Part shown: one piece after another, positions 1 through 64,000 of the stretch
How the letters are laid out: each line of letters starts with the position of its first letter
Numbering within the stretch: the stretch's first letter is position 1
Source of the DNA: Deltaproteobacteria bacterium
Lineage (GTDB): Bacteria; Desulfobacterota; GWC2-55-46
Length of the DNA stretch: 64,000 nt
Direction: 5' to 3'
Assembly (NCBI GenBank): GCA_019912665.1
Contig: JAIOIE010000018.1
Coordinates: 751,433 to 815,432 of the forward strand
Translations under genes and position numbers: made by a program
Notes under the pieces: generated by a model
What the model was told of the DNA's origin: nothing
The model's database searches: none
Seen by the model: only the letters and a program-made list of their open reading frames with translations

Positions 1-555
1 GACATCCTGCCTGTGATTGTTGGACTCGTGGCCCGCATCATCTATCAGGTGCAATTCTGGACGGACCGTGGCAAACGCAAGCCTATGGCTTTTGTCTGCG
101 ACGAGGCGCATCTCTATCTACCTAAGAAGGACGGACGAAACCCCGTTGAGCAGCGTGCAATCGAAAACTTTGAGAAGATCGCGAAGGAAGGCCGGAAGTA
201 TGGCGTCTCATTGCTAATTGTCAGTCAGCAGCCTTCCGATGTGAGCACAACCATACTGAGCCAATGCAACAATGTCGTCGCCTTGCGCCTAACCAACGGC
301 GACGACCAGGCCACGGTCAAGAGGTTCATGCCGGAAAGTCTTGAAGGACTGATGGACACGCTGCCCATTCTGGATGTTGGCGAGGCGCTGATTGTGGGTG
401 ACGCCGTGTTGTTACCGAGCAGAATCCGGATTCATCCCCCCAAAGAGAAGCCGCTCAGTGCGACAATTGATTTCTGGGATGAATGGAGCAAGAAGCCTGA
501 AATTCCCGACTTAACCAAGGCCATCGAGAATATGAGAAGGCAGAATAGGAGTTGA
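1..555 (+). CDS. HerA-like (DUF87) ATPase, C-terminal part; the gene continues upstream of the window
   Basis: The frame is open from nt 1. It has a Walker-B-like CDEAHLYLP motif followed by GRKYGVSLLIVSQQP...ILSQCNNVVALRL, which is typical of HerA/VirB4-type ATPases. Confidence 0.6.
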   Translation, partial: DILPVIVGLVARIIYQVQFWTDRGKRKPMAFVCDEAHLYLPKKDGRNPVEQRAIENFEKIAKEGRKYGVSLLIVSQQPSDVSTTILSQCNNVVALRLTNGDDQATVKRFMPESLEGLMDTLPILDVGEALIVGDAVLLPSRIRIHPPKEKPLSATIDFWDEWSKKPEIPDLTKAIENMRRQNRS

Positions 556-655
556 ATGGTAATTGTAATAAGACAATGACTGACGCCTTGTCCGACATAG
601 CATTACGACAACGGTGTTTATATCACTAATTTCTGAGATAGATGTGCACCAACGA

Positions 656-2866
656 CTAGTGAGCACCTATTATTTGTTTAAGCATGTACTGCGCTCCTTC
701 TAAATCCATCTTTGATGAGAGATAGTCTGCGCACATAAGATCTTCAGAGAGAAAATTATCGTATTTTGCAGAGGGTTTATTTTTGATCGTCCTTGCCAGC
801 TCCAATGCCTCTATTGATTCTTTTGCTACGTTTTTCAGATAGCCCGTGAGTTCTTCTTCGGTCGTATCAAGAACCGTTATAGCTATCCCGTCATTTTCTG
901 CTTTAATGCCGTTATTTCTAAGCAAGGCTGTTATTGTATCCATAACCTTATCCCCTCTCCAGCAAAAGAAAAGCAAATTTTTTCCATTTTGGAGTATATG
1001 CTTATTCTCCAATCCGTATCGATTGAAGTAATACCTTGCCTCTCCAAGAAGCTCCTTTGCTGTTGGATCCAGAAAAACGGGGATGTCATTTTCTGTATAG
1101 ATCTTATACATCTCCTGACGGATACTGTCATGCACCCATCCGGCTTGACCACCGAATGAAGGTGGCCGCCCACCCTTGGCTGGTATCAACTCAATTATTT
1201 TCTTTTGCTGATCGATACCAGTAACCTCCCAACGCCTGCCCCCGAATATCAAAAGTGAACCTTCGCTTAGTGGTCGGTCTATTGGCAGCGTCCCTAAAGT
1301 TTTTCCTCTTGTTATGAGTCTGTATTCCTCAGGCGTTATAAACGCAGTATAAAAAGAATAATGATTGACAATCTTCTCACCAAGTCTTCCATGCAGCAGC
1401 AGCCCATCGTTTGTCTGTGCAAGAAGGCCCTCATTCCCCATGCATCTTAAAAGCTCGATGAACTGTTTCTTATTTAGTAAATCGAATGGTCCATTATTGC
1501 AAAGTAAGTCCCAGGCCTGAGAGGCGGTAACACCTCCATATTGAGCGATGAGAGATAATATTTGTTGAATCAGGGTCGAGAGATGGAATGATTTTGCTGG
1601 CGGAGGCTCATACCATTTTAAAAGTAACAGTCTAACCATCGCAATGGATTGAACAAGATTGGCTCTTAAAGTGTCCTGGAGAGGGGTACTATTAGTAATC
1701 TCCTGCTCAGTAATATAAATTCGAAGAATCGCCGGGTCTCCGCGTCTGCCTGAACGGCCGAGACGCTGCCTCATGCTGGCAACGGATGGAGAAACGCCAA
1801 TCTGGGCTATGCTGGTAACTGAGCCTATATCGATTCCCATCTCCAAAGTAGAAGTGCATACTATACTGACGGGACGGGATTTGTCCTTTATGGCCGACTC
1901 GGCTTCTTCGCGTAATTCCTTTGATAAACTCCCATGGTGAGGCCAGAATTCATTTGGGACCCTGTTTTCCTCACACATCCCGCGTAAATTGTCAGAATAT
2001 GTCTCTACACTGGCGCGTCTATTCGCGAAAATGAGATTACTGGTGCCACGTAGGGTTTTAAAAAGCGACTCTGCAATGGAAGACTCAACGGATGAATCAT
2101 CAAAAGTATCTTCCTTTAATTCATTTGAATTTTCGTCAATCTTAATCTCTTTTTCGACATAGCCTTTTAGAAGCAATTTCAATTCCTGGCCGCTTGAACG
2201 TGAAACAATCATCCTGACATCTTTACCTTGTCCTGGCCTTAAGAATTCAGCCGCAAGCAACATATCACCTATTGTAGCGCTCAGGCCGATCCTAGGAACC
2301 CTGCGTCTTATGGCGATTTCAACGCGGTGTAGTAATGACTGCAGTTGTATGCCTCTTTCAGAACCGATGAATGAATGGAGTTCATCAACTATGACATATA
2401 AAAGTCTGCTGAAAATCCTTTTAACATCATGCCCGTAGTTTACGAATATAGCTTCAAGAGATTCGGGAGTAATAAGTAAAATTCCCGCAGGCTCTTTTAC
2501 AAAGCCCTTTTTTCTGCCAGAGCCTATGTCACCATGCCATGGATAAACTTTTATGTCGAGCTCCTTGCAAAGGTCGCTAATCCTGGAAAACTGGTCATTA
2601 ATTAGGGCTTTTAGCGGACTAATATAAAGTATAGAGGCTTCAAAGTTATCTGTTTTAAGAAGCCTTGAGCAAATTGGAAGGAATGCTGCTTCGGTCTTGC
2701 CGCTTGCCGTTGCAGCGGCTATTATTACATCTGTTTTGCCTTCCAGTATGGGTTGAATGGCCTCTTCCTGGGCTTCGCGCAGCTCTGTCCAGCCTTGCTG
2801 CCATATCCATCGCTGAATCTTCTCGTCAAGAAGATAGAACGCTTTTGTCTGCTCGATGTTTTCCAT
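656..2866 (-). CDS. Superfamily-2 DEAD/DEAH-box helicase, SngC-like, with a C-terminal extension
   Basis: Motif I AATASGKTEAAFLP, motif II DELH, motif III SAT, and motif VI QRLGRSGRRG are all present. It is the third gene of a TerB-ATPase-helicase operon. Its ATG shares one nucleotide with the upstream stop (TGATG). Confidence 0.75.
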   Translation of the reverse strand: MENIEQTKAFYLLDEKIQRWIWQQGWTELREAQEEAIQPILEGKTDVIIAAATASGKTEAAFLPICSRLLKTDNFEASILYISPLKALINDQFSRISDLCKELDIKVYPWHGDIGSGRKKGFVKEPAGILLITPESLEAIFVNYGHDVKRIFSRLLYVIVDELHSFIGSERGIQLQSLLHRVEIAIRRRVPRIGLSATIGDMLLAAEFLRPGQGKDVRMIVSRSSGQELKLLLKGYVEKEIKIDENSNELKEDTFDDSSVESSIAESLFKTLRGTSNLIFANRRASVETYSDNLRGMCEENRVPNEFWPHHGSLSKELREEAESAIKDKSRPVSIVCTSTLEMGIDIGSVTSIAQIGVSPSVASMRQRLGRSGRRGDPAILRIYITEQEITNSTPLQDTLRANLVQSIAMVRLLLLKWYEPPPAKSFHLSTLIQQILSLIAQYGGVTASQAWDLLCNNGPFDLLNKKQFIELLRCMGNEGLLAQTNDGLLLHGRLGEKIVNHYSFYTAFITPEEYRLITRGKTLGTLPIDRPLSEGSLLIFGGRRWEVTGIDQQKKIIELIPAKGGRPPSFGGQAGWVHDSIRQEMYKIYTENDIPVFLDPTAKELLGEARYYFNRYGLENKHILQNGKNLLFFCWRGDKVMDTITALLRNNGIKAENDGIAITVLDTTEEELTGYLKNVAKESIEALELARTIKNKPSAKYDNFLSEDLMCADYLSSKMDLEGAQYMLKQIIGAH

Positions 2867-3451
2867 CAAAGTTTGAACTTGGCGAGATCATCATCTCTAT
2901 TGTCTATTTTGGTCAAATCAGCGGTGGTTTCAGGATTTTCTGATTCCTCTTCAAAAAAACTAAGGTCCGGCATTGTATCAGGGCGAATCTCTACTGTGCC
3001 AAGCAGGTCTTGCCATTTTGCATCTCTATTTTGTTCTAAAACAGCTAATAGATTGATGAACGAAGTGATCGTGGTGCGAGGTGTGCGGAAATAGGCGTCT
3101 CCGATGCGTTTTGAGCAGTGCTCCATGAACGCCTTAAGGCCTTCATCGGGGAGAAGATATGCCGAAATGTCGCCAAATGCGAACACATGTCTGAGTTTCC
3201 CTGTCAGTATATAGAAGTCCTCTTGGGTCAAGTTGTCGAGTCTTAATACCGGGCCGCTGTAATCGGTGAGGCCCTTGACCGCAAAGGTATTTTCAGCAAG
3301 CCTGCTCTGAAGAGCCTGATAACTGTAGAGGCCCCTCCTCGTATCCATCAAAAATTCAGGGGTTCCGCCCATGATTATACCAAGACTGGCCGCAGTTCCT
3401 TGCAGGCAGTCATTCAATATGCGCAGTATCTGTTCATAATTCGAGTTCCTT
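2866..3451 (-). pseudogene. C-terminal ~195 codons of the Shango-like ATPase (sngB-like), cut off by the IS insertion
   Basis: The reading frame is open from the IS boundary at 3451 to the stop at 2866-2868. It is in frame with the 4665..5429 piece once the IS and one copy of the duplication are removed. Confidence 0.65.
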
Positions 3452-3529
3452 GGACCTGCCCCCCGTAAACTGTGCCACTTGTAATTAGAATGGGGTCGTA
3501 ATAAAACATTCTAAACAAGGAGGCTGGGT

Positions 3530-3796
3530 ATGAAGAAGAGCCGGTACACGGAGGAGCAGATTGTAGGGATTTTGAAGGAGGGGGAGGCCGGTATCGCGGT
3601 GTCTGACCTGTGCCGCAAGTACGGGATGAGCGACGCCACCTACTACAACTGGAAGGCCAAGTACGGCGGCATGGCAATAAGCGATGTCCGGCGTCTCAAG
3701 GCGCTTGAGGACGAGAACAGGCGCCTTAAGCATCTGGTTGCCGACCTCACGCTCGATAACCAGGCTCTGAAGGCTGTCGTTGCAAAAAACTTCTAA
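3530..3796 (+). CDS. IS3-family transposase OrfA (HTH)
   Basis: Residues YTEEQIVGILKEGEAG...LCRKYGMSDATYYNWKAKYGG and a leucine zipper are present. A slippery A_AAA_AAC heptamer sits at 3784-3790. Confidence 0.85.
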   Translation: MKKSRYTEEQIVGILKEGEAGIAVSDLCRKYGMSDATYYNWKAKYGGMAISDVRRLKALEDENRRLKHLVADLTLDNQALKAVVAKNF

Positions 3797-4632
3797 AGCC
3801 CAAGGCGCGGCGGGCAGCGGCTCAGTTTGTCGTTGAAAGCTTTGGGCTGAGTCAAAGGCGAGCAAGCGTCCTGACCGGGATAGGCAGGAGCACCTACAGA
3901 TACCAGCCGCAACCTGATCAGGATGAACAGATTCGCAAGAGGATGAAAGAGCTTGCCGATTTAAAGAAGCGCTTTGGGTGCCGGAGGCTACACTTATTTC
4001 TCAAGCGCGAAGGGCTTGTTGTCAATCATAAGCGCACGGAGCGGATATACAGAGAAGAACGTCTCTCACTGCGGATCCGTAAGCGTAAAAAGAGAGCCGC
4101 TCAGGTAAGGGTTGAGTTGCCGAAGGCGACGCGTCCCAATGAGCTCTGGGCCATGGATTTCGTGCAGGACACCATGCATAACGGTAGGAAGTTCCGGCTG
4201 CTTACCATGCTGGACACGTTTACAAAAGAAAGCCTCAAGATCGAGATTGATACGTCGATTGGCGGCAAACGGGTTGCCGCTGTTTTAACCGAGGTAGGGT
4301 CTGTACGCGGGCTTCCTGAGAGCATAGTGGTTGACAACGGCCCTGAGTTCATAAGCAATGCTCTGGATGCATGGGCCTACACGCAGAAGGTGAAGCTGCA
4401 CTTCACCCGTCCAGGCAAACCCGTTGACAACGCCTATATTGAGAGCTTCAATGGAAGGCTCAGGGACGAATGCCTCAACCAGCACTGGTTTCTTTCACTT
4501 GATCATGCACGCAGGATTGTTAATGAATGGCGCAGGGACTATAACGAGGATAGGCCGCACAGTTCACTCGGAAACCTTTCTCCGAATGAATTCGCAAGGC
4601 TTCAACAGGAGAAAATGGCTGCATTAGTCTAA
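3790..4632 (+). CDS. IS3-family transposase OrfB (DDE integrase core), produced as an OrfAB fusion by a -1 frameshift
   Basis: The -1 frame from the slippery site reads KKLLKPKARRAAAQFVV...STYRYQP and continues into WAMDFVQD...DNGPEFIS...HSSLGNLSPNEF, an rve-like core. Confidence 0.8.
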   Translation, partial: LLKPKARRAAAQFVVESFGLSQRRASVLTGIGRSTYRYQPQPDQDEQIRKRMKELADLKKRFGCRRLHLFLKREGLVVNHKRTERIYREERLSLRIRKRKKRAAQVRVELPKATRPNELWAMDFVQDTMHNGRKFRLLTMLDTFTKESLKIEIDTSIGGKRVAAVLTEVGSVRGLPESIVVDNGPEFISNALDAWAYTQKVKLHFTRPGKPVDNAYIESFNGRLRDECLNQHWFLSLDHARRIVNEWRRDYNEDRPHSSLGNLSPNEFARLQQEKMAALV

Positions 4633-4664
4633 TTACGAATGGCATTATAGATGGGGGCAGGTCC

Positions 4665-5429
4665 CCTTGCCTGTGTGTTTGACAGCTTATAAAGATTTAC
4701 AAGCTCATCAATGCATACAAGAAGACCTTCGAATCCGGCAAGTCTTACGAATCTCGCCATAAGTTTGAGATGGTCATATACTGTAGCATCATCTATTATT
4801 GTCCTTACTCCAAGGGCGGTTCTGGCTTCGGTTTTAGTGGAAAACTCGGCCCTCAGCCAGCGTATTGCATCCGATTTAAGCTGCTCGTTCCCCTGGTCAT
4901 GCCCTTTCCAATATTCGGCAATGACATGGGCGAAGTCATAACCGCCTACCATCTCAGTGAGCTCTGCGAGACGTTCATGTATGATTATTTCAGGCCCTTT
5001 GCCTGTCGAGCGAGCCTCTTTCAAAGACTCGGTTACGAACCTCTCGACGATGCTTTGGAGGGCTCCACCTTCCGGTTTTGATCTTGTGGCGATATTACGC
5101 ATTAGTTCAGCGTATAACGAGCGAGCCTTGCCGCCTGTCGCATGAATGCGCCTGTCAGGGGTCAAGTCGGCGTGGACTGTTACGAGACGCTTTTCAAGGG
5201 CGATAGCCCTTATTAAATTCAGAAAAAATGTTTTTCCCGAGCCGTATTCACCAATAACAAATCTTATCGTAGACCCTTTATCGGCTATCCTGTTTATATC
5301 GTTCAGGAGGGCTTCGACCTCTTTAACACGACCTACTTGTATCAGGTGCTGTCCAAGACGCGGCACAACCCCGGCCCTTAGAGACTGAATTATGGCGTCA
5401 CGTTCCCTTTGACGTATTTTCATCTGCAA
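4665..5429 (-). pseudogene. N-terminal ~255 codons of the Shango-like P-loop ATPase (sngB-like); the reading frame runs into the IS inverted repeat
   Basis: Walker A GEYGSGKTF and Walker B LLVCIDE are present. The predicted ORF ends with IS-encoded residues RGPAPIYNAIRN. Confidence 0.65.
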
Positions 5430-7740
5430 TCTCCCTGGCTATTGTTGGATTAATCTCGATAGGGTCTTCGCCTTCAAAGAAAGGTTCCCCGTAGGTTTCA
5501 TAAGAAGCGTCATTGATGCTATCAAGAGCACCGTCAAGCATTAGATTCATTGTTGCAGCAATTTTCTCAAGTTCTTCTCTCGACCATGTATCTTTTCCGG
5601 CAAGTTTTAACATGAGTCTGGAATTTTCTACATCAAGTCCGGCCACCGTCTTTTCTTTTATATTTTTGGAAGTCTCAACCCGAGCGGTAGAAGAGGCTTC
5701 CTCATCTTCCTCGACAAAGATATTACTCAAGAGCGCAGAAACGGCGGCTGTCTCGGCAAGCTTTGCTTCGATGGTTTCCATATCAAGGGAAACAGCGGCT
5801 TTTTTCTCAGGGGCTGACGGCAAAGCGTACTTCTTTTCCGCAGATTCCTTTGGTTTTACAGTTACAGGTTCTATAGCAGCCTTATGAGCGTGGCTGTACA
5901 GGTCCTGGGCGTTGAGCCCCAATAAATTATAGATTTTACTCAATAACTTTATTTCGTTCGGGTCTATGCTTCCGTCACTCTGGGCTATACCCACCAAAAA
6001 TCTTCCAATGGTCTCGCGTTCATTTGCATCCAGAGGTTCTATCCGCTTTTTAATTCCCGTAATGCCAGGAGGCGCTGCGAGCAGACATTTGGTATAAGCT
6101 TTCAGTCTCACCTTTTCATCCATGCTCAAATGCAATAAGGATTCAAGGTGCTCTTCCAGATGTTTTTCCTCATCAACAGAGATGCTCCCATCAGCATTTG
6201 CCACCGCAGCCGACAGGTGAAGAATGCTTGCGGCAGCAAGGTACTCGGAAGTTGGCGCATTGGCGGAATCTTTCTGTACTCTAAACAGGACTGCTTTTTG
6301 TTCTGGTTTCGGCAAAGAGCTACCGAATCTTACGTCGGGTTCGATGCCTATGCCTATCTTCGAAAGTAGCTGGGCTAAAGCTACCGATTCACGCTTTGTA
6401 AATTTTTCAGTAGCAAAAGAAGGGAAAAGGCCGATAATGGTTTTTAAATCAAATATTGCGGTTTCTTGCGGTAGATTTTTATCAAGCCAGTCAAAGATGT
6501 TTTTCAACTCCTCGCTTTGATGTTTGTCTAATAGACAGTCCGGCAATAAAGCGAGCGCCTCATGCGAACTTTTTTCATCAGGATATCTTCCTATAAAGCG
6601 GCTATATGCATCCAATTCATCGACGCAAGAGTTGGCGATCTCACGCAATCTTTTAATAGGTCCGGTAACGGCTGTAACATCAGGCAGGTCGGTTTTTATT
6701 TCATATTCTTCCGCCCCAGACAATCCCGAACTCGCTGGATGATAGCCGATCTTGAGCTTTGTCTTGTTAGGTTTAAGTTTCAGTCCATCCCCAATTTCGT
6801 CTGAATAGCGAATGAGGAACAATCTCCTGAACTCTTCTTTACAACGATATGCTGGCGTCCTTAGTCTGTTTTCAGGGTCGTTTTCAACCCATGCCAGAGC
6901 CCAGTCCGCTGGCAGTGGCATGCCATCTATGGCGAGTTGCCCAAGACCAATCTTAAAACTTGTATAGTCTAATTCAATGTCTAAGTTAATAGGGTTCTTG
7001 TAAAATTTTGTTTTTAAACCTCTGGCTTGTGCAAAGCTCAGAAGCCCTGTAGCATATCTGTTAAACGAAGCATTATGGCCGTAAATTGAAAGAAGCCGGC
7101 TAATTTCGGCTGCTATAAGGTCGGCTTCTTTTCTAGCAGATTCGCTTTTTTCAAAATCAGACAGCAGGCGGCGCTCCAGGCCATAGTAATAAAGGAAGAC
7201 GTAGCCGATATTTATATCAGGATTCTTCTTGCCATTTGCAAGCCATTCAAGGTAAGCACTGCGAGATTGAGTCGTTATTTCTGAATAAGAAGGCCAATAT
7301 CTTAAATCCCGTCCCTCTTTATCAGGTGATCCTTTATCTACTGGCAAATCAGGATTGATTAGAGCCGGCTCAACACCCCATTTTGCAACGCTCTTCAACC
7401 CTGTTCCGAAATAAAGCAAACCTTCTTTTATTTTATAGCCCTTAACATCGACATACATGCCTGCCGGAGTCCATACGGAATCTGGCGAGACATCCTGTGA
7501 GAAATTAGTTGATCTTTCGGCAGGGGTATAACTCGTAGAAACTGTTATGGTAAAAGAAGGTTCGGCCTCATGCTGGCGCTCCCATATTGGGTCTTGAAGT
7601 GTATTTGATGCTTTGTGGGTTGAAGGGGCTCCGTTGTTATAGGTTGTCTTAGATTGATTCGGCTTTTTATTTCTAAGAAGGAGAGACCAAATAAGAATCC
7701 CGAATACTATCGCAACTATGACAATAAAAATAAATTCCAT
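5398..7740 (-). CDS. TerB-domain protein (SngA-like) with an N-terminal transmembrane helix
   Basis: The C-terminal region AVANADGSISVDEEKHLEEHL...GIAQSDGSIDPNEIKLLSKIYNLLGL is a TerB-like tellurite-resistance fold. The N-terminus MEFIFIVIVAIVFGILIWSLLL is hydrophobic. It is the first gene of the triad. Confidence 0.7.
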   Translation of the reverse strand: MEFIFIVIVAIVFGILIWSLLLRNKKPNQSKTTYNNGAPSTHKASNTLQDPIWERQHEAEPSFTITVSTSYTPAERSTNFSQDVSPDSVWTPAGMYVDVKGYKIKEGLLYFGTGLKSVAKWGVEPALINPDLPVDKGSPDKEGRDLRYWPSYSEITTQSRSAYLEWLANGKKNPDINIGYVFLYYYGLERRLLSDFEKSESARKEADLIAAEISRLLSIYGHNASFNRYATGLLSFAQARGLKTKFYKNPINLDIELDYTSFKIGLGQLAIDGMPLPADWALAWVENDPENRLRTPAYRCKEEFRRLFLIRYSDEIGDGLKLKPNKTKLKIGYHPASSGLSGAEEYEIKTDLPDVTAVTGPIKRLREIANSCVDELDAYSRFIGRYPDEKSSHEALALLPDCLLDKHQSEELKNIFDWLDKNLPQETAIFDLKTIIGLFPSFATEKFTKRESVALAQLLSKIGIGIEPDVRFGSSLPKPEQKAVLFRVQKDSANAPTSEYLAAASILHLSAAVANADGSISVDEEKHLEEHLESLLHLSMDEKVRLKAYTKCLLAAPPGITGIKKRIEPLDANERETIGRFLVGIAQSDGSIDPNEIKLLSKIYNLLGLNAQDLYSHAHKAAIEPVTVKPKESAEKKYALPSAPEKKAAVSLDMETIEAKLAETAAVSALLSNIFVEEDEEASSTARVETSKNIKEKTVAGLDVENSRLMLKLAGKDTWSREELEKIAATMNLMLDGALDSINDASYETYGEPFFEGEDPIEINPTIAREIADENTSKGT

Positions 7741-8100
7741 ATTTACGCGATTTGAATTCCATGTTTGATTTTATCAAAATAATTACAATTTTTATGTGTT
7801 TTGTCAAATTAAAATCAGAAGGCAAGGCCTAAATCTAAATTACTCTTTTTATTACCCTCTTATGAGCCTTATTGCCCTTTCTTCATCCCGATCTGAAGCA
7901 TTCAATTATTCATTATCTTTTGAAGGTCCTCTGCTCATTAGACGATAATATCTCCGGTTCTTACAGGTATGAGCCGTTCCGGTATCTGGCAGTATAAATT
8001 TATCCGTTAAGACATCAACTGCTGCCCTTTTTGTCTTGCCCTTTTCCTTTAAAATTTATATATTTAAAATGTATTAAACCGTTAATTAAGGAAGATTTTC
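7741..8100. promoter_or_regulatory. AT-rich divergent intergenic region between the TerB operon and hsdM, a probable promoter region
   Basis: 360 bp with no ORF and very AT-rich. An RBS AAGGAAG precedes the hsdM ATG. Confidence 0.3.
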
Positions 8101-9650
8101 ATGGCACGTCAGACAAAAGACAAAAAGACCCCCAACGGCGGCAATCTCGGCTTTGAGGAAAAGCTCTGGCAGGCCGCTGACAAGATGCGCGGCCATATGG
8201 ATGCTTCGGAATACAAGCATGTAGTCCTCGGCCTCATCTTCCTTAAATACATATCAGACGCCTTCGAAGAGAAGCATCAGAAGCTTATGGAAGATAAATT
8301 TGCCGACCCTGAAGACCGCGACGAATACACCGCTGATAATATCTTCTGGGTTCCGAAGGGTGCCCGCTGGTCTTATCTGCAGGCGAACGCCAAACAACCA
8401 ACTATCGGCAAGCTCGTTGACGATGCGATGGTTGCCATTGAAAAGGAAAACTCCCAGCTTAAAGGAGTCCTCCCCAAAGACTACGCACGCCCGACCCTTG
8501 ATAAACATACCCTAGGCGAACTCATCGATTTAATCGGCACTATCGGCCTTGGCGATGCTGAGAGCCGCTCAAAAGACATACTTGGGCGTGTATATGAATA
8601 CTTCCTTGGACGCTTTGCCGCAGTTGAAGGTAAAAGTGGTGGCGAGTTTTACACTCCTCAGTCCGTCGTAAAAATACTGGTAGAGATGATAGAGCCTTAT
8701 AAGGGTCGTGTCTTTGACCCATGTTGCGGTTCGGGCGGTATGTTTGTTCAATCGGAAAAGTTCGTCGAGGCCCACGGGGGCAGGAAGGGGGATATCTCCA
8801 TCTACGGACAGGAGTCAAACCCCACGACATGGCGTCTGTGCAAGATGAATCTTGCGATAAGAGGCATTGACGGCAATATCGGGCCTCACCATGCGGACAG
8901 CTTCAGGCAGGATATCCATAAAGACCTTAAGGCGGACTTTATCCTTGCAAATCCTCCCTTTAACATAAGTGACTGGAAAGGCGAGCTCCTGATGTCAGAT
9001 GGAAATACGGCGCTCCTCCCGTGGGCAACGCGAACTTTGCCTGGGTTCAGCACTTTATCTACCATCTTTCCCCAAGTGGTGTGGCCGGTTTTGTTCTTGC
9101 GAACGGGTCCATGAGTTCAAATACAAGCGGCGAAGGCGAGATACGAAAGAACATAATCGAAGCCGACTTGGTAGATTGCATGATAGCTCTACCCGGACAG
9201 CTCTTCTATACAACGCCGATTCCTGTGTGCCTCTGGTTTGTAGCCCGTAGTAAGAAAAACGGCAAGTTCCGTGACAGGCGCGGCCAGACGCTCTTTATCG
9301 ATGCCCGAAAAATGGGCTATTTGATAGACAGAACACACAGGGAATTGTCCGATGAAGAGATTCAACGGATAGGTAAGACCTACCATGCCTGGCGAGGTGA
9401 AAAGGAAGCCGGAAAGTATGAAGATATCCCCGGCTTTTGCAAAAGCGCCACAATCGAGGAGATACATAGTCACGGTCACGTCCTCACGCCAGGCAGATAC
9501 GTCGGAGCCGAAGAGGTAGAGGATGACGGCGAGCCGTTTGAAGAGAAGATGAAGCGCCTTACCGCAAAGCTGAGCGCGCAGTTTAAGGAATCGGAGGGGC
9601 TGGAAAAGATTATAAAGGCGAACCTGAAGAGACTGGGGTATGGCGGATAA
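8101..9650 (+). pseudogene. hsdM: Type I R-M methyltransferase subunit HsdM, with a -1 frameshift near 8985-9025
   Basis: NPPFNISDW is in frame 1 up to GELL. The canonical continuation [26 protein letters not shown] is in frame 0. Two overlapping ORFs (8101-9114 and 9021-9650) together make one HsdM. Confidence 0.8.
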
Positions 9651-10752
9651 AAGAAAAACAAAAAAATCCAAATCTGAAATTGTGCAACAGGCTGCTGCAC
9701 AATTGCTATCAACGAGCTACGCTGAATTGCTCGAAGACCTCAAAGCGCGGATTCGCGCCGCGCAGATCCGCGCAGGTCTTGCAGCCAATAGTGAATTGAT
9801 CCAGCTCTACTGGAATGTTGGACAGCAAATATTGCTCCGACAACAAAAAGAGGGATGGGGTGCGAAAGTCATTGACCGCCTTGCCCGTGATTTACGCCGT
9901 GCATTTCCTGATATGAAGGGATTTTCTCCACGCAATCTCAAATACATGCGGGCGTTTGCCGAAACATATCAGGACAAACAATTTGTGCAACAGGTTGTTG
10001 CACAAATCCCCTGGGGGCATAATGTCCGTATTCTTGACCATGTAAAAGAATCGACTCAGCGCGAATGGTATATCCGACAGACCATCCAGCACGGCTGGTC
10101 ACGAGATATCCTTATCCACCAGATAGAAAGCGGTCTCTACAGGCGGCAGGGAAAAGCCATTACCAATTTCGACCGCACCCTACCCACGCCTCAATCCGAG
10201 CTTGCCCGGCAGGTCTTGAAAGATCCGTATGTCTTCGACTTCCTGAGTATCGGTGAGGAGGCAAAGGAACGGGATCTGGAAAAGGCCCTCTTGGAGCAGA
10301 TAAGGGCTTTCCTGCTTGAGTTGGGCGTCGGGTTTGCCTTTGTCGGTAGTCAGTACCATCTGGAGGTCGGCGGTGAGGATTTCTATATAGACCTTCTATT
10401 TTATCATCTCCACCTGCGCTGTTTCGTAGTCATCGAGCTTAAGATTGGGGAATTTCAGCCAGAATACGCTGGCAAGATGAACTTTTATCTTTCGGCGGTG
10501 GATGACCTCCTGCGCCATAAAGACGATCATCCGAGCATCGGCATAATCCTGTGCAAGGCCAAAAATAAGGTGATTGCGGAATATGCGCTCCGCGATACCA
10601 GAAAGCCGATCGGCGTTTCCGGATACAAACTTACGGAAACCTTGCCGAAGAACCTTAAAGGTGAACTGCCGAGCATTAAGGAACTGGAGGGGTCAATTTC
10701 GGCGTCTACTTCTGTATCAGGCTCGCTTACAATAACCAAAGGTGATTCCTGA
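9640..10752 (+). CDS. DUF1016 / YhcG-like PDDEXK nuclease family protein
   Basis: Carries the PDDEXK core [11 protein letters not shown]...ILC and N-terminal YhcG-like residues. It sits in the usual position between hsdM and hsdS. Confidence 0.75.
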
Positions 10753-10858
10753 GGTGATTGACATAATGGATTTGTCACATAAGAAACGGATTTGCGTATC
10801 GTAAATTGCAATTTGCCATACACAAGCTTGTTTGTTGTTATCTGACGATACACAATGA

Positions 10859-11170
10859 TTGACCTATAAGGTCACGAATTGTGACCATATAGAAAGGCCG
10901 CGGGACGCATCGCAAATACCTGCCTTATGTGTTTTTCCAGAGCAGAGAGTCGCCATGCTTTCCAGCGTACTGAACAGCAAAAGAGCGGTAAAGATAAACA
11001 TTGAGATTATGCGAGCGTTCGTAGGCTTCGCCAGATGTTCGCTTCTAACGCCGAGTTGATGCGAAAGATGACCGAACTTGAAAAGAAGTATGACGAGCAG
11101 TTCAAGGTTGTTTTTTAGGCCATTTATGAATTGATGCAGCCGCCGGGGCCAAAGAAAAGGCAGATCGGGT
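10859..11170 (+). pseudogene. ORF6N-domain gene remnant, truncated and frameshifted
   Basis: [27 protein letters not shown] is in one frame. [29 protein letters not shown], then after an in-frame stop, AIYELMQPPGPKKRQIGF are in another. No intact N-terminus is present. Confidence 0.5.
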
Positions 11171-11292
11171 TCAAGGCCGGGAGTAAAGAGTAGTCTTGAA
11201 GTGCCGATTTGGCATTTTAAAACGGCAATGCCTGGTTCGCTATTTATAAGGGATGCCGCAAACGAACAATTCCTATTTGGAAGATTTGAAAG

Positions 11293-12519
11293 ATGCAAGA
11301 TAAAAGCCCGATGACCCATTTAGAAAATATCTGTGAGATTATCATGGGGCAATCTCCAAAGGGAGAAACATATAATACTATAGGCAACGGGACACCTCTT
11401 TTGAATGGTCCAACAGAGTTCGGAGAACATCATCCCAAGCCTGTTTTATATACTACCTCACCTACCAGGCTATGTAAAAAAGGTGACCTGCTTTTCTGCG
11501 TTCGCGGTTCGACGACAGGTCGTATGAATTGGGCGGATGCTGAATATTGTATAGGGCGCGGTGTAGGGGCTTTCCGAGCCAAGAGCGATGAAATCGATAC
11601 TCGATTTATTTATTATACTTTGGTATGTGAATTGCCAAGGCTCCTGTCTCGATGCGCTGGCTCAGTTTTTCCTAATTTATCCCGCTCTGATTTCGAGACT
11701 TTTGATGTCGTGTGGCCTGATAGGAACATACGATCAGCCATCGCCCATATCCTCGGTGCGCTGGATGACAAGATAGAGCTTAACAGGCGAATGAACGAGA
11801 TGCTGGAGGCAATGGCTCGGGCAATCTTCAAGTCCTGGTTCGTGGACTTCGAGCCAATCCCCGGCTTCGGCCCTCACAAAGAATGGCAGGACTCCCCAAT
11901 CGGCAGGATTCCAAAAGGGTGGGATATTGCCACGCTCGGCGACTTCTCCTCATTGAATCCTGAGGTGTGGTCGAAGGAGACGCGCCCGGATGTAATCAAT
12001 TATGTCGATCTCTCGAATACGAAATGGGGCCGAATTGAAACAGTCACAATATATGCGAAAGGAGAAGCACCGAGCCGAGCCCAACGTGTATTGCGAGCAC
12101 AAGACACCATCGTCGGTACCGTGCGCCCCGGTAACGGCTCGTATGCTTTCATTTTAGAAGAAGGATTGACCGGAAGCACCGGGTTCGCAGTACTGAGACC
12201 CCTAAAAGCCGAGTATGCTGAGATTGTATATCTCACCGCCACAGCTGCCGACAATATCGAAAGGCTTGCGCACTTGGCGGACGGTGCAGCCTATCCGGCG
12301 GTGCGGCCTGATGTCGTTGTTGCAACGCAAATAGTTAAGCCAGTCGATAAAGTACTGAGGGCATTCTCTCACATTGTAGCACCATTGCTTGCCAAGATGT
12401 TTGTCAATGAACGAGAATCCCGTACCCTCGGCGCTATCCGCGACGCACTGTTGCCCAAACTCCTATTGGGCGAGATAAGAGTTAAGAATGGGGAGAAGTT
12501 TATAGTGGAGCGGACGTGA
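11293..12519 (+). CDS. hsdS: Type I R-M specificity subunit HsdS (two target-recognition domains)
   Basis: Residues LPKGWDIATLGDF are present. The conserved C-terminal coiled-coil tail is AIRDALLPKLLLGEIRV. Confidence 0.85.
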   Translation: MQDKSPMTHLENICEIIMGQSPKGETYNTIGNGTPLLNGPTEFGEHHPKPVLYTTSPTRLCKKGDLLFCVRGSTTGRMNWADAEYCIGRGVGAFRAKSDEIDTRFIYYTLVCELPRLLSRCAGSVFPNLSRSDFETFDVVWPDRNIRSAIAHILGALDDKIELNRRMNEMLEAMARAIFKSWFVDFEPIPGFGPHKEWQDSPIGRIPKGWDIATLGDFSSLNPEVWSKETRPDVINYVDLSNTKWGRIETVTIYAKGEAPSRAQRVLRAQDTIVGTVRPGNGSYAFILEEGLTGSTGFAVLRPLKAEYAEIVYLTATAADNIERLAHLADGAAYPAVRPDVVVATQIVKPVDKVLRAFSHIVAPLLAKMFVNERESRTLGAIRDALLPKLLLGEIRVKNGEKFIVERT

Positions 12520-13064
12520 TATTAGAATCTGCACCTTGGAAAGATGAGTTGCTTAAAATCGCTTTTCGTTTAGAAAAACGAAAACAGCAGAGAAGGTGGC
12601 TTGAAACTTCATTTGCAAAGCTGGAAATGGAAGTCTTTATTGCAGCTTACTGTATAAGGAAGCTTTTTGAGGCTGCAAAGACTTCCAGTAGTACCACTGC
12701 ATACCAGTTCAATGTGAAGGCATATCGTTTTATCGGTACGAATATAACAAAAATCAACTGGCATGAATTTGACGAGCATTATGACCTTAGAAAGCCAAAG
12801 ATCTTCAGGAAAGACGCCTTGTTTATCTGTAACCAGCTTGTCCACAGTTATGTATTTGCACCGGACCTTAAACGAACTGGAGGATTAAGGGGGATTTTCT
12901 TCTGCTCTGATCGGGAGCGGCACAGTTGGCTATACCTGCTTGCTATTGACGAATTGATACGATATCTGAAGAAAGTAGGCCGAGATTATCCTAACTACAG
13001 TTCATCATGCTTCGACCCAAAAAGGCGTGATTATGTCATCACCCATCAAGAGATGCTTAAATGA
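12516..13064 (+). CDS. Hypothetical protein (182 aa); its GTG start overlaps the hsdS stop (GTGA)
   Basis: Long ORF coupled to hsdS. No recognisable motif. Confidence 0.45.
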   Translation: MILESAPWKDELLKIAFRLEKRKQQRRWLETSFAKLEMEVFIAAYCIRKLFEAAKTSSSTTAYQFNVKAYRFIGTNITKINWHEFDEHYDLRKPKIFRKDALFICNQLVHSYVFAPDLKRTGGLRGIFFCSDRERHSWLYLLAIDELIRYLKKVGRDYPNYSSSCFDPKRRDYVITHQEMLK

Positions 13065-13065
13065 A

Positions 13066-13197
13066 ATGAAAGATAAACTCACAGAATCCATCATCGAAGT
13101 CGCCCTCGCCGCCATCAGCGATGCCCTGTTGCCAAAGCTCCTGTCGGGTGAGATAAGAGTTAAGTATGCAGAGAAGTTTGTGGAGGCTGTATCATGA
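13066..13197 (+). other. Duplicated hsdS 3' tail fragment (43-codon mini-ORF MKDKLTESIIEVALAAISDALLPKLLSGEIRVKYAEKFVEAVS)
   Basis: Near-identical at protein level to the real HsdS C-terminus. Its stop overlaps the next gene's ATG (ATGA). Confidence 0.8.
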
Positions 13198-14384
13198 TTC
13201 CCAAAACTTTTGATGCCATCTCAAAGTCTGACATAGAGGCACTTGTCGAAAATCAGGTGAGAGAAGGACGTACTATCGAGTACAAACAGGTTCTTCTTGG
13301 TAATTCAGACGAGGAGAAACGGGAGTTTCTATCCGATATCTCATCTTTCGCAAACGCGGGCGGAGGTGATTTGTTATATGGCATTTCGGCAACGGATGGC
13401 ATCCCACAGGATGCTTTAGGCCTGGAAAGCAATCTCGATGCTGAATTGCTTCGTTTGGAGAACCTAATCCGAGACAGTCTTGACCCTCGTGTGCATGGAT
13501 TGCGAATGAGAGCGATTGATGGATTCGCAAAAGGTCCTGTCCTGCTCATCCGCATTCCAAGGAGCTGGGCAGGCCCACACATGGTCACATTTAAGAACCT
13601 GTCGCGCTTCTTTACACGAAATAGTGCAGGGAAGCATCAAATGGATGTATTGGAGATAAGATCCGCCTGTTTGCTTGCAGATGCCTTGCCTGAAAAGATG
13701 AGACGCTTTCGTGACGAACGGCTGGGGAGGATAATCGCAAGCGCGACGCCCGTTCGCATGTTTGAGGGTGCAAAACTTGTGCTCCACATTTTGCCAGTTG
13801 CTGCTTTTACGTCGGACGCGAGCATTGAAGTGGCTGTCTTAAAGGCACGCTCTATGAGCAGTCTACGACCTATTGGAGCTTCAGGGTGGAATGACGGGTA
13901 CAATCTGGACGGCTTTCTTACCTATAGCGGCCCGTATGATAGCGCTGGATCAAGGGCATATTCGTTACTATTCCGAAAAGGGCAAATTGAGGCTGTTTTT
14001 GCGGATTTAGTAAGAGAGCGCGATGATCGGAGGTTTATTCCGAGCGTAGCCTATGAAGAATATATTATTCAAGGGGTCTTAGGTTATTTAGGCGTTTTGA
14101 AATCGTTAGAGATTCCGAGCCCGCTGGTGCTCTTTGTCTGCATGACAGGGGTGGCAAATGTGCATATGGGTGTTGACACCTTTTATTTTTCACATGGCGG
14201 CAGCCCCATAGACCGCGACACGCTGGTTCTGCCTGACATCCTTGTTGATGATTACGAATCCATAAATGATAAAAATGCGGTAGCCGGCGTTCTTCGACCG
14301 ATTTTTGACGCCGTTTGGAATGCATGCGGTTTTGAGCGCTCTTTCAATTTTGACGATAAAGGAAATTGGAAACCACGTAGATAA
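13194..14384 (+). CDS. AlbA_2 / Schlafen-like putative DNA-binding (divergent AAA) domain protein
   Basis: N-terminal EYKQVLL...ISSFANAGGGDLLYGI signature. This family is commonly embedded in R-M loci. Confidence 0.6.
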   Translation: MIPKTFDAISKSDIEALVENQVREGRTIEYKQVLLGNSDEEKREFLSDISSFANAGGGDLLYGISATDGIPQDALGLESNLDAELLRLENLIRDSLDPRVHGLRMRAIDGFAKGPVLLIRIPRSWAGPHMVTFKNLSRFFTRNSAGKHQMDVLEIRSACLLADALPEKMRRFRDERLGRIIASATPVRMFEGAKLVLHILPVAAFTSDASIEVAVLKARSMSSLRPIGASGWNDGYNLDGFLTYSGPYDSAGSRAYSLLFRKGQIEAVFADLVRERDDRRFIPSVAYEEYIIQGVLGYLGVLKSLEIPSPLVLFVCMTGVANVHMGVDTFYFSHGGSPIDRDTLVLPDILVDDYESINDKNAVAGVLRPIFDAVWNACGFERSFNFDDKGNWKPRR

Positions 14385-14492
14385 AAAGAGCTGGAAAAAA
14401 CTCTCGCCGCCATTCGCGATGCGCTTTTGCCAAAGTTGCTGTCGGGCGAGATAAAGGTAAAGGATGCGGAGAAGCTTGGGGAGGTAGTTTGA
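14385..14492 (+). other. Second duplicated hsdS 3' tail fragment (KELEKTLAAIRDALLPKLLSGEIKVKDAEKLGEVV), in frame directly after the AlbA_2 stop
   Basis: 36 codons with no start codon. It ends 1 nt before the next ATG. Confidence 0.8.
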
Positions 14493-14493
14493 C

Positions 14494-16413
14494 ATGGCAT
14501 TCACGGAGACACTGACAAGCTTAGCAATGCTAAAGGTCAACATTGATCAGGGTAAGGACTACCTCGAATATCTGCGACCTTTTATTCTGCAGATACTTAT
14601 TGACCAGAAGCCCGACCCCGTGACTGATGTGGTTGTCCGTGATCATCTTCGCACACAATTTGGCCTTGAGATTCCGGAGCGTGTTGCTCAGATTCTATTG
14701 AAGCGCATCTCTCGGTCGTATCTACTAAAGCGTGAAACTGGGGTATATCGAATCACGGGTACTTTACCAAACCCTGGGATTACTGCAAAGAAAACTGAAG
14801 CAGATCGACACATCAAGGCAGTGGTCTCAAGTCTGATAGAGTTCTCAAAGAACACCGCTAAGCCGATTACAACCGAAGATGAGGCGGTTACAGCCATTTG
14901 CGCATTCCTGGCAGAGTTCAATATCCCTTGTCTTCGTGCATACTTGAGAGGTACGGCCATTCCAACTGTCGAGGGCAAACACCATAGCCACATTGTGCTG
15001 GTCAGTGAGTATGTCGTACATCTGCAACGCACCAACCCTGAACGTTTTGAAAGCTTCCTCGTGGTGGTTCAAGGGCACATGCTGGCAAACGCCTTGCTTT
15101 GCCCAGACCTCCAAAACGCCCCAAAGTCATACAAGGGCGTCACTTTTTATTTAGATACCCCATTGTTGATACGACGGCTTGGGCTTGAGGGTAATCCAAA
15201 GCAGGCGGCGGCAGTAGAGCTAATCCGACTGCTGAAGAATCTTGATGCGGCCGTTGCTACGTTCGCACATTCGCGTGATGAACTGGATCGTGTGATCAGG
15301 GGCGCAGCCGATCATATAGAAGCACCGAGCGGCCGCGGGGCCATTGTTATGGAAGCAAGACGCAAAGGCACGACCAAATCTGACCTACTGCTCTTGGCAG
15401 GACAAATCGATGAGAAGCTCGCCGACTCTGGAATTGAGGTGAAGTGCACACCGAAATATATTGCAAACTTTCAGATCGATGAAACAGCTTTCGCTAAGGT
15501 ACTTGAGGATGAGGTGTCATACTTTAACTCGCGTGCCATGGATTATGATATCAACTCTGTGCGAAGTATCTATGCACTTAGGGTAAATTCGTCCCCCACG
15601 ATTGTGGAAAAGTGCGGAGCAGTTCTCGTCAGCAGTAATGAAGGTTTTGCACGGGCAGCATATGAGTACGGACAGCGGCATGAAGAGTCGCGCGAGGTGT
15701 CAAGCGTGATCACCGACTTCAGCCTGGCAAACATGGCTTGGTTGAAAGCTCCGATGGGTGCGCCGTCTCTACCGACCGCTGAGATACTCGCATTCTCTTA
15801 TGCAGCACTTCAGCCCTCAAAGGAGTTGCTTGACAAGTTTTTGGATGAGATGAATAAGTTGGAGAAACAAGGCAAGATTACTGCACGCGATCATCAGCTC
15901 CTCAGGAGTAGCACACTTGCACAAGAGGAGATGATGAGCCTGACGCTGGGAGAAGAGACAGCGCTTACCGAGAAGACGGTCACCGAGACACTGCGGCGCG
16001 TTTCAGAAGAAATCAAGAAGGAGGAAAGCGAGAAGCTTACAGCCGAGCAAATTGCTCATCGCAAAACTCAAGTTGAGCTTGATGCCGAACGTGTGACGAA
16101 AAAGCAAATTCAGGAACGGTTTTTCTGGCGATGTCTGAAGAATGCACAATACTGCGCGTGGGGGATTTCAGGGTTTATCTCTATTCTCATAATTGGTGGC
16201 ATCATTGCCGGATTCGGGCTCAAAGCGGCAAATCCTGCTCTTGGCTGGGTGCTTCTCGTAGGTTTGTCTGCACTGGCAATTGCGACAATAGCGAATCTTA
16301 TTTTCGGTGCTACTGTCCAGCAATTGCACAACTACATCGAAGAACGATGTCTTAAATTCTTTTTAAAACGCGTGTTTAAATCAAGCGGGATTGACATCGA
16401 GAATAGACTATGA
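14494..16413 (+). CDS. Hypothetical 639-aa protein with a C-terminal coiled coil and two predicted transmembrane helices
   Basis: Long ORF. The C-terminus GISGFISILIIGGIIAGFGL...WVLLVGLSALAIATIANLIFG is hydrophobic. No recognisable catalytic motif. Confidence 0.55.
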   Translation: MAFTETLTSLAMLKVNIDQGKDYLEYLRPFILQILIDQKPDPVTDVVVRDHLRTQFGLEIPERVAQILLKRISRSYLLKRETGVYRITGTLPNPGITAKKTEADRHIKAVVSSLIEFSKNTAKPITTEDEAVTAICAFLAEFNIPCLRAYLRGTAIPTVEGKHHSHIVLVSEYVVHLQRTNPERFESFLVVVQGHMLANALLCPDLQNAPKSYKGVTFYLDTPLLIRRLGLEGNPKQAAAVELIRLLKNLDAAVATFAHSRDELDRVIRGAADHIEAPSGRGAIVMEARRKGTTKSDLLLLAGQIDEKLADSGIEVKCTPKYIANFQIDETAFAKVLEDEVSYFNSRAMDYDINSVRSIYALRVNSSPTIVEKCGAVLVSSNEGFARAAYEYGQRHEESREVSSVITDFSLANMAWLKAPMGAPSLPTAEILAFSYAALQPSKELLDKFLDEMNKLEKQGKITARDHQLLRSSTLAQEEMMSLTLGEETALTEKTVTETLRRVSEEIKKEESEKLTAEQIAHRKTQVELDAERVTKKQIQERFFWRCLKNAQYCAWGISGFISILIIGGIIAGFGLKAANPALGWVLLVGLSALAIATIANLIFGATVQQLHNYIEERCLKFFLKRVFKSSGIDIENRL

Positions 16414-16472
16414 CCCCTTCAAGAATCACTGAATCTACCGCTGAAGAGGCTCTTTACGGTTGGCGAGATTGA
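16410..16472 (+). other. Duplicated hsdR 5' head fragment (MTPSRITESTAEEALYGWRD*), overlapping the orf639 stop (ATGA)
   Basis: Matches the real HsdR N-terminus [19 protein letters not shown] at 17334. Confidence 0.75.
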
Positions 16473-17125
16473 TTATAAAAAAATCTAATCGCTATGACAC
16501 CTCTGGCTTAACAGAGGCACAGTTTGAGCCTGGTTCGGGTCGGCGTGTGCTCAAGAATTTGCTCGGAATTAAGAGCAAGCGGGAGATGGACCGCATCGAA
16601 GCACTTGTTCAGCTTCCTGTTCTGGAGGAACTATCCAGCATCTATGATAAAGACCATAGGTTCACCGCCGCTGATATATGCAGGATTCACGAGATCTGGC
16701 TTGGGAGAATATATGAGTGGGCTGGACAATACAGGAGAGTAAATGTCAGCAAGGGAGACTTCCCTTTCGCAGCCGCCGGACATATACCAAGTTTAATGTC
16801 AGAGTTTGAAAAGAAGCTTCTTAAGAAATACACTCCTTGTCTTTACTCAGCACATAAAGACATAGTCAAGGCAATTGCTGTTGTCCATACAGAACTGGTT
16901 TTGATTCACCCCTTTCGCGAAGGGAACGGCAGGGTTGCCCGTATACTAAGTGCCCTGATGGCGTTACAGGCAGGATTGCCGTCACTGGATTTTACTGGAA
17001 TTAAGGGGAAGAGAAGACAAGAATACTTTGCGGCGGTAAGGGCTGGTATGGATAATAATTATGAGCCTATGGAAAAGATTTTTAACGCCGTGATTTCCCG
17101 GACACTACGGATTCAGAAAGGATAG
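16460..17125 (+). CDS. Fic/Doc family protein; start codon uncertain (TTG at 16460 or a downstream ATG)
   Basis: Fic motif HPFREGNGRVAR is present. Confidence 0.8.
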   Translation: MARLIIKKSNRYDTSGLTEAQFEPGSGRRVLKNLLGIKSKREMDRIEALVQLPVLEELSSIYDKDHRFTAADICRIHEIWLGRIYEWAGQYRRVNVSKGDFPFAAAGHIPSLMSEFEKKLLKKYTPCLYSAHKDIVKAIAVVHTELVLIHPFREGNGRVARILSALMALQAGLPSLDFTGIKGKRRQEYFAAVRAGMDNNYEPMEKIFNAVISRTLRIQKG

Positions 17126-17333
17126 CTATCTTGCCGGGCTCTTTAACAGCCTTGATTGCTTTGTCGACTGCCGCGTGGACACCTTCGATAGCGGTTGAAG
17201 AAGATACAGTAGTATAGAACATGGCTTTACGCTTCTCAGGGTCTTTCAGATAAGGATTCGTTTTTATTAAAGGTTTTTTTACCATATTTTAAGTATACAC
17301 TAAAAAACCATAGAAATCACCGGGATTTTTAAA

Positions 17334-20300
17334 ATGACCTTATCAAGAATCACCGAATCAACCACTGAAGAAGCTACCCTCGACTGGTTCAATGAACTGG
17401 GTTACTCTATCCTCAGCGGCCCTGATATTGCCCCTGGTGAACCGCTCGCCGAAAGGTCGGGTTATGGCGATGTCGTTTTAGAGGGCCGGCTCCGTTCTGC
17501 TTTATCCAGAATAAATGCCGCCATTCCTTCAGAAGCTATAGAAGATGCCATCCGTAAGCTCCTGCGAGCTGTCCATGAGTCCCCCCTTCTTTACATCAAT
17601 AATCACCGCTTCCATAAGGTCCTTACCGATGGGATCGATATTGAATACAAAAATTCTGAAGGACGGATTGTTGGGGACAAAGTCTGGCTCATTGATTTCA
17701 ATAATCCTGGTAACAACGACTGGCTGGCGGTCAATCAGTTTACGGTTGTCGAGGGACAAAGCAACAGACGCCCTGATGTAGTGGTTTTTATCAACGGGCT
17801 CCCTTTAGGGGTTATTGAGCTAAAAAACCCGGCAGACGAAAACGCCACGATAAAGAATGCTTTTAATCAGCTTCAGACTTATAAAAACGAAATCCCCTCC
17901 CTTTTTTCCTATAACGAAATTCTTATAGTCTCAGACGGTCTTGAGGCGAGGACTGGCACCCTAACTGCCGATTGGGAATGGTTCATGCCGTGGCGGACTA
18001 TTGAGGGTGAGGATTTGGCGCCCAAAGGGATGCCGGAGCTTGAGGTGTTAATCAAGGGGATATTCGACAAGTCGAGATTCCTGGATATCCTCAGATACTT
18101 TGTTGTTTTTGAGACGGACGGGGCGCTTGTCATAAAGAAGATGGCCGCCTACCATCAGTTCCATGCAGTAAACAGGGCTGTAGACTGCACATTGACTGCG
18201 GCTTCTCCGAGGGGAGACAGAAGGGTTGGAGTAGTCTGGCACACGCAGGGAAGCGGCAAAAGCCTGACCATGACCTTTTATGCTGGAAAGATTATTCAGC
18301 GCCATGAGATGGAAAACCCCACCCTTATTGTCCTTACTGACAGGAACGACCTTGACGACCAGCTGTTCGGCACTTTTTCAAGGTGTCTGAGCCTCTTGAG
18401 GCAGACCCCTGTCCAATCCCGGAGCAGAGAGCACCTTAAAGAACTTTTGAGTGTCGCTTCGGGCGGGGTTGTTTTTACCACTATACAGAAGTTTCTCCCC
18501 GAAAAGGGGCTGGATTACCTAAGACTTTCGGATAGAAGCAATATAATCGTCATCGCTGACGAGGCCCACAGGAGCCAATACGATTTCATAGATGGTTTTG
18601 CAAGGCACATGAGGGACGCCGTGCCCAAGGCGTCCTTTATCGGCTTTACCGGCACACCCATTGAAGCTGACGACAGAAACACGCCCGCCGTCTTCGGCAA
18701 CTATATAAGCATATATGACATCCAGCGGGCCGTTGAGGACGGAGCCACTGTGCGTATCTACTATGAGGCGCGCCTTGCGAAGCTTGAGCTGAAGGCAGAG
18801 GAGCTCCCCAGGATAGACCCTGAGTTTGAGGAAATAACGGAGGGCGAGGAAGAAGCGACTAAAGAGAAACTCAAGCGGAAATGGGCGCAGTTTGAGGCGA
18901 TGGTGGGGACTGAAAAGCGCATCGGTCTTGTGGCAGAGGATATTGTTGAGCACTTTGAAAGCAGACTTGAAGCCATGGACGGCAAGGGGATGGTAGTCTG
19001 CATGAGCCGCAGGATCTGCATTGACTTGTACAACGCTATTGTGAAACTGCGGCCAGAGTGGCACAGCGAGGACGACGACAGAGGGTTTTTGAAAATTGTA
19101 ATGACCGGGTCCGCAAGCGACCCTGCGGACTGGCAAAGCCATATCAGAAATAAGGCGCGCAGGGAATCCATGGCCAAGAACTTTAAAAAACCGGACAACC
19201 CCTTTAAGTTAGTTATAGTCCGGGACATGTGGCTTACCGGGTTTGACGCCCCCTGCCTCCATACAATGTACATAGATAAACCGATGCGCGGACATGGACT
19301 CATGCAAGCGATAGCCCGTGTGAACAGGGTATTTAAGGATAAGCCTGGCGGGCTTGCTGTGGATTATCTTGGCATAGCGGATGAACTCAAAAAGGCCCTT
19401 TCGAATTACACTGAAAAAGACCGCGATATTACCGGCATCCCGCAGGAAGAGGCTGTCGCTGTGATGCTGGAGAAATTTGAGATAGTCTCGGCGATATTGC
19501 ATGGTTTTGACTATTCAGGGTTTCTCAAAGGCGCTCCATCTGAGAAACTGACAACCGTAAAGGAAGCGCTGGAGCATATCCTTGCTCTCGAAGACGGAAA
19601 AAATAGGTTTATGCAGGCGGTTACGGAGCTTTCAAGGGCGTTTGCGCTTTCAGTGCCACATGAAAAAGCGATGGCTATTAGGAATGACGTCGGGTTTTTC
19701 CAAGCGTTAAGGGGAGCCTTTGCCAAGAATACCGTGACCGACGGCAAAAGCCCGGAGATGCTTGATTCGGCAATACGGCAGATCGTCTCAAAGGCTGTGG
19801 CATCCGGAGAGGTAATCGACATCTTCTCTTCAGCGGGCCTCAAGAGGCCGGACATCTCGATTCTGTCGGATGAGTTCCTGGAAGAGGTCCGCAATATGCC
19901 GCAGCGTAACCTCGCCTTAGAACTTTTAAAAAAGCTGTTGAACGATGAGATAAAGGCACGCTCCAAAAAGAACCTGGTGCAGGCAAGATCTTTTGCGGAA
20001 ATGCTTGAGGAAACCGTAAGGAGGTATCAGAACCGTGCCATCGAGGCCGCCCAGGTCATAACCGAGCTTATCGATCTTGCAAAAGACATGAGGGAAGCCC
20101 ACAAGCGGGGTGAGAAGCTTAATCTTACCGAAGAAGAGGCCGCCTTCTACGATGCACTTGAGACCAACGACAGCGCGGTCCATGTCCTCGGCGACGAAAA
20201 GCTGAAAATAATAGCCAGAGAGCTGGTCGAGACTGTAAAAAGAAATGCGACGATAGACTGGACGGTCAAGGAAAGCGTTAAGGCTAAGCTTAGGACTATG

Positions 20301-20408
20301 GTAAAGCGTATACTCCGGAAATACGGCTATCCACCAGATATGCAGGAGAAGGCGACAAAAACCGTTTTGGAGCAGGCGGAGCTTCTTGGCGCTAACTGGG
20401 CAGCGTAA
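17334..20408 (+). CDS. hsdR: Type I restriction enzyme R subunit HsdR
   Basis: N-terminal HsdR_N region. Helicase motifs GSGKS and DEAH-equivalent ADEAHRSQ are present. Length 1024 aa. Confidence 0.9.
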
Positions 20409-20493
20409 GTAAAGCGATAGTGGACGGCACAGGATTGGATTGCGGTTTTCAAAAGGGGTAATACACTGGGGAAGCGCATGAAAACAGTTTAAA

Positions 20494-20670
20494 ATGACCT
20501 TCTGTCCATGCGGAAGTGTTAAGAAGTTTAAGAAATGCTGTATGTCTGGACAGGCCAGCAGGTCTGGGCTCCCTGGGATGCAGGAAATCACAGATGAAAT
20601 TAAGAAGGAATTCGTGACCACCCTGCAGGCTCTCTCGCCGAGACTCAGGTGGTTGCCAATCGCTTCATAG
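20494..20670 (+). CDS. Small SEC-C-motif (CPCGS..KKFKKCC) zinc-binding protein, 58 aa
   Basis: Metal-binding motif CPCGSVKKFKKCC at the N-terminus. Short, so coding status is uncertain. Confidence 0.35.
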   Translation: MTFCPCGSVKKFKKCCMSGQASRSGLPGMQEITDEIKKEFVTTLQALSPRLRWLPIAS

Positions 20671-20707
20671 ACGCGTAGGAACAGATCTGACTTGTTGAAT
20701 TCTCGGA

Positions 20708-22525
20708 TTGTCACCTGAGCAGATGCTAAAGTTTCTGGGTGTTTTTTCTTATAGGAGGCTGTTGATGGCTATTGATATAAATTGGTTTTTGATGACGGAT
20801 ATAAAAAAACGTTCTTTAATCAAGGCATCCTGGACTCCGTTATGCGCGTATGATGAACATACAATAAATGGAGAACCTGGCCATATTGGATATGAGAGAG
20901 AATATTTTGGATCGGTTGGTCTTATTTTCCCTATTGATCAGGCACGAGAAGCATTCTTGCTTCAATGGGATGAAGTTATCCCAAAATGGGGGCATAAGCC
21001 TTGCGTTGAAAACGGGAAATATTTTCCTGCGGATGTTTATTCTTTTTGCAATGGCTTGCTAGGTACCTATCCTGTATTACAACAGTCATTTGATAGCGGT
21101 GAGCCTTGTGTATGGCATCTGTCGCAAGACATCATTTTAGGGCTTGGATTATTACGTGAAAGAGATGGCTGGGTTCGTCCCCAAGAAGACTATTTGGAAG
21201 TTGCTCGGCTTAAGCGCATTCAGGAAGGAAAGCCTGTGCGCTTTGAAATACGAACGGAGCATCTCCGCGATTTTCTTTGCGCCAGGGAATCCGGGATATT
21301 AATTGTCACATATCATTTGAGAGAAATAATCGTGGACTCTGCACCAGATTTTGGGTGGAAGAACGGAATCGCAAATGAGACTGGAGAAAATTATCATTGG
21401 AATGGACATATTCATCCTATTCACGAAGGTGGATTCCCATTCGGAGAAAAGATAGCAGTCTTCCACATGGGTAGAACTAATATCGATCCTAATGACGATA
21501 TACCGACCTTTGGCATGCCTGGAGAAGATGAATACAAGTCGAGCTCTTGGGTAAGGACGCCTACTGGTCGGCAGCTTTTTAGCATTACGGGTGAAATGTG
21601 GAGGACCGAATGGATTCCTCCATTAGAGACTAGTCCTCGGGTCAGAGGTGATAAGGAAGAGTCACACATATCGTTTCAGATCGACAGTGCTGGAACCACT
21701 TTAGCTGGTAAGAAGCTTTATGACCATAGAGGATGGATCTGGTTCAAGCCATCAATAATTCGCACTCTGCTGGAAAAGCGAAACGGGGTTCTCGAATGGT
21801 ATACCGATGAGACTGGTTGTGTTGGCCCTGCTCCTAATATGGGAGTACATTTTGGTGTCAACGAGCTTGGCTTAATTAATGTATTGGCAAAGGATATAGC
21901 CTCATTACCAACTATCTATCAGCGCGTATGGGTGGCACACAATATACCTCCTGACGGCCGAGTTTCAAAAGAATTACTAAAGTCGCAGATGGAGGCGGAA
22001 CCAGCCGATACAAAAGCTCCGGAAGTCATACTAAAAAAGGCGATTGAACATCTTCAGAAAGCGTCCACTTATTTTCTTGGTCGGCCCATGCTCAAAGAGC
22101 ATCACATTTCAACGAAAATCGATCGTGAAATTCATAGATTCCATGGACAGAGCATGGAAGGCTTGTTTTTTCTTTGCAAAGAGTTGACAAGGTTAATAGT
22201 AGAGCGAATAGATGTCGATTTATTAAAGGAGCTTGACCCCGCTGCTGACAAAAAATTAGGCTCTATTAAGCGGCTGGAATATTTCCTTAATTCTAAAGGT
22301 TTTGAAGGACGTAAAATCATGGCAGCACTGGCTGGTGTTTACGACTTACGTATAGGGGACTCTCATTTGCCTTCTACAGAGATTACGGAATCTTTGAAAC
22401 TGCTGGGCATTGGAGACACTGGTGATTACCAGAAAATGGCGAAACAAATAATTCTTTCCGTTGCGTATTCTATAGGGACAATAGGAGATATCATAATAAA
22501 GTCTAGCAAAGACAATAGGGCTTAG
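20708..22525 (+). CDS. Hypothetical 605-aa protein at the island edge, no recognisable domains
   Basis: Long ORF with lower GC than the core. The start may be the internal ATG at codon 20. Confidence 0.5.
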   Translation: MSPEQMLKFLGVFSYRRLLMAIDINWFLMTDIKKRSLIKASWTPLCAYDEHTINGEPGHIGYEREYFGSVGLIFPIDQAREAFLLQWDEVIPKWGHKPCVENGKYFPADVYSFCNGLLGTYPVLQQSFDSGEPCVWHLSQDIILGLGLLRERDGWVRPQEDYLEVARLKRIQEGKPVRFEIRTEHLRDFLCARESGILIVTYHLREIIVDSAPDFGWKNGIANETGENYHWNGHIHPIHEGGFPFGEKIAVFHMGRTNIDPNDDIPTFGMPGEDEYKSSSWVRTPTGRQLFSITGEMWRTEWIPPLETSPRVRGDKEESHISFQIDSAGTTLAGKKLYDHRGWIWFKPSIIRTLLEKRNGVLEWYTDETGCVGPAPNMGVHFGVNELGLINVLAKDIASLPTIYQRVWVAHNIPPDGRVSKELLKSQMEAEPADTKAPEVILKKAIEHLQKASTYFLGRPMLKEHHISTKIDREIHRFHGQSMEGLFFLCKELTRLIVERIDVDLLKELDPAADKKLGSIKRLEYFLNSKGFEGRKIMAALAGVYDLRIGDSHLPSTEITESLKLLGIGDTGDYQKMAKQIILSVAYSIGTIGDIIIKSSKDNRA

Positions 22526-22723
22526 TTGTCTAAAGCCTTATTAGCACCAGGGGATGAATGGACTTCAATTTAATTCTGAGTAGCTATTAGCGTAACCAAA
22601 ACGTAACCGAAATCGTCAAAAAAGGCCTTAAACGGCGGAAAATACGTAAAGGACGGAAGGCCGAAAAACATTTATTTTTCAACTATGTGCAGGTAAAAGG
22701 CCCGGTTATGATTTTTGATTTAA

Positions 22724-22772
22724 CGCGCTCATAACCCGAAGGTCGCAGGTTCAAATCCTGTCCCCGCTACCA
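22724..22772 (+). other. 3' half of a tRNA-fMet gene (anticodon loop CTCATAA to CCA); att-like remnant, not an intact tRNA
   Basis: CGCGCTCATAACCCGAAGGTCGCAGGTTCAAATCCTGTCCCCGCTACCA resembles the initiator tRNA-Met anticodon/T-arm/acceptor 3' strand. No D-arm or 5' acceptor is present upstream. Confidence 0.7.
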
Positions 22773-22779
22773 AATTAAA

Positions 22780-22816
22780 CCCCTGAAATCTAAACGGATT
22801 TCAGGGGTTTTTCTTT
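22780..22816 (+). terminator. Rho-independent terminator hairpin CCCCTGAAATC-taaac-GGATTTCAGGGG followed by a T-run
   Basis: Perfect 11-12 bp stem followed by TTTTTCTTT. Confidence 0.7.
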
Positions 22817-22937
22817 GAAAACTGATTTTCTCTGAATCAACTTGGTTCTGTTTTTAATCTTTAAATAACTAATATAATTTCAAATCCATTTTAACTAAAC
22901 CTATTCAGATAGGTTTAGTATTTACAAAAAATTATTA

Positions 22938-24509
22938 TTGAGTTATAACAGGTTGCCTTTAAATTTTAATTTCTACTTGGAGACGGTGATGAAAAAGAAC
23001 ACGCTATGTCGATTTTTAAAGAAAGCAAGTTTAATCCTTTCCGCGCCTTTCATAGCATTGGGATTTATGGCAACGATGATGGCCGGGTGTGGCGGCGGTG
23101 GCTCTTCAAGCAGTGGCGCAGCTACCGCAACGGGCCTCTTGGTAGATAGCGCCGTTCAAGGGGTAAGCTATGTGTCCGGCGGCCAGTCCGGCGTGACCGG
23201 GGCTGACGGCTCTTTTACATATGAGGTCGGGAACACGATTACATTCTCAATAGGCAATATCGTACTCGGCAATGTAGGTATAGAGCCAAAGGGGATCATG
23301 ACGCCGCTCGATCTGGCGGGAGCAGTAGACGCGACAGACACGGCAGTAGTGAACCTGGCCATTTTTCTTATGACCCTGGACAGCGACCAGGACCCCTCGA
23401 ACGGGATAGAGATCGAACCGGACGTAAGGACCGCCGCCGCCTCCCCATCTGTCACGCAGATAGATTTTTCTACTGCTAACGTGGGTGATCTTACATCCTT
23501 ACTAGGCGTGCTCACATCAAGTCCCGTTGTAAGCGCTGAGGATGCTTTGTCCCATGTGTCTGGCAGCATACTTAATCTCTATGCGGGATCGTACACTGGC
23601 ACATTTGCCGGCGATGATTCAGGGACCTGGAGCGCGACCATCGACTCGGATGGAGTAATAACCGGGACCTTTACCGGAACTAGCAGCGGCACCCTCAGCG
23701 GCAGTATCGACACGAGCGGAAGCATGTTCTTCTCTACCAGCGGGAACACTTCCGAAGGCACTGTATTCAGCGGCACCATTGACATTTCTACCGGTTCGGC
23801 GGCGGGCACCTGGAGTGATGATGAGGACTCCGGGACGTATGCGGGCAATAAAATATCCTCGATTATAGGCTCTTGGTACAGCGGCACGGGTCCTGACGAC
23901 CTGGTCGTACTCACCTTTTTTGAAGACGGGACCTACATGTTCTCCCAAGACGGGAATGCCGCGCAGCATGGAGATGAAGGCCAGGATGGAATGGAGCGCG
24001 GCACGTATGCCTGGGATTCCAGCACCGGAGCCTTCACGGCATCTCCGGCTGTAGACACAAGCGGTGACTGGGGGCTCTCACATCCTCAGGGCACCGTGAC
24101 CGTACAGATCAACGGCAATGTAATGACAATGACCGATTCCGTAGAGGGCATATATACCGCAGTTCGCGTTACAAACGGCAGCGGCTCGATTGTCGGCAGC
24201 TGGTATAATGGCAGCACCTCTCAGACCAATAATCTTGTCATACTGACTTTTTTTGAGGACGGCACCTACATGTTTTCCCAGGACGGGAATGCCGCGCAGC
24301 ACGGAGATGGGGGGCAGGATGGAATGGAACGCGGTACTTATGCCTGGGATTCCGGCACAGGGGCCTTCACGGCGACCCCGGCTGTAGACACAAGCGGTGA
24401 ATGGGGGCTTTCACACCCCGATGGCAGCGTGACGGTGCAGGTCAACGGCAATAATATGACTATGACCGATTCAGGAGGCGGCATTACCGCAACGCGTATC
24501 CTGCCATAG
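22938..24509 (+). CDS. Probable secreted lipoprotein, G/S/T-rich, with two near-identical ~105-aa tandem repeats
   Basis: Signal peptide with lipobox-like MMAGC. The repeats SWY.G....L.ILTFFEDGTYMFSQDGNAAQHGD.GQDGMERGTYAWDS.TGAFTA.PAVDTSG.WGLSHP cover ~23,880-24,500. Confidence 0.6.
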   Translation: MSYNRLPLNFNFYLETVMKKNTLCRFLKKASLILSAPFIALGFMATMMAGCGGGGSSSSGAATATGLLVDSAVQGVSYVSGGQSGVTGADGSFTYEVGNTITFSIGNIVLGNVGIEPKGIMTPLDLAGAVDATDTAVVNLAIFLMTLDSDQDPSNGIEIEPDVRTAAASPSVTQIDFSTANVGDLTSLLGVLTSSPVVSAEDALSHVSGSILNLYAGSYTGTFAGDDSGTWSATIDSDGVITGTFTGTSSGTLSGSIDTSGSMFFSTSGNTSEGTVFSGTIDISTGSAAGTWSDDEDSGTYAGNKISSIIGSWYSGTGPDDLVVLTFFEDGTYMFSQDGNAAQHGDEGQDGMERGTYAWDSSTGAFTASPAVDTSGDWGLSHPQGTVTVQINGNVMTMTDSVEGIYTAVRVTNGSGSIVGSWYNGSTSQTNNLVILTFFEDGTYMFSQDGNAAQHGDGGQDGMERGTYAWDSGTGAFTATPAVDTSGEWGLSHPDGSVTVQVNGNNMTMTDSGGGITATRILP

Positions 24510-24543
24510 CGGTTCAGGTAAATTAAGTTAAGCGGGTTCATAT

Positions 24544-24636
24544 CTGGCACAATAACCAGAGCTCGAGGTTCAACTCCTCTCTCCGCTACCAAATTAAAGC
24601 CCCCTGAACCTTTTGGTCCAGGGGGCTTTTGTAATT
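24544..24636 (+). repeat. Degenerate second copy of the tRNA 3' fragment plus terminator hairpin (direct repeat of 22724-22816)
   Basis: AGGTTCAACTCCTCTCTCCGCTACCAAATTAAAGCCCCCTGAACC...GGTCCAGGGGGCTTTT is alignable to the first copy, including the CCGCTACCAAATTAAA junction. Confidence 0.6.
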
Positions 24637-24720
24637 TCAGGGAGTTATTACAAATGGATGTCGCTGCCTCTATTCTGATTTGTTAGGCTGAGTTCCGCTA
24701 CTCCCTGCCTTCGGCCTTAC

Positions 24721-24954
24721 TTACGAATCGAGCGAGGATTTTCCCGTATCGCCGCGCATGATCCAGGCGAGCAAGCCTTCCTTGTTCTGGCGAAGCGCGT
24801 TCAGAAGCTCTTCGGCTTCCTGCTCCGGCACCTCCTCATTGAATTGAGCGGCATCGGGCAGGTTTTTTACGATCTCGAACCTTTTCAGGAATTCATCTTT
24901 TCTCTCGGGGGCGGCCTCCAGGAGGGCCTTAAGAAAGATGTCGCCGTAGGTCAT
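24721..24954 (-). CDS. Hypothetical small protein (77 aa)
   Basis: ORF only. Confidence 0.3.
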   Translation of the reverse strand: MTYGDIFLKALLEAAPERKDEFLKRFEIVKNLPDAAQFNEEVPEQEAEELLNALRQNKEGLLAWIMRGDTGKSSLDS

Positions 24955-25436
24955 TAAAAGTCTCCTTTGCGGTTTTGGCGCCGGGATTCTTCGCTTTGCT
25001 CAGAATGACAGGCTAAAATAGCTTTTCAGCAATTCGCCGATTGATAACTGAGAATAACACTGCGGCAATGCTTTATCAACGATATCGTAATCGGACTATG
25101 CGCCAGAGGACTGAAAGAAACCGATCGAATTCCCTGCAATAACAGCCGCAAAAAAAGTAACGGAGCGCCCCGGCTGCCGAATCCGCCACTAAAAACAACA
25201 TGATGACTACGGCGTGAGCCGTAATAACCTGTTGCATTTCAGGGCTGGATTTCGTATATTGCTTTAAACGCCATAGCCCGGATTACCTGAATTGTTGGGT
25301 TAAGCTACGCTTGACCCCAACCTGCGAACATACAACAACCAGGGCCGTTCGATGCTGAAGGCCCTGGTCCGTTGAGAAAATCCCCAAAGTAATTGAAGGA
25401 CGACATCCGGGCCGGTAATCGCCAGGAGCAGCAGCA

Positions 25437-27278
25437 TTGAGCCGAAGGTTGATTCGATTCGCTATCATTGCCGCCGTCTTTGTCGCGGGCATACTGGGCG
25501 GCACGTTTCTCTGGGACAGGATAGTTATTCCCTTCGAGAACCCCTGGGGCGTTATGGGTCCCCTGACCTTAATCTCCTACAACCCGGCCAACAACGTCGT
25601 CAGATTCCTTGTTTTCGTCTTCTGTCCGCTCCTCCTGCTGGGGGCCGCATACCTGCTCTCGCCCGGGCGGGTGCGGGGCCTTCTCTTTACGTCTTCGCTC
25701 CCGGAAGACAGCGTTCATGGAAGGGGCGGCCGGGGGGCGTTCCTGTTCCTGATGGTCTTTTCGGTGCTGCTTGCTATCTTCCATCCTTTTAACTACTACG
25801 GCAAACTCGACACCTTCCACGAGGGGGAGACCCTCGGTGCTGCGGTCGCATACGAGGCGGGGCAGGACCCGTACGAGGACTACATATCCGCCCACGGCGT
25901 GTACCAGGACACCCTGCGCCCCCTTATCGCGTTCAAGCTCTTCGGGCGCTCGATAAGCGCGGCGCGCACTTACGAGGGGCTTCACGACATCCTTTCCTTC
26001 TCGCTCCTCGGGCTGGTCGCATGGAGGCTCTTTTCGGGCAATGTCGCCTTTGCCTTCGCCGCCGTGCTCCTCGCCTCCGTTTACGTATTCGTGGAGCCCT
26101 CGCACGTCCTCATACCGCCACTCCTCGTATGGAGGCAGGCCCTGACTCTCTCCTTCATCCTGGCCGCCCTTTCATTGAACTCGCGGATGCGCAGGGGCGA
26201 GAAGGATGGCGCAGGCCTCTTCACGGCCGGTTTTCTCTTCACCTTCATACCGATAGCCTCTTTCCTCTGCTCGATCGACAGGGCGTTCTACATAACGGCG
26301 GCATGCGCCGTCCTGCTGCCGTTCCTCTATTTTTTCGGGTTCAGGAGGTCAAGGGCCTTTCTGGCGTCCACGGGATTCGGGGTCCTCGCCGGAGCCGTTC
26401 TGCTCGTCGCCACGCTCCAGTCCGGCATCGACGACTTCTTCGAGTTCGTATTCCTGATAATGCCGAGATACAAGGAACTGATGGACGGGCTGGTCTTTCC
26501 CTTCAAGATGCCTTCGGCGTACCTCCTGTGCGTCCTTTTGGCCTTGAACGCGTTCTGGGTTGCGTGGAAATTCTTCGGCTGCTTGCGCGTCCACGGGAAG
26601 AAAGCGCCGGGGGTCTTCTTCAGGAATAATTTCGCCGGGGTCCTGCTCCTTCTCATCTCACTGGCCGCGTTCAGGGGCGCGCTCGGCAGGGCCGATCTGC
26701 CGCATATAGCGTACAGCTCGTACTTCGCCTACCTGCTCCTGATCTATCTTATCTTCACCGCCCTGGCCGCGACTATGCGTGAAAGGATCGGCATGTGGCG
26801 GGGCTTGAGCACCGGGGCTGTCGTCCTGGCCGCCGCGGTCTCCGCCTTCGGAGTTTACAAAATATACTCCTACGACCTCCTGAGCCACAAATTCCCCTTG
26901 CATGTAAGCGACTCCGAGCTGATACCGGACAGCTATGAAGAGGCGATAGAATACCTCGATGACAATCTCGGCCCGGACGAGTACTTCTTCACCCTAACAA
27001 ATGAGGGTATCTGGTATTATTTCCTCGACAGGCCCGCCCCCACGCGCTTCCATCTTGTATGGTTCGCCATGCCCCGCTTTTATCAAAAGGAGATAGTAGA
27101 GGACCTTAAGGAAAAAGATGTAGAGTTCATTATCGTGTCTAATTCCAACTGGTCCAGCAGGATAGACCTGATAAGCAGCATGAAAAGGCTTCCGATAGTC
27201 AGGAAATACATTCTCAAGAATTACGAATACCACGTTGAGATAGACGGCCACGAGATCTGGAGGAGAAAGGATTCTTGA
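25437..27278 (+). CDS. Polytopic integral membrane protein (about 12 TM helices) with a C-terminal soluble domain; TTG start uncertain
   Basis: Many hydrophobic helices. The C-terminal ~130 aa are hydrophilic. Confidence 0.55.
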   Translation: MSRRLIRFAIIAAVFVAGILGGTFLWDRIVIPFENPWGVMGPLTLISYNPANNVVRFLVFVFCPLLLLGAAYLLSPGRVRGLLFTSSLPEDSVHGRGGRGAFLFLMVFSVLLAIFHPFNYYGKLDTFHEGETLGAAVAYEAGQDPYEDYISAHGVYQDTLRPLIAFKLFGRSISAARTYEGLHDILSFSLLGLVAWRLFSGNVAFAFAAVLLASVYVFVEPSHVLIPPLLVWRQALTLSFILAALSLNSRMRRGEKDGAGLFTAGFLFTFIPIASFLCSIDRAFYITAACAVLLPFLYFFGFRRSRAFLASTGFGVLAGAVLLVATLQSGIDDFFEFVFLIMPRYKELMDGLVFPFKMPSAYLLCVLLALNAFWVAWKFFGCLRVHGKKAPGVFFRNNFAGVLLLLISLAAFRGALGRADLPHIAYSSYFAYLLLIYLIFTALAATMRERIGMWRGLSTGAVVLAAAVSAFGVYKIYSYDLLSHKFPLHVSDSELIPDSYEEAIEYLDDNLGPDEYFFTLTNEGIWYYFLDRPAPTRFHLVWFAMPRFYQKEIVEDLKEKDVEFIIVSNSNWSSRIDLISSMKRLPIVRKYILKNYEYHVEIDGHEIWRRKDS

Positions 27279-27508
27279 CGGGATTTTTAACCAGCCGGCG
27301 GGCTGTGAAGAGGTGCCCCTCCTCAGAAAGAGCTTACTTGCTTAATTCCCGAAGAGGATGAAGACTGCGAGGGGCGGTGCGAGTGATGGTTTTGCATTCG
27401 GATTCTAAAAAAAACAATTTAAAAATGCATTCCAGCGAGCCACTACCAAACTACCCCCTTAAATCCGCTGTAGTTACAATTTAAACCCGAACAGAAAGGA
27501 TTTCTCAT

Positions 27509-27979
27509 ATGGAGTCCGAGAAACCTCTTCGCGTGAGGCACTGCTATGTCCAGTCCATTTCCGCGCCTCCCGAAAAGGTGTTTCCGCTTTTGTGCCCTGT
27601 CCTGGAAGAAAAATGGGTGCCGGGCTGGGCGCCCATGAAGGTGATCACTGAATCAGGCTTTGCCGAAAAGGACTGCGTCTTCATCACGCCGGGAACGCCG
27701 CGCCCCTCCATATGGGTCGTCACGAAGCACGACCCCGTGGATTTCGCCCTTGAGATGTACAAGATCACCCCCGAACATACGGTCGGGAAGCTGGAGATAA
27801 ATCTAAAGCCGAACGGCACCGGCACAGAGGCGCGCGTCTCCTATGATTACACGGCAATAGGCAAGGAGGGCGAAGGCTTTCTCGCGGGTTTTACGACCGA
27901 GTGGTATCTTGAGTTCATGAAGCGCTGGGAAAAGGCGATGAACCATTTCCTGCTGACCGGCAGCAAGATCAGCGGCTGA
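27509..27979 (+). CDS. SRPBCC-like (START/Bet v1 fold) hypothetical protein
   Basis: Size and pattern only. Weak. Confidence 0.35.
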   Translation: MESEKPLRVRHCYVQSISAPPEKVFPLLCPVLEEKWVPGWAPMKVITESGFAEKDCVFITPGTPRPSIWVVTKHDPVDFALEMYKITPEHTVGKLEINLKPNGTGTEARVSYDYTAIGKEGEGFLAGFTTEWYLEFMKRWEKAMNHFLLTGSKISG

Positions 27980-28003
27980 TTTTTCCTATTTCCCGCTCGG
28001 ATT

Positions 28004-28040
28004 AAAAAGGGGTTACGGCTTTGCCGTAACCCCTTTTTTT
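28004..28040. terminator. Bidirectional rho-independent terminator (AAAAA-GGGGTTACGG-cttt-CCGTAACCCC-TTTTTTT)
   Basis: Perfect 10-bp stem flanked by an A-run and a T-run, sitting between convergent genes. Confidence 0.8.
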
Positions 28041-28048
28041 AAGCGCCT

Positions 28049-28594
28049 CTAATGCCCTCGGTGCTCCCGTCTTTCCTTTTCCATTTCCCGGTGGTGCTCC
28101 CTTCTGTCCTTCTCCTTTTCTCTCCGCTCTTCCCTTATATCCTTTTCACGTTCACGCCGTTCTTCCCTTACCTTGCTCGCGCGCTCCCACCTCTTCTCTT
28201 TTTCCCACTGTCGCCAGTGCTTCTTTAGCTGGCCGTAGGGTATCCTCTCGTGGCCGGGAGGGACGCGCCTGTAATCCGGGGGGAGCTTCAGGAGCACCCT
28301 GGGGACGCTTCCTATCTCTATTACGACCCAGGGGTCGCCGAACTCCACGGCCCTGTACCACCCGCCCCTGTGCGGCCTCCACCAGTAGCCGCCGTAGAAG
28401 AAGACGTCGTCTATATCAGGGGCGAAATATATGTAAGTGCCGGGGATGACGACAACGGCCGGAGGGGCCTTGACCACTATGGCCGGCGGCGGCGCGTTTA
28501 TGCCTATGTTTATATTTATTTCCGACAGGGCTGCGGAAGGGGCGAACAGCAGGGCTATTCCGGCGGTTGCGAGCGCAAGCGATAGTCTTTTCAT
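28049..28594 (-). CDS. Secreted protein with a W/Y-rich core and an Arg/Glu-rich C-terminal tail
   Basis: Signal peptide MKRLSLALATAGIALLFAPSAALS. The tail is REERREREKDIREERREKEKDRREHHREMEKERREHRGH. Confidence 0.5.
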   Translation of the reverse strand: MKRLSLALATAGIALLFAPSAALSEININIGINAPPPAIVVKAPPAVVVIPGTYIYFAPDIDDVFFYGGYWWRPHRGGWYRAVEFGDPWVVIEIGSVPRVLLKLPPDYRRVPPGHERIPYGQLKKHWRQWEKEKRWERASKVREERREREKDIREERREKEKDRREHHREMEKERREHRGH

Positions 28595-28756
28595 CCATGC
28601 CTCTCAGGGTTTATTTTTGTGAAGAATATACCAGCTCGGAATACCACAATTCTGTATCAAAAGCTACATCGGGCGGTCTGGAACGAATTCTTTTCCCTGC
28701 GGGAAAGGTTTTTAGCAAGGGGGTAAGCGGGCGGCAGACCAGGTAGTTTTCTGAAA

Positions 28757-29440
28757 CTATTCCCCGGCAGAGGGCTGGAACGGGGCCCCAATTATCCAGC
28801 CGTTCTCCCTCGCGCTGAAATGCCTGTTCGCGCCTATTATGATGTGGTCGTGCACTATGAGGTTTACGGCCAGGGCCGCGCCGTCGAGCTCGCGAATGAG
28901 GCGCACGTCTTCCATCGACGGCGTGAAATCCCCGCTCGGATGATTATGGGCGAATACCACCGAGCGCGCGTTATGGAGAAAGGCCCTCTCTATCGCCTTT
29001 CTCGGATACACCGCGCCCCTGCTTACGGCCCCCTCGTGCAGGGTCTCGACGGCCAGGACCTCGTTTTTCGAGTTCATGTATATGGCGACGAACTTCTCAA
29101 CCCGTTCGGCGGAAAGGCTGAACTTCAGATAAGCAAGGACGTCCTTCTTGCACCTTATGGCGTCCCTTCCGACTATCTTCTCTCTCAGGATGCCCGAGGC
29201 GAGGTTCCTTATGGCTACTATGAGGCAGGCGGGCTTTTCGCCGAGCCTGCCGAGCTCGATGAGCTGCTCAAATGACGCGCCGAAGACCCCCCGCACGCCG
29301 CCAAACTTCTTGATTAGCGGCTCCACGGTCTTCTCATCGCCCTTCCCGAATCCGGAAAGCTGAAAGACGACCTCCAGCATCTCGCCGCTTTTCAGGCCTT
29401 CTGGATTTTCCTTGAATCTTTCAACGAGGCTCTTCATCAA
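28757..29440 (-). CDS. radC: RadC-like JAB/MPN domain protein
   Basis: JAMM-like motif HNHPSGDFTPSMEDVRLIREL is present. Confidence 0.8.
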   Translation of the reverse strand: MMKSLVERFKENPEGLKSGEMLEVVFQLSGFGKGDEKTVEPLIKKFGGVRGVFGASFEQLIELGRLGEKPACLIVAIRNLASGILREKIVGRDAIRCKKDVLAYLKFSLSAERVEKFVAIYMNSKNEVLAVETLHEGAVSRGAVYPRKAIERAFLHNARSVVFAHNHPSGDFTPSMEDVRLIRELDGAALAVNLIVHDHIIIGANRHFSARENGWIIGAPFQPSAGE

Positions 29441-29453
29441 CTGCTTCTGTGAA

Positions 29454-29852
29454 TCAGTCCGGCCCTTTCAATAATAATTGGTATTCCTGGCGCTTCAGTA
29501 TGGCTTCGACATACTCGATAAGAGAGCTTATCGGGAAGGGCTTCCGCATGAACCGCCCCTTCATAATGGCCCGCTCCCTCATGTCCCCGGGTTCGTTATT
29601 CCCGATATAGATGAATCTGTTTTCCAGCTCCGGCCATCTTTCCACTGCCCGGAGGTAAAGGTCAGCTCCCCTCAAATGCGGCAGGTCCAATTCCGTAATC
29701 ACCATATCGTAAGGCCCGGCTTCGAGCTTCTTCATCGCGCTGAGCCCGTTGGTCACCAGGTCCACGGAAAAACCATGGATCCCAAGCGCCTCGGCGTAGA
29801 TGGATCCCGTCTTTATGTCGTCGACTATAAGGACCCTTTTCAAATCCCCCAT
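29454..29852 (-). CDS. Single-domain response regulator receiver protein
   Basis: LIVDDIKT...DMVITELDLP receiver signature. Confidence 0.75.
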   Translation of the reverse strand: MGDLKRVLIVDDIKTGSIYAEALGIHGFSVDLVTNGLSAMKKLEAGPYDMVITELDLPHLRGADLYLRAVERWPELENRFIYIGNNEPGDMRERAIMKGRFMRKPFPISSLIEYVEAILKRQEYQLLLKGPD

Positions 29853-30087
29853 AACCCAGCCCCTTTTTTTCCAAATAAAAGACGACTATCAGATAATACA
29901 AGATCCATGCCACACCGAGAGCTGGGCATAACCTTCTTTTTGCATTGAAAATCAGGTATTTTCATTTTTAAACCTAACCCACCGGATTTTTAGTTGTGTA
30001 CAGGGTTACACCTCCGGTGCTACACTCTGTGTAACACTGTTACACTTCGGACAGGCGGTAATTTATTTTCCGCATTGACGAGAAGCA

Positions 30088-33000
30088 TGAGGGACACTAT
30101 GGACGTTAAAAAAATGCCGGAAGACACATTCGCCCTGGCGCAAAGGGTGGCGGAACTGGAGGCCAGGCTCGCCGAACGCAGACGTGCCGAGGAAGAGCTC
30201 GAGATATACAAGGCGCTCTTCGACGACATAACCGACCTGGCATATATCTGCGACGACAGGGCCAATATACTTTATGTAAACAGGGCCTTTTCCAGGATGA
30301 CAGGAAAAAGGATCGAAGATTTTATCGGCAGGTCCTTCGCCCCCCTCTTTGACGAAGAAAACCTCAAGGCAGCGATTGCGAACTACTCGAAGACCCTCGA
30401 AGGCGAAAGCCCCGTATTCGAGCTCCGCTTCAAGGACACGGGCATCCTCTGCGAGTACAAGAACCTTCCCATGCGGGACGGTAAAGCCAACATCATAGGC
30501 GTCATAGGCACTGCCAGGGACGTAACGGAGAGGAAAAAAACGGAGCTGGTTATAAGCCAGAGGGACCGCGTACTCGAAGCCATAAGGTTCTTGACAGAAG
30601 AGCTCCTTGAGACGAGCTCCCTTGAAAAGGCCTTTGACGAGATACTTAAGAGGCTCGGCGAGGCCATTGAGGTGAGCAGGGCCTATATATTCGAGAACCA
30701 CACGGACAGGGACGGCGCCCTGCTTACGAGCCAGCGTTACGAATGGGCCGCGCCGGGCATCTCGCCTCAGATAGAGAACCCGACCCTGCAGGCATATCCA
30801 TTTCATGAGAACGGGTTTTCAAGATGGGTGAAGGCCATGGAGCGCGGCGAGGCGGTCCAGGGGCACATAAGCGGCTTCCCTGAAAGCGAAAAACCTTTAC
30901 TGGAAAATCAGGGGATCAGGTCCATAGCCGTTGTCCCCATATTCGTTGAAAACAGGTGGTGGGGCTTTATCGGCTTCGACGAATGCGAAAAGGAACGGGA
31001 ATGGGCCCCTGTGGTCATCGACGCGCTGAAGGCCGCTGCCGGCGCAATCGGCTCGGCCATGCAGCGGAGGCTCATGGAGGAGCGCCTGAAGAAAACCGCC
31101 GCCTCGCTTGCCGAGGCACAGCGGCTTTCATCCATCGGGAGCTGGGAGTGGGACATCTCCAAGGACGTAATCTCCTGGTCAGAGGGCCTTTTCGAGATAT
31201 TCGGCATAGGGCCGGAGCGGCTGGAAAAAGACGCGTACATCGCCTTCCTTGAATGCATCCACCCCGGGGACAGGGAGGCCGTGGACCGGGTAATCCGGAA
31301 CGCGTTCGCGGATAAAAAACCCTTCGAGTTCGAAAGCAGGATCATCCGCCCTTCGGGGGAGGTAAGGAGTATACTCTCGCGCGGAGAGGTCTTCTGTAAC
31401 GACTCCGGCGAGCCGGTAAAGATGCTCGGCACGGGACAGGACCTGACTGAAAGGAAACTCGCGGACGAGCGGCTCAAGGAATCGGAAGAGAAGTTCAGGG
31501 TCATGTTCGAGAACTCGAATGACGGGCTCCTCCTTGCAGACCCGCAGACCCTAAAGTTCTATGTCGGGAACAAACGGATCCGCGAAATGCTCGGATACAA
31601 CGAGGAGGAACTCCTGAGGCTCGGCGTCTTCGACATACACCAGGAGAAAGACTACCCGTTTCTGGCCGGGGAGTTCGAGCAGATAAGGAATGGCGCCACC
31701 CCGGTAGCAAGGAGCGTTGCGGTAAAAAGAAAGGACGGGAGCATCTTCTACGCCGATATCATCACCTCTCATATCAGGCTCTCCGGCAGGCATTTCGTCC
31801 TGGGGGCGTTCAGGGACGTGACCGACCGCATGGCCACAGAGGAAGAGCTCCATAAATATAAGAGCAACCTTGAGGCGATATTCAGGAGCGTGAAGGAAGC
31901 CATAATATCCGTCGACCTGGAGATGAGAGTCACGGAGGTGAACGAGGCCGCCGGAGATATCTGCGGGATTACCCGCGCTGGCATCGGAAGCGGCCTTAAA
32001 GGCCTGGCCGGGTCCTGCTCGTTCAAGTGCATGGGTGCCCTCGAAGAGACTATAAGGACGAAAAGGCCCGTCGAGCTATTCCGGCTTGAATGCGGCAGGG
32101 CAGGCAAGCCCCGCCAAACCGTAACGCTCAACACCTACCCCCTTATCGACGGCTCCGGACAGTTTGCCGGGGCGGTACTGGTGGTGAGCGACGAAACGAG
32201 GCTTGCGGACCTCGAAAAGGACCTCGGCGAGAGGAGGCAGCTCCATAAGATAATCGGTAAAAACGAGAGGATGATGGAGCTCTTCCGACTCATAGAAAAC
32301 CTCGCCGACATCGACACGACCGTCCTCATAACCGGCGAGAGCGGGACGGGCAAGGAACTGGTCGCCGAGGCTCTTCATTATACGGGGATACGGAGCGGCA
32401 AGCCTCTCGTAAAGGTAAACTGCTCGGCCATCCCGGAGCACCTCCTCGAAAGCGAGCTCTTCGGGCACATAAAGGGCGCCTTCACCGGGGCCGTGAAGGA
32501 CAGGGCCGGCAGGTTCGAACTCGCGGACTGCGGCACCATCTTCCTGGACGAGATAGGCGACATTTCCCCAGGCACGCAGCTCCGTCTTCTCCGGGTCATA
32601 CAGGAAAAGGAGTTCGAACGCCTCGGAGACTCCACTACCATCAGGATGGACGTAAGGGTCATAGCCGCGACGAACAAGGAGCTGGCGGAAAAGGTCCGGA
32701 GAGGGGAGTTCAGGGAGGACCTCTATTACCGCCTCAAGGTGGTCGAGCTCACGGTGCCTCCCCTCAGGGAGCGCCTTGACGACCTTCCGCTCCTCGAGGA
32801 GCATTTCATCCGGAAATTCAATAAGAAGTTCAAGAAGGAGATAACGGGCCTCTCTCCCGATATCCATAAGATATTCATGGAATACCCCTGGCCCGGGAAC
32901 ATCCGCGAGCTCGAGCACGCGTTCGAGCACGCATTCATCGTATGCCGCGAAAATATCATCTCGACAGGCGACCTGCCGCAGGCGCTTCGCGACTACTCCA

Positions 33001-33161
33001 AGAACAGGGCTCCTTTCAAAAAATACGACAAGGCCGATGAAAGGGACTTCATACTGAAGACCCTTGAGGACACGGACTGGAACAAGCAGAAGGCCGCCGG
33101 AAGGCTCGGCATGAGCAGGACGACCCTGTACCGTAAACTCGAAAAATACCGGCTGGGATAA
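30088..33161 (+). CDS. Sigma-54-dependent transcriptional regulator with multiple PAS domains, a GAF domain, an AAA+ domain and a Fis-type HTH
   Basis: GESGTGKELVA, GAFTGA, ESELFGH and a C-terminal AGRLGMSRTTLYRKLEKY are present. Several PAS S-box segments precede them. The start was chosen at the internal ATG MRDTMDV. Confidence 0.8.
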
Positions 33162-33269
33162 TAGTCCCTTGCTGGGGGGCATTTTTTACGCATTGACCGC
33201 ATTTTTCCTTGTAGAAAAAAAGTGCCTTGACAACCTGTCCGGCTTTAGCGTAGACTTGCCACCTAAAAT

Positions 33270-33435
33270 CTGGGCGGCCCTGCAGGGCCTTAATAGGGAA
33301 GAACGGTGCGAAACCGTCGCGGACCCGCCGCTGTAACCGGGGACGAAAGCCGCAGTCAAGGAAGCCACTGTCCGGAAAGGACGGGAAGGCGCGGCGAGTA
33401 GGACGAACTGGGAGCCAGAAGACCTGCCCCGATAA
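33270..33435 (+). ncRNA. Cobalamin (B12) riboswitch aptamer
   Basis: AGGGAAGAACGGTGCGAAACCGTCGCGGACCCGCCGCTGTAACCGGGGACGAAAGCC...GCCACTG...GGGAGCCAGAAGACCTGCC matches the conserved core and the B12 box. Confidence 0.8.
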
Positions 33436-33495
33436 TCATAGACATGCCCGCCTCCGTGGTTGGAGGCAAGGCTTATATTCGAGGATGAAAAACGG

Positions 33496-33536
33496 CATCC
33501 CGGACCTCTTGCCATGAGGTCCGGGATTTTTTTTAA
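33496..33536 (+). terminator. Riboswitch expression-platform terminator (TCCCGGACCTC-ttgccat-GAGGTCCGGGA followed by T8)
   Basis: Perfect stem plus a poly-T tract, 60 nt upstream of the regulated ORF. Confidence 0.8.
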
Positions 33537-33596
33537 GTACGGAGGGGGAATAGACGTTTTCGGCTCATATCCAACCACAAGAAAGGGGAAATTGAA

Positions 33597-34253
33597 ATGC
33601 ACATCGAACCGGGGTTTGTATCGGCTGCAAAGGTAATGGGGGCGAACGCCGCCGCATTGGGCCTCCTTGGCCTCTATCTGAAAGGCCTGGTCCGTCAGCC
33701 GATGGATATCGTAAAGGCCCTGCTGGCTGCGGTCTTCTTTTCCATCTTCATGCAGAGCTTTCACCTGAGCGTGGGCCCTTCGGAGCTTCACTTCATAGGC
33801 GCCATGTCCATATATCTTACGCTCGGTTTTTTACCGACGATGTTCGGCTTCGCCGTGGGGCTCCTTTTCCAGGGGCTCGTTTTTACGCCTACCGACCTGC
33901 CGCACCTTGCGGTCAATTCCCTATCTCTCATAGCGCCTCTCATGGCTGTCCACTATGCTGCGGGGAAGGATCTCTTCGAAGGACCTTCCGGGAAAAGGCT
34001 CTCCTGGCCTGCGATTTTGAAGCTCGACGGCATCTATTACGGCGGGGTCACGGCAATGGTGGGCTTCTGGCTCTTTATCGGCGAGGTAGAGACGCCGTTT
34101 TCAGCCTGGCTCTCTTTTGCGGCCTCGTACCTTGCGGTCGTAGCCGTTGAGCCCTTTATCACTCTCTTGACCATAAAAACCCTCAAGAGATACGAGAGCG
34201 CACCGGTTGTAAGGAGCCTTTTTGTTGCGCATAAATTAAGGCTCGGGGCATAG
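33597..34253 (+). CDS. CbiM/NikM-like membrane protein (N-terminal MHIEPG), solitary, B12-riboswitch controlled
   Basis: N-terminal Met-His followed by a polytopic membrane profile and a conserved His-containing segment FHLSVGPSELHF. It lies downstream of the riboswitch. A terminator follows at 34266-34300. Confidence 0.45.
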   Translation: MHIEPGFVSAAKVMGANAAALGLLGLYLKGLVRQPMDIVKALLAAVFFSIFMQSFHLSVGPSELHFIGAMSIYLTLGFLPTMFGFAVGLLFQGLVFTPTDLPHLAVNSLSLIAPLMAVHYAAGKDLFEGPSGKRLSWPAILKLDGIYYGGVTAMVGFWLFIGEVETPFSAWLSFAASYLAVVAVEPFITLLTIKTLKRYESAPVVRSLFVAHKLRLGA

Positions 34254-34337
34254 GGCGGAAAAGGAAAACCGGGGAAGACGTATTCTCCCCGGTTTTTTAG
34301 TAAATCGCGAGAAAAAAACTCCAAGAGGGACCCTGGC

Positions 34338-36911
34338 TCAGGCGGCAAGCACCCCCGCCTTCCCGACATTTTCCTTTTCGGGGATGGTAAAATAGAAGCT
34401 CGCCCCCTCCCCGGGCGCGGATTCCACCCAGATCCTGCCGCCGTGCCTGACGATGATCTTCTTGCAGATGGCCAGCCCGATGCCGGTGCCCGGATATTCC
34501 TTGCCGTGCAGCCGCTGGAATACCTTGAAGATCCGGTCCGCGGACCCGGACTCCATTCCTATGCCGTTGTCCTTCACGCAAAAAACCCACTCGCCATGCT
34601 TCTGACTGGCTGATATTTCGACTACAGGCGCCTGTCCCGGTTTCCTGAACTTGAGGGCGTTTTCGATAAGGTTCTGAAATACCCTCACGAGCTGTGTTGC
34701 GTCTCCGCGCACGGTCGGGAGGACCCCTATCCGCCTTACATCGGCCTTGGATTCCCTTATCGCCGCCGCGAGGTTCGAAAGCGCCGTTTCGCAGGCCTCC
34801 ATGCTGTCTATTTCCTCCAGCGGCCTGGCGCGGCTCGTGACCCTCGAATACGCCAGTATGTCATTGATCATCGCGCTCATGCGCTTTGCGCCGTCCACGG
34901 CATAATAGATATATTCGTCCGCGGTATGGTCAAGATTCGACTTGTAGCGGGATTCGAAGAGCTGCATGTAGCTCGCGACCATCCTGAGCGGCTCCTGAAG
35001 GTCGTGGGAGATGACGTACGCGAACTGCTCAAGCTCCTTGTTGGAGCCGGCTAGCTTTTCGAGGGCGCTTAAGAGCTCGGCCTCTGTCCCTTTCCTCGTG
35101 GCCACCTCTTTCCTGAGCGATTCGTTAAGGTCGGAGAGCTCCGCTGTCCTTTCGAGGACCCTCTGTTCGAGCTCGTCCTTTGCTTTCCGGAGCTCCTCTT
35201 CCGTCCGCTTCCTTTCGGTAATATCCCTCAATATCTCGAGCTTGGATATGCTGCCGTCCTGGTTTCTCAAAGGAGTATCGAGCAGGTCGAATGTCCTTCC
35301 GGTATTCGGGTCGGTCCATTCCCAGTGTACCGTCTCTCCTTTGAAGACGCGCTCATTGGGGCACCAGGGGCAGACGCTCTGGCGCCCGTGGAAATATGAA
35401 TAGCATTTCCTGCCCTCTACGGGCCCGAACTGCTTAAGGAGCACCGGGTTTATGTACTCTATATCGAAACCCCTGTTCGTGATGTAGACGCCGTCGTCCA
35501 TGGCCTCCAGGATGCTCAGGAGCCTGTTCCTCTCGGATTTCGCGGCCTCTTCCGCCTTTTTCCTTTCGGTTATATCGGTGAAGATCGTGACGAAATATTG
35601 CGGCCTCGGGCTGTATGCGGATACTGAAAACCATTTGCCCAACGCCTCGCCGTAGGTCTCGAACTCCCTTCCCTCCCCGGTCAGAGCGATTTTCCCGTAT
35701 ATGTCGATGAAATCGGGTTTTGCCTCCCTGAAGCCCGGGACGACTTCGGTCACCCTCCTCCCTATCACGTCCTCCCTCTTGAGGCCCGTTATGCGCTCGA
35801 ACGCCCTATTCACGTTCAGGAAAATGTAATCGACCGGCTCGTTGTGTTCGCCGAGGATTATCCTGTGGTAGGCCGCCCCGTCGATCATGTTGTCGAAAAG
35901 CGAATGGTACTTCGCCTCGCTCTCCTGCAGAGCCTCCTCCTGGCGCTTCCGCATGGTGATGTCCCTGTAGACGCAGTAGAGGTACTGCTTCCCGGCGATC
36001 TCCATCGCCTTTACGTTGACTACGACGTCGCGGAGCTCCCCGGCCTTGGTGCGGTGCTTGGTCTCGAATTCGCTCTTCCCGTAGCGGAGGATCTTCCGGA
36101 TATGGGCTTCGGTCTGCCCGGGGGTCTCTATCGCCTCGTAGTCCTGCACCCGCTTCGAGGCGAACTCCTCCCGGGAATAGCCGAGCTGGGCGCAGATGGA
36201 ATCGTTAAAGTCTACCGGGAGCGAAGTCTCAGGGTCCAGCACCACGATACCGTATGGAGACTGCTCGAAAAGGGTCCTGAAACGGCTCTCGTATTCCTTG
36301 AGCCTGTGTTCAGCCTCCTTGAGCGTGGAGCTCTCTATAAGGGTCCACTTCCCGCCGCGCCGGATGAGGGCGAACCTGTGATTGCTTACGACGTCGATGA
36401 CGTCGGAGAGAGTGCATCTCTCGAGGGAGTAGGTGCATATGGCCATCATCCTGTATCTGCCTATGACGCCGTTCACGACCCTCTCGTAATCCGTGAACTC
36501 CTCCCAATCCTTCCGTTCGAGCCAGAAGGTATTGCCCGTAAGGCGAAGACCGTCAAAACCCCTCTCAAGGGCCTTCTCGAGCTTGTCTACCCAGTCCGCG
36601 AGGACCCTGTCCTGGTCGAAATAGCCGTCCTTCAGGTACCACAGGGTGTGCGGGATTATCTCTATCCGGCCCTCGGATAAGTATCTCTCGAAATCCGGGA
36701 CAGCCCTCTTCATGGCATCGATAGCCTCGTCCGCCCCAAGGGGCTCGGAGGTGATCCAAAGGCAGAACTCGTTATTCTCCAGGCCGGATTTGAAGTAAGG
36801 GACCAGGATATCCAGGAGGTCCTGCTTATCAGTATAGAACTGGCAGAAATGAGTACCCCACGGCACGTCGCCTATTATCTCGATGCCGGTCTTTCTGATG
36901 CTTCCGTCCAT
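34338..36911 (-). CDS. Sensor histidine kinase: MEDS domain - three PAS domains - HisKA - HATPase_c
   Basis: N-terminal MEDS-like region FCQFYTDKQDLL. H-box FAYVISHDLQEPLR. G-box KDNGIGM...GTGIGLAICKKI. Confidence 0.8.
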   Translation of the reverse strand: MDGSIRKTGIEIIGDVPWGTHFCQFYTDKQDLLDILVPYFKSGLENNEFCLWITSEPLGADEAIDAMKRAVPDFERYLSEGRIEIIPHTLWYLKDGYFDQDRVLADWVDKLEKALERGFDGLRLTGNTFWLERKDWEEFTDYERVVNGVIGRYRMMAICTYSLERCTLSDVIDVVSNHRFALIRRGGKWTLIESSTLKEAEHRLKEYESRFRTLFEQSPYGIVVLDPETSLPVDFNDSICAQLGYSREEFASKRVQDYEAIETPGQTEAHIRKILRYGKSEFETKHRTKAGELRDVVVNVKAMEIAGKQYLYCVYRDITMRKRQEEALQESEAKYHSLFDNMIDGAAYHRIILGEHNEPVDYIFLNVNRAFERITGLKREDVIGRRVTEVVPGFREAKPDFIDIYGKIALTGEGREFETYGEALGKWFSVSAYSPRPQYFVTIFTDITERKKAEEAAKSERNRLLSILEAMDDGVYITNRGFDIEYINPVLLKQFGPVEGRKCYSYFHGRQSVCPWCPNERVFKGETVHWEWTDPNTGRTFDLLDTPLRNQDGSISKLEILRDITERKRTEEELRKAKDELEQRVLERTAELSDLNESLRKEVATRKGTEAELLSALEKLAGSNKELEQFAYVISHDLQEPLRMVASYMQLFESRYKSNLDHTADEYIYYAVDGAKRMSAMINDILAYSRVTSRARPLEEIDSMEACETALSNLAAAIRESKADVRRIGVLPTVRGDATQLVRVFQNLIENALKFRKPGQAPVVEISASQKHGEWVFCVKDNGIGMESGSADRIFKVFQRLHGKEYPGTGIGLAICKKIIVRHGGRIWVESAPGEGASFYFTIPEKENVGKAGVLAA

Positions 36912-37086
36912 TTTTCGTTCCTGAGCTTTTTTAAAACGTGACGCGCCGTAGAAATCGGCTAACCAGTTGATTCCATTCGAATTATATCACAGTCAGGTGC
37001 CGGCAAAAAATGAATTCCAGAGTAGAAGCCAGGACAGGAAGGCTGAGTACAAGGAGCGGCATGAATGAGAAATAAATGATTCTCCG

Positions 37087-37611
37087 CTACTCTTTTTTTG
37101 GCAGCTTTACTATGGACAGCCAGAAGTCTTCTATGGACCTTATTACGTCAAAGAACTGGTAAAGGTCGACCGGCTTGGTTATGTAGCAGTTGGCGTGGAG
37201 CGCATAGCTCCTTAGCACGTCTTCATCCGATTTGGAGGTCGTGAGCACCACTACCGGTATGACCTTTAGGACCGGGTCGGACTTAAGCTCCTTAAGGACC
37301 TCCCTGCCGTCCTTCCTTGGGAGATTGAGGTCAAGGAGGATGAGGTCAGGGATCGGTGCCCCGGCAAAGCGCCCCTTTCTCTTCAGAAAATCCATGGCTT
37401 CGACCCCGTCGGAAACGACGTGGAGCTTATTGTGAATGCGTCCCTCCTTTAGAGCTTCCTCAATGAGGCGTACGTCGCCGGGGTTGTCCTCGACAAGGAG
37501 TATTTCTATCTCTGAATTATCCATGAATAAATTATACCTCTTCAGGCCAGAACCGGCCGGCATTCGCCAAAAACCTATTTCTTCAAGCTGCGAGAAGATA
37601 CTGGAGTCCAT
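37087..37611 (-). CDS. Single-domain response regulator (CheY-like receiver)
   Basis: [14 protein letters not shown]...[14 protein letters not shown]...YITKP. Confidence 0.8.
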
Positions 37612-37655
37612 CTATTTGGGTTTTCACAGGAAGACTGACCCATTAATAAGAGCGG

Positions 37656-39328
37656 CTACATTTCCTTCTTATTCTCTTTCTCAAACTCGGGATAAAACTT
37701 CCTGAAGCAATCGGGGCACATGCTATGGGTGAATTCAGCCTCGGAGTGCTCGTGCACGTACTTTTCAACGGAATCCCAAAACCCCTGGTCGTTTCTTATC
37801 TTCTTGCATGAGGCGCAGATTGGGAGAAGCCCTTTCAGCACTTTTACCTTGGCCTGGGCTTCCGAGAGGTTCCTGTTGAGACTTATAAGCTCGTCTTCCG
37901 CCTTTTTCCGTTCGGTAATATCGAACACTATCGAATTGCTCATCACAAAACGACCGTCCCTGTCCTTTATTGCCGTGGCGCTAAGAAGCACAGGGAACCT
38001 GGCGCCGTCCTTCCGGACAAATTCAAACTCGAGGTCACGCACGAGACCGGTTTTCAGGAGACGCGGGAAATTCTGCAGGAATAGATCGAGGCTCTCAGGG
38101 GCTATCACGTCCGTGAGCTTCATCTTGCCGACCACTTCCTCGCGCGCATAGCCCAGCCATTTAAGCTCGGTATCGTTTATCCGGACGAATCTCCCGTCCG
38201 AATCCAGCGAATGATACCCGCACGGCGCGGCGTTATAAAGCGCCTCTACGGCGAGCTTACTCTCGGTTATATCGACCACGGTGCCACGTAGTCCCGTCGT
38301 GCGACCCTCGGGGTCCCTCTTCGCCTCCCCCCTGGCTATTACCCACCTCCTCGCGCCGGCCGGACGCGCAAGCTCCAATTCGAGCTCGTAAACCTCCCCG
38401 CCCTTCATCACAAGCCCGACCGCATTCCTGAGACGTTCAGCGCTCTCAGGCGCATATAACTTCAAATGACCTTCGTAGTCGGGAGGAGGCGTTGCCGGGT
38501 CCATCCCGAATATCCGGTAAGTCCCCTTAGACCAGGCGACCAGGTCTTCCGCGGCGTCCCATTCCCAGCTTCCCATCTTCCCCGTCCGCTCGATCTCGTC
38601 AAGCTTAAGCTCGGTATTCCTTAACGCCTCTCCTGTTTCATCCCAAAGCTCCTTTATCGTTTCGCGCTCGAAAATCTCGTAAAGGAGCCTCTCGACCTCC
38701 AGGAAGGGCTGCTCCGGGAGGAGCATCTCATCAGGTGGGACATAATAGAAATTCCTGCTTACGCGCCCCCTGTAGATTAAAATCGGGTGAGTGCGTATTA
38801 CGCTCATGATTATCCCGGGGCTGAACCGCTTGTAATCATACTGGCAGATGGCCAGCGCATCGTTTTCGGGGAGGAAATAGTTAAGCTTTGCCTCATACTC
38901 TATGAGGCGCTCGGACCCGGGGTCCCCCCCGAGCATCCAGGTCATCTCCCCCGTCGCCCTGAGCGCGGAATATCCCTCCGCCTTCGCCGAATCGGTCGCT
39001 TCCTTAAGGAGCCTATCATCCAGTCCGGGTCAAAATACCCCTGCTTGAGATACGCATCTCTTTTACTGAGGACGGACAGCGCCCCGGACCTTAATGCTCC
39101 GTCCGCGTCTATGCCGCCACTGGCCAAAGCCTTAAGCACATCAGCGGCCGTATGTTCGTCGGCTATGTAGACGCATTTTTCGCCGCGCTCAAGACCTGCG
39201 CGCATAAAGGGGATTATTGCCGCAAACTGCTCTTCCGGCGTTTCGTATATGAGCGCGAGGTGGTCGTGCCGCCCGAGCTTCTCTATGGCCGCGACAAGGC
39301 TTTTATAAGAATTTGTCATTGATTTCAT
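37656..39328 (-). pseudogene. MEDS - PAS - PAS sensor with a C-terminal CxxC...CxxC motif, frameshifted near 39001-39014
   Basis: The MEDS N-terminus HLALIYETPEE...GYFDPDWMI is in one frame. LLKEATDSAKAEGYSALRATGEMTWMLG continues in the adjacent frame. The C-terminus is ICASCKKIRNDQGFW...HSMCPDCF. Confidence 0.6.
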
Positions 39329-39673
39329 TCTCTATTATAACAACTACATCAATTATCCTTCCAACACATTCGCATGCTGATTAGCTCAACGCCCTTGGCT
39401 CGCCCCTGGCTTACGGGCAGCACAACCGAATTCCTTACCGGCTTGGGCCAGCATGGATGTAAAATCCTTTTTCAGGCCGCTAATCCTTTTCGGCCCGGCG
39501 AATTTCCTTGCAACCTCATGATTACAGGGCTTTTCCTTAAGCCCTGCCCCGGACCTTCCGTAAAAAGTATTTACATCCGGGCTTCCGGATACCCTGCCTT
39601 TCTCGGGTAAATGCGGGTCTTTTAAAAGTGGTACGGTAATTGCGTCCGGAAAAAGTAACAACCTTGGGGGGGG

Positions 39674-40654
39674 GTGCCTATGAAAAAACCGCGCTTGAGC
39701 ATCGGACTGCCGGTCTATAATGGCGCAAGATACCTTTTCTGCTGTCTCGATTCGATACTCTCGCAGAGCTATGAGGATTTCGAGCTTATCATATCCGATA
39801 ACGCCTCCACGGACTCGACACAGGATATCTGCCTGAAGTACGCTTCGAAGGACAAGCGGATCAAATATTTCCGGAACCCCAGGAACCTCGGGGCTTCGGT
39901 CAACTTCAATGCCACCTTCCATAAATCCCAGGGTGAGTTTTTCAAATGGGCCTCCTACGACGATTTATGCGCCCCGGGCTTTTTCTCTGAATGCATGGAA
40001 CTCCTTGAAAACGACCGCTCGGCCGTATTGAGCCATCCCCGGACCATGCGCATCGACGCAGATGGGCGGGAGCTTGGAATCTACGACCTGGAGCTACGCA
40101 CCGCCTCCGAAAACCCGGTCGAGCGCTTCCGAGACCTCCTCCTTATAAAGCACGCCTGTTTCCAGGTTTTCGGCATTATAAGGAGCGAGGTCCTGAGGAA
40201 GACGAAGCTCATACACAATTACTCGGGCTCCGACAGGGTGCTCCTGGCCGAGCTTTCCCTTTACGGAAGGTTCTGGGGGGTGCCAGAACCGCTGTTCTTG
40301 AGGAGGAGCCATCCCCATGAATCGGTCAGGCTTTTCCCTGACGCGAACCGCCGCTACGAATGGTTCGACCCCTCATTGGCAGGAAGGACCAACTTCACTC
40401 AATGGAGACTCCTTGCCGAGTATGTGAATTCCGTTAACAGGTCTCCCATCCCGGCCAGAGATAAAGCCGCATGCTATCTCCTTATCAAGAAATGGACAGC
40501 CATGCATTGGAGGCACTTCGCGCATGATATTAAGAACGCCGGAAAGGACATGCTCCACTTGGAGGCCTTCTCGCGGTTAATGCAGAGCGGGCTCCGCGCT
40601 ACGAGGCATGGCGTGGTCTCTGTCTCGGGTATTTTAGGGATATACAGGAAGTGA
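39674..40654 (+). CDS. Family 2 glycosyltransferase
   Basis: LSIGLPVYNGARYL...IISDNASTDST is a GT2 N-terminal signature. Confidence 0.8.
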   Translation: MPMKKPRLSIGLPVYNGARYLFCCLDSILSQSYEDFELIISDNASTDSTQDICLKYASKDKRIKYFRNPRNLGASVNFNATFHKSQGEFFKWASYDDLCAPGFFSECMELLENDRSAVLSHPRTMRIDADGRELGIYDLELRTASENPVERFRDLLLIKHACFQVFGIIRSEVLRKTKLIHNYSGSDRVLLAELSLYGRFWGVPEPLFLRRSHPHESVRLFPDANRRYEWFDPSLAGRTNFTQWRLLAEYVNSVNRSPIPARDKAACYLLIKKWTAMHWRHFAHDIKNAGKDMLHLEAFSRLMQSGLRATRHGVVSVSGILGIYRK

Positions 40655-41305
40655 TCGATGGATTTTGATTAAAAAGAGAAGACGGGCAAAAACAAAAAAA
40701 CCTTTTCAGAAGTTTTTTCGTTTTTTGAATTTTCTTTTTAAGAAAAAAAGGAAATCCGGGAAGCTGTATGCCAATTTAAAAAGACAAACATTGCATGGAC
40801 TGCTTTCAGCCAATCCGTAGGTTTCCTGAAGGCTTTTTTTCAACGCCCTGCTAGCCGCCGTCTTTTAAGGCCTCGGCCATTTGGGGCATAGCCTTCAGGG
40901 CCTCTTTAGGTGGTTTGCACGCACCTTGCGGATGGGGGTCCAAGGACCCTGGCTCCAGCCCATGCAACGCTTGTCTTTCTATTTATATTTTATCAGCTAG
41001 AAGGAACTGACGCAACTGCAACTTTTTATGAGTTTTAAAAGGCGCATCCAACGGAGAAAAGACCAAGACAGCAAGTGGCGGCCCAAGGGAACGGTTCAGG
41101 CGTCCCTCCAAGGGAAATACTCACGTATTCCCTTGAGGGCTTGCTCACCCCGCTCCGGTAGGACCCCTAGCGGGAACTGTAGCTCATCTCCATCAGATGC
41201 GCCTTTTATGTTTTTACTGTCTTTCCTCTCAGCCTTTTATTATTTATCTTTCTATAATTATATTATCCCTATTGAAAATACTTGTCAATTTTATCCGGGG
41301 CCGAT

Positions 41306-42223
41306 TTAAGAGGCCGGCTTGCCGGCCAGGCCTTCCTCGCTACCCTCGACGGCATCGCCCGGTGCGGGCCTGGTCTTCCACCTGTTATGGACCCAGAACC
41401 ACTCTTCCGGATGTCTTCTGACCATCTCCTCCACTACCCTGGCGAACCTGGCGGTATTTACGGCAGCGTCCTTTTCCCTGTCTCCTGTAGAAGCGACCTC
41501 GACCTCTTTTTGCACCTCTATCAGATGGCCGGGGCCCCGCCTCCGTATGAAGACCGGGACAACGGGAGCGCCGCTTGCGAGCGCAAGGAGCGCGGGACCT
41601 TTGTTCGAGCAGGCCGGCACGCCGAAGAAATCCACGAAGAAGCCCTCGCTTCTCGTAACGTTCTGGTCAACGAGTATGGCCACGGCCGAGTTCCGGGCAA
41701 GGCCCTTCATGAGCTTCCGCATGGCGCCCTTCTTGTAGACTATCCTGTTCCCCGACCGGGTCCTCACCCATGTCACGAACCTCTCGAAGAGGCTGTTATC
41801 GAGCTCCCGGACGACTATCTCCGGCCTGTATCCCCTGAGGCCCAGGCACGCTCCGAGTAGCTCCCAGTTCCCGAAGTGCGCGGTGAGTATGATTACGCCC
41901 TTGCCCCTGGCAAGCGCCCTCTCCATGTTTTCGAGCCCGGTCCACTGGACGAGTTTATCCATCTTTCCGCGGCTCAGCCACGGGAGCCTCGTGAACTCCA
42001 GGAGCATTATCGAAAGATTCCTGAATACATTTCTCGCTATCCTCATCTTTTCGGCCTGCCCGAGCGCCGGTCCGAATGCCCGATCGAGGTTACCGAGCGC
42101 GATATTTCGGTGCTTCTTGAGAACGCGGAAAGCGATGCTTCCCAGCGCGCCGCCAAGCAAAAATACAGTCCGGTAAGGCATGTGGCCGAGAAGAAATGAG
42201 AGGGCCTTCAGTAGGAGGAGCAT
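41306..42223 (-). CDS. Lipid A late acyltransferase (LpxL/HtrB family)
   Basis: ILTAHFGNWELLG motif. Located in the lpx cluster. Confidence 0.7.
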   Translation of the reverse strand: MLLLLKALSFLLGHMPYRTVFLLGGALGSIAFRVLKKHRNIALGNLDRAFGPALGQAEKMRIARNVFRNLSIMLLEFTRLPWLSRGKMDKLVQWTGLENMERALARGKGVIILTAHFGNWELLGACLGLRGYRPEIVVRELDNSLFERFVTWVRTRSGNRIVYKKGAMRKLMKGLARNSAVAILVDQNVTRSEGFFVDFFGVPACSNKGPALLALASGAPVVPVFIRRRGPGHLIEVQKEVEVASTGDREKDAAVNTARFARVVEEMVRRHPEEWFWVHNRWKTRPAPGDAVEGSEEGLAGKPAS

Positions 42224-43257
42224 CAGAGGACACCCTTCAAGACCGGGGCAAGCGAGGACTCGAGGAGCCGCTTCTCTATATCCACCTTGACCCTGAGCGC
42301 GAAGACCGGCGTCCGCTTTTTTATAGCCTTGAGCTTTACCCCGTCCTTTTCCGTGGTAACGACCAGGTCCGCGCCCCGGGCCTTCTCAGCAATGGCCGAG
42401 GAGTCCATGTCCGTGTAAGAGTGGTGGTCCGGGAATTCAAGCGAGGAGGAGACTATGCATCCCAGCTCATTGAGGCTTCCAAGGAACGAGCCGGGTTTCG
42501 CGATGCCTGAAACGGCAGCGACCTTCTGCCCCTTTAGCGATTCGAGAGGAAGCTCCTTGCCGGAATCTATATCATAGAGCGAGTCTGGCCTGTAGGAAAA
42601 GACGATGTAGGGGACCGAGTGCTCTCTCAGGAGTTCGAGGGTCCTGCCCTCCGGTTTTCCCCCCTTCACCAGCGCGAAATCCGCCCTCTTTAGCCCCGAG
42701 ACCGGCTCGCGTAGCACCCCCCTCGGGAGGAGATAGCCGTTCCCGAAGCCCTCTTTCGAGTCCATGAGGACTATATTGATGTCCCGTTCAAGGCGCACGT
42801 GCTGGAAGGCGTCGTCGAGTATGATGACGTGAGGGGAGAACCTTTCGAGCGCGAAGAGCCCGGCCCTCACCCGGTCCGGGGAGACTACTACAGGCACACC
42901 GTGAAGCCTCGTTGCCATAAGGTACGGCTCGTCACCGGCCTCTGCCGGGCCCATGAGCACGCCTTCCGTGTCGGAGACGACCGAAACGCCCCTGGCGCTC
43001 CCCCCGTAGCCGCGGCTCAAGACCGCCACCCTCTTGCCGTCCTTCCTGAAAAACTCGGCAAGGAATATGGTCACAGGCGTCTTCCCCGTGCCGCCGACCG
43101 TGAGGTTCCCGACGGATACCACCTTCGCGGGGATCCTGTGAGTGGGGAATATGCCCGACCTGTAGGAAAAGAGCCTGGCCCGCACCCCTAGGCCATAGGC
43201 AAGGGACGCGGCGTAAAGGAGCGCGCGGGGCCCGAACCCGAGCCTTTCACCCCTCAT
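42223..43257 (-). CDS. lpxK: Tetraacyldisaccharide 4'-kinase LpxK
   Basis: P-loop [12 protein letters not shown]. Start chosen at MRGERLG downstream of the waaA stop; the longer ORF overlaps waaA. Confidence 0.8.
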
Positions 43258-43288
43258 GCCGGCCTCTATCTTCCGTACTATGGACACC

Positions 43289-44581
43289 TTATCTCCTGAG
43301 GAGTTTTTCGATAGCAGAGGCTGCGCGCTCGGAAGCGCCTCTATTCTCCTCGACCACGCCCCGCGCCTTCCTGCCCGTCCTTTTCCTGAGCACCTCATTC
43401 GAAAGTAGCCCGTTGAGCGCGGGACCAAGCCCGTTATCGCTCCCGGCCCGTACGCCCCCGCCCTCCTTTTCAAGGAGCTCGGCCATGCCGAGGTAGGCGG
43501 CAAGGTGCGGCCCGTAGACCACGGGCACGCCATAGTACGCGGGCTCAAGGAGGTTATGCCCGCCGATGCCGGGGACAAGCGAGCCCCCGACGATAGCGAT
43601 ATCCGAGAGCGAGTAGACGGTCATGAGCTCGCCGATTGTGTCGAGAAGGACGATATCCGCGCCCCCTCCCCCTTCTACCCTTGACCGCCTCGCGTAAGCG
43701 AGGCCGCTCTTCCTGAGTATGGATTCGACCTCGTTGAACCTCTCGGGATGCCTCGGGGCGAGTACGAGCCTGAGCCCCGGGAACTTCCCCTTGAGCTCCC
43801 TGAACGCGGAAAGTACTATCTCCTCCTCGCCCGGGTGGGTCGAGCCCGCGGCTATGACGAGCGTTCCAGGGCCTCCGCCCAGGGCCTCTCTTAACTCAGC
43901 CAGAAGCCGGGGGTCCGTTACCGGGGGCGCGAGGTCGAATTTGAGGTTACCGGCAAGCTTGACACGCTCTTCCGACACGCCGACGGACACGGCCTTTTCC
44001 ATGTCCTCGCCCGTCCTTGCAAGAAATAGGCTCACCTCGTTAAAAACGTCCCTGAAAAGGAAGGAGAGCTTTCTGAACCTTTTGGCCGACTTATCAGAGA
44101 TGGTGCCGTTAACCACCACGACCGGCGCTCCGGCCCTCCGCATGGCCCTGAACGCGTTCGGCCATATCTCCTTCTCGACCACGATGAAAAGAGAGGGTTT
44201 CACAAGCGAAATGGCTCGCCGGACCGACCAGGAAAGGTCGAGCGGGTAGTAGATGAGCGCGTCGATTAGCCCCTTTCCTTCCTTTTCGGCGGTCCTCTGG
44301 CCTGTGGTCGTCACCGTTGAGAAGAGAATCTTTATGTCTGGCCGCCTCCGTTTGAGGAGCTTCAGGACCGGGAGCACGGCTTTCGTTTCCCCGACCGATA
44401 CGGCGTGCACCCACACCACCCTCCCTTTTCCCAGGTTTCTGAGTTTCCTTTTCCTTATGAACCCGAACCTCTCGGGGATGCCCTCCCTGTACTTGCGAAA
44501 GGTGAGCATTTTAAAAAGGAAGTACGGGATTAATAACAGGGTTGCCGCGAAGAGGAGTGTGTTATAGAGGAAATATGCCAT
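43289..44581 (-). CDS. waaA: Kdo transferase WaaA (KdtA)
   Basis: WVHAVSVGETKAV and a GT30 fold-like sequence. Start at MAYFLYNTLLF. Confidence 0.8.
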   Translation of the reverse strand: MAYFLYNTLLFAATLLLIPYFLFKMLTFRKYREGIPERFGFIRKRKLRNLGKGRVVWVHAVSVGETKAVLPVLKLLKRRRPDIKILFSTVTTTGQRTAEKEGKGLIDALIYYPLDLSWSVRRAISLVKPSLFIVVEKEIWPNAFRAMRRAGAPVVVVNGTISDKSAKRFRKLSFLFRDVFNEVSLFLARTGEDMEKAVSVGVSEERVKLAGNLKFDLAPPVTDPRLLAELREALGGGPGTLVIAAGSTHPGEEEIVLSAFRELKGKFPGLRLVLAPRHPERFNEVESILRKSGLAYARRSRVEGGGGADIVLLDTIGELMTVYSLSDIAIVGGSLVPGIGGHNLLEPAYYGVPVVYGPHLAAYLGMAELLEKEGGGVRAGSDNGLGPALNGLLSNEVLRKRTGRKARGVVEENRGASERAASAIEKLLRR

Positions 44582-44591
44582 CGAGGACGAG

Positions 44592-45250
44592 TTACTTCTT
44601 GAAGCGGTTGTCCGCGGCAGAGGTGATCTCAATCAGGGTCTTCTCCAGTCTGGCCCTTGCACTTTCCATCTCCCCGGGGTCCGCGTCATTTCCGACCTCC
44701 ACAGGCTCGCCGCATATGAAGACCCCCCTGGAGAACGGGTAAGGGACTATAAAGCCGTCCCAGCTGCCAAATGTTTTTTTTTTGAGGCCCCGAAGGTAAT
44801 GGGGAGTATGGGGAGGCCCGTTGCCTTGGCTATCTGTATGGCCCCCATCTGCGCCTTCATGGCCGGTCCCTTGGGGCCGTCCGGCGTGATTGCCAGGTCG
44901 CTACCCTCGCGGGCGGCCCTAAGGAGCCCCTTGATTCCCGCTACCCACCCTCTTGTGGTGGAGCCGCGGACCGAATCCATGCGGAAGCTGCGGACCGTGC
45001 GGGCGATAAGCTCGCCGTCCTTGCTCTGGCTGACCATTATCGATATTTTCTTCCCCAGGTAGCAGTAGGGCATCATGAGGAGCCGGCCGTGCCAGAAAGC
45101 GATCATGACCTGCGCGCCCCTGGAAGCGTATTCGCGGTAGCGGTCATAGCCCACGTAGTCGACCCGCATGGTGGCCCGAAGGAGCCTGATTACCCAGGCC
45201 GCCAGGAAAGGCAGCGCGGCCATTACGAATTTTTCACTCAACCTGCTCAT
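44592..45250 (-). pseudogene. DUF374 lysophospholipid-acyltransferase-like protein, reading frame broken at an A10 (plus-strand T10) homopolymer
   Basis: The ORF stops after GASKKKHLAAGTAL. With 11 or 8 A's the frame continues TFGSWDGFIVPYPFSRG...NRFKK and reaches the stop at 44592. Confidence 0.6.
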
Positions 45251-45350
45251 CTCGATAATTTGGGCCTATTCCGCCGGGATGTCGCCGAAACGGTTTGCGG
45301 CGCTCATAAATTAGCACGGCACGGGAATTTTCTCAATAGGCTCGCGCCCA

Positions 45351-47105
45351 TTATCCTTCAAACTGCATGGAATAAAGACGCGAATACTCCCCCCCGGAGG
45401 AGACGAGCTCCTCGTGCCTGCCCGTCTCCTTAATGGAGCCGCCCGAGAGGACCACTATCCTGTCCGCTCCCCTTACGGTCGAGAGCCTGTGGGCTATTAC
45501 GAATGTGGTGCGGCCGGATATGAGGTTCGAAAGGGCCTTCTGCACCTCCATTTCGGACTCGGTATCGAGGGCCGAGGTGGCCTCGTCGAGTATGAGTATG
45601 GGGGCGTCCTTGAGTATTGCCCTGGCTATCGATATCCTCTGCCTCTCCCCGCCCGATAGCTTCAAGCCGCTGTCGCCGACCACGGTATCATAGCCCTGCG
45701 GGAGCCTCGTTATGAAGTCGTGCGCGTTTGCAGCCTTTGCGGCGGCAATTATTTCCTCGTCGCTCCTCTCAACGCCGTAGGCGATATTTCTCTTTACGGT
45801 GTCATTAAAGAGGATCACCTGCTGGGAGACTATCGCCACCATGGACCTCAGGGACCTAAGCGAAAGTTCACGTATGTCCCTTCCGTCCATGAGTATGGCC
45901 CCTTCGGTAACGTCGTAGAACCTGGGGATGAGGTTAACGAAAGTGGACTTGCCCGCGCCGGAGCTTCCGACTATCGCTACGACCTCTCCCCTCCTTACGC
46001 TTAAGTCGATGCCCCTCAAGACCCATTCGGCGCCGTACCTGAAACCCACGCCCCTGAACTCGATAGAGTCCGGCGCGCCCGCCTGAAGGCCATTGTCCCC
46101 GACCTTCTCTCCAGGCCTGTCGATTATCTCGAAGACCCTGGCAGCGGCGGCAAGGCCCTGCTGGATATTGAGGTTCACCCCGTTAAGCGCCTTTATGGGC
46201 TGGTAAAACATTATTACCGCCGCGAAAAAGGAGATGAACGCCTCGGGCTCGAGGGTGCCCTGGCTTATCCTGTAGGCCGCGTACCATATGGTGACGGCAA
46301 AGGCAACGGCCCCGATGGTCTCCATGAGGGGCGAGGAGAGGGAGCGGACCTTGGCGGTCTTTATCTGGTTACGGGTGTAGCTTTCGTTCTCGGCCTGGAA
46401 CCGCCCGGACTCGTACCCCTCCATGCAGAAGGCCTTGACTATCCGTATCCCGGCTATTGCCTCGTGGAGGAGCGCCGTCATCGCGCCCATGGTTATCTGC
46501 CCCTGTGTCGAGACCTTCTTCATTCTCTTCCCGAGCTTCTGCATGGGGTATACCGAAAGGGGGAGCGCAACCCCTGCAGCCAGTGCGAGCTGCCAGTCGA
46601 GGCTTACTACCACCGCGCCGAGGACGATAATGGTGAGACTCTGCTTAAGGACCTGCGTGACCGCCTCGGAGGTCGAGGTCTGTATCATGTTGACATCGTG
46701 GGTTATGCGAGAGGTGAGGACCCCGGTAGAGGTATCGGAAAAAAAGCCGAGCGGCTGATCTAATATGTGTGAGTAGAGCTTTTTTCTCAGGTCGCGGACA
46801 ACACCCTGCCCCACGTACGCCATGAAGTAGGACTGGCCGTAAGAGCTTACGCCCTTCACCGCCGCAACGAGAATAATCGCGAAGGGTATGGCGAGCATCA
46901 TCATGTCCCTGGGGACGGTGAAGAGGTCGAAGGGGACGAGTTTCACATCGCCGCTGCCGTTTGTGAAAAGGAACTTCATCACCGGGCCTATGAGGTAGGC
47001 CATCGCGCCGTTCGAAAGGGCGAAGGCGACCATGCACACGAAGGCCATCACGAAATGGACCTTGTAGCGCGGCAAAAGCCTGAGTATACGGATATAGGTG
47101 TTCAT
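45351..47105 (-). CDS. msbA: Lipid A export ABC transporter MsbA (permease-ATPase fusion)
   Basis: Six-TM N-terminal domain plus Walker A GSSGAGKST, the signature LSGGERQR and Walker B ILILDEATSALD. It lies between lpxB and waaA. Confidence 0.75.
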   Translation of the reverse strand: MNTYIRILRLLPRYKVHFVMAFVCMVAFALSNGAMAYLIGPVMKFLFTNGSGDVKLVPFDLFTVPRDMMMLAIPFAIILVAAVKGVSSYGQSYFMAYVGQGVVRDLRKKLYSHILDQPLGFFSDTSTGVLTSRITHDVNMIQTSTSEAVTQVLKQSLTIIVLGAVVVSLDWQLALAAGVALPLSVYPMQKLGKRMKKVSTQGQITMGAMTALLHEAIAGIRIVKAFCMEGYESGRFQAENESYTRNQIKTAKVRSLSSPLMETIGAVAFAVTIWYAAYRISQGTLEPEAFISFFAAVIMFYQPIKALNGVNLNIQQGLAAAARVFEIIDRPGEKVGDNGLQAGAPDSIEFRGVGFRYGAEWVLRGIDLSVRRGEVVAIVGSSGAGKSTFVNLIPRFYDVTEGAILMDGRDIRELSLRSLRSMVAIVSQQVILFNDTVKRNIAYGVERSDEEIIAAAKAANAHDFITRLPQGYDTVVGDSGLKLSGGERQRISIARAILKDAPILILDEATSALDTESEMEVQKALSNLISGRTTFVIAHRLSTVRGADRIVVLSGGSIKETGRHEELVSSGGEYSRLYSMQFEG

Positions 47106-48286
47106 GTCCTCCGAACCAGGTCCGGGCTTACGTGGTAGTCGTGGTAGTCGAGATTGGTGATGAGGTTGTAGATTGTCCTGGCCGCCTTCTCTGCGGCCCC
47201 TCCCCTCCCGAGGTTTTTCCGTATCTGGTCGTAGCCCCTCAATATCTCTTCTCTCCGGGGTTCTTCGAGTATGGAAAGGACCTTTCCTGCTATGCCCTCC
47301 GGGCTGGCCTCGTCCTGGAGGAGCTCGGGGACCACCTCGCGCCCGGCGACAATGTTAGGAAGGCCCGCGTGGGAGAGATTGACGAGCCTCTTTGCTATGC
47401 CGTAGGAGAGGGCCGCCATTTTATAGACGATGACCATGGGCGTGCCTATGAGCGCGGTCTCGAGGGTCGCCGTACCCGAGGCGACAACGGCCGCGTCAGA
47501 CGCCCGGAGCGATTCGTACATCCGCCCCCGCACTATCCTTATGTCTGCCTTTGCGTCCTTGAGAGCCGCGTGGAAGAGCCCGTCCTCTATGCTCCGGGCC
47601 GCGGGCAAGAGGAATACGGCCTTTCCGTCAAGCTTCTCCGAGAGTATGCGGGCCGCCTCGGCCATTGGGCCGATGAGCCTTCTGACCTCGCCCGTGCGGC
47701 TCCCGGGGAGAAGCGAGACGACCCGGTCGCGGTTTTCGAGCCCCAGGGCCGCCCTCGCCTCTTCCCTCGTAAGATCGCATCTGACGGCATCGGCAAGGGG
47801 ATGGCCGACGTACTCGACATCGACCCCGGCCTCCCTGTAGATATAATACTCGAAGGGGAAGACGACCAGCATCTTGTTCACGAGGCGGGCGATCTTTTTA
47901 AGCCTCCCCTTCCTCCATGCCCAGACCTGGGGGCTTATGTAGTAGATGACCGGGACCCCGAGCCTCCTTGCCTCTTTCGCGATCCTCAGGTTGAAATCAG
48001 GAAAGTCTATGAGGACGACCGCGTCGAAATGCTCGCCCCGGAGCTGGCGCTTCAGGGTACTTATTGATTTGAGTATCCTGGGGAGCCTGGACGCCACCTC
48101 CACAACCCCGACGACCGAGACCTCGCGGGAATCGAGACCCACGAGCCCCTCTTCCTTCATGCGCCAACCGCCCATGCCGGCCACGTTGAGTCCGCCCGGG
48201 ACAAGCTTCTTCAATGCCCTTATGAGGGCCGCGCCGTGGAGGTCGCCTGACTCCTCCCCGCTTACCATCAGTATGCTTTTATCCAT
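47102..48286 (-). CDS. lpxB: Lipid-A-disaccharide synthase LpxB
   Basis: N-terminal ILMVSGEESGDLHGAALIRAL signature. Confidence 0.8.
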   Translation of the reverse strand: MDKSILMVSGEESGDLHGAALIRALKKLVPGGLNVAGMGGWRMKEEGLVGLDSREVSVVGVVEVASRLPRILKSISTLKRQLRGEHFDAVVLIDFPDFNLRIAKEARRLGVPVIYYISPQVWAWRKGRLKKIARLVNKMLVVFPFEYYIYREAGVDVEYVGHPLADAVRCDLTREEARAALGLENRDRVVSLLPGSRTGEVRRLIGPMAEAARILSEKLDGKAVFLLPAARSIEDGLFHAALKDAKADIRIVRGRMYESLRASDAAVVASGTATLETALIGTPMVIVYKMAALSYGIAKRLVNLSHAGLPNIVAGREVVPELLQDEASPEGIAGKVLSILEEPRREEILRGYDQIRKNLGRGGAAEKAARTIYNLITNLDYHDYHVSPDLVRRT

Positions 48287-48425
48287 TAGGCACGAAAGAA
48301 CTCGCGAGCAAGCCGGAAAAAGGCCGGTCCGGCGGGGTCAGCTAAATTTTGAACCAAGGGCGCGCAGCCCTGTAAAGCGCTCTTGCTTTGCGCAATATCC
48401 TGTTCCTGCCGGTCTTCAAGACCGG

Positions 48426-49382
48426 CTAAGGCGTCCTGAGCGTGGATTTGGAGGCCTCCCGTATCCTTTCGGCAAGCTCAAGGGCCCTCATCCCGTCCCT
48501 GCCCGAGACTACCGGCGGCTTCCCGTCCTTCACTGAAATAATGAAGCTCTTAAGCTCCTCGAGGAGCGAATCCTTCTTTTCGACCTTCACGTCCTCAGCG
48601 GCCTGGGTAGCGACCGGGCCGCTCCCGGGAACCGTCCTGTCAATATAGAGTGCCTGGGCCGCGTAGTCTATTGTGATTACCGCGCCCGGCTGGTAGACCG
48701 TTATCTTCCGTACCCGCTCCCTCGCGACCCTGCTCGCGGTAATGCCGGCCGCACAGCCGTTCCGGAACGCGACCCGGGCGCTCGCGAAATCGGCCTTCCC
48801 CGGAGACACCACCGGCAGGGCCGTAGCCTCTACATGCTCCGGCTCCGACCCGGCGATCGAGAGGACGAGGTCGATATCGTGTATCATCACGTCGAGGATG
48901 ACGTCCACGTCCGTGCTCCTGTTCGGGTAGGGAGAGGTCCTTACTGCCTCTATGTAGAGCGGGTCCCTTATGACGTCCTTGAGGGCAAGCATGGCCCCAT
49001 TGAACCTCTCGATGTGCCCGGCCTGCAATACGGCCCCGGCCCTTTCGGCCTCCCTTACGAGCTCCATCGCCGCCCTCGAATCAGCGGCAAGGGGCTTCTC
49101 CATCATCACATGGACGCCCCTTGAAAGGAACTCCATCCCGATCGAGTGGTGGAATTCGGTGGGAGTCGCTATGCTTACGGCGTCCACGAGCCCGAAAAGC
49201 TCGCCGCGGCTCCTGAAGGCCTTTGTTCCGACCTCTTTCGCGACAGCCTCGGCGCGCTCGGGGTCCGTGTCGACCACGCCCACGAGCTCGGCGTCCTCTA
49301 TCGCGGCGTACTTCTGGGCGTGGAACCTGCCGAGGTACCCTACCCCTATTACAGCTACCTTAATCCTCTTCCGGGAGCTCAC
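48426..49382 (-). CDS. Gfo/Idh/MocA-family NAD-dependent oxidoreductase in the lpx cluster (possible GnnA-like UDP-GlcNAc 3-dehydrogenase)
   Basis: Rossmann N-terminus KVAVIGVGYLGRFHA. The family assignment is firm; the GnnA function is inferred from position. Confidence 0.7.
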   Translation of the reverse strand: MSSRKRIKVAVIGVGYLGRFHAQKYAAIEDAELVGVVDTDPERAEAVAKEVGTKAFRSRGELFGLVDAVSIATPTEFHHSIGMEFLSRGVHVMMEKPLAADSRAAMELVREAERAGAVLQAGHIERFNGAMLALKDVIRDPLYIEAVRTSPYPNRSTDVDVILDVMIHDIDLVLSIAGSEPEHVEATALPVVSPGKADFASARVAFRNGCAAGITASRVARERVRKITVYQPGAVITIDYAAQALYIDRTVPGSGPVATQAAEDVKVEKKDSLLEELKSFIISVKDGKPPVVSGRDGMRALELAERIREASKSTLRTP

Positions 49383-50202
49383 TTTTCCTCTTCGTCCTTT
49401 CGCGCGCTATGCCCCTCTTCGAGCCCTTAATGAAATCCGCGAACCGCCTTGCGTGGACGGAATCCGGCATTTCGGCTACGAGCCTGTCAACGGCCTCCGC
49501 GGTAGAGATGGCGGACCTGAAGATTATGTCGTAAGACCTCTTTATCTCCTCGATGGCCTCCTTCGGGAAACCCTGCCTTCTTATGCCCACGGCATTGAGC
49601 CTGTACACCCTGGCCCTGTTCCCCACGGCCATGACGTAAGGGGGGATATCCTTGCTTACCGCCGAGGCGCCGCCTATTATGCAGTACGCCCCGATTCTCA
49701 CGTGCTGGTGGACCGCCACCAGGCCGCCCACTATGGCGTTGTCATCTATCGAGACGTGGCCGCCGAGGGTCGCCGAGTTCGCCATTATGACGTTATTCCC
49801 AATGCGGCAGTCGTGCGCGATGTGCACGTAATTCATGAAAAGGTTGTTGTTTCCGCACACGGTCATGAGCCTGTCCTTGGTGGTGGCCCGGTGTATCGTC
49901 ACGAACTCCCTGATGGTGTTCCCGTCCCCTATGATGGTCTCGGTCTTCTGCCCCTTATATCCCAGGTCCTGCGGGGCAGCGCCTATTGAGACGAACTGGA
50001 ATATGTCATTGCCCTTTCCGATGGTCGTCCACTTGTCTATGACCACGTGGGCGCCGACCTTCGTGTCCTCGCCTATTCTAACCCCTTCGCCTATGACCGT
50101 GAACGGGCCTATCTCCACCCCGGGCGCCAGCTCCGCCGTGGGATGGACGGATGCGGTCGGGTCGATACGGACTTTCTTTAGGGACGCAACTGACTCGCTC
50201 AT
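49360..50202 (-). CDS. lpxA: UDP-GlcNAc acyltransferase LpxA
   Basis: Hexapeptide repeats. Start at MSESVASLKKVRIDPTA. Confidence 0.85.
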   Translation of the reverse strand: MSESVASLKKVRIDPTASVHPTAELAPGVEIGPFTVIGEGVRIGEDTKVGAHVVIDKWTTIGKGNDIFQFVSIGAAPQDLGYKGQKTETIIGDGNTIREFVTIHRATTKDRLMTVCGNNNLFMNYVHIAHDCRIGNNVIMANSATLGGHVSIDDNAIVGGLVAVHQHVRIGAYCIIGGASAVSKDIPPYVMAVGNRARVYRLNAVGIRRQGFPKEAIEEIKRSYDIIFRSAISTAEAVDRLVAEMPDSVHARRFADFIKGSKRGIARERTKRKSELPEED

Positions 50203-50234
50203 TTTATGAAGTACGCCTTTCGTAGTTGGATGGA

Positions 50235-50708
50235 TTATTTTTCCATTATGGTGGCCATGAGCTCTGCCTCGGCCACGAGGTTCCCTTCCACGTACGCCTC
50301 TCCCTTGAAGACCCAGATGACCCCCCTGCACTTGGTCACTGTGAGCGAGAACTCGAGGGAGTCCCCCGGGAGGACCGGCTTCCTGAACCTGGCCTTGTCT
50401 ATGCCCATGAAGTAGACCACCTTGTTCTTGACGTCCGCCGACTTGAAGGCAAGCACCCCGCCGACCTGGGCCATGGCCTCGATTATGAGTACGCCCGGCA
50501 TGATGGGGTGACCCGGGAAATGGCCGTTGAAGAAGGGCTCGTTTATGGTGACGTTCTTAAGCCCCCTGGCGGATTTGCCCGGTTCGAGCTCGAGTATCCT
50601 GTCTATCAGGAGAAAGGGATAGCGGTGCGGCAGGATGCTCATTATCTCGTTCGTGTCCAGTAGCGCGGCCTTTGAGACCGGTGCCTCTGCCTGCAAAGTG
50701 TCGGTCAT
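50235..50708 (-). CDS. fabZ: 3-hydroxyacyl-ACP dehydratase FabZ
   Basis: [15 protein letters not shown]...[16 protein letters not shown]. Confidence 0.9.
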
Positions 50709-50717
50709 ATCTCCTCC

Positions 50718-51761
50718 TTATTCCTTTTCCGCCTTGTCGGCCTCGAGCCCGGCTATCCTTTTTTCGAGCTCCGCGATCTTTTTCTTGAGTTCCGGAAGTT
50801 TCGAGTAGACGTTCTGGGCCCGGAGCCAATCCGTATGCGGAATGGCAGGGTAGCCGGTGTATATGCTCCGTGGAGGCACGTCCTGGGCAACGCCTGACCT
50901 GGCGCCTATACCCACGTCGTCGCCTATCGATATATGCCCGTTCACCCCTGACTGGCCGCCGATTTGTACGCGGCTACCAACGGTCGCGGAGCCCGCTATA
51001 CCGGCCTGGGCGACTATGACCGTGTCCTCGCCTACCTTGACGTTATGGGCTATCTGCACGAGGTTGTCTATCTTGGTCCCCCTGCCGATGACGGTCTCCC
51101 CCATGGTGGCCCTGTCTATTGTGACGCACGCGCCTATCTCGACGTCGTCGCCTATCCTTACCATCCCTGCCTGGGGCATCTTTACGTATTTCGCCTTGTC
51201 CCTGGCGTAGCCGAACCCATCGCTCCCGATTACTGAATTGCAGTGTATGATTACTCGGGCGCCTATCCGGCAGTTTTCCCTTATCGCGACACCGGGGTAG
51301 ATGACGCAGTCAGGCCCTATCTCCGCGCCCCTGCCCACGTAAACGCCAGGGAAAAGGACGGTCCTGTCGCCCACGCTCGCGCCGTCCTCCACGACCGCGA
51401 AGGCCTGGATCGACACCCGTGCGCCGAGCTTCGCGCCCGGATGCACCTCGGCCCCCGGGTGTACGCCAGGCAACGGGAGGGCCTGGGGCCTGAGCACCCC
51501 GAGTATCCTGGCAAAGGCGAGCTCGGGGTTTTCGGCGATGATGAGGTTAAGCCCCTCCGGCGCCCCTCCGGCACTCCTTACGACGACCGCGGATGCGCGG
51601 GCCTTTGAAAGGAGTCCGACGTGTTTATTCCCGGCCGCGAAGGAAATATCGCCCGGACCAGCCGCCCCAAGGGGCGCGGCCCCGGTTATGATCGAGCTCC
51701 CATCGCCCCTGACCGTGCCGCCGACAAGCGTGGCAAGCTCTGAAAGGCGCTTCCCCGGCAT
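50718..51761 (-). CDS. lpxD: UDP-3-O-acylglucosamine N-acyltransferase LpxD
   Basis: LSELATLVGG N-terminus followed by hexapeptide repeats. Confidence 0.85.
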   Translation of the reverse strand: MPGKRLSELATLVGGTVRGDGSSIITGAAPLGAAGPGDISFAAGNKHVGLLSKARASAVVVRSAGGAPEGLNLIIAENPELAFARILGVLRPQALPLPGVHPGAEVHPGAKLGARVSIQAFAVVEDGASVGDRTVLFPGVYVGRGAEIGPDCVIYPGVAIRENCRIGARVIIHCNSVIGSDGFGYARDKAKYVKMPQAGMVRIGDDVEIGACVTIDRATMGETVIGRGTKIDNLVQIAHNVKVGEDTVIVAQAGIAGSATVGSRVQIGGQSGVNGHISIGDDVGIGARSGVAQDVPPRSIYTGYPAIPHTDWLRAQNVYSKLPELKKKIAELEKRIAGLEADKAEKE

Positions 51762-51774
51762 CTCCGTCACCCCT

Positions 51775-52308
51775 TTACTTTTTCCCCTTCCTGCCATTAT
51801 GTATCTTTATGACCTCGTCCGTTATGTCGAGGTCCTTCGGCGCGTAGAGTATGCCGCCCACGGACCTTTCAAAGACGAAGGTCATTCCCTTTTTCTTCGC
51901 GATCTCCTCGACTATGCCCCGGAGATCGTCTATTATCCTCGCCTCGGTATCCTGCTTCCTCTTGTTAAGCTCCTCGCCGTACTCCATGAACTTCTTCTGG
52001 AAGTCGGCCGACCTGGCCTTGAACTCCTTTTCCTTGGAGTCCCTGGTCTCCTTGTTCCAGACGGCTCCCTTGGTGTCCAGCTCGTCCTTGAGCTTCTTAA
52101 GCGACTCCTGCTCCTTGTTGAGCTCGGATTCGAGCTTCTCGGCCTCGTTCTTAAGGTCGTCCTTTGCCTTCATTCCCGCGTCGCATTCGTTAAGCGCCCT
52201 CTGCAAATTGGCGTAGCCTATCTTCTGCTCGGCGGCCAGGGCCTGGCCGGATACGAAAAGCGCAATTGCGATTATAACCGCGCCCAGTACTTTTGTCATT
52301 CTCATCAT
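51775..52308 (-). CDS. skp: Periplasmic chaperone Skp (OmpH)
   Basis: Signal peptide plus a coiled-coil OmpH profile. Located between bamA and lpxD. Confidence 0.8.
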   Translation of the reverse strand: MMRMTKVLGAVIIAIALFVSGQALAAEQKIGYANLQRALNECDAGMKAKDDLKNEAEKLESELNKEQESLKKLKDELDTKGAVWNKETRDSKEKEFKARSADFQKKFMEYGEELNKRKQDTEARIIDDLRGIVEEIAKKKGMTFVFERSVGGILYAPKDLDITDEVIKIHNGRKGKK

Positions 52309-52332
52309 CTTTCTCCTTTTTTTATGAGGAAA

Positions 52333-55053
52333 TCAGAACAGGGTCCCTATGGCGAAATCCCACTCCGACCTGCTCTCGTCTTCGTCGGGGTCGAGATTGA
52401 ACCCCAGCTCTATCCTTATGGGCCCTATGGGGGAGAACCACCGGAGGCCCGCCCCCACTGATGTTTTTAAATCGTCCAGGTCAATCGAGTCCAGGTAAGC
52501 GTTCCCGGCGTCGAAAAAGACGAGCCCCCTTATGCTCTGCTCCGCGAAGAGCGGGAAGAGGTACTCGGCGTTGAAGACCAGCATGGACCTTCCGCCGATA
52601 AGGTCTCCGGTCGCGGCGTCCCTGGGGCTTATAGACCTCGTCTGGAAGCCCCTTATCGTGTTTATGCCGCCGAGGAAATACCTCTCGTAGACCGGGGGCT
52701 CCCTGCCCTCGTAGCCCTGGACGTGGCCTGCCGAGCCGTGGAGCGAGAGCACGGTATCCCAAGGCAGGGGGAAGAACTTGACCGCTTCGGCCTCGTACTT
52801 GACGTAATAGCTCGTGCCGCCGAGCGGGCCGCCCGCGAACTCCGTCGTGAGCGTGACGACCGAGCCCTCGGACGGGAAGAAGGCGTCGTTCCTGGAATCC
52901 CTCCGGACCTGGAGCCTTATGCTGCTCTCGGTGCTCGTGCCCTCCTGCTCCTTTATGAGCGAGGACGCGGTGTCGGCGACGTCGGTTATATGGACGTCCT
53001 CGAGCTTGTAGGTTATATAACCCCTCGTATACCTCTTCGTAAGCGGAAACCCGGCCCGCAGGTTGAAACCCTGCTTGCTCAGGTCGAAATCCGGGTACTC
53101 CCTTTCAGTATTATAGATATCGAAGCCCGCGGATATGGGCCTGTCAAAGAGCCACGGCTCGGTTATCCCGAACACGTATCGCGAGCTCGAGGCGCTCACG
53201 GTGCCCGAGAGGTCGAGCTTAAGCCCGGTGCCCATGAAGTTTGACTGAGAGATGGACGCGGTGCCGATGATCTTGTCGACCGAGCTGTAGCCGAGGCCCA
53301 CGGAGATGGACCCCGTCGGCCTTTCCTTCACGCCCACGCCCAGGTTCATCCTGTCCGCCGCGCTCCCCCTTGTCTCGGTTATCTGCACGTCATCGAAATA
53401 TCCGAGCCTACGGAGGTTCCCGCGCGCCCTCTTAAGCTCGGTCGAGGAGTAGAGCTCGCCTTCGCCTATGGGGATCTCCCTCCTTACGACCTTGTCCCTG
53501 GTACGGGTGTTTCCTGTGATCTCTATCTTCTCTATGTAGACCAGCTCGTTCTTTGCAATATCAAGCGTTATGTCGATTGTGCGGGCCTCCTGGTCGACCC
53601 TGGTGCCCGGCCTGACCTCCGCGTACGCGTAGCCCTTCTCGCCATAAATATCGGTAACCGCCTCTATGCCTCTGGCGAGCTTGCTCCTGCTGAAGATTTG
53701 GCCGGTTTCGAGGCCGAGCTTGTCGAGTATCTCCTCCTTTGGGACCAGGAGGTCGCCTGTGGCGTCGAGCTTCCCTATCCTGAACCGGGCACCCTCGGAG
53801 AGGGCTATCGTTATATAGAACCAGCGCTTGTCCTCGCTTAGCAGAACTCTCGAATCAAGTATGTCCGCGTTAATGTACCCGTTGTCGAAATAATGGTTCA
53901 TGACGAGGGCCAGGTCGTTCTGGTAGATGAACTCGTTGAACTTCCCGGACTTTGTGAGGGCGGTAAAGAACCCCACCTCCTTCGTGTTCATGACTTTTTT
54001 TAGCTTGGAATCGGTGAAAGCCTCGTTCCCGATGATGGTTATCCTCTTTACCTTGACCTCAGGCCCCTCCTCTATCCTGAATGCCACGGTGGCATCGGTC
54101 CCGTCGCTCTCGACCAGAGGGGTGACGGTCGCGAGGTAGAAGCCCTCGTCCTCGTATAGCTTCTTTATCCTCTCGGCGTCCCCGGCGAGGAGCACCCTGT
54201 CGAGCACCCTGTTCGTCCGGAGCGTCACAGTCTCCTCAAGCTGCTCGAGCTTTATCTCCTTATTCCCCCGGTACTCTATCCGCCTTACGAAGGGCAGCTC
54301 CTTTACTATGAAGGCGAGGACCCTGCCGGACGCCGTCTCGGAGAGTACGGCGGAGACGTCGTCAAAGTAGCCGGTAGCGTATATGGCCCTTATGTCCTCC
54401 CTTACCGTGTCGTGGGAAAAGGGCTCGCCCTCCCTGCTCCTCACCTTCTGGAGGACCGCTTCGGAGTCGACCCTCCTATTTCCGGAGACGACGATCCTGT
54501 CTACTATGCCCTCTTTCTCTACGGGCCTCTCCCGGAGCGCCGAGGCCATGGCCAGAGGCATCTCGGCGGCCTTTGCCCTTATCCTTCGAAGGAGCTCGGC
54601 CTCGGACACCGAGCTTTCGAAATAAAAGGCCTTGGGGGCGCCGTCCTTAAGGTCTAGTATCCTCCAGTCCGCGCTTGAGGTCCGGCCCACCCTGGTGATT
54701 GAGCCGAGCACCGCGAAATCAGCTCCTAGCTTGGAAGCTATATCGAAGGCGGCCTCCTCACCGAAGCGGGCCACGCCCTTTTCCAGCATGAGCCGCCTCG
54801 TCTCCTCGATGCCTACGACCTCTATCCCGGCGCTCCCGTCGAGGGTAGAGGCGAGCGCCTCCATGATATTCCTCCGGAGCGTCGAGATGTCCTCCTCGGC
54901 GTGCATCTCAAACGGGAGCACCAGCACTCTCAAGCCCTCTGCAAAAGACAGGGAGGGGATGAGGAGAAAAAGGAGCGTGAATAAAAGACGGGAAAGGAAG
55001 GCCAGTGACCCGGTTACGGTCCGGGCCGGCCCCGTTGAATTCCAAAACGCCAT
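52333..55053 (-). CDS. bamA: Outer membrane protein assembly factor BamA (POTRA repeats plus Omp85 barrel)
   Basis: Size, position, and a C-terminal beta-barrel ending ...FAIGTLF. Confidence 0.85.
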   Translation of the reverse strand: MAFWNSTGPARTVTGSLAFLSRLLFTLLFLLIPSLSFAEGLRVLVLPFEMHAEEDISTLRRNIMEALASTLDGSAGIEVVGIEETRRLMLEKGVARFGEEAAFDIASKLGADFAVLGSITRVGRTSSADWRILDLKDGAPKAFYFESSVSEAELLRRIRAKAAEMPLAMASALRERPVEKEGIVDRIVVSGNRRVDSEAVLQKVRSREGEPFSHDTVREDIRAIYATGYFDDVSAVLSETASGRVLAFIVKELPFVRRIEYRGNKEIKLEQLEETVTLRTNRVLDRVLLAGDAERIKKLYEDEGFYLATVTPLVESDGTDATVAFRIEEGPEVKVKRITIIGNEAFTDSKLKKVMNTKEVGFFTALTKSGKFNEFIYQNDLALVMNHYFDNGYINADILDSRVLLSEDKRWFYITIALSEGARFRIGKLDATGDLLVPKEEILDKLGLETGQIFSRSKLARGIEAVTDIYGEKGYAYAEVRPGTRVDQEARTIDITLDIAKNELVYIEKIEITGNTRTRDKVVRREIPIGEGELYSSTELKRARGNLRRLGYFDDVQITETRGSAADRMNLGVGVKERPTGSISVGLGYSSVDKIIGTASISQSNFMGTGLKLDLSGTVSASSSRYVFGITEPWLFDRPISAGFDIYNTEREYPDFDLSKQGFNLRAGFPLTKRYTRGYITYKLEDVHITDVADTASSLIKEQEGTSTESSIRLQVRRDSRNDAFFPSEGSVVTLTTEFAGGPLGGTSYYVKYEAEAVKFFPLPWDTVLSLHGSAGHVQGYEGREPPVYERYFLGGINTIRGFQTRSISPRDAATGDLIGGRSMLVFNAEYLFPLFAEQSIRGLVFFDAGNAYLDSIDLDDLKTSVGAGLRWFSPIGPIRIELGFNLDPDEDESRSEWDFAIGTLF

Positions 55054-55174
55054 GCTTCGCGTGCCCTTCTTCTTCTGAGGACTGCCGTTCACAAAAGGCG
55101 CCTCGATTCGCCTGATGACCCCGAACCGCCGGGCCATGTACAAGTAAAAAACTGCGACTCCTTATTGTCTGCGG

Positions 55175-55849
55175 CTATTCCTCGATTATCCTGCCGTCGA
55201 CCATCTTAAGCCGCCTTCCGAGCCTGGAGGCCAGATTCTCGTTATGCGTCACTATGACCATGGCCGTCCCCATGGTGCGGTTAAGCTCAAATAGAAGATT
55301 AAAGACCTCTTCCCCGGTGTGGGTGTCGAGGTTCCCGGTCGGCTCGTCAGCCAGTATGACCTCCGGAGACTGCATGAGTGCGCGGACTATGGCAGCCCGT
55401 TGCTGTTCGCCCCCGGAAAGCTCCCCCGGCTTGTGAGCGAGCCTCGCTCCGAGGCCCACATCAGCCAGGAGCTTTGCCGCCCTCTCCCTTGCGGCGTTAA
55501 GGCCGCCCCCTCCTATGAGCGCCGGGAGCATGACATTCTCAAGCGCCGTGAACTCCGGCAGGAGGTGGTGGAACTGGAAGACGAACCCCATGTGCCTGTT
55601 CCGGAAGGCCGCAAGCCTTCTGTCGTCATACCCGAAGACCTGCTCGCCCTTGAAGGATACTTCCCCGGAGGTCGGCCGGTCGAGCGCGCCGAGTATGTTC
55701 AAGAGCGTGGACTTACCCGCGCCCGAGGCGCCCACCACGGCTATGGTCTCGCCCTTTGCTATCGAAAGGTCGATGCCCTTCAGGACCTCGACCCTCTTTC
55801 CCGAATCCCCGTATGTCTTCCTGAGCCCTGCTGCCCTTATGAGTTCCAT
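55175..55849 (-). CDS. lolD: Lipoprotein-releasing ABC ATPase LolD
   Basis: Walker [10 protein letters not shown], the signature LSGGEQQR, and the adjacent FtsX-type permease. Confidence 0.75.
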
Positions 55850-55886
55850 GTTACGGTTTCCTGAGCGGAAAGCCCGTCCGGCCCGC

Positions 55887-57146
55887 TCATTCGTATCTCA
55901 GCCCCTCGACCGGGTCGAACCTCGACGCCTGCCAGGACGGGTAAAGTGTGGCGAGAAAGCTTATGCCTATCGAGATGGCGACTATTGTCGCCACGACCAG
56001 CGGCTCGACCTTCGACGGGAAGGTGTCGATGTAGTAGATGGAAGGGGGGAGCACTTGAAACTGGAATACCCTCTCGATGAACTGTATGAGCTTTTCCAGA
56101 TTGAGGGCCGCCGCGACCCCCAGGACCGTGCCTAAAGTCGTGCCGGTGACCCCTATTACTATGCCCTCCACCATGAATATCCGCATTATGCCGCCCGAGG
56201 TGGCCCCCAGGCTTTTGAGTATCGCTATGTCCTTGCCCTTTTCCATTACGACCATTATGAGGGTGCTTATGATGTTCATGGCCGCTACCAGTATTATGAG
56301 CGTGAGGATTATGAACATGGCCGCCTTCTCGAGCTTGAGGGCCGAGAAGAGGTTCCTGTTCATCTCCATCCAGGTGCGGGTCCAGTAGGGCCCGCGTAGC
56401 TCCATCATTATGAGGTCCGCTGTCTCCTCAGCCTTGTAGATGTCCTTTATCTTGACCTCCACGCCGGAGACGGCGTCCCCCATCCTGAAAAAGCTCTGGG
56501 CATTCTCGATTGATATGAAGGCAAGGGACGAATCGTACTCGTACATGCCGAGCTCGAACACTCCGGCCACCCTGAAGGCCGCCATCCTGGGGACCGGCCC
56601 GGCCGGGGTCATGGTGCCCATGGGCGATATGACGCTTATGTCGTCGCCCACGGAAACGCCGAGGTTCCTCGCAAGCTCCCGACCGATGAGTATGCCGGGT
56701 TCGCCGGAGCCTTCGCCGAGAGCGGGCCTCAAGCCCTCCATCGTGCCTTCCTTCACCTTGTCCGGCAGGACCGCGACTTCGCCTATCGTCTCAAGCTCGA
56801 GCCCCCTTATGACCGCGCCGACGACCCCTCCGGGCGCGGATATCATTGCCTGGTTGTAGGTAAAGGGGGTCGCGCCCACGACGCCGTTCACTTTGCGCAC
56901 CTTTTCGGCGACCTCCGCGTACCCGGACATGGGCGAGCCGAGCTCGGTCACCACCACGTTGGCGTTTATGCCGAGGATCTTCTCCCTCAGGTTCTCCTCG
57001 AAGCCGGTCATTACGGATAGGACTATTATGAGGGCCGTTACGCCGACCGTTATGCCGGCTATGGAGATGAAGGTTATGACCGAGATAAAGGTCTGCTTCC
57101 TCTTGGCCTTGAGGTAACGTAGACCTATGAAAAGCTCGTATGACAT
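55887..57146 (-). CDS. Lipoprotein-releasing system permease LolC/LolE (FtsX/MacB-type)
   Basis: Four TM helices plus a periplasmic domain with this topology. Adjacent to lolD. Confidence 0.7.
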
Positions 57147-57215
57147 CCGTGTCCCGTCTCTCCGGGATATTAACCCGGCTGTATTAAAAAACCCTCAATG
57201 AAGGGTTAAAAAGGC

Positions 57216-58694
<1,479 letters not shown>

Positions 58695-58904
58695 TATGGA
58701 CACCTCAAAAAAAAGGGATTGCGGGGTTCGTCCGCAGAGAGCTCCGTCCGGAGAAAATCCAGCCCAAAAGGCGGATTTTCCCAATCAGGACAGGCCTGAA
58801 GATTAATGTTAAAAGTTATCTCATTTAATAGTGTGAGTCAAGGTAAAACCGCGGATTTTCAGGCGGTTATTGGGGGAATTGGCTGCTTGGAGCTACCGCG
58901 GCAA

Positions 58905-60035
58905 TCAGGCCGAGAGTCCGCCATCTGCCTTGAGAGACACCTCTTCATAAGGCCTTCCGAGCGAGGCGGCCACGTTCCGGTGCACGACCTTTCCATCGAG
59001 CACATTGGCGCCGCGCCTAAGGGGCTCTGACGAGGCCAGGGCCTTTTTGACGCCCTGGTTCGACATGGCAAGGACATAGGGTAGGGTAGCGTTCGTGAGG
59101 GCGAAGGTCGAGGTCCTCGGGACAGCCCCTGGCATGTTGGCGACCCCGTAATGGAGCACCCCTTCCTCAAAATAGACCGGGTCGGAATGGGTGGTGGGCC
59201 TTATGGACTCCACACAGCCGCCCTGGTCGACCGAAACGTCGACTATGACCGAGCCCTTTTTCATGAGCCGGAGCATGCCCCTTGTTACAAGCCTCGGGGT
59301 CCTTGAGCCAGGTATGTGGACCGCGCCTATCATGAGGTCTGTGCGGCTTGAGCACATCTCTATATTATGGGAGTTGGAATAGAGCGTTTCCACCTTTACG
59401 CCAAAGAGGTCGTCAAGGTATCTCAGGCGGGCCGCGTTCGTATCGAGGACGGTTACGCGCGCTCCCAGGCCAACGGCCATCTTCGCGGCATTCACGCCCG
59501 CGACCCCGGCGCCTATTATCGTGACTGCCCCGGCCTCGACTCCGGGGACCCCGCTTAAAAGTACGCCCCTGCCGCCCTCCGGCTTAAGAAGGTAATGCGC
59601 GCCTGCCTGAACCGCGAGCCTCCCGGCCACCTCGCTCATGGGCGCGAGCACCGGGAGCGTGTGGTCCTGAAGCTCTATTGTCTCATAGGCAATCGCGGCT
59701 ACCCCTTTATCTATGAGCTCCCCGGCAAGGCGATGGTCAGCGGCAAGATGGAAAAAAGTGAATACGGCAAGGCCGGGCCGGAGGTACGCATACTCCTCGG
59801 GCCTCGGCTCCTTTACCTTTACGATAAGCTCCGAGCGCGACCATACTTCGGAGGCGGACTGGACCACTTCCGCGCCCGCGCCCCTGTATTCGTCGTCCGT
59901 TATGGAGCTTCCGAGTCCGGCCCCTTTTTCGACCAGGACCGTGTGGCCGGCCTCCTTGAGGGCCCTTGCGCCCGCGGGCACAAGACCCACCCGGAACTCG
60001 TTGTCCTTTATCTCCCTGGGTACGCCGACTATCAT
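58905..60035 (-). CDS. ald: Alanine dehydrogenase
   Basis: [22 protein letters not shown]...[11 protein letters not shown]...[12 protein letters not shown]. Confidence 0.8.
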
Positions 60036-60128
60036 CCTCGCCCTACCGAAAGACTTTGATTTTCAATAACTTGGAGCGCCCTCACAAGGGACAGGCTACC
60101 AGTTTTGGGGCAGGTAGTCAAGGCCGTC

Positions 60129-61298
60129 TCAGACCTGCTTCTCCCTGGTTTCCCGCATGAGCGGAAAGACCGTGTGCTTCAGGTAATAGAGGTCGGCCTC
60201 CACGGTCTTCATCTCCTCGTCCCGGAGCGTGAAGGGCGTAATGGGTGTGTCCCGGAGATAGGCGCTACGGAAGATGTCGCCGTTCCTCCTGAGAAAGTCC
60301 TCAGGGATGACGTCGCGGGCGCTAAGCCCGTTCATTATGCCCCAAGCGAGCGTCCACGCCCTCGCGACGTTGGAGAGGTCGTAGCCGCCTCCGCCCAGGG
60401 CGACCCAGGGGAGCCTGAAGGAACGGAAACGCTCGATCATTTTCTCGAAACTATTGGTCGTAAGGCTCAGGTGCGTAAGGGGGTCTGTTTCGAAGGAATC
60501 CACCCCGAGCTGGGTTACCAGCACGTCCGGCTGGAACTCCTCTATGAAGGGCGGGACCACCTCCTCGAATGCCTTAAGGTAAAGCTCGTCGCCTGTAGAA
60601 GGCGGAAGCGGCATATTGACCGAGAAGCCCCTGCCGCTACCCACCCCTATGTCGGTGACGAACCCAGTGCCGGGAAAGAGCCATTGCCCGCTCTCGTGGA
60701 GCGATATGGTCAGCACCCTGTCGGTATCGTAGAAGGCATACTCGACACCATCGCCGTGATGGGCGTCTATATCCACATAGGCGACGCGCTTTCCGAGGTT
60801 TACGAGGTGTTTTATGGCGATCGCGGCGTCGTTTATGTAACAGAAACCCGAGGCCCTGCCGGGCATGGCGTGGTGGAGCCCGCCCGCGATGTTGAAGGCC
60901 GTCTCGGCCTTGCCCTCTGCCACGAGTTCCGCGGCCTGAATGGAGGCGCCGGCAGACAGGGCCGACCACTCGTACATCCCGTTGAAGACCGGGTTGTCGG
61001 CGAACCCGAGGCCGTGGAGCGACCCGCCCACCGGTATAATCCCCGTGTTAGCCTCCTTCAGGACCCTCACGTAATCCGGGGTATGAAAGAGGAGGAGGTC
61101 GGATTCGCTTGCATGGGCGGCCTCGACAATAGCAGACGAGTTGAGCCCCAGGAGGCCCAATTCCCTTATGAGCTCATAAGTGAGGCGGAGCCTCACGGGC
61201 TTCATCGGATGGTCTATGCCGTAGTAAAAGGAGCCGAACCTGTCGGAGTAAACAAAGGCGGTCCTGGCCTTTCCGCCCCTTGCCCGCTGCCTACTCAT
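60129..61298 (-). CDS. Histone deacetylase family protein (AcuC/HDAC-like)
   Basis: GLHHAMPGRASGFCYINDAAI...VDIDAHHGDGVE. Confidence 0.8.
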   Translation of the reverse strand: MSRQRARGGKARTAFVYSDRFGSFYYGIDHPMKPVRLRLTYELIRELGLLGLNSSAIVEAAHASESDLLLFHTPDYVRVLKEANTGIIPVGGSLHGLGFADNPVFNGMYEWSALSAGASIQAAELVAEGKAETAFNIAGGLHHAMPGRASGFCYINDAAIAIKHLVNLGKRVAYVDIDAHHGDGVEYAFYDTDRVLTISLHESGQWLFPGTGFVTDIGVGSGRGFSVNMPLPPSTGDELYLKAFEEVVPPFIEEFQPDVLVTQLGVDSFETDPLTHLSLTTNSFEKMIERFRSFRLPWVALGGGGYDLSNVARAWTLAWGIMNGLSARDVIPEDFLRRNGDIFRSAYLRDTPITPFTLRDEEMKTVEADLYYLKHTVFPLMRETREKQV

Positions 61299-62499
61299 AC
61301 CTTAGCGCCTCTATGGGGTCCATGAGCGAGGCCTTCCGCGCGGGGTATATGCCGAACACCAGCCCAACGAGCGCGGAAAAAAGGAAGCCCAGCCCAACGG
61401 ACCAGATTGTGATGACCGTCTCCCACTCGCCGAACCTCGAAAGGAGGACCGCCATTGACGAGCCCGCGGCAACACCAATGAGTCCGCCTGTTATGGTTAT
61501 GACCAGCGCCTCTATGAGGAACTGCCTGAGTATGTCGCTCCGCCTTGCGCCGACAGCCATTCTCACGCCTATTTCCCTCGTCCTTTCGGTCACGGAAACG
61601 AGCATGATGTTCATAACGCCTATGCCGCCCACGAGGAGCGATACCGCCGCTATGCCGGAAAGGAGGACGGTAAAGGTCTGCGAGGTCTCCTCCAGCGTCC
61701 TTACCATCTCGGTAAAGTCCCTTATGGTGAAATCCGAAACGGCGCCTGGGGCGATCCTGTGCCTCTCACGGAGGAGCCGCTCGAGGTCCTCTTTCACCTT
61801 GGGTATAAGGGACGCGTCCTCGACCTGGATGTTTATGTCGTTCAGGTAGACCTGGCTGAATATCCGCCTCTGGGCGGTCGATATGGGGATAAAGACCTGG
61901 TCGTCCGGGTCCGACCAGGAGCTCTGCCCCTTTGGAAGCATTACTCCTATCACCGTGAACGTCTGCCCCTGTATCTTTATCTCCTCTCCAAGGGCCGGAC
62001 TGTCCCCGAAAAGGTCCTGCCTGACGGTATTTCCGAGCACCGCGACCCTTCTCATCACCTTGATATCAGTTTCGTCCAGGAAATGCCCTTCCGCAACCTG
62101 AAAATTATTTATGCCGGGATATTCGGTAGTTGTGCCGGTTATCATCGTGTTCGTGTTCCTGTTCCCGTACTTTACCTGGCTTGAGCGGCCCGCGACAGGC
62201 GCAAGCGCCCGTATGCCGGACACCTCCCTTGCTACGGCCTCGGCGTCCTTAAGGGTGAGGGTCTCGACCGCGCCTGTCCTTATGTGCCCCATCCTTGCCG
62301 AGCCGGGGCGGACCCTCAAGAGGTTGGTGCCGAACCTGGAGATGGACTCCATTACCTGCTGTTTCGCGCCCTCGCCTATGGAAAGCATGGAGATTATCGA
62401 GGCAACGCCGATTATGATTCCTAGCATCGTGAGCGCGGTGCGCATCTTGTTGGCCAGGATGCCCCTGAACGCAACTTTTATTACCTGTGCGAGTACCAT
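61291..62499 (-). CDS. MacB-like ABC transporter permease (FtsX domain)
   Basis: N-terminal TM helix, a periplasmic domain, and a C-terminal FtsX helical bundle. Confidence 0.75.
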   Translation of the reverse strand: MVLAQVIKVAFRGILANKMRTALTMLGIIIGVASIISMLSIGEGAKQQVMESISRFGTNLLRVRPGSARMGHIRTGAVETLTLKDAEAVAREVSGIRALAPVAGRSSQVKYGNRNTNTMITGTTTEYPGINNFQVAEGHFLDETDIKVMRRVAVLGNTVRQDLFGDSPALGEEIKIQGQTFTVIGVMLPKGQSSWSDPDDQVFIPISTAQRRIFSQVYLNDINIQVEDASLIPKVKEDLERLLRERHRIAPGAVSDFTIRDFTEMVRTLEETSQTFTVLLSGIAAVSLLVGGIGVMNIMLVSVTERTREIGVRMAVGARRSDILRQFLIEALVITITGGLIGVAAGSSMAVLLSRFGEWETVITIWSVGLGFLFSALVGLVFGIYPARKASLMDPIEALRYE

Positions 62500-62537
62500 A
62501 ATCTATCGCATTCCGGCCAAAGGGCTAAAAGGCCGCC

Positions 62538-63200
62538 TCATGCCGCGGAGAGCACCTTTCCGTCCTTTAGCGTTATCACCCTCTCGGAATGGGCCGCTAT
62601 TTCGTTGTCATGCGTTACGACCACGAGGGTCGAGCCTTTTCTGTGAAGGTCCTTGAAGAGCTCCATGACCTCTCTGCCTGTGCGCGAATCGAGGTTGCCG
62701 GTCGGCTCGTCGCAGAGTATTATGGGCGGCCTCATGACGATCGCCCGCGCGATCGCAACGCGCTGCCTCTGCCCGCCGGAGAGCTCGTTGGGCCTGTGCC
62801 CCATCCTGTTCTCGAGGCCGACCTCCCTCAAGGCCTCTGCCGCTATCCGGGCCGTTCCCTCCGCCCCGGCGTAGAGCAATGGAAGCTCGACGTTCTCAAG
62901 CGCGGTCTGCCTTGCAAGGAGGTTAAAGCTCTGGAAGACGAAACCGATGTTCCTGTTCCTTACGGCCGCAAGGCCGTCGTCGTCCATCTCCTCGACCCTT
63001 ATCCCGTTAAGGGTGTAGGCGCCGCCCGTGGGCCTGTCAAGGCACCCTATTATATTCATGAGAGTGGATTTGCCGCTCCCGGAAGGGCCCATTATGGACA
63101 CGAACTCGCCTTTTTTTATGCGGAGGTCAACAGAGGAGAGGGCCTCAACGCGCTGGCCGCCCAGAAAATAAGTCTTTATTATACCCTTAAGCTCTATCAT
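62538..63200 (-). CDS. ABC transporter ATP-binding protein (MacB/LolD-type)
   Basis: Walker [10 protein letters not shown], the signature LSGGQRQR and Walker [12 protein letters not shown]. Confidence 0.85.
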
Positions 63201-63234
63201 CTCGATGGTCGGAGGAGGCTCATGACCGGACGCC

Positions 63235-64000
63235 TCAGATGAGGAACCTTCTCCTCCGGTTGTCCTTTCTATCGGGACTCACGGGCGATGTTACGACCTC
63301 GGCCCCCTCGCCGATGCCGCCCCTTATCTCTATTAAAGCCCCGTCGGTCTCTCCTGTCTCGACCTGCACGAACTCCTGCTCCTTGCCCTTGACCACGTAT
63401 ACCCCGGACTTCCTGTTAAGCGTCTTTATCGCTTCCCTCGGTACAAGGAGCACGCCGCTTCTCGTGCTTGTCACTATCTTGACGTCGGCGGTCATGCCGG
63501 GCTTAAGGAGCGCCTTGTCCTCATCGGTGACCCTCACTACCACGTCGAAGACCGTTACAGCCATCTCTGTCCTACCCTTGGGCGCGACCCGCTCGACCGC
63601 CCCCCGGAACTTCTTTCCCGGCAGGGAGTCGGCCCTCACTTCCACTTCCTGCCCCGGCTTTATCTTCGAGATATCCACCTCGTCTATGTGCGCCGTGACG
63701 AAGATATCATCCAGATTGGCTATGCTGAATATCTGCGTGCCGTCCGAGGCCGATGAGATGGTCGAGGATATCACCTGCCCCCTGTCCACTAATTTTTTGA
63801 GTATCGTCCCGGTAAAAGGCGACTTTATCTTAGTGTCCGCGAGCCTGTCCCTGGCCTCTTTAAGCGCCTCTACGGACTGCAAGAGCTCGGCTTCTGCGAG
63901 CTTCACGTCGGCCCCGGCCTTCTCAAAGGCTATCTCGGAATCGTCCAGCTCCTGCCTTGAGACGATGCCGTCGCCGTAGAGCCTTTTCTGCCTGGAGAGC
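63235..64000 (-). CDS. Efflux periplasmic adaptor (HlyD/MacA family), C-terminal part; the gene continues beyond the window
   Basis: Beta-barrel and membrane-proximal domain pattern. The frame is open to nt 64000. Confidence 0.65.
   Translation of the reverse strand, partial: LSRQKRLYGDGIVSRQELDDSEIAFEKAGADVKLAEAELLQSVEALKEARDRLADTKIKSPFTGTILKKLVDRGQVISSTISSASDGTQIFSIANLDDIFVTAHIDEVDISKIKPGQEVEVRADSLPGKKFRGAVERVAPKGRTEMAVTVFDVVVRVTDEDKALLKPGMTADVKIVTSTRSGVLLVPREAIKTLNRKSGVYVVKGKEQEFVQVETGETDGALIEIRGGIGEGAEVVTSPVSPDRKDNRRRRFLI

What the first reader, a model, noticed from the sequence alone, without database searches (positions are those of the whole stretch)
2866..5429. IS3-family element splits the ATPase of a TerB-ATPase-helicase system; precise excision restores the frame
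The IS spans 3452-4664 and has ~38-bp imperfect inverted repeats. It is flanked by a direct CCTT duplication at 3448-3451 and 4665-4668. Removing the IS plus one duplication copy (1217 bp) joins the minus-strand ORF 4665-5429 to the open frame 2866-3451 without a stop. The join reads ...LYKLSNTQA|RNSNYEQILRILNDCLQG... and gives a ~449-aa ATPase. The defence operon therefore looks freshly knocked out at its middle gene, with flanking genes intact, which suggests a recent event.
Basis: seen in the sequence. Interest (0 to 1): 0.6.

Follow-up and report, generated by a model that had tools for sequence, protein, structure and literature searches.

The report
Insertion sequence disrupts Shango defence ATPase
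A 1.2-kb jumping gene (an IS3-family insertion sequence) has landed in the middle gene of a known three-gene anti-phage system called Shango and switched it off. This is a correct reading of the sequence, but an ordinary kind of event.

Summary
Window 3452-4664 is a 1213-bp IS3-family element. It has a 12-bp perfect / ~38-bp imperfect terminal inverted repeat, an orfA/orfB pair with an A_AAA_AAC slippery site, and a 4-bp CCTT target duplication.

Its boundaries are fixed independently by a second, 100% identical copy elsewhere that has different flanks and a GATC duplication.

Deleting the IS plus one CCTT copy (1217 bp) fuses the two minus-strand fragments into a 446-448-aa protein. This protein matches the PADLOC SngB profile end to end (E 1.5e-185). 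It aligns without any gap near the junction to 120 of 120 intact homologues. The insertion sits between invariant R255 and near-invariant N256.

The neighbours are full-length SngA (TerB) and SngC (helicase), so this is a Shango system with sngB knocked out.

The restored protein shows no decay, which fits a young event. However, every public assembly of this strain (about 8 samples) already carries the insertion, and no intact allele above 78% identity exists. It is therefore fixed in the populations assembled so far, not caught in the act.

IS3 elements transpose by copy-out-paste-in, so "precise excision" is a bookkeeping test, not an expected reversal. The adjacent hsdM gene is also frameshifted. 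Interest is low.

The parts
656..2866 (-). sngC, the Shango DEAD/DEAH (Lhr/BrxHI-like) helicase, 736 aa, full length. Its ATG overlaps the sngB stop codon (ATGA at 2866-2863).
   Evidence: PADLOC SngC 2.8e-281, residues 9-731 on profile 4-718 of 720. Pfam DEAD and Helicase_C. The overlap is read directly from the sequence.
2866..3451 (-). 3' fragment of sngB (codons 256-448 plus stop). It has no start codon of its own at the break; the first in-frame start is TTG at 3417.
   Evidence: In-silico fusion; ORF list; alignment to 120 homologues.
3448..3451 (.). Left copy of the 4-bp target-site duplication, CCTT.
   Evidence: The 4-bp length is corroborated by the GATC duplication at the second insertion site.
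3452..4664 (+). IS3-family insertion sequence (IS407-group-like), 1213 bp, 52.9% GC. The transposase is antisense to the sng operon.
   Evidence: Boundaries come from contigs with different flanks: L087 matches from 3452, L089 matches 3452-4664, and L090 also agrees. Family assignment.
3452..3489 (+). Left terminal inverted repeat (IRL). The first 12 nt, GGACCTGCCCCC, are a perfect match to the right end.
3530..3796 (+). orfA, 88 aa, HTH_Tnp_1 DNA-binding protein.
   Evidence: Pfam PF01527, 9.2e-24.
3784..3790 (+). A_AAA_AAC slippery heptamer, the candidate programmed -1 frameshift site joining orfA to orfB.
   Evidence: Read from the sequence. The fusion made at this site gives a 367-aa protein that matches transpos_IS3 end to end. 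The downstream stem is not better than shuffled sequence.
3790..4632 (+). orfB frame (HTH_21 plus the rve DDE catalytic core). The first in-frame start codon is ATG at 3943.
   Evidence: Pfam rve_3 2.4e-30, rve 4.6e-19, HTH_21 6.7e-10.
4628..4664 (-). Right terminal inverted repeat (IRR).
4665..4668 (.). Right copy of the target-site duplication, CCTT.
4665..5429 (-). 5' fragment of sngB (codons 1-255), carrying Walker A (GEYGSGKT) and Walker B (LLVCIDE). As it stands, the ORF reads 10 codons on into the IS (…QAR-GPAPIYNAIRN) and stops at 4629-4631.
   Evidence: Gene calls of 263-264 aa with PF10923 in independent assemblies.
5398..7740 (-). sngA, 780 aa, with an N-terminal hydrophobic segment followed by TerB_N, TerB and TerB_C domains. 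Full length.
   Evidence: Pfam 2.2e-54, 8.1e-12 and 1.8e-27. PADLOC SngA 5.3e-100.
7779..7807 (-). Best sigma-70-like promoter match upstream of sngA (TTGACA-17-AATTAT with an extended TG), a candidate operon promoter.
   Evidence: This is a consensus match only, and the number of sites in the region is not above the shuffled expectation.

Best explanation
A resident, multi-copy IS3-family insertion sequence (IS407-group-like, 1213 bp) transposed into sngB. sngB is the ATPase gene of a horizontally acquired, lower-GC Shango anti-phage operon (sngA-sngB-sngC) in a Desulfobacterota genome.

What is shown:
- Integration duplicated the 4-bp target CCTT.
- It cut SngB between R255 (invariant) and N256 (118 of 120), 13 residues after Walker B.
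- The N-terminal 255 residues now end in 10 IS-encoded residues.
- The C-terminal 193 codons have lost their start.

What is inferred:
- sngC normally starts on the sngB stop codon (ATGA overlap). It now lies behind an antisense 1.2-kb insert and is probably poorly expressed.
- The three-gene system is therefore most likely non-functional.
- The event is young in terms of sequence decay, but it is already fixed in the sampled populations.
- Reversion would need a rare, transposase-independent deletion between the two 4-bp repeats, an IEE-type excision factor, or recombination with an intact allele.
For: - IS anatomy and family.
- Boundaries and 4-bp duplication confirmed by a second identical copy with GATC flanks that also splits an ORF in frame.
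- Restored SngB matches the PADLOC SngB profile 3-438 of 439 in one stretch (E 1.5e-185), and Pfam BrxC_BrxD 1-412 of 414.
- No gaps within 15 residues of the junction in 120 of 120 homologues; R255, N258, Y259 and E260 are invariant.
- 71 of 77 related genomic loci have an uninterrupted gene.
- SngA and SngC are full length.
- Both IS junctions are present in independent assemblies (ENA ERZ24842206; Logan SRR15661994/95/98/99 and SRR31740696/98). Contigs stop 30 or 55 nt inside the IS, as expected when an assembler meets a repeat.
- No decay: 82 of 82 invariant and 125 of 128 near-invariant residues are kept, against a median of 2 deviations in intact homologues.
- GC content is 44.5% in the operon, 52.9% in the IS and 53.5% in the window.
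- Shango is an experimentally shown three-gene anti-phage system: PMC10250203 and 10.1101/2022.05.11.491447.
- IS insertions that inactivate defence genes have a precedent in cas genes: PMC10359306.
Against: - Loss of function is inferred, not measured.
- Neither paper read here tested whether each Shango gene is individually required.
- IS407-group elements can carry outward promoters that drive neighbouring genes (PMC3281130), so sngC may still be transcribed. No such site was seen on the relevant side in a sigma-70 consensus scan.
- The terminal dinucleotides are GG...CC rather than the TG...CA typical of the IS3 family.
- Population heterogeneity could not be tested, because reads cannot be mapped here.
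Confidence: 0.93

Rival explanations
1. Assembly artefact: a repeated IS was threaded into sngB by the assembler, and the real genome has an intact gene.
For: The IS is a repeat that breaks short-read assemblies. At least one public contig (L087) is a chimera that joins the left flank of one IS copy to the right flank of another.
Against: - Both junctions (sngB-3'/IS and IS/sngB-5') are found separately in several independent assemblies from different runs, reading 30-55 nt into the IS.
- L087 and L088 carry the IS contiguous with the sngB 5' part.
- A clean 4-bp duplication flanks the element.
- No intact allele more than 78% identical exists among 5.8 billion proteins that include these same samples.
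- The empty-site 26-mer is absent from the JGI metagenome contigs.
Confidence: 0.02
2. The insertion is one state of a mixed or reversible population. It would act as an on/off switch of Shango, with empty-site cells coexisting or regenerated by excision, for example through an IEE-like IS-excision enhancer.
For: - Excision of the IS plus one duplication copy restores a perfect gene.
- IEE proteins are reported to promote excision of IS3-family elements (10.1101/2023.06.07.543989).
- The restored gene is undecayed.
Against: - No empty-site contig or protein was found in any sample.
- Logan contigs run through the junction without a branch there.
- IS3 transposition itself does not excise the donor copy.
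- The direct repeats are only 4 bp, so spontaneous precise deletion should be very rare.
- No IEE gene was looked for, because the rest of the genome is not available here.
Confidence: 0.04
3. The system is still partly functional. The fragments, or SngA plus SngC alone, could retain activity, with sngC driven by an IS-borne outward promoter.
For: - sngA and sngC are intact.
- IS407-group elements can provide outward promoters (PMC3281130).
- The N-terminal fragment keeps Walker A and Walker B.
Against: - The break is inside a motif that is invariant in 120 homologues.
- The C-terminal 193 residues have no start codon at the break.
- No promoter-like site points out of the IS left end.
- Shango is always found as a three-gene unit.
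Confidence: 0.05

Closest known systems
Shango anti-phage system (SngA TerB-domain protein, SngB ATPase, SngC helicase; Millman et al. 2022, Johnson et al. 2023)
   Same: - Same three genes in the same order in one operon.
- All three match the PADLOC Sng profiles nearly end to end.
- It sits in a defence island next to SIR2-HerA and a type I restriction-modification system.
   Different: - sngB is interrupted by an IS, so the locus is a pseudogenised copy.
- SngA is longer (780 aa against a 528-position profile) and has an N-terminal hydrophobic segment.
- The host is a Desulfobacterota metagenome-assembled genome, not E. coli or Pseudomonas.
IS407 group of the IS3 family (for example the Ralstonia/Burkholderia/Paracoccus elements found; ISPam3, ISPfe1 and ISPmar2 in PMC3281130)
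   Same: - Length of about 1.2 kb.
- orfA/orfB with a -1 frameshift.
- 4-bp target duplication.
- The terminal motif (T/G)GACCTGCCCCC is shared with a Ralstonia relative that also has a 4-bp duplication (L093).
- Size and duplication length fit the IS407-group table in PMC3281130.
   Different: - Only 50-55% amino-acid identity to the nearest plasmid-borne relatives.
- Termini are GG...CC instead of TG...CA.
- ISfinder was not available, so it cannot be named or shown to be unnamed.
BREX BrxD ATPase with the BrxHI helicase
   Same: SngB and BrxD share the Pfam family PF10923. SngC is the closest relative of BrxHI (PADLOC 2.5e-122).
   Different: SngB scores 142.8 bits against the NCBIfam BrxD equivalog, below its cutoff of 350. 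The PADLOC SngB score is far higher than the BrxD score. The partner is a TerB protein, and none of the scanned ORFs between 1 and about 40 kb matched a BREX methylase or PglZ.
IS insertions that inactivate CRISPR-Cas genes (PMC10359306)
   Same: A natural IS transposition into a defence gene abolishes an immune system. A clean insertion with its target duplication is visible in the genome sequence.
   Different: The target here is Shango, not cas genes. No selection experiment or self-targeting rationale is available.

Membership tests
IS3 family of insertion sequences | Transposase made as an OrfAB fusion from two consecutive frames (0 and -1). The N-terminal part is an HTH domain and the C-terminal part is a DDE (rve) domain. 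| tested here: met
   - orfA has HTH_Tnp_1 and orfB has HTH_21/rve/rve_3, in the -1 frame relative to orfA.
- The fusion made at A_AAA_AAC gives 367 aa, scoring 304.6 bits on NCBIfam transpos_IS3 against a cutoff of 160, profile positions 1-368 of 369.
IS3 family of insertion sequences | Terminal inverted repeats and a 3-5 bp target-site duplication. | tested here: met
   12-bp perfect / ~38-bp imperfect inverted repeats. 4-bp duplications at two independent sites, CCTT and GATC.
IS3 family of insertion sequences | Termini 5'-TG...CA-3'. This is typical of most members rather than strictly defining (from my own knowledge of the family). | tested here: not met
   The ends are GG...CC in both copies. 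A Ralstonia relative has TGACCTGCCCCC...GGGGGCAGGTCA.
IS3 family of insertion sequences | Copy-out-paste-in transposition through a circular intermediate. | not testable with these tools
   Needs detection of IS circles or a transposition assay. At least two identical copies are consistent with replicative spread.
IS407 group (IS3 family) | Length of about 1.1-1.4 kb, a 4-bp duplication, and a transposase that clusters with IS407-type elements. | tested here: inconclusive
   Length (1213 bp) and the 4-bp duplication fit the IS407-group entries in PMC3281130. The nearest relatives are Burkholderia, Ralstonia and Paracoccus IS3 elements at 50-55% identity. No phylogeny or ISfinder comparison was possible.
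Shango defence system | Operon of a TerB-domain protein (SngA), a PF10923 ATPase (SngB) and a DEAD/DEAH helicase (SngC). | tested here: met
   PADLOC SngA 5.3e-100, restored SngB 1.5e-185, SngC 2.8e-281. The genes are adjacent and overlapping on one strand.
Shango defence system | All three genes intact. | tested here: not met
   sngB is split after codon 255 by the IS. The locus is a disrupted Shango system.
Shango defence system | Confers protection against phage. | not testable with these tools
   Shown for the E. coli and P. aeruginosa systems only.
BREX (BrxD/BrxHI module) | The ATPase reaches the BrxD equivalog score, and the core genes PglZ and PglX/BrxX are nearby. | tested here: not met
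   142.8 bits against a cutoff of 350. None of the scanned ORFs between 1 and about 40 kb matched PglZ or a BREX methylase.

The most novel reading that the evidence does not exclude
IS-mediated shut-off of Shango could be recurrent and selected, for instance because the system is costly or auto-toxic in these anaerobes, rather than an accident. Two observations hint at this. First, the insertion is fixed in every sample of this strain while the gene remains otherwise perfect. Second, another lineage (Nitrospirae MAG, L072) has its sngB cut by a different IS3-like element at about residue 214. A related possibility is that this IS is active despite non-canonical GG...CC termini.
Probability: 0.08. 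Interest if true: 0.4.

Novelty: new member of a known kind. Interest (0 to 1): 0.15.

Why it matters
It matters mainly for annotation. Tools that predict defence systems would either miss this Shango locus or call it intact, whereas it is a recently inactivated one.

It adds an example outside CRISPR-Cas of insertion sequences disabling bacterial immunity. It also shows a defence island with two separate lesions, the IS in sngB and a frameshift in hsdM.

It defines a previously uncharacterised IS3-family element whose ends are precisely mapped at two sites. It does not open a new mechanism.

Tried and rejected
- **Empty-site allele in metagenomes.** The 26-mer spanning the reconstructed junction gave no match in the JGI metagenome contigs.
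- **Best intact homologues.** They are only 77-78% identical, both in the protein database and in GTDB genomes, so no same-strain intact allele was found.
- **More IS copies in JGI metagenomes.** A scan with the left-end 30-mer gave no match.
- **Megablast of the IS against plasmids.** Only short matches of 76-83% identity over about 10% of the element.
- **Frameshift-stimulating RNA structure.** A 10-bp stem lies 7 nt after the slippery site, but the fold is no better than shuffled sequence (z = -0.2), so it is not claimed.
- **Outward promoter from the IS towards sngC.** None was found by a sigma-70 consensus scan, and the total number of sites is not above chance.
- **5-bp duplication (CCTTG) with an IS one base shorter.** Rejected, because the second insertion site has GATC|...|GATCA.
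- **Solved structures related to SngB by sequence.** None found.
- **BrxD membership.** Rejected on the NCBIfam cutoff.


Full report
**1. The observation**

I read window 2700-5600 and listed the ORFs. The sequence GGACCTGCCCCC at 3452-3463 is the exact reverse complement of 4653-4664. With one single-base indel (six Cs on the left, five on the right) the inverted repeat continues at 73% identity to 3489 / 4628, giving about 38 bp. The 12-mer occurs only at these two places in the 64-kb window, even with one mismatch allowed.

CCTT lies immediately outside both ends, at 3448-3451 and 4665-4668. Removing 3452-4668, or equivalently 3448-4664, leaves a 1347-nt open frame on the minus strand: 448 codons plus a stop. 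It reads ...LYKLSNTQAR|NSNYEQILRILNDCLQG... across the join. The "~449 aa" figure counts the stop codon. The likely start is ATG 5423 (446 aa), which gene callers chose in independent assemblies.

**2. The inserted element**

- orfA (3530-3796, 88 aa) is an HTH_Tnp_1 protein.
- The -1 frame from 3790 to 4632 carries HTH_21, rve and rve_3.
- The two frames overlap at A_AAA_AAC (3784-3790).
- A fusion made at that site gives a 367-aa OrfAB. It scores 304.6 bits on NCBIfam transpos_IS3 (cutoff 160) over profile positions 1-368 of 369.
- A stem follows the slippery site, but it folds no better than shuffled sequence, so I do not claim a stimulatory structure.

An exact look-up of the OrfB protein found contigs in other public assemblies that carry the same 1213 bp at 100% identity with different flanks. 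L089 matches window 3452-4664 and then diverges. L087 diverges to the left of 3452. L090 adds only 3 nt on the left. Those foreign flanks end and begin with GATC. Joined with one GATC copy removed, they read through a single ORF in frame (...DEIFRLD|QEIAKVGEL...).

So there is a second insertion site with its own 4-bp duplication. This fixes the IS ends at GG...CC and the duplication length at 4 bp. It also excludes the alternative of a CCTTG duplication.

The nearest relatives among plasmid records are Burkholderia, Ralstonia and Paracoccus IS3-family elements at 50-55% amino-acid identity, always in two frames. A Ralstonia relative (L093) ends TGACCTGC[T/C]CCC... and has a 4-bp duplication, CAAT. 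Length, duplication size and terminal motif match the IS407 group as tabulated in PMC3281130. Subgroup membership is inferred, not tested by phylogeny.

**3. The interrupted gene and its operon**

- The restored protein matches PADLOC SngB in one stretch (residues 2-447 on profile 3-438 of 439, E 1.5e-185). It also matches Pfam BrxC_BrxD (profile 1-412 of 414, E 4e-154).
- Against the NCBIfam BrxD equivalog it scores 142.8 bits, below the 350 cutoff. It is therefore SngB-type, not BrxD.
- The upstream gene (5398-7740, minus strand) has TerB_N, TerB and TerB_C domains and matches SngA (5e-100).
- The downstream gene (656-2866, minus strand) is a DEAD/Helicase_C protein matching SngC (2.8e-281, profile 4-718 of 720).

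This is the Shango system. It was described as a three-gene anti-phage system (TerB protein, ATPase, helicase) in E. coli and P. aeruginosa, and its mechanism is unknown (10.1101/2022.05.11.491447, PMC10250203). No solved structure is related to SngB by sequence.

**4.

A search of 5.8 billion proteins returned thousands of homologues. The best are 77-78% identical over 99-100% of the query and are 444-452 aa long. I aligned the 120 best. None has a gap within 15 residues of the junction. The junction falls between R255 (invariant) and N256 (118 of 120), inside the motif QARNSNYEQILRILND, 13 residues after Walker B.

In GTDB genomes, 71 of 77 related loci give one full-length tblastn segment. 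Of the rest, three are cut by contig ends (L050, L060, L074), two are frameshifted (L061, L075), and one (L072) is cut by a different IS-like element. The reconstruction is therefore exact.

**5. How recent, and how fixed**

The restored protein keeps all 82 invariant residues and 125 of 128 near-invariant ones. Intact homologues tested the same way deviate at a median of 2 positions. The duplication is perfect and the IS is identical to its other copy. All of this fits a young insertion.

Against a very fresh or polymorphic event, exact look-ups of this strain's SngC and SngA found it in an ENA assembly and in several Logan assemblies. The ENA assembly is ERZ24842206, whose bin label is Desulfobacterota_UBA5799. 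The Logan assemblies are SRR15661994, 95, 98 and 99 and SRR31740696 and 98. Contigs that reach a junction stop 30 nt (Logan) or 55 nt (ENA) inside the IS, which is the signature of an assembler meeting a repeat. None continues into an intact gene.

An intact allele would have been the top hit, and it is not there. The empty-site 26-mer is absent from the JGI metagenome contigs. I could not map reads, so a rare empty-site subpopulation cannot be excluded.

**6. Mechanism and consequences**

What is shown:
- The position of the break.
- The truncated product (255 residues plus GPAPIYNAIRN).
- The 3' fragment has no start codon at the break.
- The sngB stop and the sngC start overlap (ATGA).
- The IS is antisense to the operon.

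What is inferred:
- Loss of SngB function.
- Reduced sngC expression.
- Loss of Shango defence.

IS407-group elements can carry outward promoters (PMC3281130), so sngC transcription cannot be ruled out. A sigma-70 consensus scan found no such site on that side of the IS.

"Precise excision" is only a way of showing that nothing else is wrong with the gene. IS3-family elements transpose by copy-out-paste-in and leave the donor copy in place. Reversion would require rare slippage between 4-bp repeats, an IEE-type excision factor (10.1101/2023.06.07.543989) or recombination.

The operon has 44.5% GC, against 53.5% for the window and 52.9% for the IS. This suggests a resident IS hitting a horizontally acquired island.

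**7. Context**

The locus lies in a defence island. Its contents, in order, are:
- SIR2-HerA upstream. Window 13-555 is the HerA C-terminus, and L078 shows the SIR2_2 and HerA genes.
- Shango.
- A type I restriction-modification system (hsdM, hsdS, hsdR), interspersed with a DUF1016/YhcG nuclease (PDC-S02), an SLFN_AlbA_2 protein and a Fic protein (PDC-S04).
- Four large ORFs with no Pfam or PADLOC match.
- RadC at about 29 kb, followed by sensor-regulator genes.

hsdM is itself split by a frameshift near 8990-9000. The same DNA is 100% identical in three independent assemblies. The island thus carries two separate lesions.

**8. Comparison with known cases and verdict**

This is a known kind of event, IS inactivation of a defence gene (compare cas genes in PMC10359306). 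It affects a known system (Shango) and is caused by a member of a known IS family. The element itself appears undescribed in the collections available here.

The finding is correct but ordinary, and interest is low.

Noticed in passing
window 8101-9650: The type I restriction-modification methylase gene hsdM, next to Shango, is split by a frameshift near 8990-9000. The 8101-9114 piece carries HsdM_N plus N6_Mtase profile positions 2-147. The 9021-9650 piece carries N6_Mtase positions 159-311. The DNA is 100% identical in three independent assemblies (L084-L086), so the frameshift is real. It is a second inactivated defence gene in the same island.
   Followed up: partly
L087 1-408 and L089 1214-1484: A second, 100% identical copy of the IS sits at another site with a GATC duplication. 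It splits a low-GC (39%) ORF that appears to start with a hydrophobic, signal-like segment. The joined flanks read through in frame. Whether this site is in the same genome is unknown.
   Followed up: partly
L087 (Logan SRR15661995 contig): This contig joins the left flank of the GATC copy to the right flank (sngB 5' part) of the CCTT copy through the IS. It is most likely a repeat-induced assembly chimera.
   Followed up: partly
L072 602-2400 (Nitrospirae MAG WY2.bin87): The most similar SngB by tblastn (80% identity) is cut after about residue 214 by a different IS3-like element (rve ORF at 1262-1870, HTH ORF at 2038-2331). It is followed by what look like mutL, dut and peptidase genes, with no sngB 3' part and no sngC. 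This could be an independent IS-linked loss of Shango, or a misassembly of a contig with very low coverage.
   Followed up: partly
window 3452-3463 / 4653-4664; L093 ~356 and 1528-1544: The IS ends with GG...CC rather than the TG...CA usual for IS3-family elements. A Ralstonia relative has TGACCTGCCCCC ends and a 4-bp CAAT duplication. Two identical copies with clean duplications suggest that the GG/CC variant is transposition-competent.
   Followed up: partly
window 14494-16413, 20708-22525, 22938-24509, 25437-27278: Four large ORFs (523-639 aa) inside the defence island have no Pfam or PADLOC match. They are possible uncharacterised defence genes.
   Followed up: no
window 9640-10752 and 16460-17125: A DUF1016/YhcG PDDEXK nuclease (PADLOC candidate PDC-S02) is inserted between hsdM and hsdS. 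A small Fic protein (PDC-S04) lies before hsdR.
   Followed up: no
window 656-7740 vs whole window: The sng operon has 44.5% GC, against 53.5% for the window and 52.9% for the IS. This suggests that the defence island was acquired horizontally and that the IS is resident in the host.
   Followed up: partly
L061 and L075: sngB homologues in two other MAGs are broken into 3-4 frames over short distances. These are probably frameshift errors in the assemblies, or further pseudogenes.
   Followed up: no
window 33255-33445: Cobalamin riboswitch (Rfam RF00174, 112.9 bits) on the plus strand, outside the defence island.
   Followed up: no

What the first reader, a model, noticed from the sequence alone, without database searches (positions are those of the whole stretch)
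12425..16472. Type I R-M operon as a cassette stack: repeated hsdS 3' tails and a duplicated hsdR 5' head delimit inserted genes
The real hsdS ends ...AIRDALLPKLLLGEIRVKNGEKFIVERT (12425-12519). Its conserved tail recurs twice downstream: as the 43-codon mini-ORF 13066-13197, and in frame immediately after the AlbA_2 stop at 14385-14492. Each recurrence is followed by a new gene whose start overlaps or abuts the tail stop (GTGA, ATGA, TGAcATG). A 20-codon copy of the hsdR N-terminus (MTPSRITESTAEEALYGWRD, 16410-16472) overlaps the orf639 stop (ATGA) and precedes fic; the real hsdR starts only at 17334. This pattern suggests successive recombination in the conserved hsdS-3'/hsdR-5' junction. 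On that model the junction acts as a capture site, each event importing a different passenger gene and leaving a partial duplicate. The result is an integron-like accretion of accessory genes inside an R-M operon.
Basis: seen in the sequence. Interest (0 to 1): 0.8.

Follow-up and report, generated by a model that had tools for sequence, protein, structure and literature searches.

The report
Displaced gene-end scars delimit R-M passengers
A decaying type I restriction-modification operon has stacked four foreign, probably defensive, gene modules, and each still carries the stub of the restriction gene it sat next to in an earlier operon, so these operons appear to swap and accumulate embedded genes by ordinary recombination rather than a dedicated integron-like machine.

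Summary
Three copies of the hsdS 3' tail and two copies of the hsdR 5' head sit at the stated coordinates, with the stated stop/start overlaps. The sequence is 100% identical in four independently assembled contigs.

The copies are not local duplicates. Synonymous sites are near saturation (dS 0.64-1.25, dN/dS about 0.2). The 3' end of each tail matches the tail that precedes the same passenger in other genomes.

Each passenger also occurs elsewhere directly coupled to a full hsdS or hsdR. Examples are hsdS·orf639·hsdR in many loci, hsdS·AlbA_2·hsdR, and hsdS·orf182.

Orphan tails and heads flanking other cargo recur across phyla: 22 remnants against 46 full hsdS ends in 161 loci.

Remnant lengths scatter from about 8 to about 160 codons. 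No recombinase or att-like repeat is present, so the integron analogy fails mechanistically.

The best reading is stepwise displacement by recombination between type I operons, homologous on one side and illegitimate on the other. The stubs persist because they hold the ribosome-binding site and stop/start overlap of the next gene.

Embedding itself is already known. The scar and module architecture appears not to have been described.

The parts
8101..9650 (+). hsdM, frameshifted pseudogene. Two overlapping ORFs, 8101-9114 and 9021-9650, with the frame change between about 9000 and 9021.
   Evidence: Homologues such as L106 carry one continuous ORF. The split is identical in the independent assemblies.
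9640..10752 (+). Passenger between hsdM and hsdS: DUF1016_N plus YhcG PD-(D/E)XK nuclease. It matches the PADLOC defence candidate PDC-S02.
   Evidence: Pfam, 1e-67; PDC-S02, 1.6e-162. The same hsdM-DUF1016-hsdS order is seen in L093, L107 and L128.
10859..11190 (+). ORF6N-type gene remnant, 5'-truncated and frameshifted. It looks like a decayed passenger.
   Evidence: three-frame translation. An intact PF10543 ORF6N gene sits upstream of hsdS in L005. The identification rests on motif resemblance and was not scored against Pfam.
11293..12519 (+). Full hsdS (408 aa). Its C-terminal conserved helix (D2), called tail 1 here, spans about 12416-12519.
   Evidence: The central conserved region (11737-11922) and tail 1 plus orf182 are each 85% identical in DNA to L174, while the target-recognition domains differ.
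12516..13088 (+). orf182 module. The GTG start overlaps the hsdS stop (GTGA). The window has a premature TGA at 13062-13064; the native TAA is at 13074-13076. Homology to L174 ends at 13088.
   Evidence: In L174 and L175 the 82%-identical homologue directly follows a full hsdS with the same overlap.
13089..13197 (+). Tail 2: a 5'-truncated hsdS stub of about 35 codons. It lies within mini-ORF 13066-13197 and carries GGAGG 7 nt before the AlbA_2 ATG. Its stop overlaps that ATG (ATGA).
   Evidence: The 3' end, gtttgtggaggctgtatcatga, matches the tail in front of the AlbA_2 homologue in L005 and L006.
13194..14384 (+). Passenger: Schlafen/AlbA_2-domain protein (396 aa).
   Evidence: Homologues abut a full hsdS in L005 and L038. 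They abut orphan tails in L006, L019, L022, L031, L048, L084 and L176.
14385..14492 (+). Tail 3: a 5'-truncated hsdS stub of about 32-35 codons. It starts immediately after the AlbA_2 TAA, in frame, and has no ATG or GTG of its own. It carries GGGGAGG 9 nt before the orf639 ATG.
14494..16413 (+). Passenger orf639. No Pfam or NCBIfam match. Two C-terminal hydrophobic helices. Member of a large conserved family that normally sits as hsdS·orf639·hsdR.
16410..16472 (+). Head copy: a 3'-truncated hsdR stub of 20 codons. Its ATG overlaps the orf639 stop (ATGA) and its stop overlaps a TTG start of Fic (TTGA).
   Evidence: Equivalent stubs precede Fic in L005-L010, L095, L127 and L176.
16460..17125 (+). 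Passenger Fic (class I, VbhT-like). It matches the PADLOC candidate PDC-S04. The likely start is the TTG at 16469.
   Evidence: (5e-74).
17082..17285 (-). 67-aa convergent ORF carrying S-T-A-I-E-G, which fits the [S/T]xxxE[G/N] Fic-inhibition motif. Probable VbhA-like antitoxin; it travels with Fic.
   Evidence: sequence. It is conserved next to Fic in L006-L010, L062, L127 and L176. The motif assignment comes from my own knowledge.
17334..20408 (+). Full hsdR (1024 aa), with a conserved upstream intergenic region shared with L176.

Best explanation
The locus is a composite, partly decayed type I R-M operon. Modules from several different type I operons have been stacked in it.

In their home operons the passengers (orf182, AlbA_2, orf639) sit immediately behind hsdS. 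Their ribosome-binding site lies inside the last codons of hsdS, and their start codon overlaps the hsdS stop. orf639 is likewise overlapped by the hsdR start. Fic sits just upstream of hsdR.

When DNA from another type I operon recombines in, one side uses homology in a conserved R-M sequence: hsdM, the conserved HsdS helices, or hsdR. The other side is joined illegitimately. This could be a Campbell-type insertion of a circularised fragment or homology-facilitated illegitimate recombination.

The previous occupant is pushed downstream and keeps only the stub of hsdS in front of it. It may also be pushed upstream, keeping a stub of hsdR behind it. Repeating this produced the stack hsdS·orf182 - tail·AlbA_2 - tail·orf639·head - Fic/antitoxin - hsdR.

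The stubs are scars. Their 5' parts erode. Their 3' ends persist because they supply the Shine-Dalgarno sequence and the stop/start relay that keeps the next gene translated within the operon transcript.

Shown: the modules, their co-inheritance with stubs, the recurrence of the pattern, crossovers at tails, and the absence of a recombinase or a fixed site.

Inferred: the exact recombination pathway, the order of events, and the translational-coupling role.
For: 1. The repeats are real and reproducible.

2. The tails are ancient and evolved under protein constraint: dS 0.64-1.25 and dN 0.12-0.21 over 28 codons. The heads give dS 0.77 and dN 0.24.

3. Modules are co-inherited.
- Window 12416-13088 (tail 1, orf182 and 12 further nt) is 85% identical to L174, where it is hsdS·orf182.
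- The 3' end of tail 2 matches the tail in front of the 79%-identical AlbA_2 of L005 and L006.
- The L136 orphan tail is about 85% identical to the tail of the L138 hsdS (contig-truncated at its 5' end) together with orf639.

4. Single-passenger operons exist.
- In 74 non-redundant orf639 loci, 26 have a full hsdS abutting and 8 have a full hsdR abutting.
- L038 is hsdM-hsdS·AlbA_2-hsdR. L037 is hsdS·orf639-AlbA_2-hsdR, with the passengers in the opposite order.

5. The same stack architecture occurs elsewhere with other cargo.
- Loci: L093, L097, L136, L101, L134, L176, L177, L108, L121.
- Cargo: a ClpP/SDH-type protease, Fic-MarR, RhuM, Y1-transposase-like proteins and unknowns.
- Census: 19 short and 3 long remnants against 46 full hsdS ends in 161 loci.

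6. Crossovers fall at the tail. L005/L006 gives p about 2.5e-9, and L158/L159 shows the same kind of break. Crossing-over in conserved HsdS helices is established (PMC3874165).

7. Polarity is constant. The full hsdS is always upstream of the orphan tails, and the truncated head is always upstream of the full hsdR. Displacement predicts this.

8. Every tail ends with GGAG(G) 5-9 nt before the next start.

9. Overlapping stop/start relays through the head stub are kept in four diverged lineages: the window, L006, L095 and L176.
Against: - No pair of near-identical genomes differing by exactly one cassette was found, so neither junction of any insertion has been seen before and after.
- The core 66 nt of the three window tails are more alike (76-82%) than 98-99% of 1596 tail pairs. 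They share a central stretch not seen in their module relatives. This could mean gene conversion within the locus or a closer common origin than argued here.
- Short runs of identity between the tails (15 nt or less) are poor substrates for RecA.
- The coupling role is untested. Tail 3 has no ATG or GTG start, and some orphan tails elsewhere are frameshifted (L177) or reduced to about 8 codons (L178) while the passenger looks intact.
Confidence: 0.6

Rival explanations
1. Collapse of tandem type I operons. Several complete operons once lay head to tail. Deletions removed the redundant hsdR, hsdM and hsdS bodies and left only the passengers with stubs.
For: - Internal deletions that spare the tail do occur. 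L031 and L048 carry in-frame fusions of the hsdM N-terminus to the hsdS tail directly in front of a passenger.
- Many loci have lost R-M genes but kept passengers: L006-L010 (L008 also shows an hsdR C-terminal remnant), L140 and L178.
- The window operon is itself decaying: hsdM is frameshifted and ORF6N is a remnant.
Against: - It needs three or four same-orientation operons in tandem.
- No hsdR-head stub lies next to tail 2 or tail 3. The upstream passenger's stop codon is followed by the tail within 0-12 nt.
- In about eight stacks with a full hsdS, the orphan tails are always downstream of it and never upstream. Random collapse would not predict this.
Confidence: 0.2
2. Local duplication. 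The tails and the head are copies of the resident hsdS 3' and hsdR 5' junction, made in place by slippage or unequal crossing-over.
For: The window tails are each other's best DNA matches in the 66-nt core: 76-82% against 74-76% for the best foreign tail.
Against: - dS of 0.64-1.25 with dN/dS of about 0.2 means long divergence under HsdS-type constraint.
- The 3' ends are module-specific. Tail 1 resembles L174 and tail 2 resembles L005.
- The tail·AlbA_2, tail·orf182 and head·Fic junctions are shared with other genomes.
Confidence: 0.05
3. The orphan stubs are functional micro-proteins. Free HsdS D2 helices or HsdR N-terminal peptides would dock on HsdM or HsdS and tie passenger activity to the state of the R-M complex, in the way PrrC is held by EcoprrI.
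For: - Several stubs are open reading frames with their own start. Examples: the window mini-ORF ATG at 13066; L006, which has a TTG preceded by AGGA; and L048b and L093, which start with ATG.
- The peptide sequence LLPKLLSGEIRVK is well kept.
- PrrC sets a precedent for physical coupling (PMC3874165).
Against: - Tail 3 has no ATG or GTG start.
- L177 is frameshifted, L134 and L138 are decayed, and L178 keeps only about 8 codons.
- Lengths range from about 8 to about 160 codons.
- The conservation can be inherited from the parent hsdS.
Confidence: 0.07
4. A true site-specific capture system, integron-like or shufflon-like, with the tail acting as an att site.
For: Direct repeats delimit same-orientation cassettes, which superficially resembles an integron array.
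Against: - No integrase or invertase lies in or beside the operon.
- The repeats are direct coding fragments, not imperfect palindromes.
- Breakpoints are scattered.
- No Rfam-type element is present.
Confidence: 0.03

Closest known systems
Defence genes embedded in type I R-M, BREX, DISARM and Hma operons ('guilt by embedding'; Payne et al. 2024, bioRxiv 10.1101/2024.01.29.577857). Classic cases are PrrC in EcoprrI, the Campylobacter rlo genes, and TgvAB in Vibrio VPI-2 (PMC11411939).
   Same: Same-orientation accessory genes are nested between hsdM, hsdS and hsdR. Two of the passengers match PADLOC candidate families derived from such embedded genes: PDC-S02 (DUF1016) and PDC-S04 (Fic).
   Different: That work catalogues which genes are embedded. 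It leaves the mechanism open, offering only a 'genomic sink' idea. It does not describe orphan hsdS or hsdR stubs, tail-plus-gene modules, or multi-cassette stacks.
Orphan toxin/immunity modules downstream of rhs and cdiA genes, also called C-terminal tip displacement (for example Koskiniemi et al. 2014, PMC3967940).
   Same: - A full 'main' gene is followed by displaced modules.
- Each module keeps a fragment of the conserved core in front of its variable payload.
- An orphan in one strain is attached to the full gene in another.
- Recombination between the main gene and an orphan is possible through the retained homology.
   Different: Here the payload is a separate, translationally coupled gene, not a fused toxin domain. 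The stubs need not be re-fused for the payload to be expressed. A second kind of stub, the hsdR head, marks the other side.
Effector swapping behind vgrG by homology-facilitated illegitimate recombination (PMC11751169).
   Same: There is a dominant breakpoint at the 3' end of a conserved gene next to a variable cargo gene, with a less precise second breakpoint.
   Different: That process gives replacement, not accretion with retained stubs.
HsdS domain shuffling by crossing-over in the conserved helices (D1/D2), and phase-variable hsdS shufflons (review PMC3874165; PMC7672463).
   Same: The conserved helix-coding segments are recombination substrates. Breakpoints at the boundary between the second target-recognition domain and D2 are seen here too: window against L174, and L158 against L159.
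   Different: Shuffling changes specificity within hsdS. Shufflons use inverted repeats and a recombinase. Here the tails are direct, non-allelic and separated by unrelated genes.
Integron cassette arrays.
   Same: An ordered, same-orientation stack of promoterless accessory genes behind a common promoter, delimited by a recurring sequence.
   Different: There is no IntI, no attI or attC, no fixed crossover point, and the repeat is a coding fragment of a neighbouring gene.

Membership tests
Type I restriction-modification operon | hsdM, hsdS and hsdR genes present and co-oriented | tested here: met
   Pfam and PADLOC hits for N6_Mtase/HsdM_N, Methylase_S and HSDR_N/SWI2_SNF2/T1RH-like_C.
Type I restriction-modification operon | All three genes intact, so the system is functional | tested here: not met
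   hsdM is split into two frames between about 9000 and 9021, identically in independent assemblies. hsdS and hsdR are intact.
Embedded defence candidates (PADLOC PDC families) | Gene nested between core genes of a known system, in the same orientation, matching a PDC model | tested here: met
   DUF1016 matches PDC-S02 (1.6e-162) and Fic matches PDC-S04 (5e-74). orf182, AlbA_2 and orf639 are embedded but match no PADLOC model; orf639 has only a weak LeoBC hit (E 0.0024). Anti-phage activity was not tested.
Integron | IntI tyrosine recombinase next to the array | tested here: not met
   No recombinase lies among the ORFs from 4.6 to 24.4 kb. The only transposase is an IS3-type rve gene at 3943-4632, inserted in another gene.
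Integron | attC-type imperfect inverted repeats at each cassette boundary, with a fixed crossover point | tested here: not met
   No inverted repeats at the boundaries. Remnant left ends are scattered over profile positions 37-68 and beyond.
Phase-variable hsdS shufflon / inverton | Inverted hsdS repeats plus an adjacent invertase or recombinase | tested here: not met
   The tail copies are direct repeats and no recombinase is present.
Rhs/CDI-type orphan (displaced-tip) array | A full main gene followed by fragments that retain part of the conserved core | tested here: met
   The full hsdS is followed by two 5'-truncated hsdS stubs. An orphan in one genome is attached to a full gene in another: L006 against L005, and L136 against L138.
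Rhs/CDI-type orphan (displaced-tip) array | The variable payload is a C-terminal domain fused to the conserved core, with a cognate immunity gene | tested here: not met
   The payloads are separate genes starting at or after the stub's stop codon. Only Fic has a partner, the 67-aa ORF.
Class I Fic toxin-antitoxin (VbhT/VbhA-like) | Fic domain with the HPFx(D/E)GNGR motif, plus a separate small protein carrying [S/T]xxxE[G/N] | tested here: inconclusive
   The Fic domain hits Pfam (2.6e-20) and NCBIfam VbhT/Fic models, but below their cut-offs. HPFREGNGR is visible in the Fic ORF translation and STAIEG in the 67-aa ORF. The partner is convergent, not upstream. Activity was not tested.

The most novel reading that the evidence does not exclude
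Type I R-M operons may act as integrase-free gene-capture platforms. Under this reading, the coding segments for the HsdS C-terminal helix and the HsdR N-terminus would be portable adaptors that travel with each defence gene. They would provide two things at once: a homology arm for RecA-dependent insertion into any related operon, and the ribosome-binding site with stop/start relay needed for expression. Defence genes could then be plugged in, stacked, popped out and exchanged across phyla. Orphan tails found outside R-M loci would be fossils that flag formerly embedded defence genes.
Probability: 0.35. Interest if true: 0.8.

Novelty: new variant of a known kind. Interest (0 to 1): 0.6.

Why it matters
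It is known that defence genes nest inside type I R-M operons. How they get there, and what the unit of exchange is, has been left open.

This locus and about 160 related loci indicate that the unit is the passenger together with the adjacent end of hsdS or hsdR. Successive arrivals displace earlier ones and leave recognisable stubs.

That gives three things:
- A concrete, testable recombination model for embedding.
- A sequence signature, the orphan HsdS D2 helix or HsdR head, that can be searched genome-wide. It could date and orient acquisition events and recognise defence candidates that have outlived their R-M host.
- An explanation of how promoterless passengers stay expressed.

It also highlights orf639. 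This is a large, highly conserved, domain-less family that is almost always wedged between hsdS and hsdR.

Tried and rejected
- **Reciprocal-chimera test.** I aligned tail 1, tail 2, L174 and L005 to look for chimeric tails that would separate Campbell insertion from other routes. The 3' ends are clearly module-specific, but the 5' and central parts give no clean pattern in about 100 nt. Inconclusive.
- **Same-locus tail similarity.** It is high in the window, L048 and L101, but low in L093, L097 and L136. No general rule emerges.
- **orf639 structure.** The AlphaFold2 model from a 20-sequence alignment has mean pLDDT 56.8 and pTM 0.31. That is too poor for a fold search, so none was run.
- **orf639 on plasmids.** tblastn found only 22-30% identical stand-alone 'hypothetical proteins'. 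These were no help for the mechanism.
- **RNA elements.** Rfam at E of 1 or less over 7500-21000 gave no hit.
- **Promoter and terminator scan.** Nothing informative at cassette boundaries.
- **Contexts without R-M genes.** The P0012 (L011/L012) context has neither R-M genes nor a detected tail stub, and P0244 (L173) has no R-M genes (tail-profile scan found none; its upstream sequence was not inspected by eye). P0007 (L178) also lacks intact R-M genes but keeps an ~8-codon tail stub before AlbA_2 and an hsdR head remnant downstream.
- **Literature.** Searches for earlier descriptions of hsdS or hsdR stubs flanking embedded genes found none. The library is limited to open-access papers.
- **Fixed minimum stub length.** I rejected the idea that remnants have a fixed minimum of about 22 codons. 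That bound is a detection limit, since L178 keeps only about 8 codons.

Full report
**What is there**

The + strand between 8.1 and 20.4 kb carries one co-oriented gene string:
- hsdM (8101-9650, split into two frames)
- a DUF1016/YhcG nuclease (9640-10752, PADLOC candidate PDC-S02)
- a decayed ORF6N fragment
- hsdS (11293-12519)
- orf182 (12516-13064)
- a 43-codon mini-ORF (13066-13197)
- a Schlafen/AlbA_2 protein (13194-14384)
- 108 nt of hsdS-like sequence (14385-14492)
- orf639 (14494-16413)
- a 20-codon hsdR-like ORF (16410-16472)
- Fic (16460/16469-17125, PADLOC candidate PDC-S04)
- a convergent 67-aa ORF
- hsdR (17334-20408)

The 84-nt hsdS tail is repeated at 81% and 73% identity, and the hsdR head at 83%. 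The mini-ORF hits the extreme C-termini of type I specificity-subunit models, with E down to 6.5e-9. A profile of the last 90 residues of 39 full HsdS proteins (including this window's own) scores both stubs at 44-49 bits.

The head stub's TGA also overlaps a TTG that is the likely Fic start.

Contigs from four independent samples are 100% identical to the window over the stack. This excludes an assembly artefact. The source is a Desulfobacterota-type metagenome-assembled genome.

**The repeats are not local duplicates**

Over 28 aligned codons the three tails differ mostly at synonymous sites: dS 0.64-1.25 and dN 0.12-0.21. The two heads give dS 0.77 and dN 0.24. They therefore diverged for a long time while encoding a constrained HsdS helix or HsdR N-terminus.

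Each stub's 3' end also belongs with the gene behind it.
- Window 12416-13088 (tail 1, orf182 and 12 further nt) is 85% identical to L174, where it is the end of a full hsdS followed by the orf182 homologue. The central conserved region of the two hsdS genes is also 85% identical. The target-recognition domains are unrelated, and hsdR is only 68% identical at protein level.
- The last 22 nt of tail 2 match the tail in front of the 79%-identical AlbA_2 homologue P0003.
- That homologue occurs in two contexts. In L005 it sits behind a full hsdS. In L006-L010 it sits behind an orphan tail in a locus that has no hsdS and, apart from a short C-terminal remnant seen in L008, no hsdR.
- L005 and L006 are 99.6% identical from 102 nt upstream of the AlbA_2 start onward. 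Six of the ten mismatches lie in the first 34 nt (p about 2.5e-9). That is a crossover inside the tail.

**Each passenger exists singly elsewhere**

*orf639.* A metagenome scan seeded with an orf639 alignment returned 80 loci. Of 74 non-redundant ones:
- 26 have a full hsdS ending at the orf639 start
- 8 have a full hsdR starting at its end
- 7 have a short or orphan hsdS end
- 5 have an hsdR head remnant

*AlbA_2.* A genome scan seeded with AlbA_2 returned 80 loci.
- About 13-16 are embedded between hsdS and hsdR.
- Full hsdS ends overlap the AlbA_2 ATG in L005 and L038.
- Orphan tails do the same in Brasilonema (L019), Scytonema (L031), Crinalium (L084), a verrucomicrobium (L048) and L022.
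- Closer relatives add two more cases. L176 reads hsdS - 131-aa gene - orphan tail·AlbA_2 - decayed head stub·Fic - antitoxin - hsdR. L177 has a frameshifted orphan tail.
- L037 has the same two passengers in the opposite order, hsdS·orf639-AlbA_2-hsdR, without a stub.

**The architecture is general**

Other stacks show two patterns:
- Full hsdS - cargo - orphan tail - passenger: L093, L097, L136, L101, L134.
- Passenger - hsdR head stub - cargo - full hsdR: L108 (75 codons, then RhuM) and L121.

L095 and L127 also carry an hsdR head stub after orf639 and before Fic (truncated in L127). A full hsdR downstream is seen only at the contig end in L127 and is not captured in L095.

The cargo is varied: a ClpP/SDH-type protease, Fic-MarR, RhuM, Y1-transposase-like proteins and unknowns.

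Across 161 non-redundant loci I counted 46 full hsdS C-termini, 19 short remnants and 3 long ones. This sample is anchored on two passenger families, so the frequency is not an unbiased estimate.

**No fixed site and no recombinase**

- Left ends of the short remnants fall at profile positions 37-68 of 90, that is 22-53 codons retained.
- L178 keeps only about 8 codons.
- L140, L121 and L111 keep 117-160 codons, including part of the second target-recognition domain.
- Head stubs range from about 18 to 75 codons.
- The lower bound of my profile search is a detection limit.
- No recombinase lies in or beside the operon. The only transposase is an IS3-type gene that splits a BrxC/D-like ATPase upstream.
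- No inverted repeats mark the boundaries, and Rfam finds nothing.

The integron analogy holds for the outcome, an ordered same-orientation stack, but not for the mechanism.

**How it most likely arose**

The polarity is constant. The intact hsdS is upstream of the truncated tails, and the truncated head is upstream of the intact hsdR.

This is what displacement predicts. Incoming DNA from another type I operon pairs through a conserved R-M segment on one side. Crossing-over in the conserved HsdS helices is established (PMC3874165) and is seen here. The other side is joined illegitimately.

A Campbell-type single crossover of a circular [tail·gene] or [cargo·head] fragment gives exactly this arrangement. 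So does one-sided homologous replacement, which brings a new hsdS with its passenger and cuts the old hsdS. I cannot separate these two routes, because the chimera test on about 100 nt is inconclusive.

Collapse of tandem operons by deletion is a real rival. In-frame hsdM::tail fusions in L031 and L048 show that deletions sparing the tail do happen. Collapse does not, however, explain the constant polarity or the absence of head stubs next to tails.

The enrichment of short stubs fits erosion from the 5' side. It may also reflect selection against fragments that keep a target-recognition domain. N-terminally truncated HsdS proteins can dimerise into new specificities, as with EcoDXXI-deltaN in PMC3874165. 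That selection argument is my inference.

**Why the stubs persist (inferred)**

Every tail ends with GGAG(G) 5-9 nt before the next start codon, and that start overlaps or abuts the tail's stop.

The head stub in front of Fic has diverged strongly between the window, L006, L095 and L176. In all but L095 it still ends in a stop that overlaps the Fic start; in L095 a 45-nt spacer separates the stub's stop from the Fic start. In the window, L006 and L095 it begins at a start that overlaps the stop of the preceding gene.

This looks like a translational relay within one operon transcript. Embedded genes are co-oriented with their host system in 96.7% of cases.

The requirement is not absolute. Tail 3 has no ATG or GTG start, and decayed stubs exist.

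**State of the operon**

- hsdM is frameshifted between about 9000 and 9021, reproducibly.
- An ORF6N gene is reduced to fragments.
- orf182 has a premature stop four codons early.

Loci that have lost the R-M genes but kept passengers with stubs are common: L006, L031, L048, L140 and L178. Passengers therefore seem to outlive their host operon.

**Relation to what is known**

Embedding of defence genes in type I R-M operons is established. Examples are PrrC, the rlo genes, TgvAB, and the guilt-by-embedding survey that produced the PDC families. The papers I could search do not describe stubs, modules or stacks, and they leave the mechanism open.

The closest mechanistic analogues are:
- orphan Rhs/CDI modules that retain a piece of the conserved core (PMC3967940)
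- effector swapping at the 3' end of vgrG by homology-facilitated illegitimate recombination (PMC11751169)

I rate this a new variant of a known kind, of moderate to high interest. The pathway and the coupling role remain inferences.

Noticed in passing
window 8101-9650 (frame change at about 9000-9021): hsdM is split into two overlapping ORFs (337 and 209 aa) just after the NPPF catalytic motif. The split is identical in independent assemblies. There is no homopolymer at the site, so it looks like a genuine inactivating frameshift rather than phase variation.
   Followed up: partly
window 10859-11190: Fragments of an ORF6N-type gene lie in two frames between DUF1016 and hsdS. An intact ORF6N gene occupies the same position in L005. 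It is probably a decayed passenger.
   Followed up: partly
window 656-7740: An upstream minus-strand module consists of a TerB_N/TerB/TerB_C protein (5398-7740), a BrxC/BrxD-like ATPase and a DEAD/ResIII helicase (656-2869). The ATPase is split into 4629-5429 and 2866-3417 by an inserted IS3-family transposase (rve, 3943-4632, + strand). This looks like a second, IS-disrupted defence system next to the R-M operon.
   Followed up: no
window 14494-16413; L093-L172: orf639 belongs to a very large family: more than 1200 clusters, many 60-78% identical across phyla. It has no Pfam or NCBIfam model. It normally sits exactly between hsdS and hsdR, and it has two C-terminal hydrophobic helices after a long predicted coiled coil. 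The AlphaFold2 model was too poor (pLDDT 57) to search. It is an obvious uncharacterised defence candidate.
   Followed up: partly
window 17082-17285 (minus strand): A 67-aa ORF convergent with Fic, overlapping it by 44 nt, carries S-T-A-I-E-G. This fits the Fic-inhibitory [S/T]xxxE[G/N] motif. It is conserved beside Fic in L006-L010, L062, L127 and L176. The convergent orientation is unusual for a Fic antitoxin.
   Followed up: partly
L031 7804-8001; L048 6575-7105: In both loci the hsdM N-terminus is fused in frame to the hsdS C-terminal tail, directly upstream of a passenger gene (AlbA_2 in L031; an uncharacterised 258-aa gene in L048, where AlbA_2 follows behind a second orphan tail). L031 keeps hsdM residues 3-37 and L048 keeps residues 9-111. 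The whole methylase and specificity core has been deleted, while translation into the passenger's start is preserved.
   Followed up: partly
window 14382-14492: The AlbA_2 TAA stop is followed in the same frame by the 35-codon hsdS-tail stub. Readthrough would therefore append an HsdS helix to AlbA_2. There is no evidence for this; the chance of the shared frame is one in three.
   Followed up: no
window 12516-13076; P0241-P0245: orf182 is a rare family, with only five clusters in 5.8 billion proteins. It is found behind hsdS (L174) or next to a HepT/MNT pair (L173). The window copy ends four codons early (TGA where homologues encode arginine).
   Followed up: partly
L169 2060-2425 and 3772-4074; L121 3726-4091: L169 carries two copies of the segment made of the end of a Y1-transposase-like gene plus the hsdR head. 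This is a duplicated junction that includes upstream sequence, and it might be informative about the insertion mechanism.
   Followed up: no
window 20708-24509: Two large ORFs directly downstream of hsdR have no Pfam match: 605 aa (20708-22525) and 523 aa (22938-24509). They are conserved in position in the independent contigs. Their function is unknown.
   Followed up: no

What the first reader, a model, noticed from the sequence alone, without database searches (positions are those of the whole stretch)
14494..16413. Unknown 639-aa membrane-anchored protein embedded between hsdS and hsdR, a candidate novel effector
It has a large soluble N-terminal region with no recognisable motif. The C-terminus carries a coiled coil and two closely spaced TM helices (GISGFISILIIGGIIAGFGL / WVLLVGLSALAIATIANLIF). 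It follows the AlbA_2/Schlafen-like gene and the 182-aa unknown, so all three may act together as an R-M-embedded module comparable to PrrC/RloC-type passengers. Membrane-tethered C-terminal helices are typical of abortive-infection effectors.
Basis: inference. Interest (0 to 1): 0.7.

Follow-up and report, generated by a model that had tools for sequence, protein, structure and literature searches.

The report
Membrane-anchored PIN nuclease riding restriction operons
The 639-aa gene is real and belongs to a large unnamed protein family, predicted to be a DNA/RNA-binding head plus a VapC-like PIN nuclease held at the inner membrane; it repeatedly sits between hsdS and hsdR of type I restriction systems as a self-contained cassette, so it is a good but untested antiviral-effector candidate.

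Summary
The ORF at 14494..16413 is intact, lies between hsdS and hsdR, and ends in a long helix plus two hydrophobic helices that are conserved across the family.

The family is large, with about 3,900 clusters at 50% identity. In 35 of 79 genomic loci it sits in a type I R-M operon, often overlapping the hsdS stop and the hsdR start. One copy lies in an Hma-like system. The rest are solitary, some on plasmids.

The proposed orf182 + AlbA_2 + orf639 module is not supported. Neither neighbour co-occurs with orf639 in any of the 79 loci. In the window each passenger follows its own copy of the hsdS 3' tail, and orf639 is followed by a 20-codon hsdR-head remnant. The passengers are therefore stacked independent cassettes.

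Best reading: an autonomous, membrane-tethered PIN nuclease that is a passenger of R-M operons. Defence function is inferred, not shown.

The parts
14401..14492 (+). Remnant copy of the hsdS 3' end (…TLAAIRDALLPKLLSGEIKVKDAEKLGEVV*). Its stop codon lies 1 nt before the orf639 ATG. This is the left border of the orf639 cassette.
   Evidence: Direct-repeat family D1: 12425-12508 (true hsdS end), 13103-13186 (81%) and 14401-14484 (73%). Translation. The same hsdS-tail/orf639 junction is seen in relatives.
14494..16413 (+). orf639, the full coding sequence (639 aa plus stop).
   Evidence: Homologues.
14560..14754 (+). Predicted winged helix-turn-helix, aa 23-87 (three helices followed by a beta hairpin).
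14779..15093 (+). Helical linker domain, aa 96-200. It ends in the nearly invariant GHMLANALLCPDL motif.
15130..15753 (+). Predicted VapC-like PIN nuclease domain, aa ~213-420, with helical insertions at aa 283-311 and 330-340. Candidate active-site residues: D221 (15154-15156), E263 (15280-15282), D352 (15547-15549) and N382 (15637-15639).
15970..16149 (+). Long helix, a presumed coiled-coil stalk, aa 493-552. It runs directly into TM1.
   Evidence: Helix 493-573 in the full-length AF2 model, block pLDDT about 68-85. Charged, heptad-like sequence.
16156..16308 (+). Two-helix membrane hairpin: TM1 about aa 555-576, an 8-9 residue loop, and TM2 about aa 585-605.
   Evidence: Hydropathy peaks of 2.26 and 2.39, family-wide conservation of C-terminal hydrophobic segments, and a positive-inside charge pattern.
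16410..16472 (+). 20-codon remnant of the hsdR 5' end (MTPSRITESTAEEALYGWRD*). It starts in an ATGA overlap with the orf639 stop codon. This is the right border of the cassette.
   Evidence: Translation, compared with the real HsdR N-terminus [18 protein letters not shown]…. DNA alignment with true orf639/hsdR junctions of L004, L006, L017 and L031. The -4 overlap occurs in 8 of 26 loci.
11293..12519 (+). hsdS of the host type I R-M operon. Its 3' end is the reference copy of the repeated tail.
   Evidence: Methylase_S at 7e-17. Repeat family D1.
17334..20408 (+). hsdR of the host type I R-M operon.
   Evidence: HSDR_N, SWI2_SNF2, T1R_D3-like and T1RH-like_C domains.

Best explanation
orf639 is a self-contained, horizontally mobile single-gene cassette. 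Its preferred home is the hsdS-hsdR junction of one family of type I R-M operons.

The predicted protein is cytoplasmic and anchored to the inner membrane by a C-terminal two-helix hairpin at the end of a long, probably oligomerising, helical stalk. Its soluble part is an N-terminal winged helix (nucleic-acid binding or sensing), a helical domain, and a VapC-like PIN domain with an intact Asp-Glu-Asp(+Asn) metal-binding set.

The most likely mechanism is as follows. The protein is co-expressed with the restriction enzyme and acts as a second-line antiviral effector. On infection the PIN domain cleaves nucleic acid at or near the membrane. RNA is the more likely substrate, because the closest folds are VapC tRNases and rRNases. 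Cleavage either arrests the infected cell or destroys viral transcripts or incoming genome.

Shown here: the ORF, the family, the predicted architecture, the invariant residues, the recurrent R-M embedding and the cassette borders. Inferred: nuclease activity, substrate, trigger and defence function.
For: Architecture:
- The AF2 model of aa 1-500, built on a 109-sequence alignment, has pLDDT 87.9 and pTM 0.81.
- The less confident full-length model gave the same ranking.

Active site:
- D221/T222 sit at the end of beta1 (FYLDTP), E263 in the helix after beta2, D352 at the start of the helix before beta4, and T380-x-N382 after beta4.
- These residues are invariant in 109 sequences and in plasmid homologues of only 19-23% identity.
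- They mirror the invariant D7/T8, E42, D98 and T114-N-N116 of tRNA(fMet)-specific VapC.

Membrane anchor: it is conserved across the family.

Context:
- 35 of 79 loci are in type I R-M operons.
- The hsdS stop overlaps the orf639 start in 16 of 32 loci. The orf639 stop overlaps the hsdR start in 8 of 26.
- One copy lies between the DUF499 ATPase and the DUF1156 methylase of an Hma-like system.
- Four solitary-looking copies are adjacent to a type III methyltransferase.

Autonomy:
- No conserved partner gene or small ORF was found.
- A neighbour-joining tree needs at least 13 switches between R-M and non-R-M context.
- Solitary copies occur on Klebsiella, Enterococcus and Pantoea plasmids.

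Precedents:
- Genes embedded in type I R-M, BREX, DISARM and Hma systems are enriched for defence functions (Payne et al., bioRxiv 10.1101/2024.01.29.577857).
- A one-protein PIN system without an antitoxin (DS-3) defends E. coli against phage (PMC13092281).
Against: - No experiment supports any activity.
- The PIN assignment rests on a predicted structure only. Pfam PIN-clan hits are sub-threshold: PIN_12 at 0.017, PIN at 0.094, PIN_3 at 0.099 and NYN at 0.078.
- hhalign against a VapC profile is not significant: probability 0.5%, with only the 8-column LVTSN/VVTNN stretch aligned.
- Foldseek E-values are all above 0.04.
- The fourth acidic residue of classical VapC (E119) is not conserved here.
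- About half of the loci have ordinary housekeeping neighbours such as nrdAB, tRNA synthetases and recA. Defence-island association is therefore not universal.
- No homologue matched PADLOC candidate models or phage genomes.
- hsdM in this window is split by a frameshift, so the host operon may be inactive here.
Confidence: 0.55

Rival explanations
1. PrrC-like guardian. The protein binds the type I R-M complex, which keeps the PIN nuclease latent. Phage anti-restriction proteins that disable the R-M enzyme release it, and it then cleaves tRNA or rRNA (abortive infection).
For: It occupies the same operon position as prrC, between hsdS and hsdR (PMC12707154; Payne et al.). Stop/start overlaps with both hsdS and hsdR suggest stoichiometric co-expression. 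The partner is always the same R-M subfamily, with HsdR 55-70% identical even where orf639 has diverged to 45-52%. The closest folds are VapC tRNases.
Against: More than half of the family members have no R-M neighbour, including plasmid copies in Enterococcus and Klebsiella. The tree needs at least 13 context switches. One copy sits in an Hma-like system instead. The restriction to one R-M subfamily could equally follow from recombination that needs homologous hsdS tails and hsdR heads. In this window hsdM is frameshifted yet orf639 is intact.
Confidence: 0.2
2. The killing part is the membrane hairpin. Oligomers assembled through the stalk depolarise or permeabilise the inner membrane on activation. 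The winged-helix and PIN-like region is only a nucleic-acid sensor or a degenerate, non-catalytic fold.
For: The C-terminal 2-TM segment is present in all 122 members checked. A long helix fit for oligomerisation precedes it. Many known defence effectors are small TM modules (background knowledge: retron 2TM effectors, CBASS Cap14/15, Cam1). The fourth PIN acidic residue is missing.
Against: TM sequences are poorly conserved, with only a few Gly and Trp positions shared. The PIN region is the most conserved part, and three acidic residues plus N382 are invariant down to 19% identity. That pattern is expected for a catalytic site and a simple anchor, not the reverse.
Confidence: 0.1
3. The function is not defensive. 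It could be a selfish addiction or stabilisation gene (a fused toxin with built-in control) that hitch-hikes in R-M operons and plasmids. Alternatively it could be an accessory that tethers or regulates the R-M enzyme at the membrane.
For: There is mobile, patchy distribution with 64-78% identity across phyla. Copies sit on plasmids among IS elements. Cassette borders indicate recombinational spread. Many copies have non-defence neighbours.
Against: No antitoxin-like partner or conserved small ORF was found. Embedding inside three kinds of defence operon (type I, Hma-like, next to type III MTases) fits the guilt-by-embedding pattern. A tether role would not require an invariant nuclease-like site.
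Confidence: 0.12
4. One reading: orf182, the AlbA_2 protein and orf639 form one three-gene R-M-embedded module.
For: The three genes are adjacent, on the same strand, and lie inside one operon in this window.
Against: Co-occurrence is 0 of 79 for either neighbour. Each gene is preceded by its own hsdS-tail copy. In most relatives orf639 directly abuts hsdS and hsdR.
Confidence: 0.03

Closest known systems
PrrC / RloC anticodon nucleases (type I R-M passengers)
   Same: They occupy the same genomic niche: a single gene between hsdS and hsdR, on the same strand and co-transcribed. The family is also found outside R-M loci, as RloC is. The predicted activity is an RNA-cleaving effector.
   Different: There is no homology. 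PrrC and RloC are ABC-ATPase plus HEPN-type nucleases and are soluble. orf639 has no NTPase domain, has a PIN fold, and is membrane-anchored. PADLOC PrrC/RloC models did not match.
VapC toxins (PIN domain, PF01850) of type II toxin-antitoxin systems
   Different: VapC is a ~130-aa stand-alone domain neutralised by a VapB antitoxin. Here the PIN carries ~80 residues of insertions and is embedded in a 639-aa multidomain membrane protein with no partner gene. No significant sequence or profile similarity was found. The fourth acidic residue is not conserved.
DS-3 (DefensePredictor) and HEC-09 / HEC-03 (Payne et al.): PIN-containing defence candidates
   Same: They are one-protein or embedded systems that use a PIN-like nuclease without an antitoxin. 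HEC-09 also pairs an HTH-like N-terminus with a PIN-like domain.
   Different: The DS-3 PIN is split between the N- and C-termini. HEC-09 is NYN/MARF1-like and gave no protection. HEC-03 needs an ABC ATPase partner. None is described as membrane-anchored. No PADLOC HEC or PDC model matched orf639. The DS-3 sequence itself was not compared.
TgvAB, BrxU and other defence genes embedded in R-M, BREX or Hma operons
   Same: They share the organisational principle of one defence system nested in another, possibly with complementary targets (PMC11411939).
   Different: Those are GmrSD-type modification-dependent DNases and are unrelated in fold and architecture.
Membrane-anchored PIN proteins of the YacL / PIN-TRAM type (from memory, not tested here)
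   Same: They combine a PIN domain with transmembrane helices.
   Different: In those proteins the TM segments are N-terminal and a TRAM domain follows. No winged helix or coiled-coil stalk is present. No Pfam match to that family was found.

Membership tests
PIN-like nuclease superfamily (fold level) | A three-layer alpha/beta/alpha fold with a parallel beta-sheet, superimposable on VapC/PIN structures. | tested here: met
PIN-like nuclease superfamily (fold level) | Conserved acidic residues (Asp at the end of beta1, Glu, Asp, plus a less conserved fourth) that form the metal site. | tested here: inconclusive
   D221, E263 and D352 are invariant and sit on the expected secondary-structure elements. 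The fourth position is not conserved, while N382 is invariant.
Pfam PIN families (PF01850 PIN, PIN_3, PIN_12, NYN etc.) | A sequence match above the curated gathering score. | tested here: not met
   Only sub-threshold hits, E 0.017-0.099, in 1-2 of 23 members. hhalign against a VapC profile gave probability 0.5%.
VapBC type II toxin-antitoxin system | An adjacent small antitoxin gene (VapB) that neutralises the PIN toxin. | tested here: not met
   No conserved neighbouring ORF of any size in 79 loci. The short ORFs found downstream are hsdR 5' remnants.
PrrC/RloC anticodon nucleases | An N-terminal ABC-type NTPase plus a C-terminal HEPN-like anticodon nuclease domain. | tested here: not met
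   No PADLOC, Pfam or NCBIfam match. The predicted fold is a winged helix plus PIN.
PrrC/RloC anticodon nucleases | Location between hsdS and hsdR of a type I R-M operon (PrrC). | tested here: met
   Seen in the window and in 35 of 79 related loci. This is a positional analogy only.
Defence genes 'embedded' in multi-gene defence systems (guilt-by-embedding, Payne et al. 2024) | Same-strand gene nested between the genes of a known defence system, recurring in several systems or lineages, and neither a mobilome nor a housekeeping gene. | tested here: met
   Found in type I R-M operons of many phyla and in an Hma-like system (L047). No transposase, integrase or housekeeping family match.
Defence genes 'embedded' in multi-gene defence systems (guilt-by-embedding, Payne et al. 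2024) | Experimentally shown protection against phage. | not testable with these tools
   This needs plaque assays.
PADLOC phage-defence candidates (PDC/HEC models) | A match to an existing PDC or HEC HMM. | tested here: not met
   Only a weak LeoBC hit (E 0.0024) confined to the coiled-coil/TM region aa 478-603. By contrast the neighbours DUF1016 (PDC-S02, 1.6e-162) and Fic (PDC-S04, 5e-74) match strongly.

The most novel reading that the evidence does not exclude
The family is a new class of membrane-tethered PIN nuclease. It either works physically with the type I restriction enzyme at the inner membrane, or attacks viral nucleic acid at the point of genome entry.

In the first version it would be a PIN-based, membrane-bound functional analogue of PrrC that fires when the restriction complex is blocked. 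In the second it would act independently of R-M.

In addition, the conserved hsdS 3' tail and hsdR 5' head would act as recombination 'handles'. These handles would let such passenger cassettes be swapped and stacked between R-M operons across phyla.
Probability: 0.2. Interest if true: 0.8.

Novelty: new variant of a known kind. Interest (0 to 1): 0.62.

Why it matters
If the prediction holds, a family with thousands of members would gain a function. The family is found from Nitrospirota and Chloroflexota to plasmids of Enterococcus faecium and Klebsiella, and it currently has no Pfam, NCBIfam or PADLOC model.

It would also add a new architecture to the list of R-M-embedded backup defences: winged helix, PIN, stalk and 2-TM anchor. 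Until now PrrC-type soluble anticodon nucleases and GmrSD-type enzymes have been the worked examples.

The cassette borders seen here are duplicated hsdS tails and hsdR heads. They give a concrete, testable mechanism for how passengers accumulate inside type I R-M operons. The guilt-by-embedding paper consulted here does not address this: 'recombination' has 0 occurrences in its text.

The plasmid homologues in culturable pathogens make the hypothesis directly testable.

Tried and rejected
Sequence and family searches that found nothing useful:
- Pfam, NCBIfam, PADLOC and PHROGs on the full protein gave no family. The LeoBC hit (E 0.0024) covers only the coiled-coil/TM part and was dismissed as compositional.
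- PDB sequence searches with the single sequence and two profiles gave only TRAP-gamma and other noise in the TM/helical parts.
- A Pfam scan of the isolated PIN segment of 23 diverse members gave sub-threshold PIN-clan hits only.
- hhalign of the PIN-segment profile against a VapC profile was not significant.

Structure searches:
- The first AF2 run used 30 close homologues and was poor in the core (pLDDT 64.8). It was replaced by a 109-sequence run restricted to aa 1-500.
- Foldseek against PDB gave no significant E-value and no multidomain match.
- The AFDB fold library was unavailable.

Context tests:
- The test for an orf182/AlbA_2/orf639 module was negative.
- The search for a conserved partner or antitoxin ORF in 700-nt flanks and among 40-140-aa ORFs found none. 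It turned up hsdR-head remnants instead.
- Pfam and PADLOC scans of neighbours in the 43 non-hsd loci gave mostly heterogeneous housekeeping genes, with a few methyltransferases, reverse transcriptases and MzaA.
- The promoter/terminator scan of the operon was not different from shuffled sequence.
- The phage genome collection has no homologue.
- The window has no tRNA gene.
Full report
**1. The observation**

- The window has an intact 639-codon ORF at 14494..16413 on the + strand. A GGAGG motif lies 9 nt upstream of the ATG.
- Pfam annotation of the surrounding ORFs gives one same-strand array:
  - hsdM (8101-9650, split over two frames)
  - a DUF1016/YhcG PD-(D/E)XK gene (9640-10752)
  - hsdS (11293-12519)
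  - orf182 (12516-13064)
  - an AlbA_2 gene (13194-14384)
  - orf639
  - a Fic gene (16460-17125)
  - hsdR (17334-20408)
- So the gene is indeed embedded between hsdS and hsdR.
- All 122 relatives examined have at least one such segment in their last 170 residues, and 113 have none elsewhere.
- The K+R count before, between and after the helices is 6/1/6. This fits a cytoplasmic N-terminal body with an N-in/C-in hairpin.
- The full-length AlphaFold model predicts one continuous helix from aa 493 to 573, running into TM1. That it forms a coiled coil is inferred.

**2. The family**

- A word-indexed search found 1,244 homologues. The best 120 are 64-99% identical over the full length and come from many phyla. 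None has a Pfam domain or a name other than 'hypothetical protein'.
- An exhaustive profile search of 1.84 billion cluster representatives found 3,912 clusters at E<=0.001 and 1,690 at E<=1e-30.
- Members as distant as 34% identity keep the whole architecture.
- tblastn against plasmids found 19-30% identical, ~645-655-aa 'hypothetical proteins' in Klebsiella quasipneumoniae, Enterococcus faecium, Pantoea, Arthrobacter, Hymenobacter and Sporosarcina.
- No homologue is present in 50,697 phage records.
- Sequence-based searches of Pfam, NCBIfam, PADLOC, PHROGs and PDB returned nothing meaningful.

**3. Predicted structure**

- I collected divergent relatives with a second protein search seeded from a 34%-identical member. 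I then built a 109-sequence alignment (A4).
- Residues 1-500 were then modelled with pLDDT 87.9 and pTM 0.81.
- The poorer model had already given the same order.
- Foldseek produced no significant E-value and no multidomain match. The only hits with probability >=0.9 were PIN domains.
- The predicted layout is:
  - winged helix, aa 23-87
  - helical domain, aa 96-200
  - PIN domain, aa ~213-420, with helical insertions
  - helical region, aa 426-492
  - stalk, aa 493-552
  - two TM helices
  - short amphipathic tail

**4. The putative active site**

- Seventeen columns are invariant across the 109 sequences. They include D221-T222 (FYLDTP, end of beta1), E263 (helix after beta2), D352 (YDINSVRS, start of the helix before beta4) and N382 (LVTSN, after beta4).
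- These four positions, plus the W416-L417-K418 motif, survive in the 19-23% identical plasmid proteins.
- A 23-member alignment of genuine tRNA(fMet)-specific VapC proteins (all PF01850) has its invariant residues on the equivalent elements: D7-T8, E42-L43, D98, T114-N-N116 and E119-F120.
- Three of the four classical acidic residues are therefore matched. The fourth (E119) is not conserved in the orf639 family.
- Sequence-level support is lacking:
  - PIN-clan Pfam hits stay sub-threshold.
  - hhalign aligns only the 8-column LVTSN/VVTNN stretch, at probability 0.5%.
- The PIN assignment is therefore a fold-level inference from a predicted structure, supported by the conservation pattern.

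**5. Genomic context of relatives**

- A scan of 185,579 species genomes returned 79 loci with up to 10 kb of flanks.
- tblastn with the window's neighbours gave these counts:

| Neighbour | Loci with a hit (of 79) |
|---|---|
| hsdS | 32 |
| hsdM | 29 |
| hsdR | 28 |
| DUF1016 | 3 |
| Fic | 1 |
| orf182 | 0 |
| AlbA_2 | 0 |

- Clustering all neighbouring ORFs showed that hsdS, hsdM and hsdR are the only recurrent partners. hsdS is the immediate upstream ORF in 23 loci and hsdR the immediate downstream ORF in 12.
- The hsdS stop overlaps the orf639 start (-1, -4 or -10 nt) in 16 of 32 loci and lies within 22 nt in 22 of 32. The orf639 stop overlaps the hsdR start (ATGA) in 8 of 26.
- In the 43 loci without hsd genes the neighbours are heterogeneous and often housekeeping: nrdAB, tRNA synthetases, recA, polA.
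- A minority of these loci have defence-type neighbours. Four have a type III methyltransferase, and there are also MzaA and reverse transcriptases.
- One copy (L047) lies between a DUF499 ATPase and a DUF1156 methylase, the hallmark genes of the Hma system described by Payne et al..
- No conserved small ORF or antitoxin-like partner exists.
- A neighbour-joining tree of 65 intact members needs at least 13 changes between R-M and non-R-M context.

**6. Cassette borders in the window**

- The 84-nt 3' end of hsdS (…LGAIRDALLPKLLLGEIRVKNGEKF…) occurs three times as a direct repeat:

| Copy | Coordinates | Identity to reference | Position |
|---|---|---|---|
| 1 | 12425-12508 | reference | true end of hsdS |
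| 2 | 13103-13186 | 81% | between orf182 and AlbA_2 |
| 3 | 14401-14484 | 73% | between AlbA_2 and orf639 |

- The frame that contains the third copy stops at 14490-14492, 1 nt before the orf639 ATG. This reproduces the junction seen in relatives.
- At the other end, the orf639 stop overlaps an ATG (ATGA at 16410-16413). That ATG opens a 20-codon ORF, MTPSRITESTAEEALYGWRD*.
- This peptide is nearly identical to the first residues of the real Hsd[19 protein letters not shown]….
- orf639 therefore carries both native junctions: an hsdS tail upstream and an hsdR head downstream.
- Each of the other passengers has its own hsdS tail, and Fic sits between the hsdR-head remnant and the real hsdR.
- Similar relics occur elsewhere:
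  - hsdR-head fragments follow orf639 in L010, L012, L014, L032 and L040.
  - L018 has a hybrid hsdR-head::hsdS-tail ORF after orf639.
  - L072 has a duplicated hsdS tail.
- The simplest reading is that passengers are exchanged and stacked by recombination in the conserved ends of hsdS and hsdR.
- This contradicts the idea that orf182, AlbA_2 and orf639 are one functional module.

**7. Mechanism**

- Shown: a conserved multidomain membrane protein, a predicted PIN fold with an invariant acidic set, tight operonic integration with one type I R-M subfamily, and frequent existence without it.
- Inferred: the protein is a metal-dependent nuclease held at the inner membrane by a stalk and hairpin, and expressed together with the restriction enzyme.
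- Inferred: it serves as an additional antiviral layer.
- RNA is the more likely substrate because all the closest folds are VapC tRNases or rRNases. DNA cannot be excluded.
- The winged helix and helical domain are the obvious candidates for substrate binding or sensing and for auto-inhibition, since there is no antitoxin gene.
- A one-protein PIN system lacking an antitoxin (DS-3) has been shown to protect E. coli. Its authors suggested that it stays auto-inhibited until infection (PMC13092281).
- The PrrC paradigm is that the R-M complex holds the nuclease latent and phage Stp releases it (PMC12707154). It fits the position and the translational coupling. It is weakened by the many R-M-free copies.
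- The subfamily-specific association could also be a by-product of recombination that depends on tail and head homology.

**8. Comparison with known systems and novelty**

- Functionally the closest analogues are PrrC/RloC (same niche, unrelated fold), VapC (same fold, different architecture and no antitoxin) and recently reported PIN-containing defence candidates (DS-3, HEC-09, HEC-03).
- Organisationally it belongs with 'embedded' defence genes such as TgvAB (PMC11411939) and the PDC/HEC sets of Payne et al..
- It matches none of the PADLOC candidate models. By contrast, its neighbours DUF1016 (PDC-S02) and Fic (PDC-S04) match strongly.
- I found no paper that describes this family.
- I rate it a new variant of a known kind: an R-M-embedded nuclease effector with a previously undescribed architecture.

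**9. Verdict**

- The three-gene module is rejected.
- 'No motif' is replaced by a winged helix plus PIN domain.
- Defence function is plausible (about 0.6) but untested.
- Interest: 0.62.

Noticed in passing
window 12425-12508, 13103-13186, 14401-14484; 16410-16472 vs 17334-17390: There are three direct copies of the hsdS 3' end, one in front of each passenger gene. There is also a duplicated hsdR 5' end on either side of the Fic gene. This suggests passenger cassettes are stacked inside type I R-M operons by recombination in the conserved hsdS tail and hsdR head.
   Followed up: partly
L018 5736-5972; L072 9712-9744 and 9885-9914; L010, L012, L014, L032, L040 just downstream of the orf639 homologue: The same relics occur in other genomes. 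L018 has a hybrid ORF made of an hsdR head fused to an hsdS tail after orf639. L072 has a duplicated hsdS tail. Truncated hsdR heads follow orf639 even in loci that now lack an R-M system.
   Followed up: partly
window 8101-9650 (frameshift near 8976-9000): hsdM is split over two reading frames: 8101-9114 carries HsdM_N plus the first half of N6_Mtase, and 9021-9650 carries the second half. It is a single ORF in relatives. This is either a sequencing error or a real inactivation of the R-M system.
   Followed up: partly
window 656-7740, minus strand: A second defence-like cluster lies upstream. It comprises a DEAD/ResIII helicase (656-2869), a BrxC/BrxD-type ATPase split into two pieces (2866-3417 and 4629-5429) by an inserted IS with an rve-family transposase (3943-4632), and a TerB_N/TerB/TerB_C protein (5398-7740).
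   Followed up: no
window 9640-10752 and 16460-17125: The two other passengers match PADLOC candidate defence families strongly: DUF1016/YhcG PD-(D/E)XK matches PDC-S02 (E 1.6e-162) and Fic matches PDC-S04 (E 5e-74). The operon thus carries five passengers in all.
   Followed up: no
window 12516-13064, 20708-22525, 22938-24509, 25437-27278: orf182, a 605-aa ORF directly after hsdR, and two further large ORFs (523 and 613 aa) have no significant match in Pfam. The first three also have none in NCBIfam or PADLOC (the 613-aa ORF was not scanned there), and orf182 and the 605-aa ORF have none in PHROGs.
   Followed up: no
window 1-23000 vs 23000-64000: G+C is about 0.45-0.50 in the first 23 kb, with a dip to 0.38 at 22-23 kb. 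It is 0.55-0.62 in the rest. The R-M and defence region therefore looks like a horizontally acquired island. No tRNA gene is present in the window.
   Followed up: no
L047 4606-14895: An orf639 homologue lies inside an Hma-like cluster: DUF499 ATPase, an AAA-ATPase_like/PDDEXK_9 protein, orf639, and a DUF1156 methylase.
   Followed up: partly
L051, L058, L065 (upstream of the orf639 homologue): In three gammaproteobacterial genomes (Methylovulum, a Porticoccaceae MAG and Microbulbifer) the homologue sits directly downstream of ribonucleotide reductase genes. This may be a recurrent insertion site.
   Followed up: no
L080 4707-6674; L081 5989-7947; L082 5974-7911: Distant homologues (19-23% identity, same length, same invariant residues) are solitary 'hypothetical proteins' on plasmids of K. 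quasipneumoniae, E. faecium and Pantoea piersonii. The Klebsiella and E. faecium copies lie among IS elements and resistance genes. These are convenient experimental models.
   Followed up: partly

Follow-up and report, generated by a model that had tools for sequence, protein, structure and literature searches.

A large unannotated protein family of defence islands and plasmids with a putative HEPN-like C-terminal domain: a candidate single-protein immune system

Introduction

Anti-phage defence by a single HEPN protein has experimental precedents in ApeA and DARNA. ApeA is a tRNA anticodon nuclease that acts by abortive infection, while DARNA, or PD-T7-3, is a HEPN tRNase activated by single-stranded DNA. 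The anticodon nucleases PrrC and RloC, which possess an N-terminal ABC-type ATPase, carry putative HEPN effectors and are found beside or inside restriction-modification (R-M) loci, sometimes along with DOC/Fic proteins. Two further immune proteins, Upx and the STAND NTPase Avs3, sense the phage terminase. The published description of HEPN domains has the catalytic motif span the end of a helix and the loop after it, with inserts ahead of that helix (PMC3710099).

We used sequence, structure and gene-neighbourhood analysis to investigate a large ORF in a stretch of 64,000 nucleotides of a deltaproteobacterial contig, which is the whole of the DNA analysed and is termed the window in the following. 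We present evidence that this ORF encodes a member of a widespread protein family of defence islands, and we tentatively propose that such proteins might function as stand-alone immune receptors with a HEPN-like effector.

Results and discussion

A foreign gene at the edge of a defence island

The preliminary description of this DNA had reported a 605-aa ORF of low GC, lying as island-edge cargo distal to an integration scar. The maximal ORF in the list indeed spans 605 codons at 20708-22525 on the forward strand, and these coordinates stand; the length of the product, on the other hand, has to be revised. Both the homologues and P0001, an NCBI protein of 586 aa that is 100% identical to the window protein, begin at ATG 20765, and the TTG at 20708 is therefore almost certainly wrong as a start codon, with ATG 20765 being the likelier start of a 586-aa product (CDS 20765..22525, forward strand, stop codon included). 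A Shine-Dalgarno sequence, AGGAGG, can be read at 20753..20758 (forward strand), 6 bases 5' of this probable true start codon. Full-length, colinear alignment to more than 200 homologues shows that the gene is genuine and intact, and hence that it is not the frameshifted fusion of unrelated fragments that had earlier been considered.

The GC content of the gene is 0.428 (0.378 at third codon positions, GC3), whereas the upstream hsdR (17334-20408) reaches 0.503 (GC3 0.58) and the core-genome part of the window at 25-64 kb 0.573. Downstream of the gene, sequence inspection reveals a degenerate tRNA 3' fragment, with an exact tRNA-like 3' end at 22748-22772, followed by a hairpin terminator at 22777-22810; together (22699..22810, forward strand) they mark the island boundary. 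ARAGORN detects no intact tRNA in the whole window. These observations agree with the earlier account of both the base composition and the location, and support the view that the 586-aa gene is cargo of foreign composition, situated where an island ends at the tRNA fragment. The defence genes of the window include a type I R-M system with an embedded YhcG, a Schlafen/AlbA_2 protein and a Fic protein (PDC-S04), and BrxC/D, TerB and a helicase are also encoded; the hsdM gene of the R-M system is frameshifted.

Between hsdR and the large gene lies a 58-codon ORF (20494..20670, forward strand) that begins with the SEC-C zinc motif CPCGSVKKFKKCC. The presence of this motif, noted at the outset, is upheld by Pfam (PF02810 at residues 4-17, E=3e-5, with 24.2 bits where the gathering score is 20.4), and NCBI annotates the ORF as a SEC-C domain protein. 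Its stop codon at 20670 and the ATG at 20765 are separated by 94 bases on the same strand, and one might accordingly think of a two-gene system or of a single frameshifted gene. However, no SEC-C ORF adjoins a family member at any of 66 homologue loci, the N-termini of the homologues correspond to ATG 20765, and every frame of the interval that separates the two ORFs contains stop codons. Moreover, the small ORF is an orphan: a search of 5.8 billion proteins recovers only itself, no relative of the remainder of its 58 aa outside the motif is found in the protein database, and an exact look-up yields no gene on record. No Shine-Dalgarno sequence can be read ahead of it, and its GC (0.503) is that of the hsdR block, unlike that of the 586-aa gene. 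A functional link between the two ORFs is thus not borne out, and their union as a single unit is extremely improbable and effectively refuted. Of the ideas put forward for the small ORF, that of a remnant is the better one on account of its orphan status, the lack of a Shine-Dalgarno sequence, the 66 negative loci and the hsdR-like GC; as judged from its sequence, it is probably an incidental, truncated remnant of the neighbouring hsdR block that lies outside the 586-aa unit.

A large family that has escaped annotation

The family of the 586-aa protein is large, widespread and unannotated. It comprises 1,773 clusters at 50% identity with E<=1e-3, 421 of them with E<=1e-30, from many phyla of bacteria and from archaea (haloarchaea and Methanoperedens). 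Related loci were searched with a 12-sequence alignment, conservation was counted over 213 sequences and gene neighbourhoods were compared over 66 loci. As surmised earlier, the protein lacks any recognisable domain: searches of Pfam, NCBIfam, PHROGs and PADLOC return no match to it, and hence none to a well-known metabolic family. Likewise, Pfam matches none of 42 homologues at E<=5, and no HEPN family matches 10 divergent members at E<=10, thereby bringing the members scanned to 52. PADLOC-DB v2.0.0 recovers no family with the window protein at E<=0.1 or with a further homologue, L011, at E<=0.001; eight length variants and the 10 divergent members are without a match in the family libraries, and profile searches of PDB sequences with the full-length protein or its C-terminal domain return noise alone (E>=0.2). 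Neither the 586-aa protein nor the scanned homologues show an ATPase domain or motif, and no paper was found in the literature under the RefSeq accessions of the homologues. Readings of motifs in the N-terminal region as PD-(D/E)xK or aspartic-protease ('DTG') sites were discarded, as the residues in question are not conserved across the family.

The family is carried by 16 plasmids, five of them conjugative, including a clinical NDM plasmid of Acinetobacter. In this plasmid an HTH regulator is encoded upstream of the family gene, a feature not shared by the other loci.

Gene neighbourhoods and mobility

The suggestion that homologues might cluster with R-M or other defence genes is supported by their neighbourhoods. 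In a DISARM locus the family gene is embedded between drmMI and drmA (drmD-drmMI-X-drmA, where X is the family gene, with a 4-base overlap), and in a Gabija locus it directly follows gajA-gajB. Other homologues neighbour CBASS; TIR_2, SIR2_2 and a 2,015-aa STAND-like protein; a DpnII/MboI restriction endonuclease with Fic and toxin-antitoxin modules; GmrSD, MmeI and HEPN_Swt1; AAA_13 and DUF4062; or SIR2_2 and DUF2726. A Nostoc plasmid combines the gene with DUF499/DUF1156 and a ThiF/multiubiquitin module, and a haloarchaeal plasmid with DUF262 and PIN/DUF433. When 10 homologues picked only by record length were each scanned within 8 kb, defence genes were clearly present in six, borderline in one and absent in three (a raw count from a small sample), with the last three contexts displaying housekeeping or IS genes only.

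Despite these associations, all-against-all clustering of the neighbours at the 66 loci reveals no conserved partner gene, and neither a shared small upstream HTH protein nor an antitoxin-like small ORF is found among them. Type I R-M was considered as an obligate partner and rejected, since BLAST with the Hsd, Fic, Schlafen and YhcG proteins of the window recovers them in only 0-2 other loci; SIR2_2, which is encoded downstream in only two related loci, was set aside as well. These data are best explained if the 586-aa gene constitutes a unit by itself, autonomous and horizontally mobile, within defence islands, plasmids and integrative elements.

Two other interpretations of these contexts have to be weighed. 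In the first, the protein would be a PrrC-like back-up guard that does not sense infection autonomously: a neighbouring complex (R-M, DISARM or Gabija) would keep it inactive, and inhibition of this complex by a phage would set it free. The linkage of HEPN proteins to R-M systems with DOC/Fic toxins nearby is a described theme, the family gene directly follows hsdR in the window, and its position between drmMI and drmA, immediately 3' of gajB, and next to DpnII/MboI, GmrSD and MmeI elsewhere would be in keeping with such a role. However, no partner family is constant over the 66 loci, some copies stand alone among housekeeping genes (one lies between panD and folate genes), and others adjoin not restriction systems but CBASS, TIR or SIR2. 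In the window itself hsdM is disrupted, and the difference in GC3 between the gene and hsdR argues for separate acquisition; a guard of this type is hence improbable.

The second interpretation holds that the gene is mobile cargo unrelated to immunity, such as an addiction toxin, a factor for maintenance or exclusion of the element, or an anti-defence protein, and that its presence in islands merely reflects shared integration hotspots. Its carriage on plasmids, the integrases, resolvases and many transposases close to some copies and the three contexts lacking defence genes could all be accommodated in this way. Against it stand the lack of any conserved antitoxin-like small ORF next to the gene and its location inside defence operons, which goes beyond mere proximity. 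Furthermore, searches of 50,697 phage genomes and of the IMG/VR viral contigs detect no relative, and this disfavours anti-defence in particular; of the two kinds of cargo proposed at the outset, it is thus defence, with homologues amid defence genes, that gains ground. We consider a role outside immunity to be hardly likely, and a defence role of the 586-aa family to be moderately supported.

Predicted structure and conserved residues

The AlphaFold (AF2) model of the full-length protein (pLDDT 90.7) predicts two domains. The N-terminal domain (residues 1-395; 20765..21949, forward strand) is beta-rich and a putative sensor with a novel predicted fold; the invariant D169 (codon 21269-21271) lies in it, as does R186. 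The C-terminal domain (residues 396-586; 21950..22522, forward strand), which was also modelled alone (pLDDT 90.5), is all-helical and a putative HEPN-like effector. Foldseek returns no match with E<1e-3 when PDB and BFVD are queried with the full model, or PDB with the C-terminal domain, and the modelled fold is thus new to PDB and BFVD. The HEPN protein 2hsb ranks sixth among the matches to the C-terminal domain (E=0.64, TM about 0.3) and scores no better than vinculin-tail bundles. The sole high-probability match to the full-length model is Avs3 (8dgc; probability 0.98, E=0.04, 212 columns, query-normalised TM 0.20), which was assigned to the N-terminal domain by exclusion, as it is absent with the C-terminal domain as query.

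Five residues, D169, E420, R458, R529 and H534, are invariant in all 213 sequences, and four of these lie in the helical domain, where K472 and D/E473 are conserved in addition; the acidic residue at 473 is kept in 197 of 213 sequences (92%), in the helix 464-477, with the pattern [DE]-x2-[RK]. R529 and H534 form an Rx4H motif (R529-I-G-D-S-H534; 22349..22366, forward strand) that is present in 213/213 sequences and extends to the haloarchaeal and Nostoc branches at about 20-24% identity, taking the form R-[KTN]-E-[ED]-S-H in branches about 20% identical. In the model the helix 515-531 ends with R529 and is followed by a loop bearing H534, while helical inserts (484-510) precede that helix.

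The conserved Rx4-6H of HEPN domains is thus present, and at the level of predicted secondary structure the placement of the motif and the pattern of inserts fit the published HEPN description. Other typical traits are less clear-cut: the residue after the arginine, typically a polar N, D or H, is in the main branch usually L, H or Q (commonest over the 213 sequences are L in 75, H in 46 and Q in 32), with K, T or N in the haloarchaeal branch, and in place of the acidic Ex3[KR] of helix 2 the family has an acidic E-x2-R. No similarity to described HEPN families is detected by Pfam in the 52 members or by profile search of PDB sequences. We accordingly regard the C-terminal domain as a putative, model-based HEPN-like effector.

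That neither sequence nor fold matches HEPN leads to a less likely, though possible, alternative, namely an immunity protein with a different chemistry. D169, R186, N366 and E403 are conserved across the superfamily and lie outside the helical bundle, and R529/H534 could therefore serve, together with them, a new inter-domain active site, be it of another nuclease, a phosphodiesterase or an NAD- or nucleotide-processing enzyme, or else a ligand pocket. In such a case the effector could even be the N-terminal domain, to which the weak, high-probability local match to Avs3 draws attention. Nevertheless, most of the strictly invariant residues cluster in the helical domain, no other catalytic signature was recognised, and the Rx4H spacing fits HEPN, as do the position of the motif, where a helix passes into a loop, and the acidic residue in an earlier helix.

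A tentative functional model

Taken together, these features lead us to favour, as a plausible yet still tentative proposal, a stand-alone anti-phage protein in which a novel beta-rich sensor is combined with a HEPN-like RNase effector. We infer a defence function, an RNase activity, a sensor role for the N-terminal domain and dimerisation, which might be connected as follows. The N-terminal domain of about 395 aa would sense an infection cue and the C-terminal domain of about 190 aa would act as a metal-independent, HEPN-like RNase, with the invariant R529-x4-H534 serving as the catalytic centre, aided by the acidic D/E473 from a preceding helix. Other HEPN nucleases suggest by analogy a probable dimer that would act on RNA of the host or the phage, and the outcome would be immunity of the abortive-infection type. 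A more far-reaching version, which we put forward as a speculative and rather doubtful idea, is that the family constitutes a new, broad class of single-protein immune receptors across bacteria, haloarchaea and Methanoperedens, in which a new beta-rich sensor fold, remotely akin to part of Avs3, directly recognises a conserved phage component and switches on either a new, highly diverged branch of HEPN-like RNases or a new inter-domain R/H/D/E active site.

If true, a widespread system of one gene, with 1,773 clusters in both prokaryotic domains and on plasmids, would be added to the known repertoire of prokaryotic immunity. Current annotation and defence-finder libraries miss it wholly, and it would bring a sensor of unknown fold together with an effector that sequence methods fail to recognise because of its divergence. 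It would also provide a concrete case of defence genes nested in other defence operons (DISARM, type I R-M and Gabija), of relevance to the way in which immunity is built up in layers. Given a compact protein, a confident model and a clear residue pair for mutation, the hypothesis is cheap to test.

Comparison with known systems

A close parallel is ApeA, which is likewise encoded by a single gene in defence islands, is of nearly equal size (about 583 aa in Ec2ApeA) and carries, after N-terminal domains that are not catalytic, a diverged HEPN domain at the C-terminus, which contains insertions and the catalytic Rx4H. In contrast to the 586-aa protein with its beta-rich N-terminal domain, ApeA is alpha-helical nearly throughout. 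ApeA-specific models exist in Pfam or PADLOC, and no model of any kind was matched by Pfam in the members scanned or by PADLOC in the window protein and L011.

DARNA resembles the 586-aa protein as a stand-alone two-domain protein that joins an R-x4-H HEPN RNase to a sensor domain of otherwise unknown function; however, its HEPN domain is N-terminal, in reversed order, its sensor is helical and Pds5-like, and the 586-aa protein has no PADLOC match. The resemblance to PrrC and RloC lies in their genomic setting by R-M genes and Fic, as in the window, whereas the 586-aa protein has a beta-rich domain in place of their ATPase and its family is not tied to any R-M type.

The remaining similarities concern architecture and sensing. 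Cap4 structures do not occur among the Foldseek matches listed, and the 586-aa protein lacks the STAND NTPase of Avs3, whose likeness is confined to the single match of the N-terminal domain. Upx, found in many phyla, is a single polypeptide in which a large unannotated sensor is joined to a small nuclease-type effector at the C-terminus, without an NTPase. It is about twice as long and cuts DNA by means of a PD-(D/E)xK effector; its likeness to the 586-aa protein is one of design logic.

The large gene and the mini-ORF ahead of it

The maximal 605-codon open reading frame 3' of hsdR (17334-20408) spans 20708-22525 (+). The preliminary description of this ORF and of the 58-codon mini-ORF ahead of it (20494-20670, +) holds for the coordinates of both and for the SEC-C motif, which scores above threshold, but not for the start codon of the larger ORF. 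ATG 20765, with a perfect AGGAGG six bases 5' of it, is the first codon of an identical NCBI protein (P0001) from a Candidatus Methylomirabilis MAG and of all homologues, yielding 586 aa; the start of the maximal ORF is almost certainly mis-set. The ORF is undamaged and colinear with its homologues. The description of it as low in GC and devoid of recognisable domains is borne out: its GC content is 0.428 (GC3 0.378), compared with hsdR at 0.503 (GC3 0.58) and the core genome at 0.573, and no Pfam, NCBIfam, PHROGs or PADLOC model matches the protein. The family-library models are likewise unmatched by 42 homologues, 8 length variants and 10 very divergent members, leaving the family invisible to current annotation.

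The motif CPCGSVKKFKKCC in the mini-ORF matches Pfam SEC-C with 24.2 bits (curated threshold 20.4, E=3e-5), but a link of the mini-ORF to the large protein is not supported. Among 5.8 billion proteins it has no relatives except itself, a self-match labelled 'SEC-C domain-containing protein' by NCBI, and neither a SEC-C ORF nor any other conserved small ORF is present 5' of the large gene at 66 homologue loci. As it also lacks a Shine-Dalgarno sequence, is divided from the large gene by stop codons in all three frames and has the GC of hsdR, we conclude that the 586-aa protein and the mini-ORF are not partners. The mini-ORF is an incidental orphan and, in the simplest reading, a truncated remnant located where the restriction-modification (R-M) block ends on the 3' side, in line with the earlier suspicion of a remnant.

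The defence island

The DNA from position 1 to ~23 kb is low in GC and makes up a defence island. Its first part (656-7740) resembles a second defence module, now disrupted, comprising a DEAD-box helicase (656-2869), a BrxC/D-type ATPase gene in two pieces (2866-3417 and 4629-5429) broken by an IS3-family (rve) transposase (3943-4632), and a TerB_N/TerB/TerB_C protein (5398-7740). The hsdM gene of the type I R-M system (8101-9650) is split between two ORFs that overlap and are read in different frames (8101-9114 and 9021-9650, covering N6_Mtase model positions 2-147 and 159-311, respectively); the methylase is therefore frameshifted, which points to a pseudogene or else to a mistake in the assembly. 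Four cargo genes lie within this system, namely a YhcG/DUF1016 nuclease, a Schlafen/AlbA_2 protein (13194-14384), a 639-aa protein (14494-16413) predicted to have transmembrane helices at its C-terminus and Fic (16460-17125; PADLOC PDC-S04, E=5e-74). The 639-aa protein has no significant family match (the best being a weak one to PADLOC LeoBC, E=0.0024) and is another uncharacterised defence-island gene.

On its 3' side the large gene is followed first by the 3' end of a tRNA, a fragment at 22748-22772, and then by a terminator at 22777-22810; a search of the whole window with ARAGORN gave no intact tRNA. A second tRNA 3'-end-like fragment with 3 mismatches lies at 24567-24591 (regions concerned, 22690-22820 and 24510-24640), and AAATTAAA and a strong hairpin terminator are found after each of the two. 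Together they enclose a repeat-rich, lipoprotein-like ORF of 523 aa (22938-24509). The two fragments look like tandem att scars left by successive integrations at one tRNA gene.

Family and predicted structure

An exhaustive profile search recovered 1,773 clusters at 50% identity, 421 of them with E<=1e-30 and nearly all of 575-600 aa. Bacterial matches come from many lineages, including Proteobacteria, Bacteroidota, Myxococcota, Planctomycetota, Chloroflexota, Acidobacteriota, Omnitrophota and candidate division WWE3, and archaeal ones from Methanoperedens and a distinct haloarchaeal branch. The AlphaFold2 model built from a 42-sequence alignment is confident (pLDDT 90.7, pTM 0.80), with a beta-rich N-terminal domain (~1-395) and an all-helical C-terminal domain (~396-586). 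Foldseek found no match with E<1e-3 in PDB or BFVD; the sole high-probability local match, to Avs3 (8dgc; probability 0.98, E=0.04, 212 columns), is lost when the C-terminal domain alone is the query and is hence located in the N-terminal domain.

Genomic context

All-against-all clustering of neighbours at the 66 loci revealed no conserved partner gene, and one copy is solitary between panD and folate-biosynthesis genes; the family gene thus stands as an autonomous unit of one gene. Very often it lies beside defence or mobile genes, and these are of widely varied types, which supports the earlier idea of a cargo defence gene. In Brachymonas and Aromatoleum the family gene (X) is nested in class 1 DISARM as drmD-drmMI-X-(257 aa)-drmA (L011 5643-11773; L042 5622-11788), where a 4-base overlap of its start with the drmMI stop implies co-transcription with DISARM. 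At four Bacteroidales loci it follows Gabija (gajA-gajB-X). Here a conserved 446-aa protein without a PADLOC match lies 3-6 bases 3' of it (L023/L025/L026/L031, ~11764-13104), the whole block being kept at 87-100% identity, and may be a lineage-specific extra component. Other settings include type III CBASS (Burkholderia gladioli); TIR_2 directly 5' with SIR2_2 and a 2,015-aa STAND-like protein 3' (L076); DpnII/MboI REase, Fic and TA modules (L075); GmrSD, MmeI and HEPN_Swt1 (L083); AAA_13, DUF4062 and a resolvase (Omnitrophota, L081); SIR2_2 and DUF2726 (Halomonas); DUF499/DUF1156 with a ThiF/multiubiquitin module (Nostoc plasmid); and DUF262 with PIN/DUF433 (Halobaculum plasmid). Some copies could possibly act as PrrC-like guards of neighbouring restriction systems, but such a role cannot be general since contexts are variable and at times solitary.

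The commonest Pfam domains among 218 immediate neighbours are ResIII, SNF2, integrases, DDE transposases, TIR_2, Fic, PLDc_2, Eco57I/MmeI, Type ISP and AAA_21, mixed with housekeeping genes at island borders. In a small sample of ten homologues, picked solely by length of sequence record and without background control, clear defence genes lie within 8 kb of six, with one borderline and three having none. Sixteen plasmids carry the family. On one, the 30-kb clinical NDM plasmid pNDM-GJ01 of Acinetobacter towneri, a small HTH regulator precedes the family member (L072, 3181-4929). No member occurs in 50,697 phage genomes or, as far as a pattern-based scan can show, in 2.9 million viral contigs, which favours host-side defence over the anti-defence role offered as an option in the preliminary description.

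Conserved residues and comparison with HEPN systems

Across 213 full-length members only D169, E420, R458, R529 and H534 are strictly invariant, all but D169 belonging to the helical domain; conservation is almost as strict at K472 (97%) and D/E473 (92%). R529-x4-H534 (RIGDSH, 22349-22366) is retained as R-[KTN]-E-[ED]-S-H in two branches of only ~20-24% identity, Nostoc and haloarchaeal. In the full-length model and in one of the C-terminal domain alone, helix 515-531, with short helical inserts before it and a long final helix after it, ends at R529, and H534 lies in the next loop. At the level of secondary structure this placement and the inserts agree with the account of HEPN domains in PMC3710099. 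Judging from conservation, R529 and H534 might form a single inter-domain site with the superfamily-wide D169, R186, N366 and E403. HEPN membership is putative and not established: no sequence or profile link to HEPN was found, the best HEPN structure match (2hsb) ranks only sixth (E=0.64), main-branch members often have a hydrophobic residue right after R529, and the spacing in the acidic motif is x2, against the x3 typical of HEPN. Directly 5' of the Halomonas faecis homologue (L001) is a 188-aa protein (1757-2323) with the classical HEPN-type RNxxxH motif 'RIRNQLAH' and no precomputed Pfam match.

The 586-aa gene, whose product has a novel fold, is a good candidate for a single-gene defence system not described before. 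Given the conserved R-x4-H, its helix/loop placement, the linkage of HEPN domains to R-M systems and the ApeA and DARNA precedents, we propose that one protein would combine a sensor domain with a HEPN-like RNase effector, acting through abortive infection. At least 16 HEPN clades are linked to R-M systems, and some of these neighbourhoods also encode DOC/Fic toxins (PMC3710099), as does the R-M system of the window with its Fic. Experiments have established defence by one HEPN protein that also carries a separate sensing domain: ApeA (~583 aa, its diverged HEPN domain being C-terminal) and DARNA/PD-T7-3 both cut tRNA anticodon loops. By analogy, the family would follow this known logic of sensor plus HEPN-like effector.
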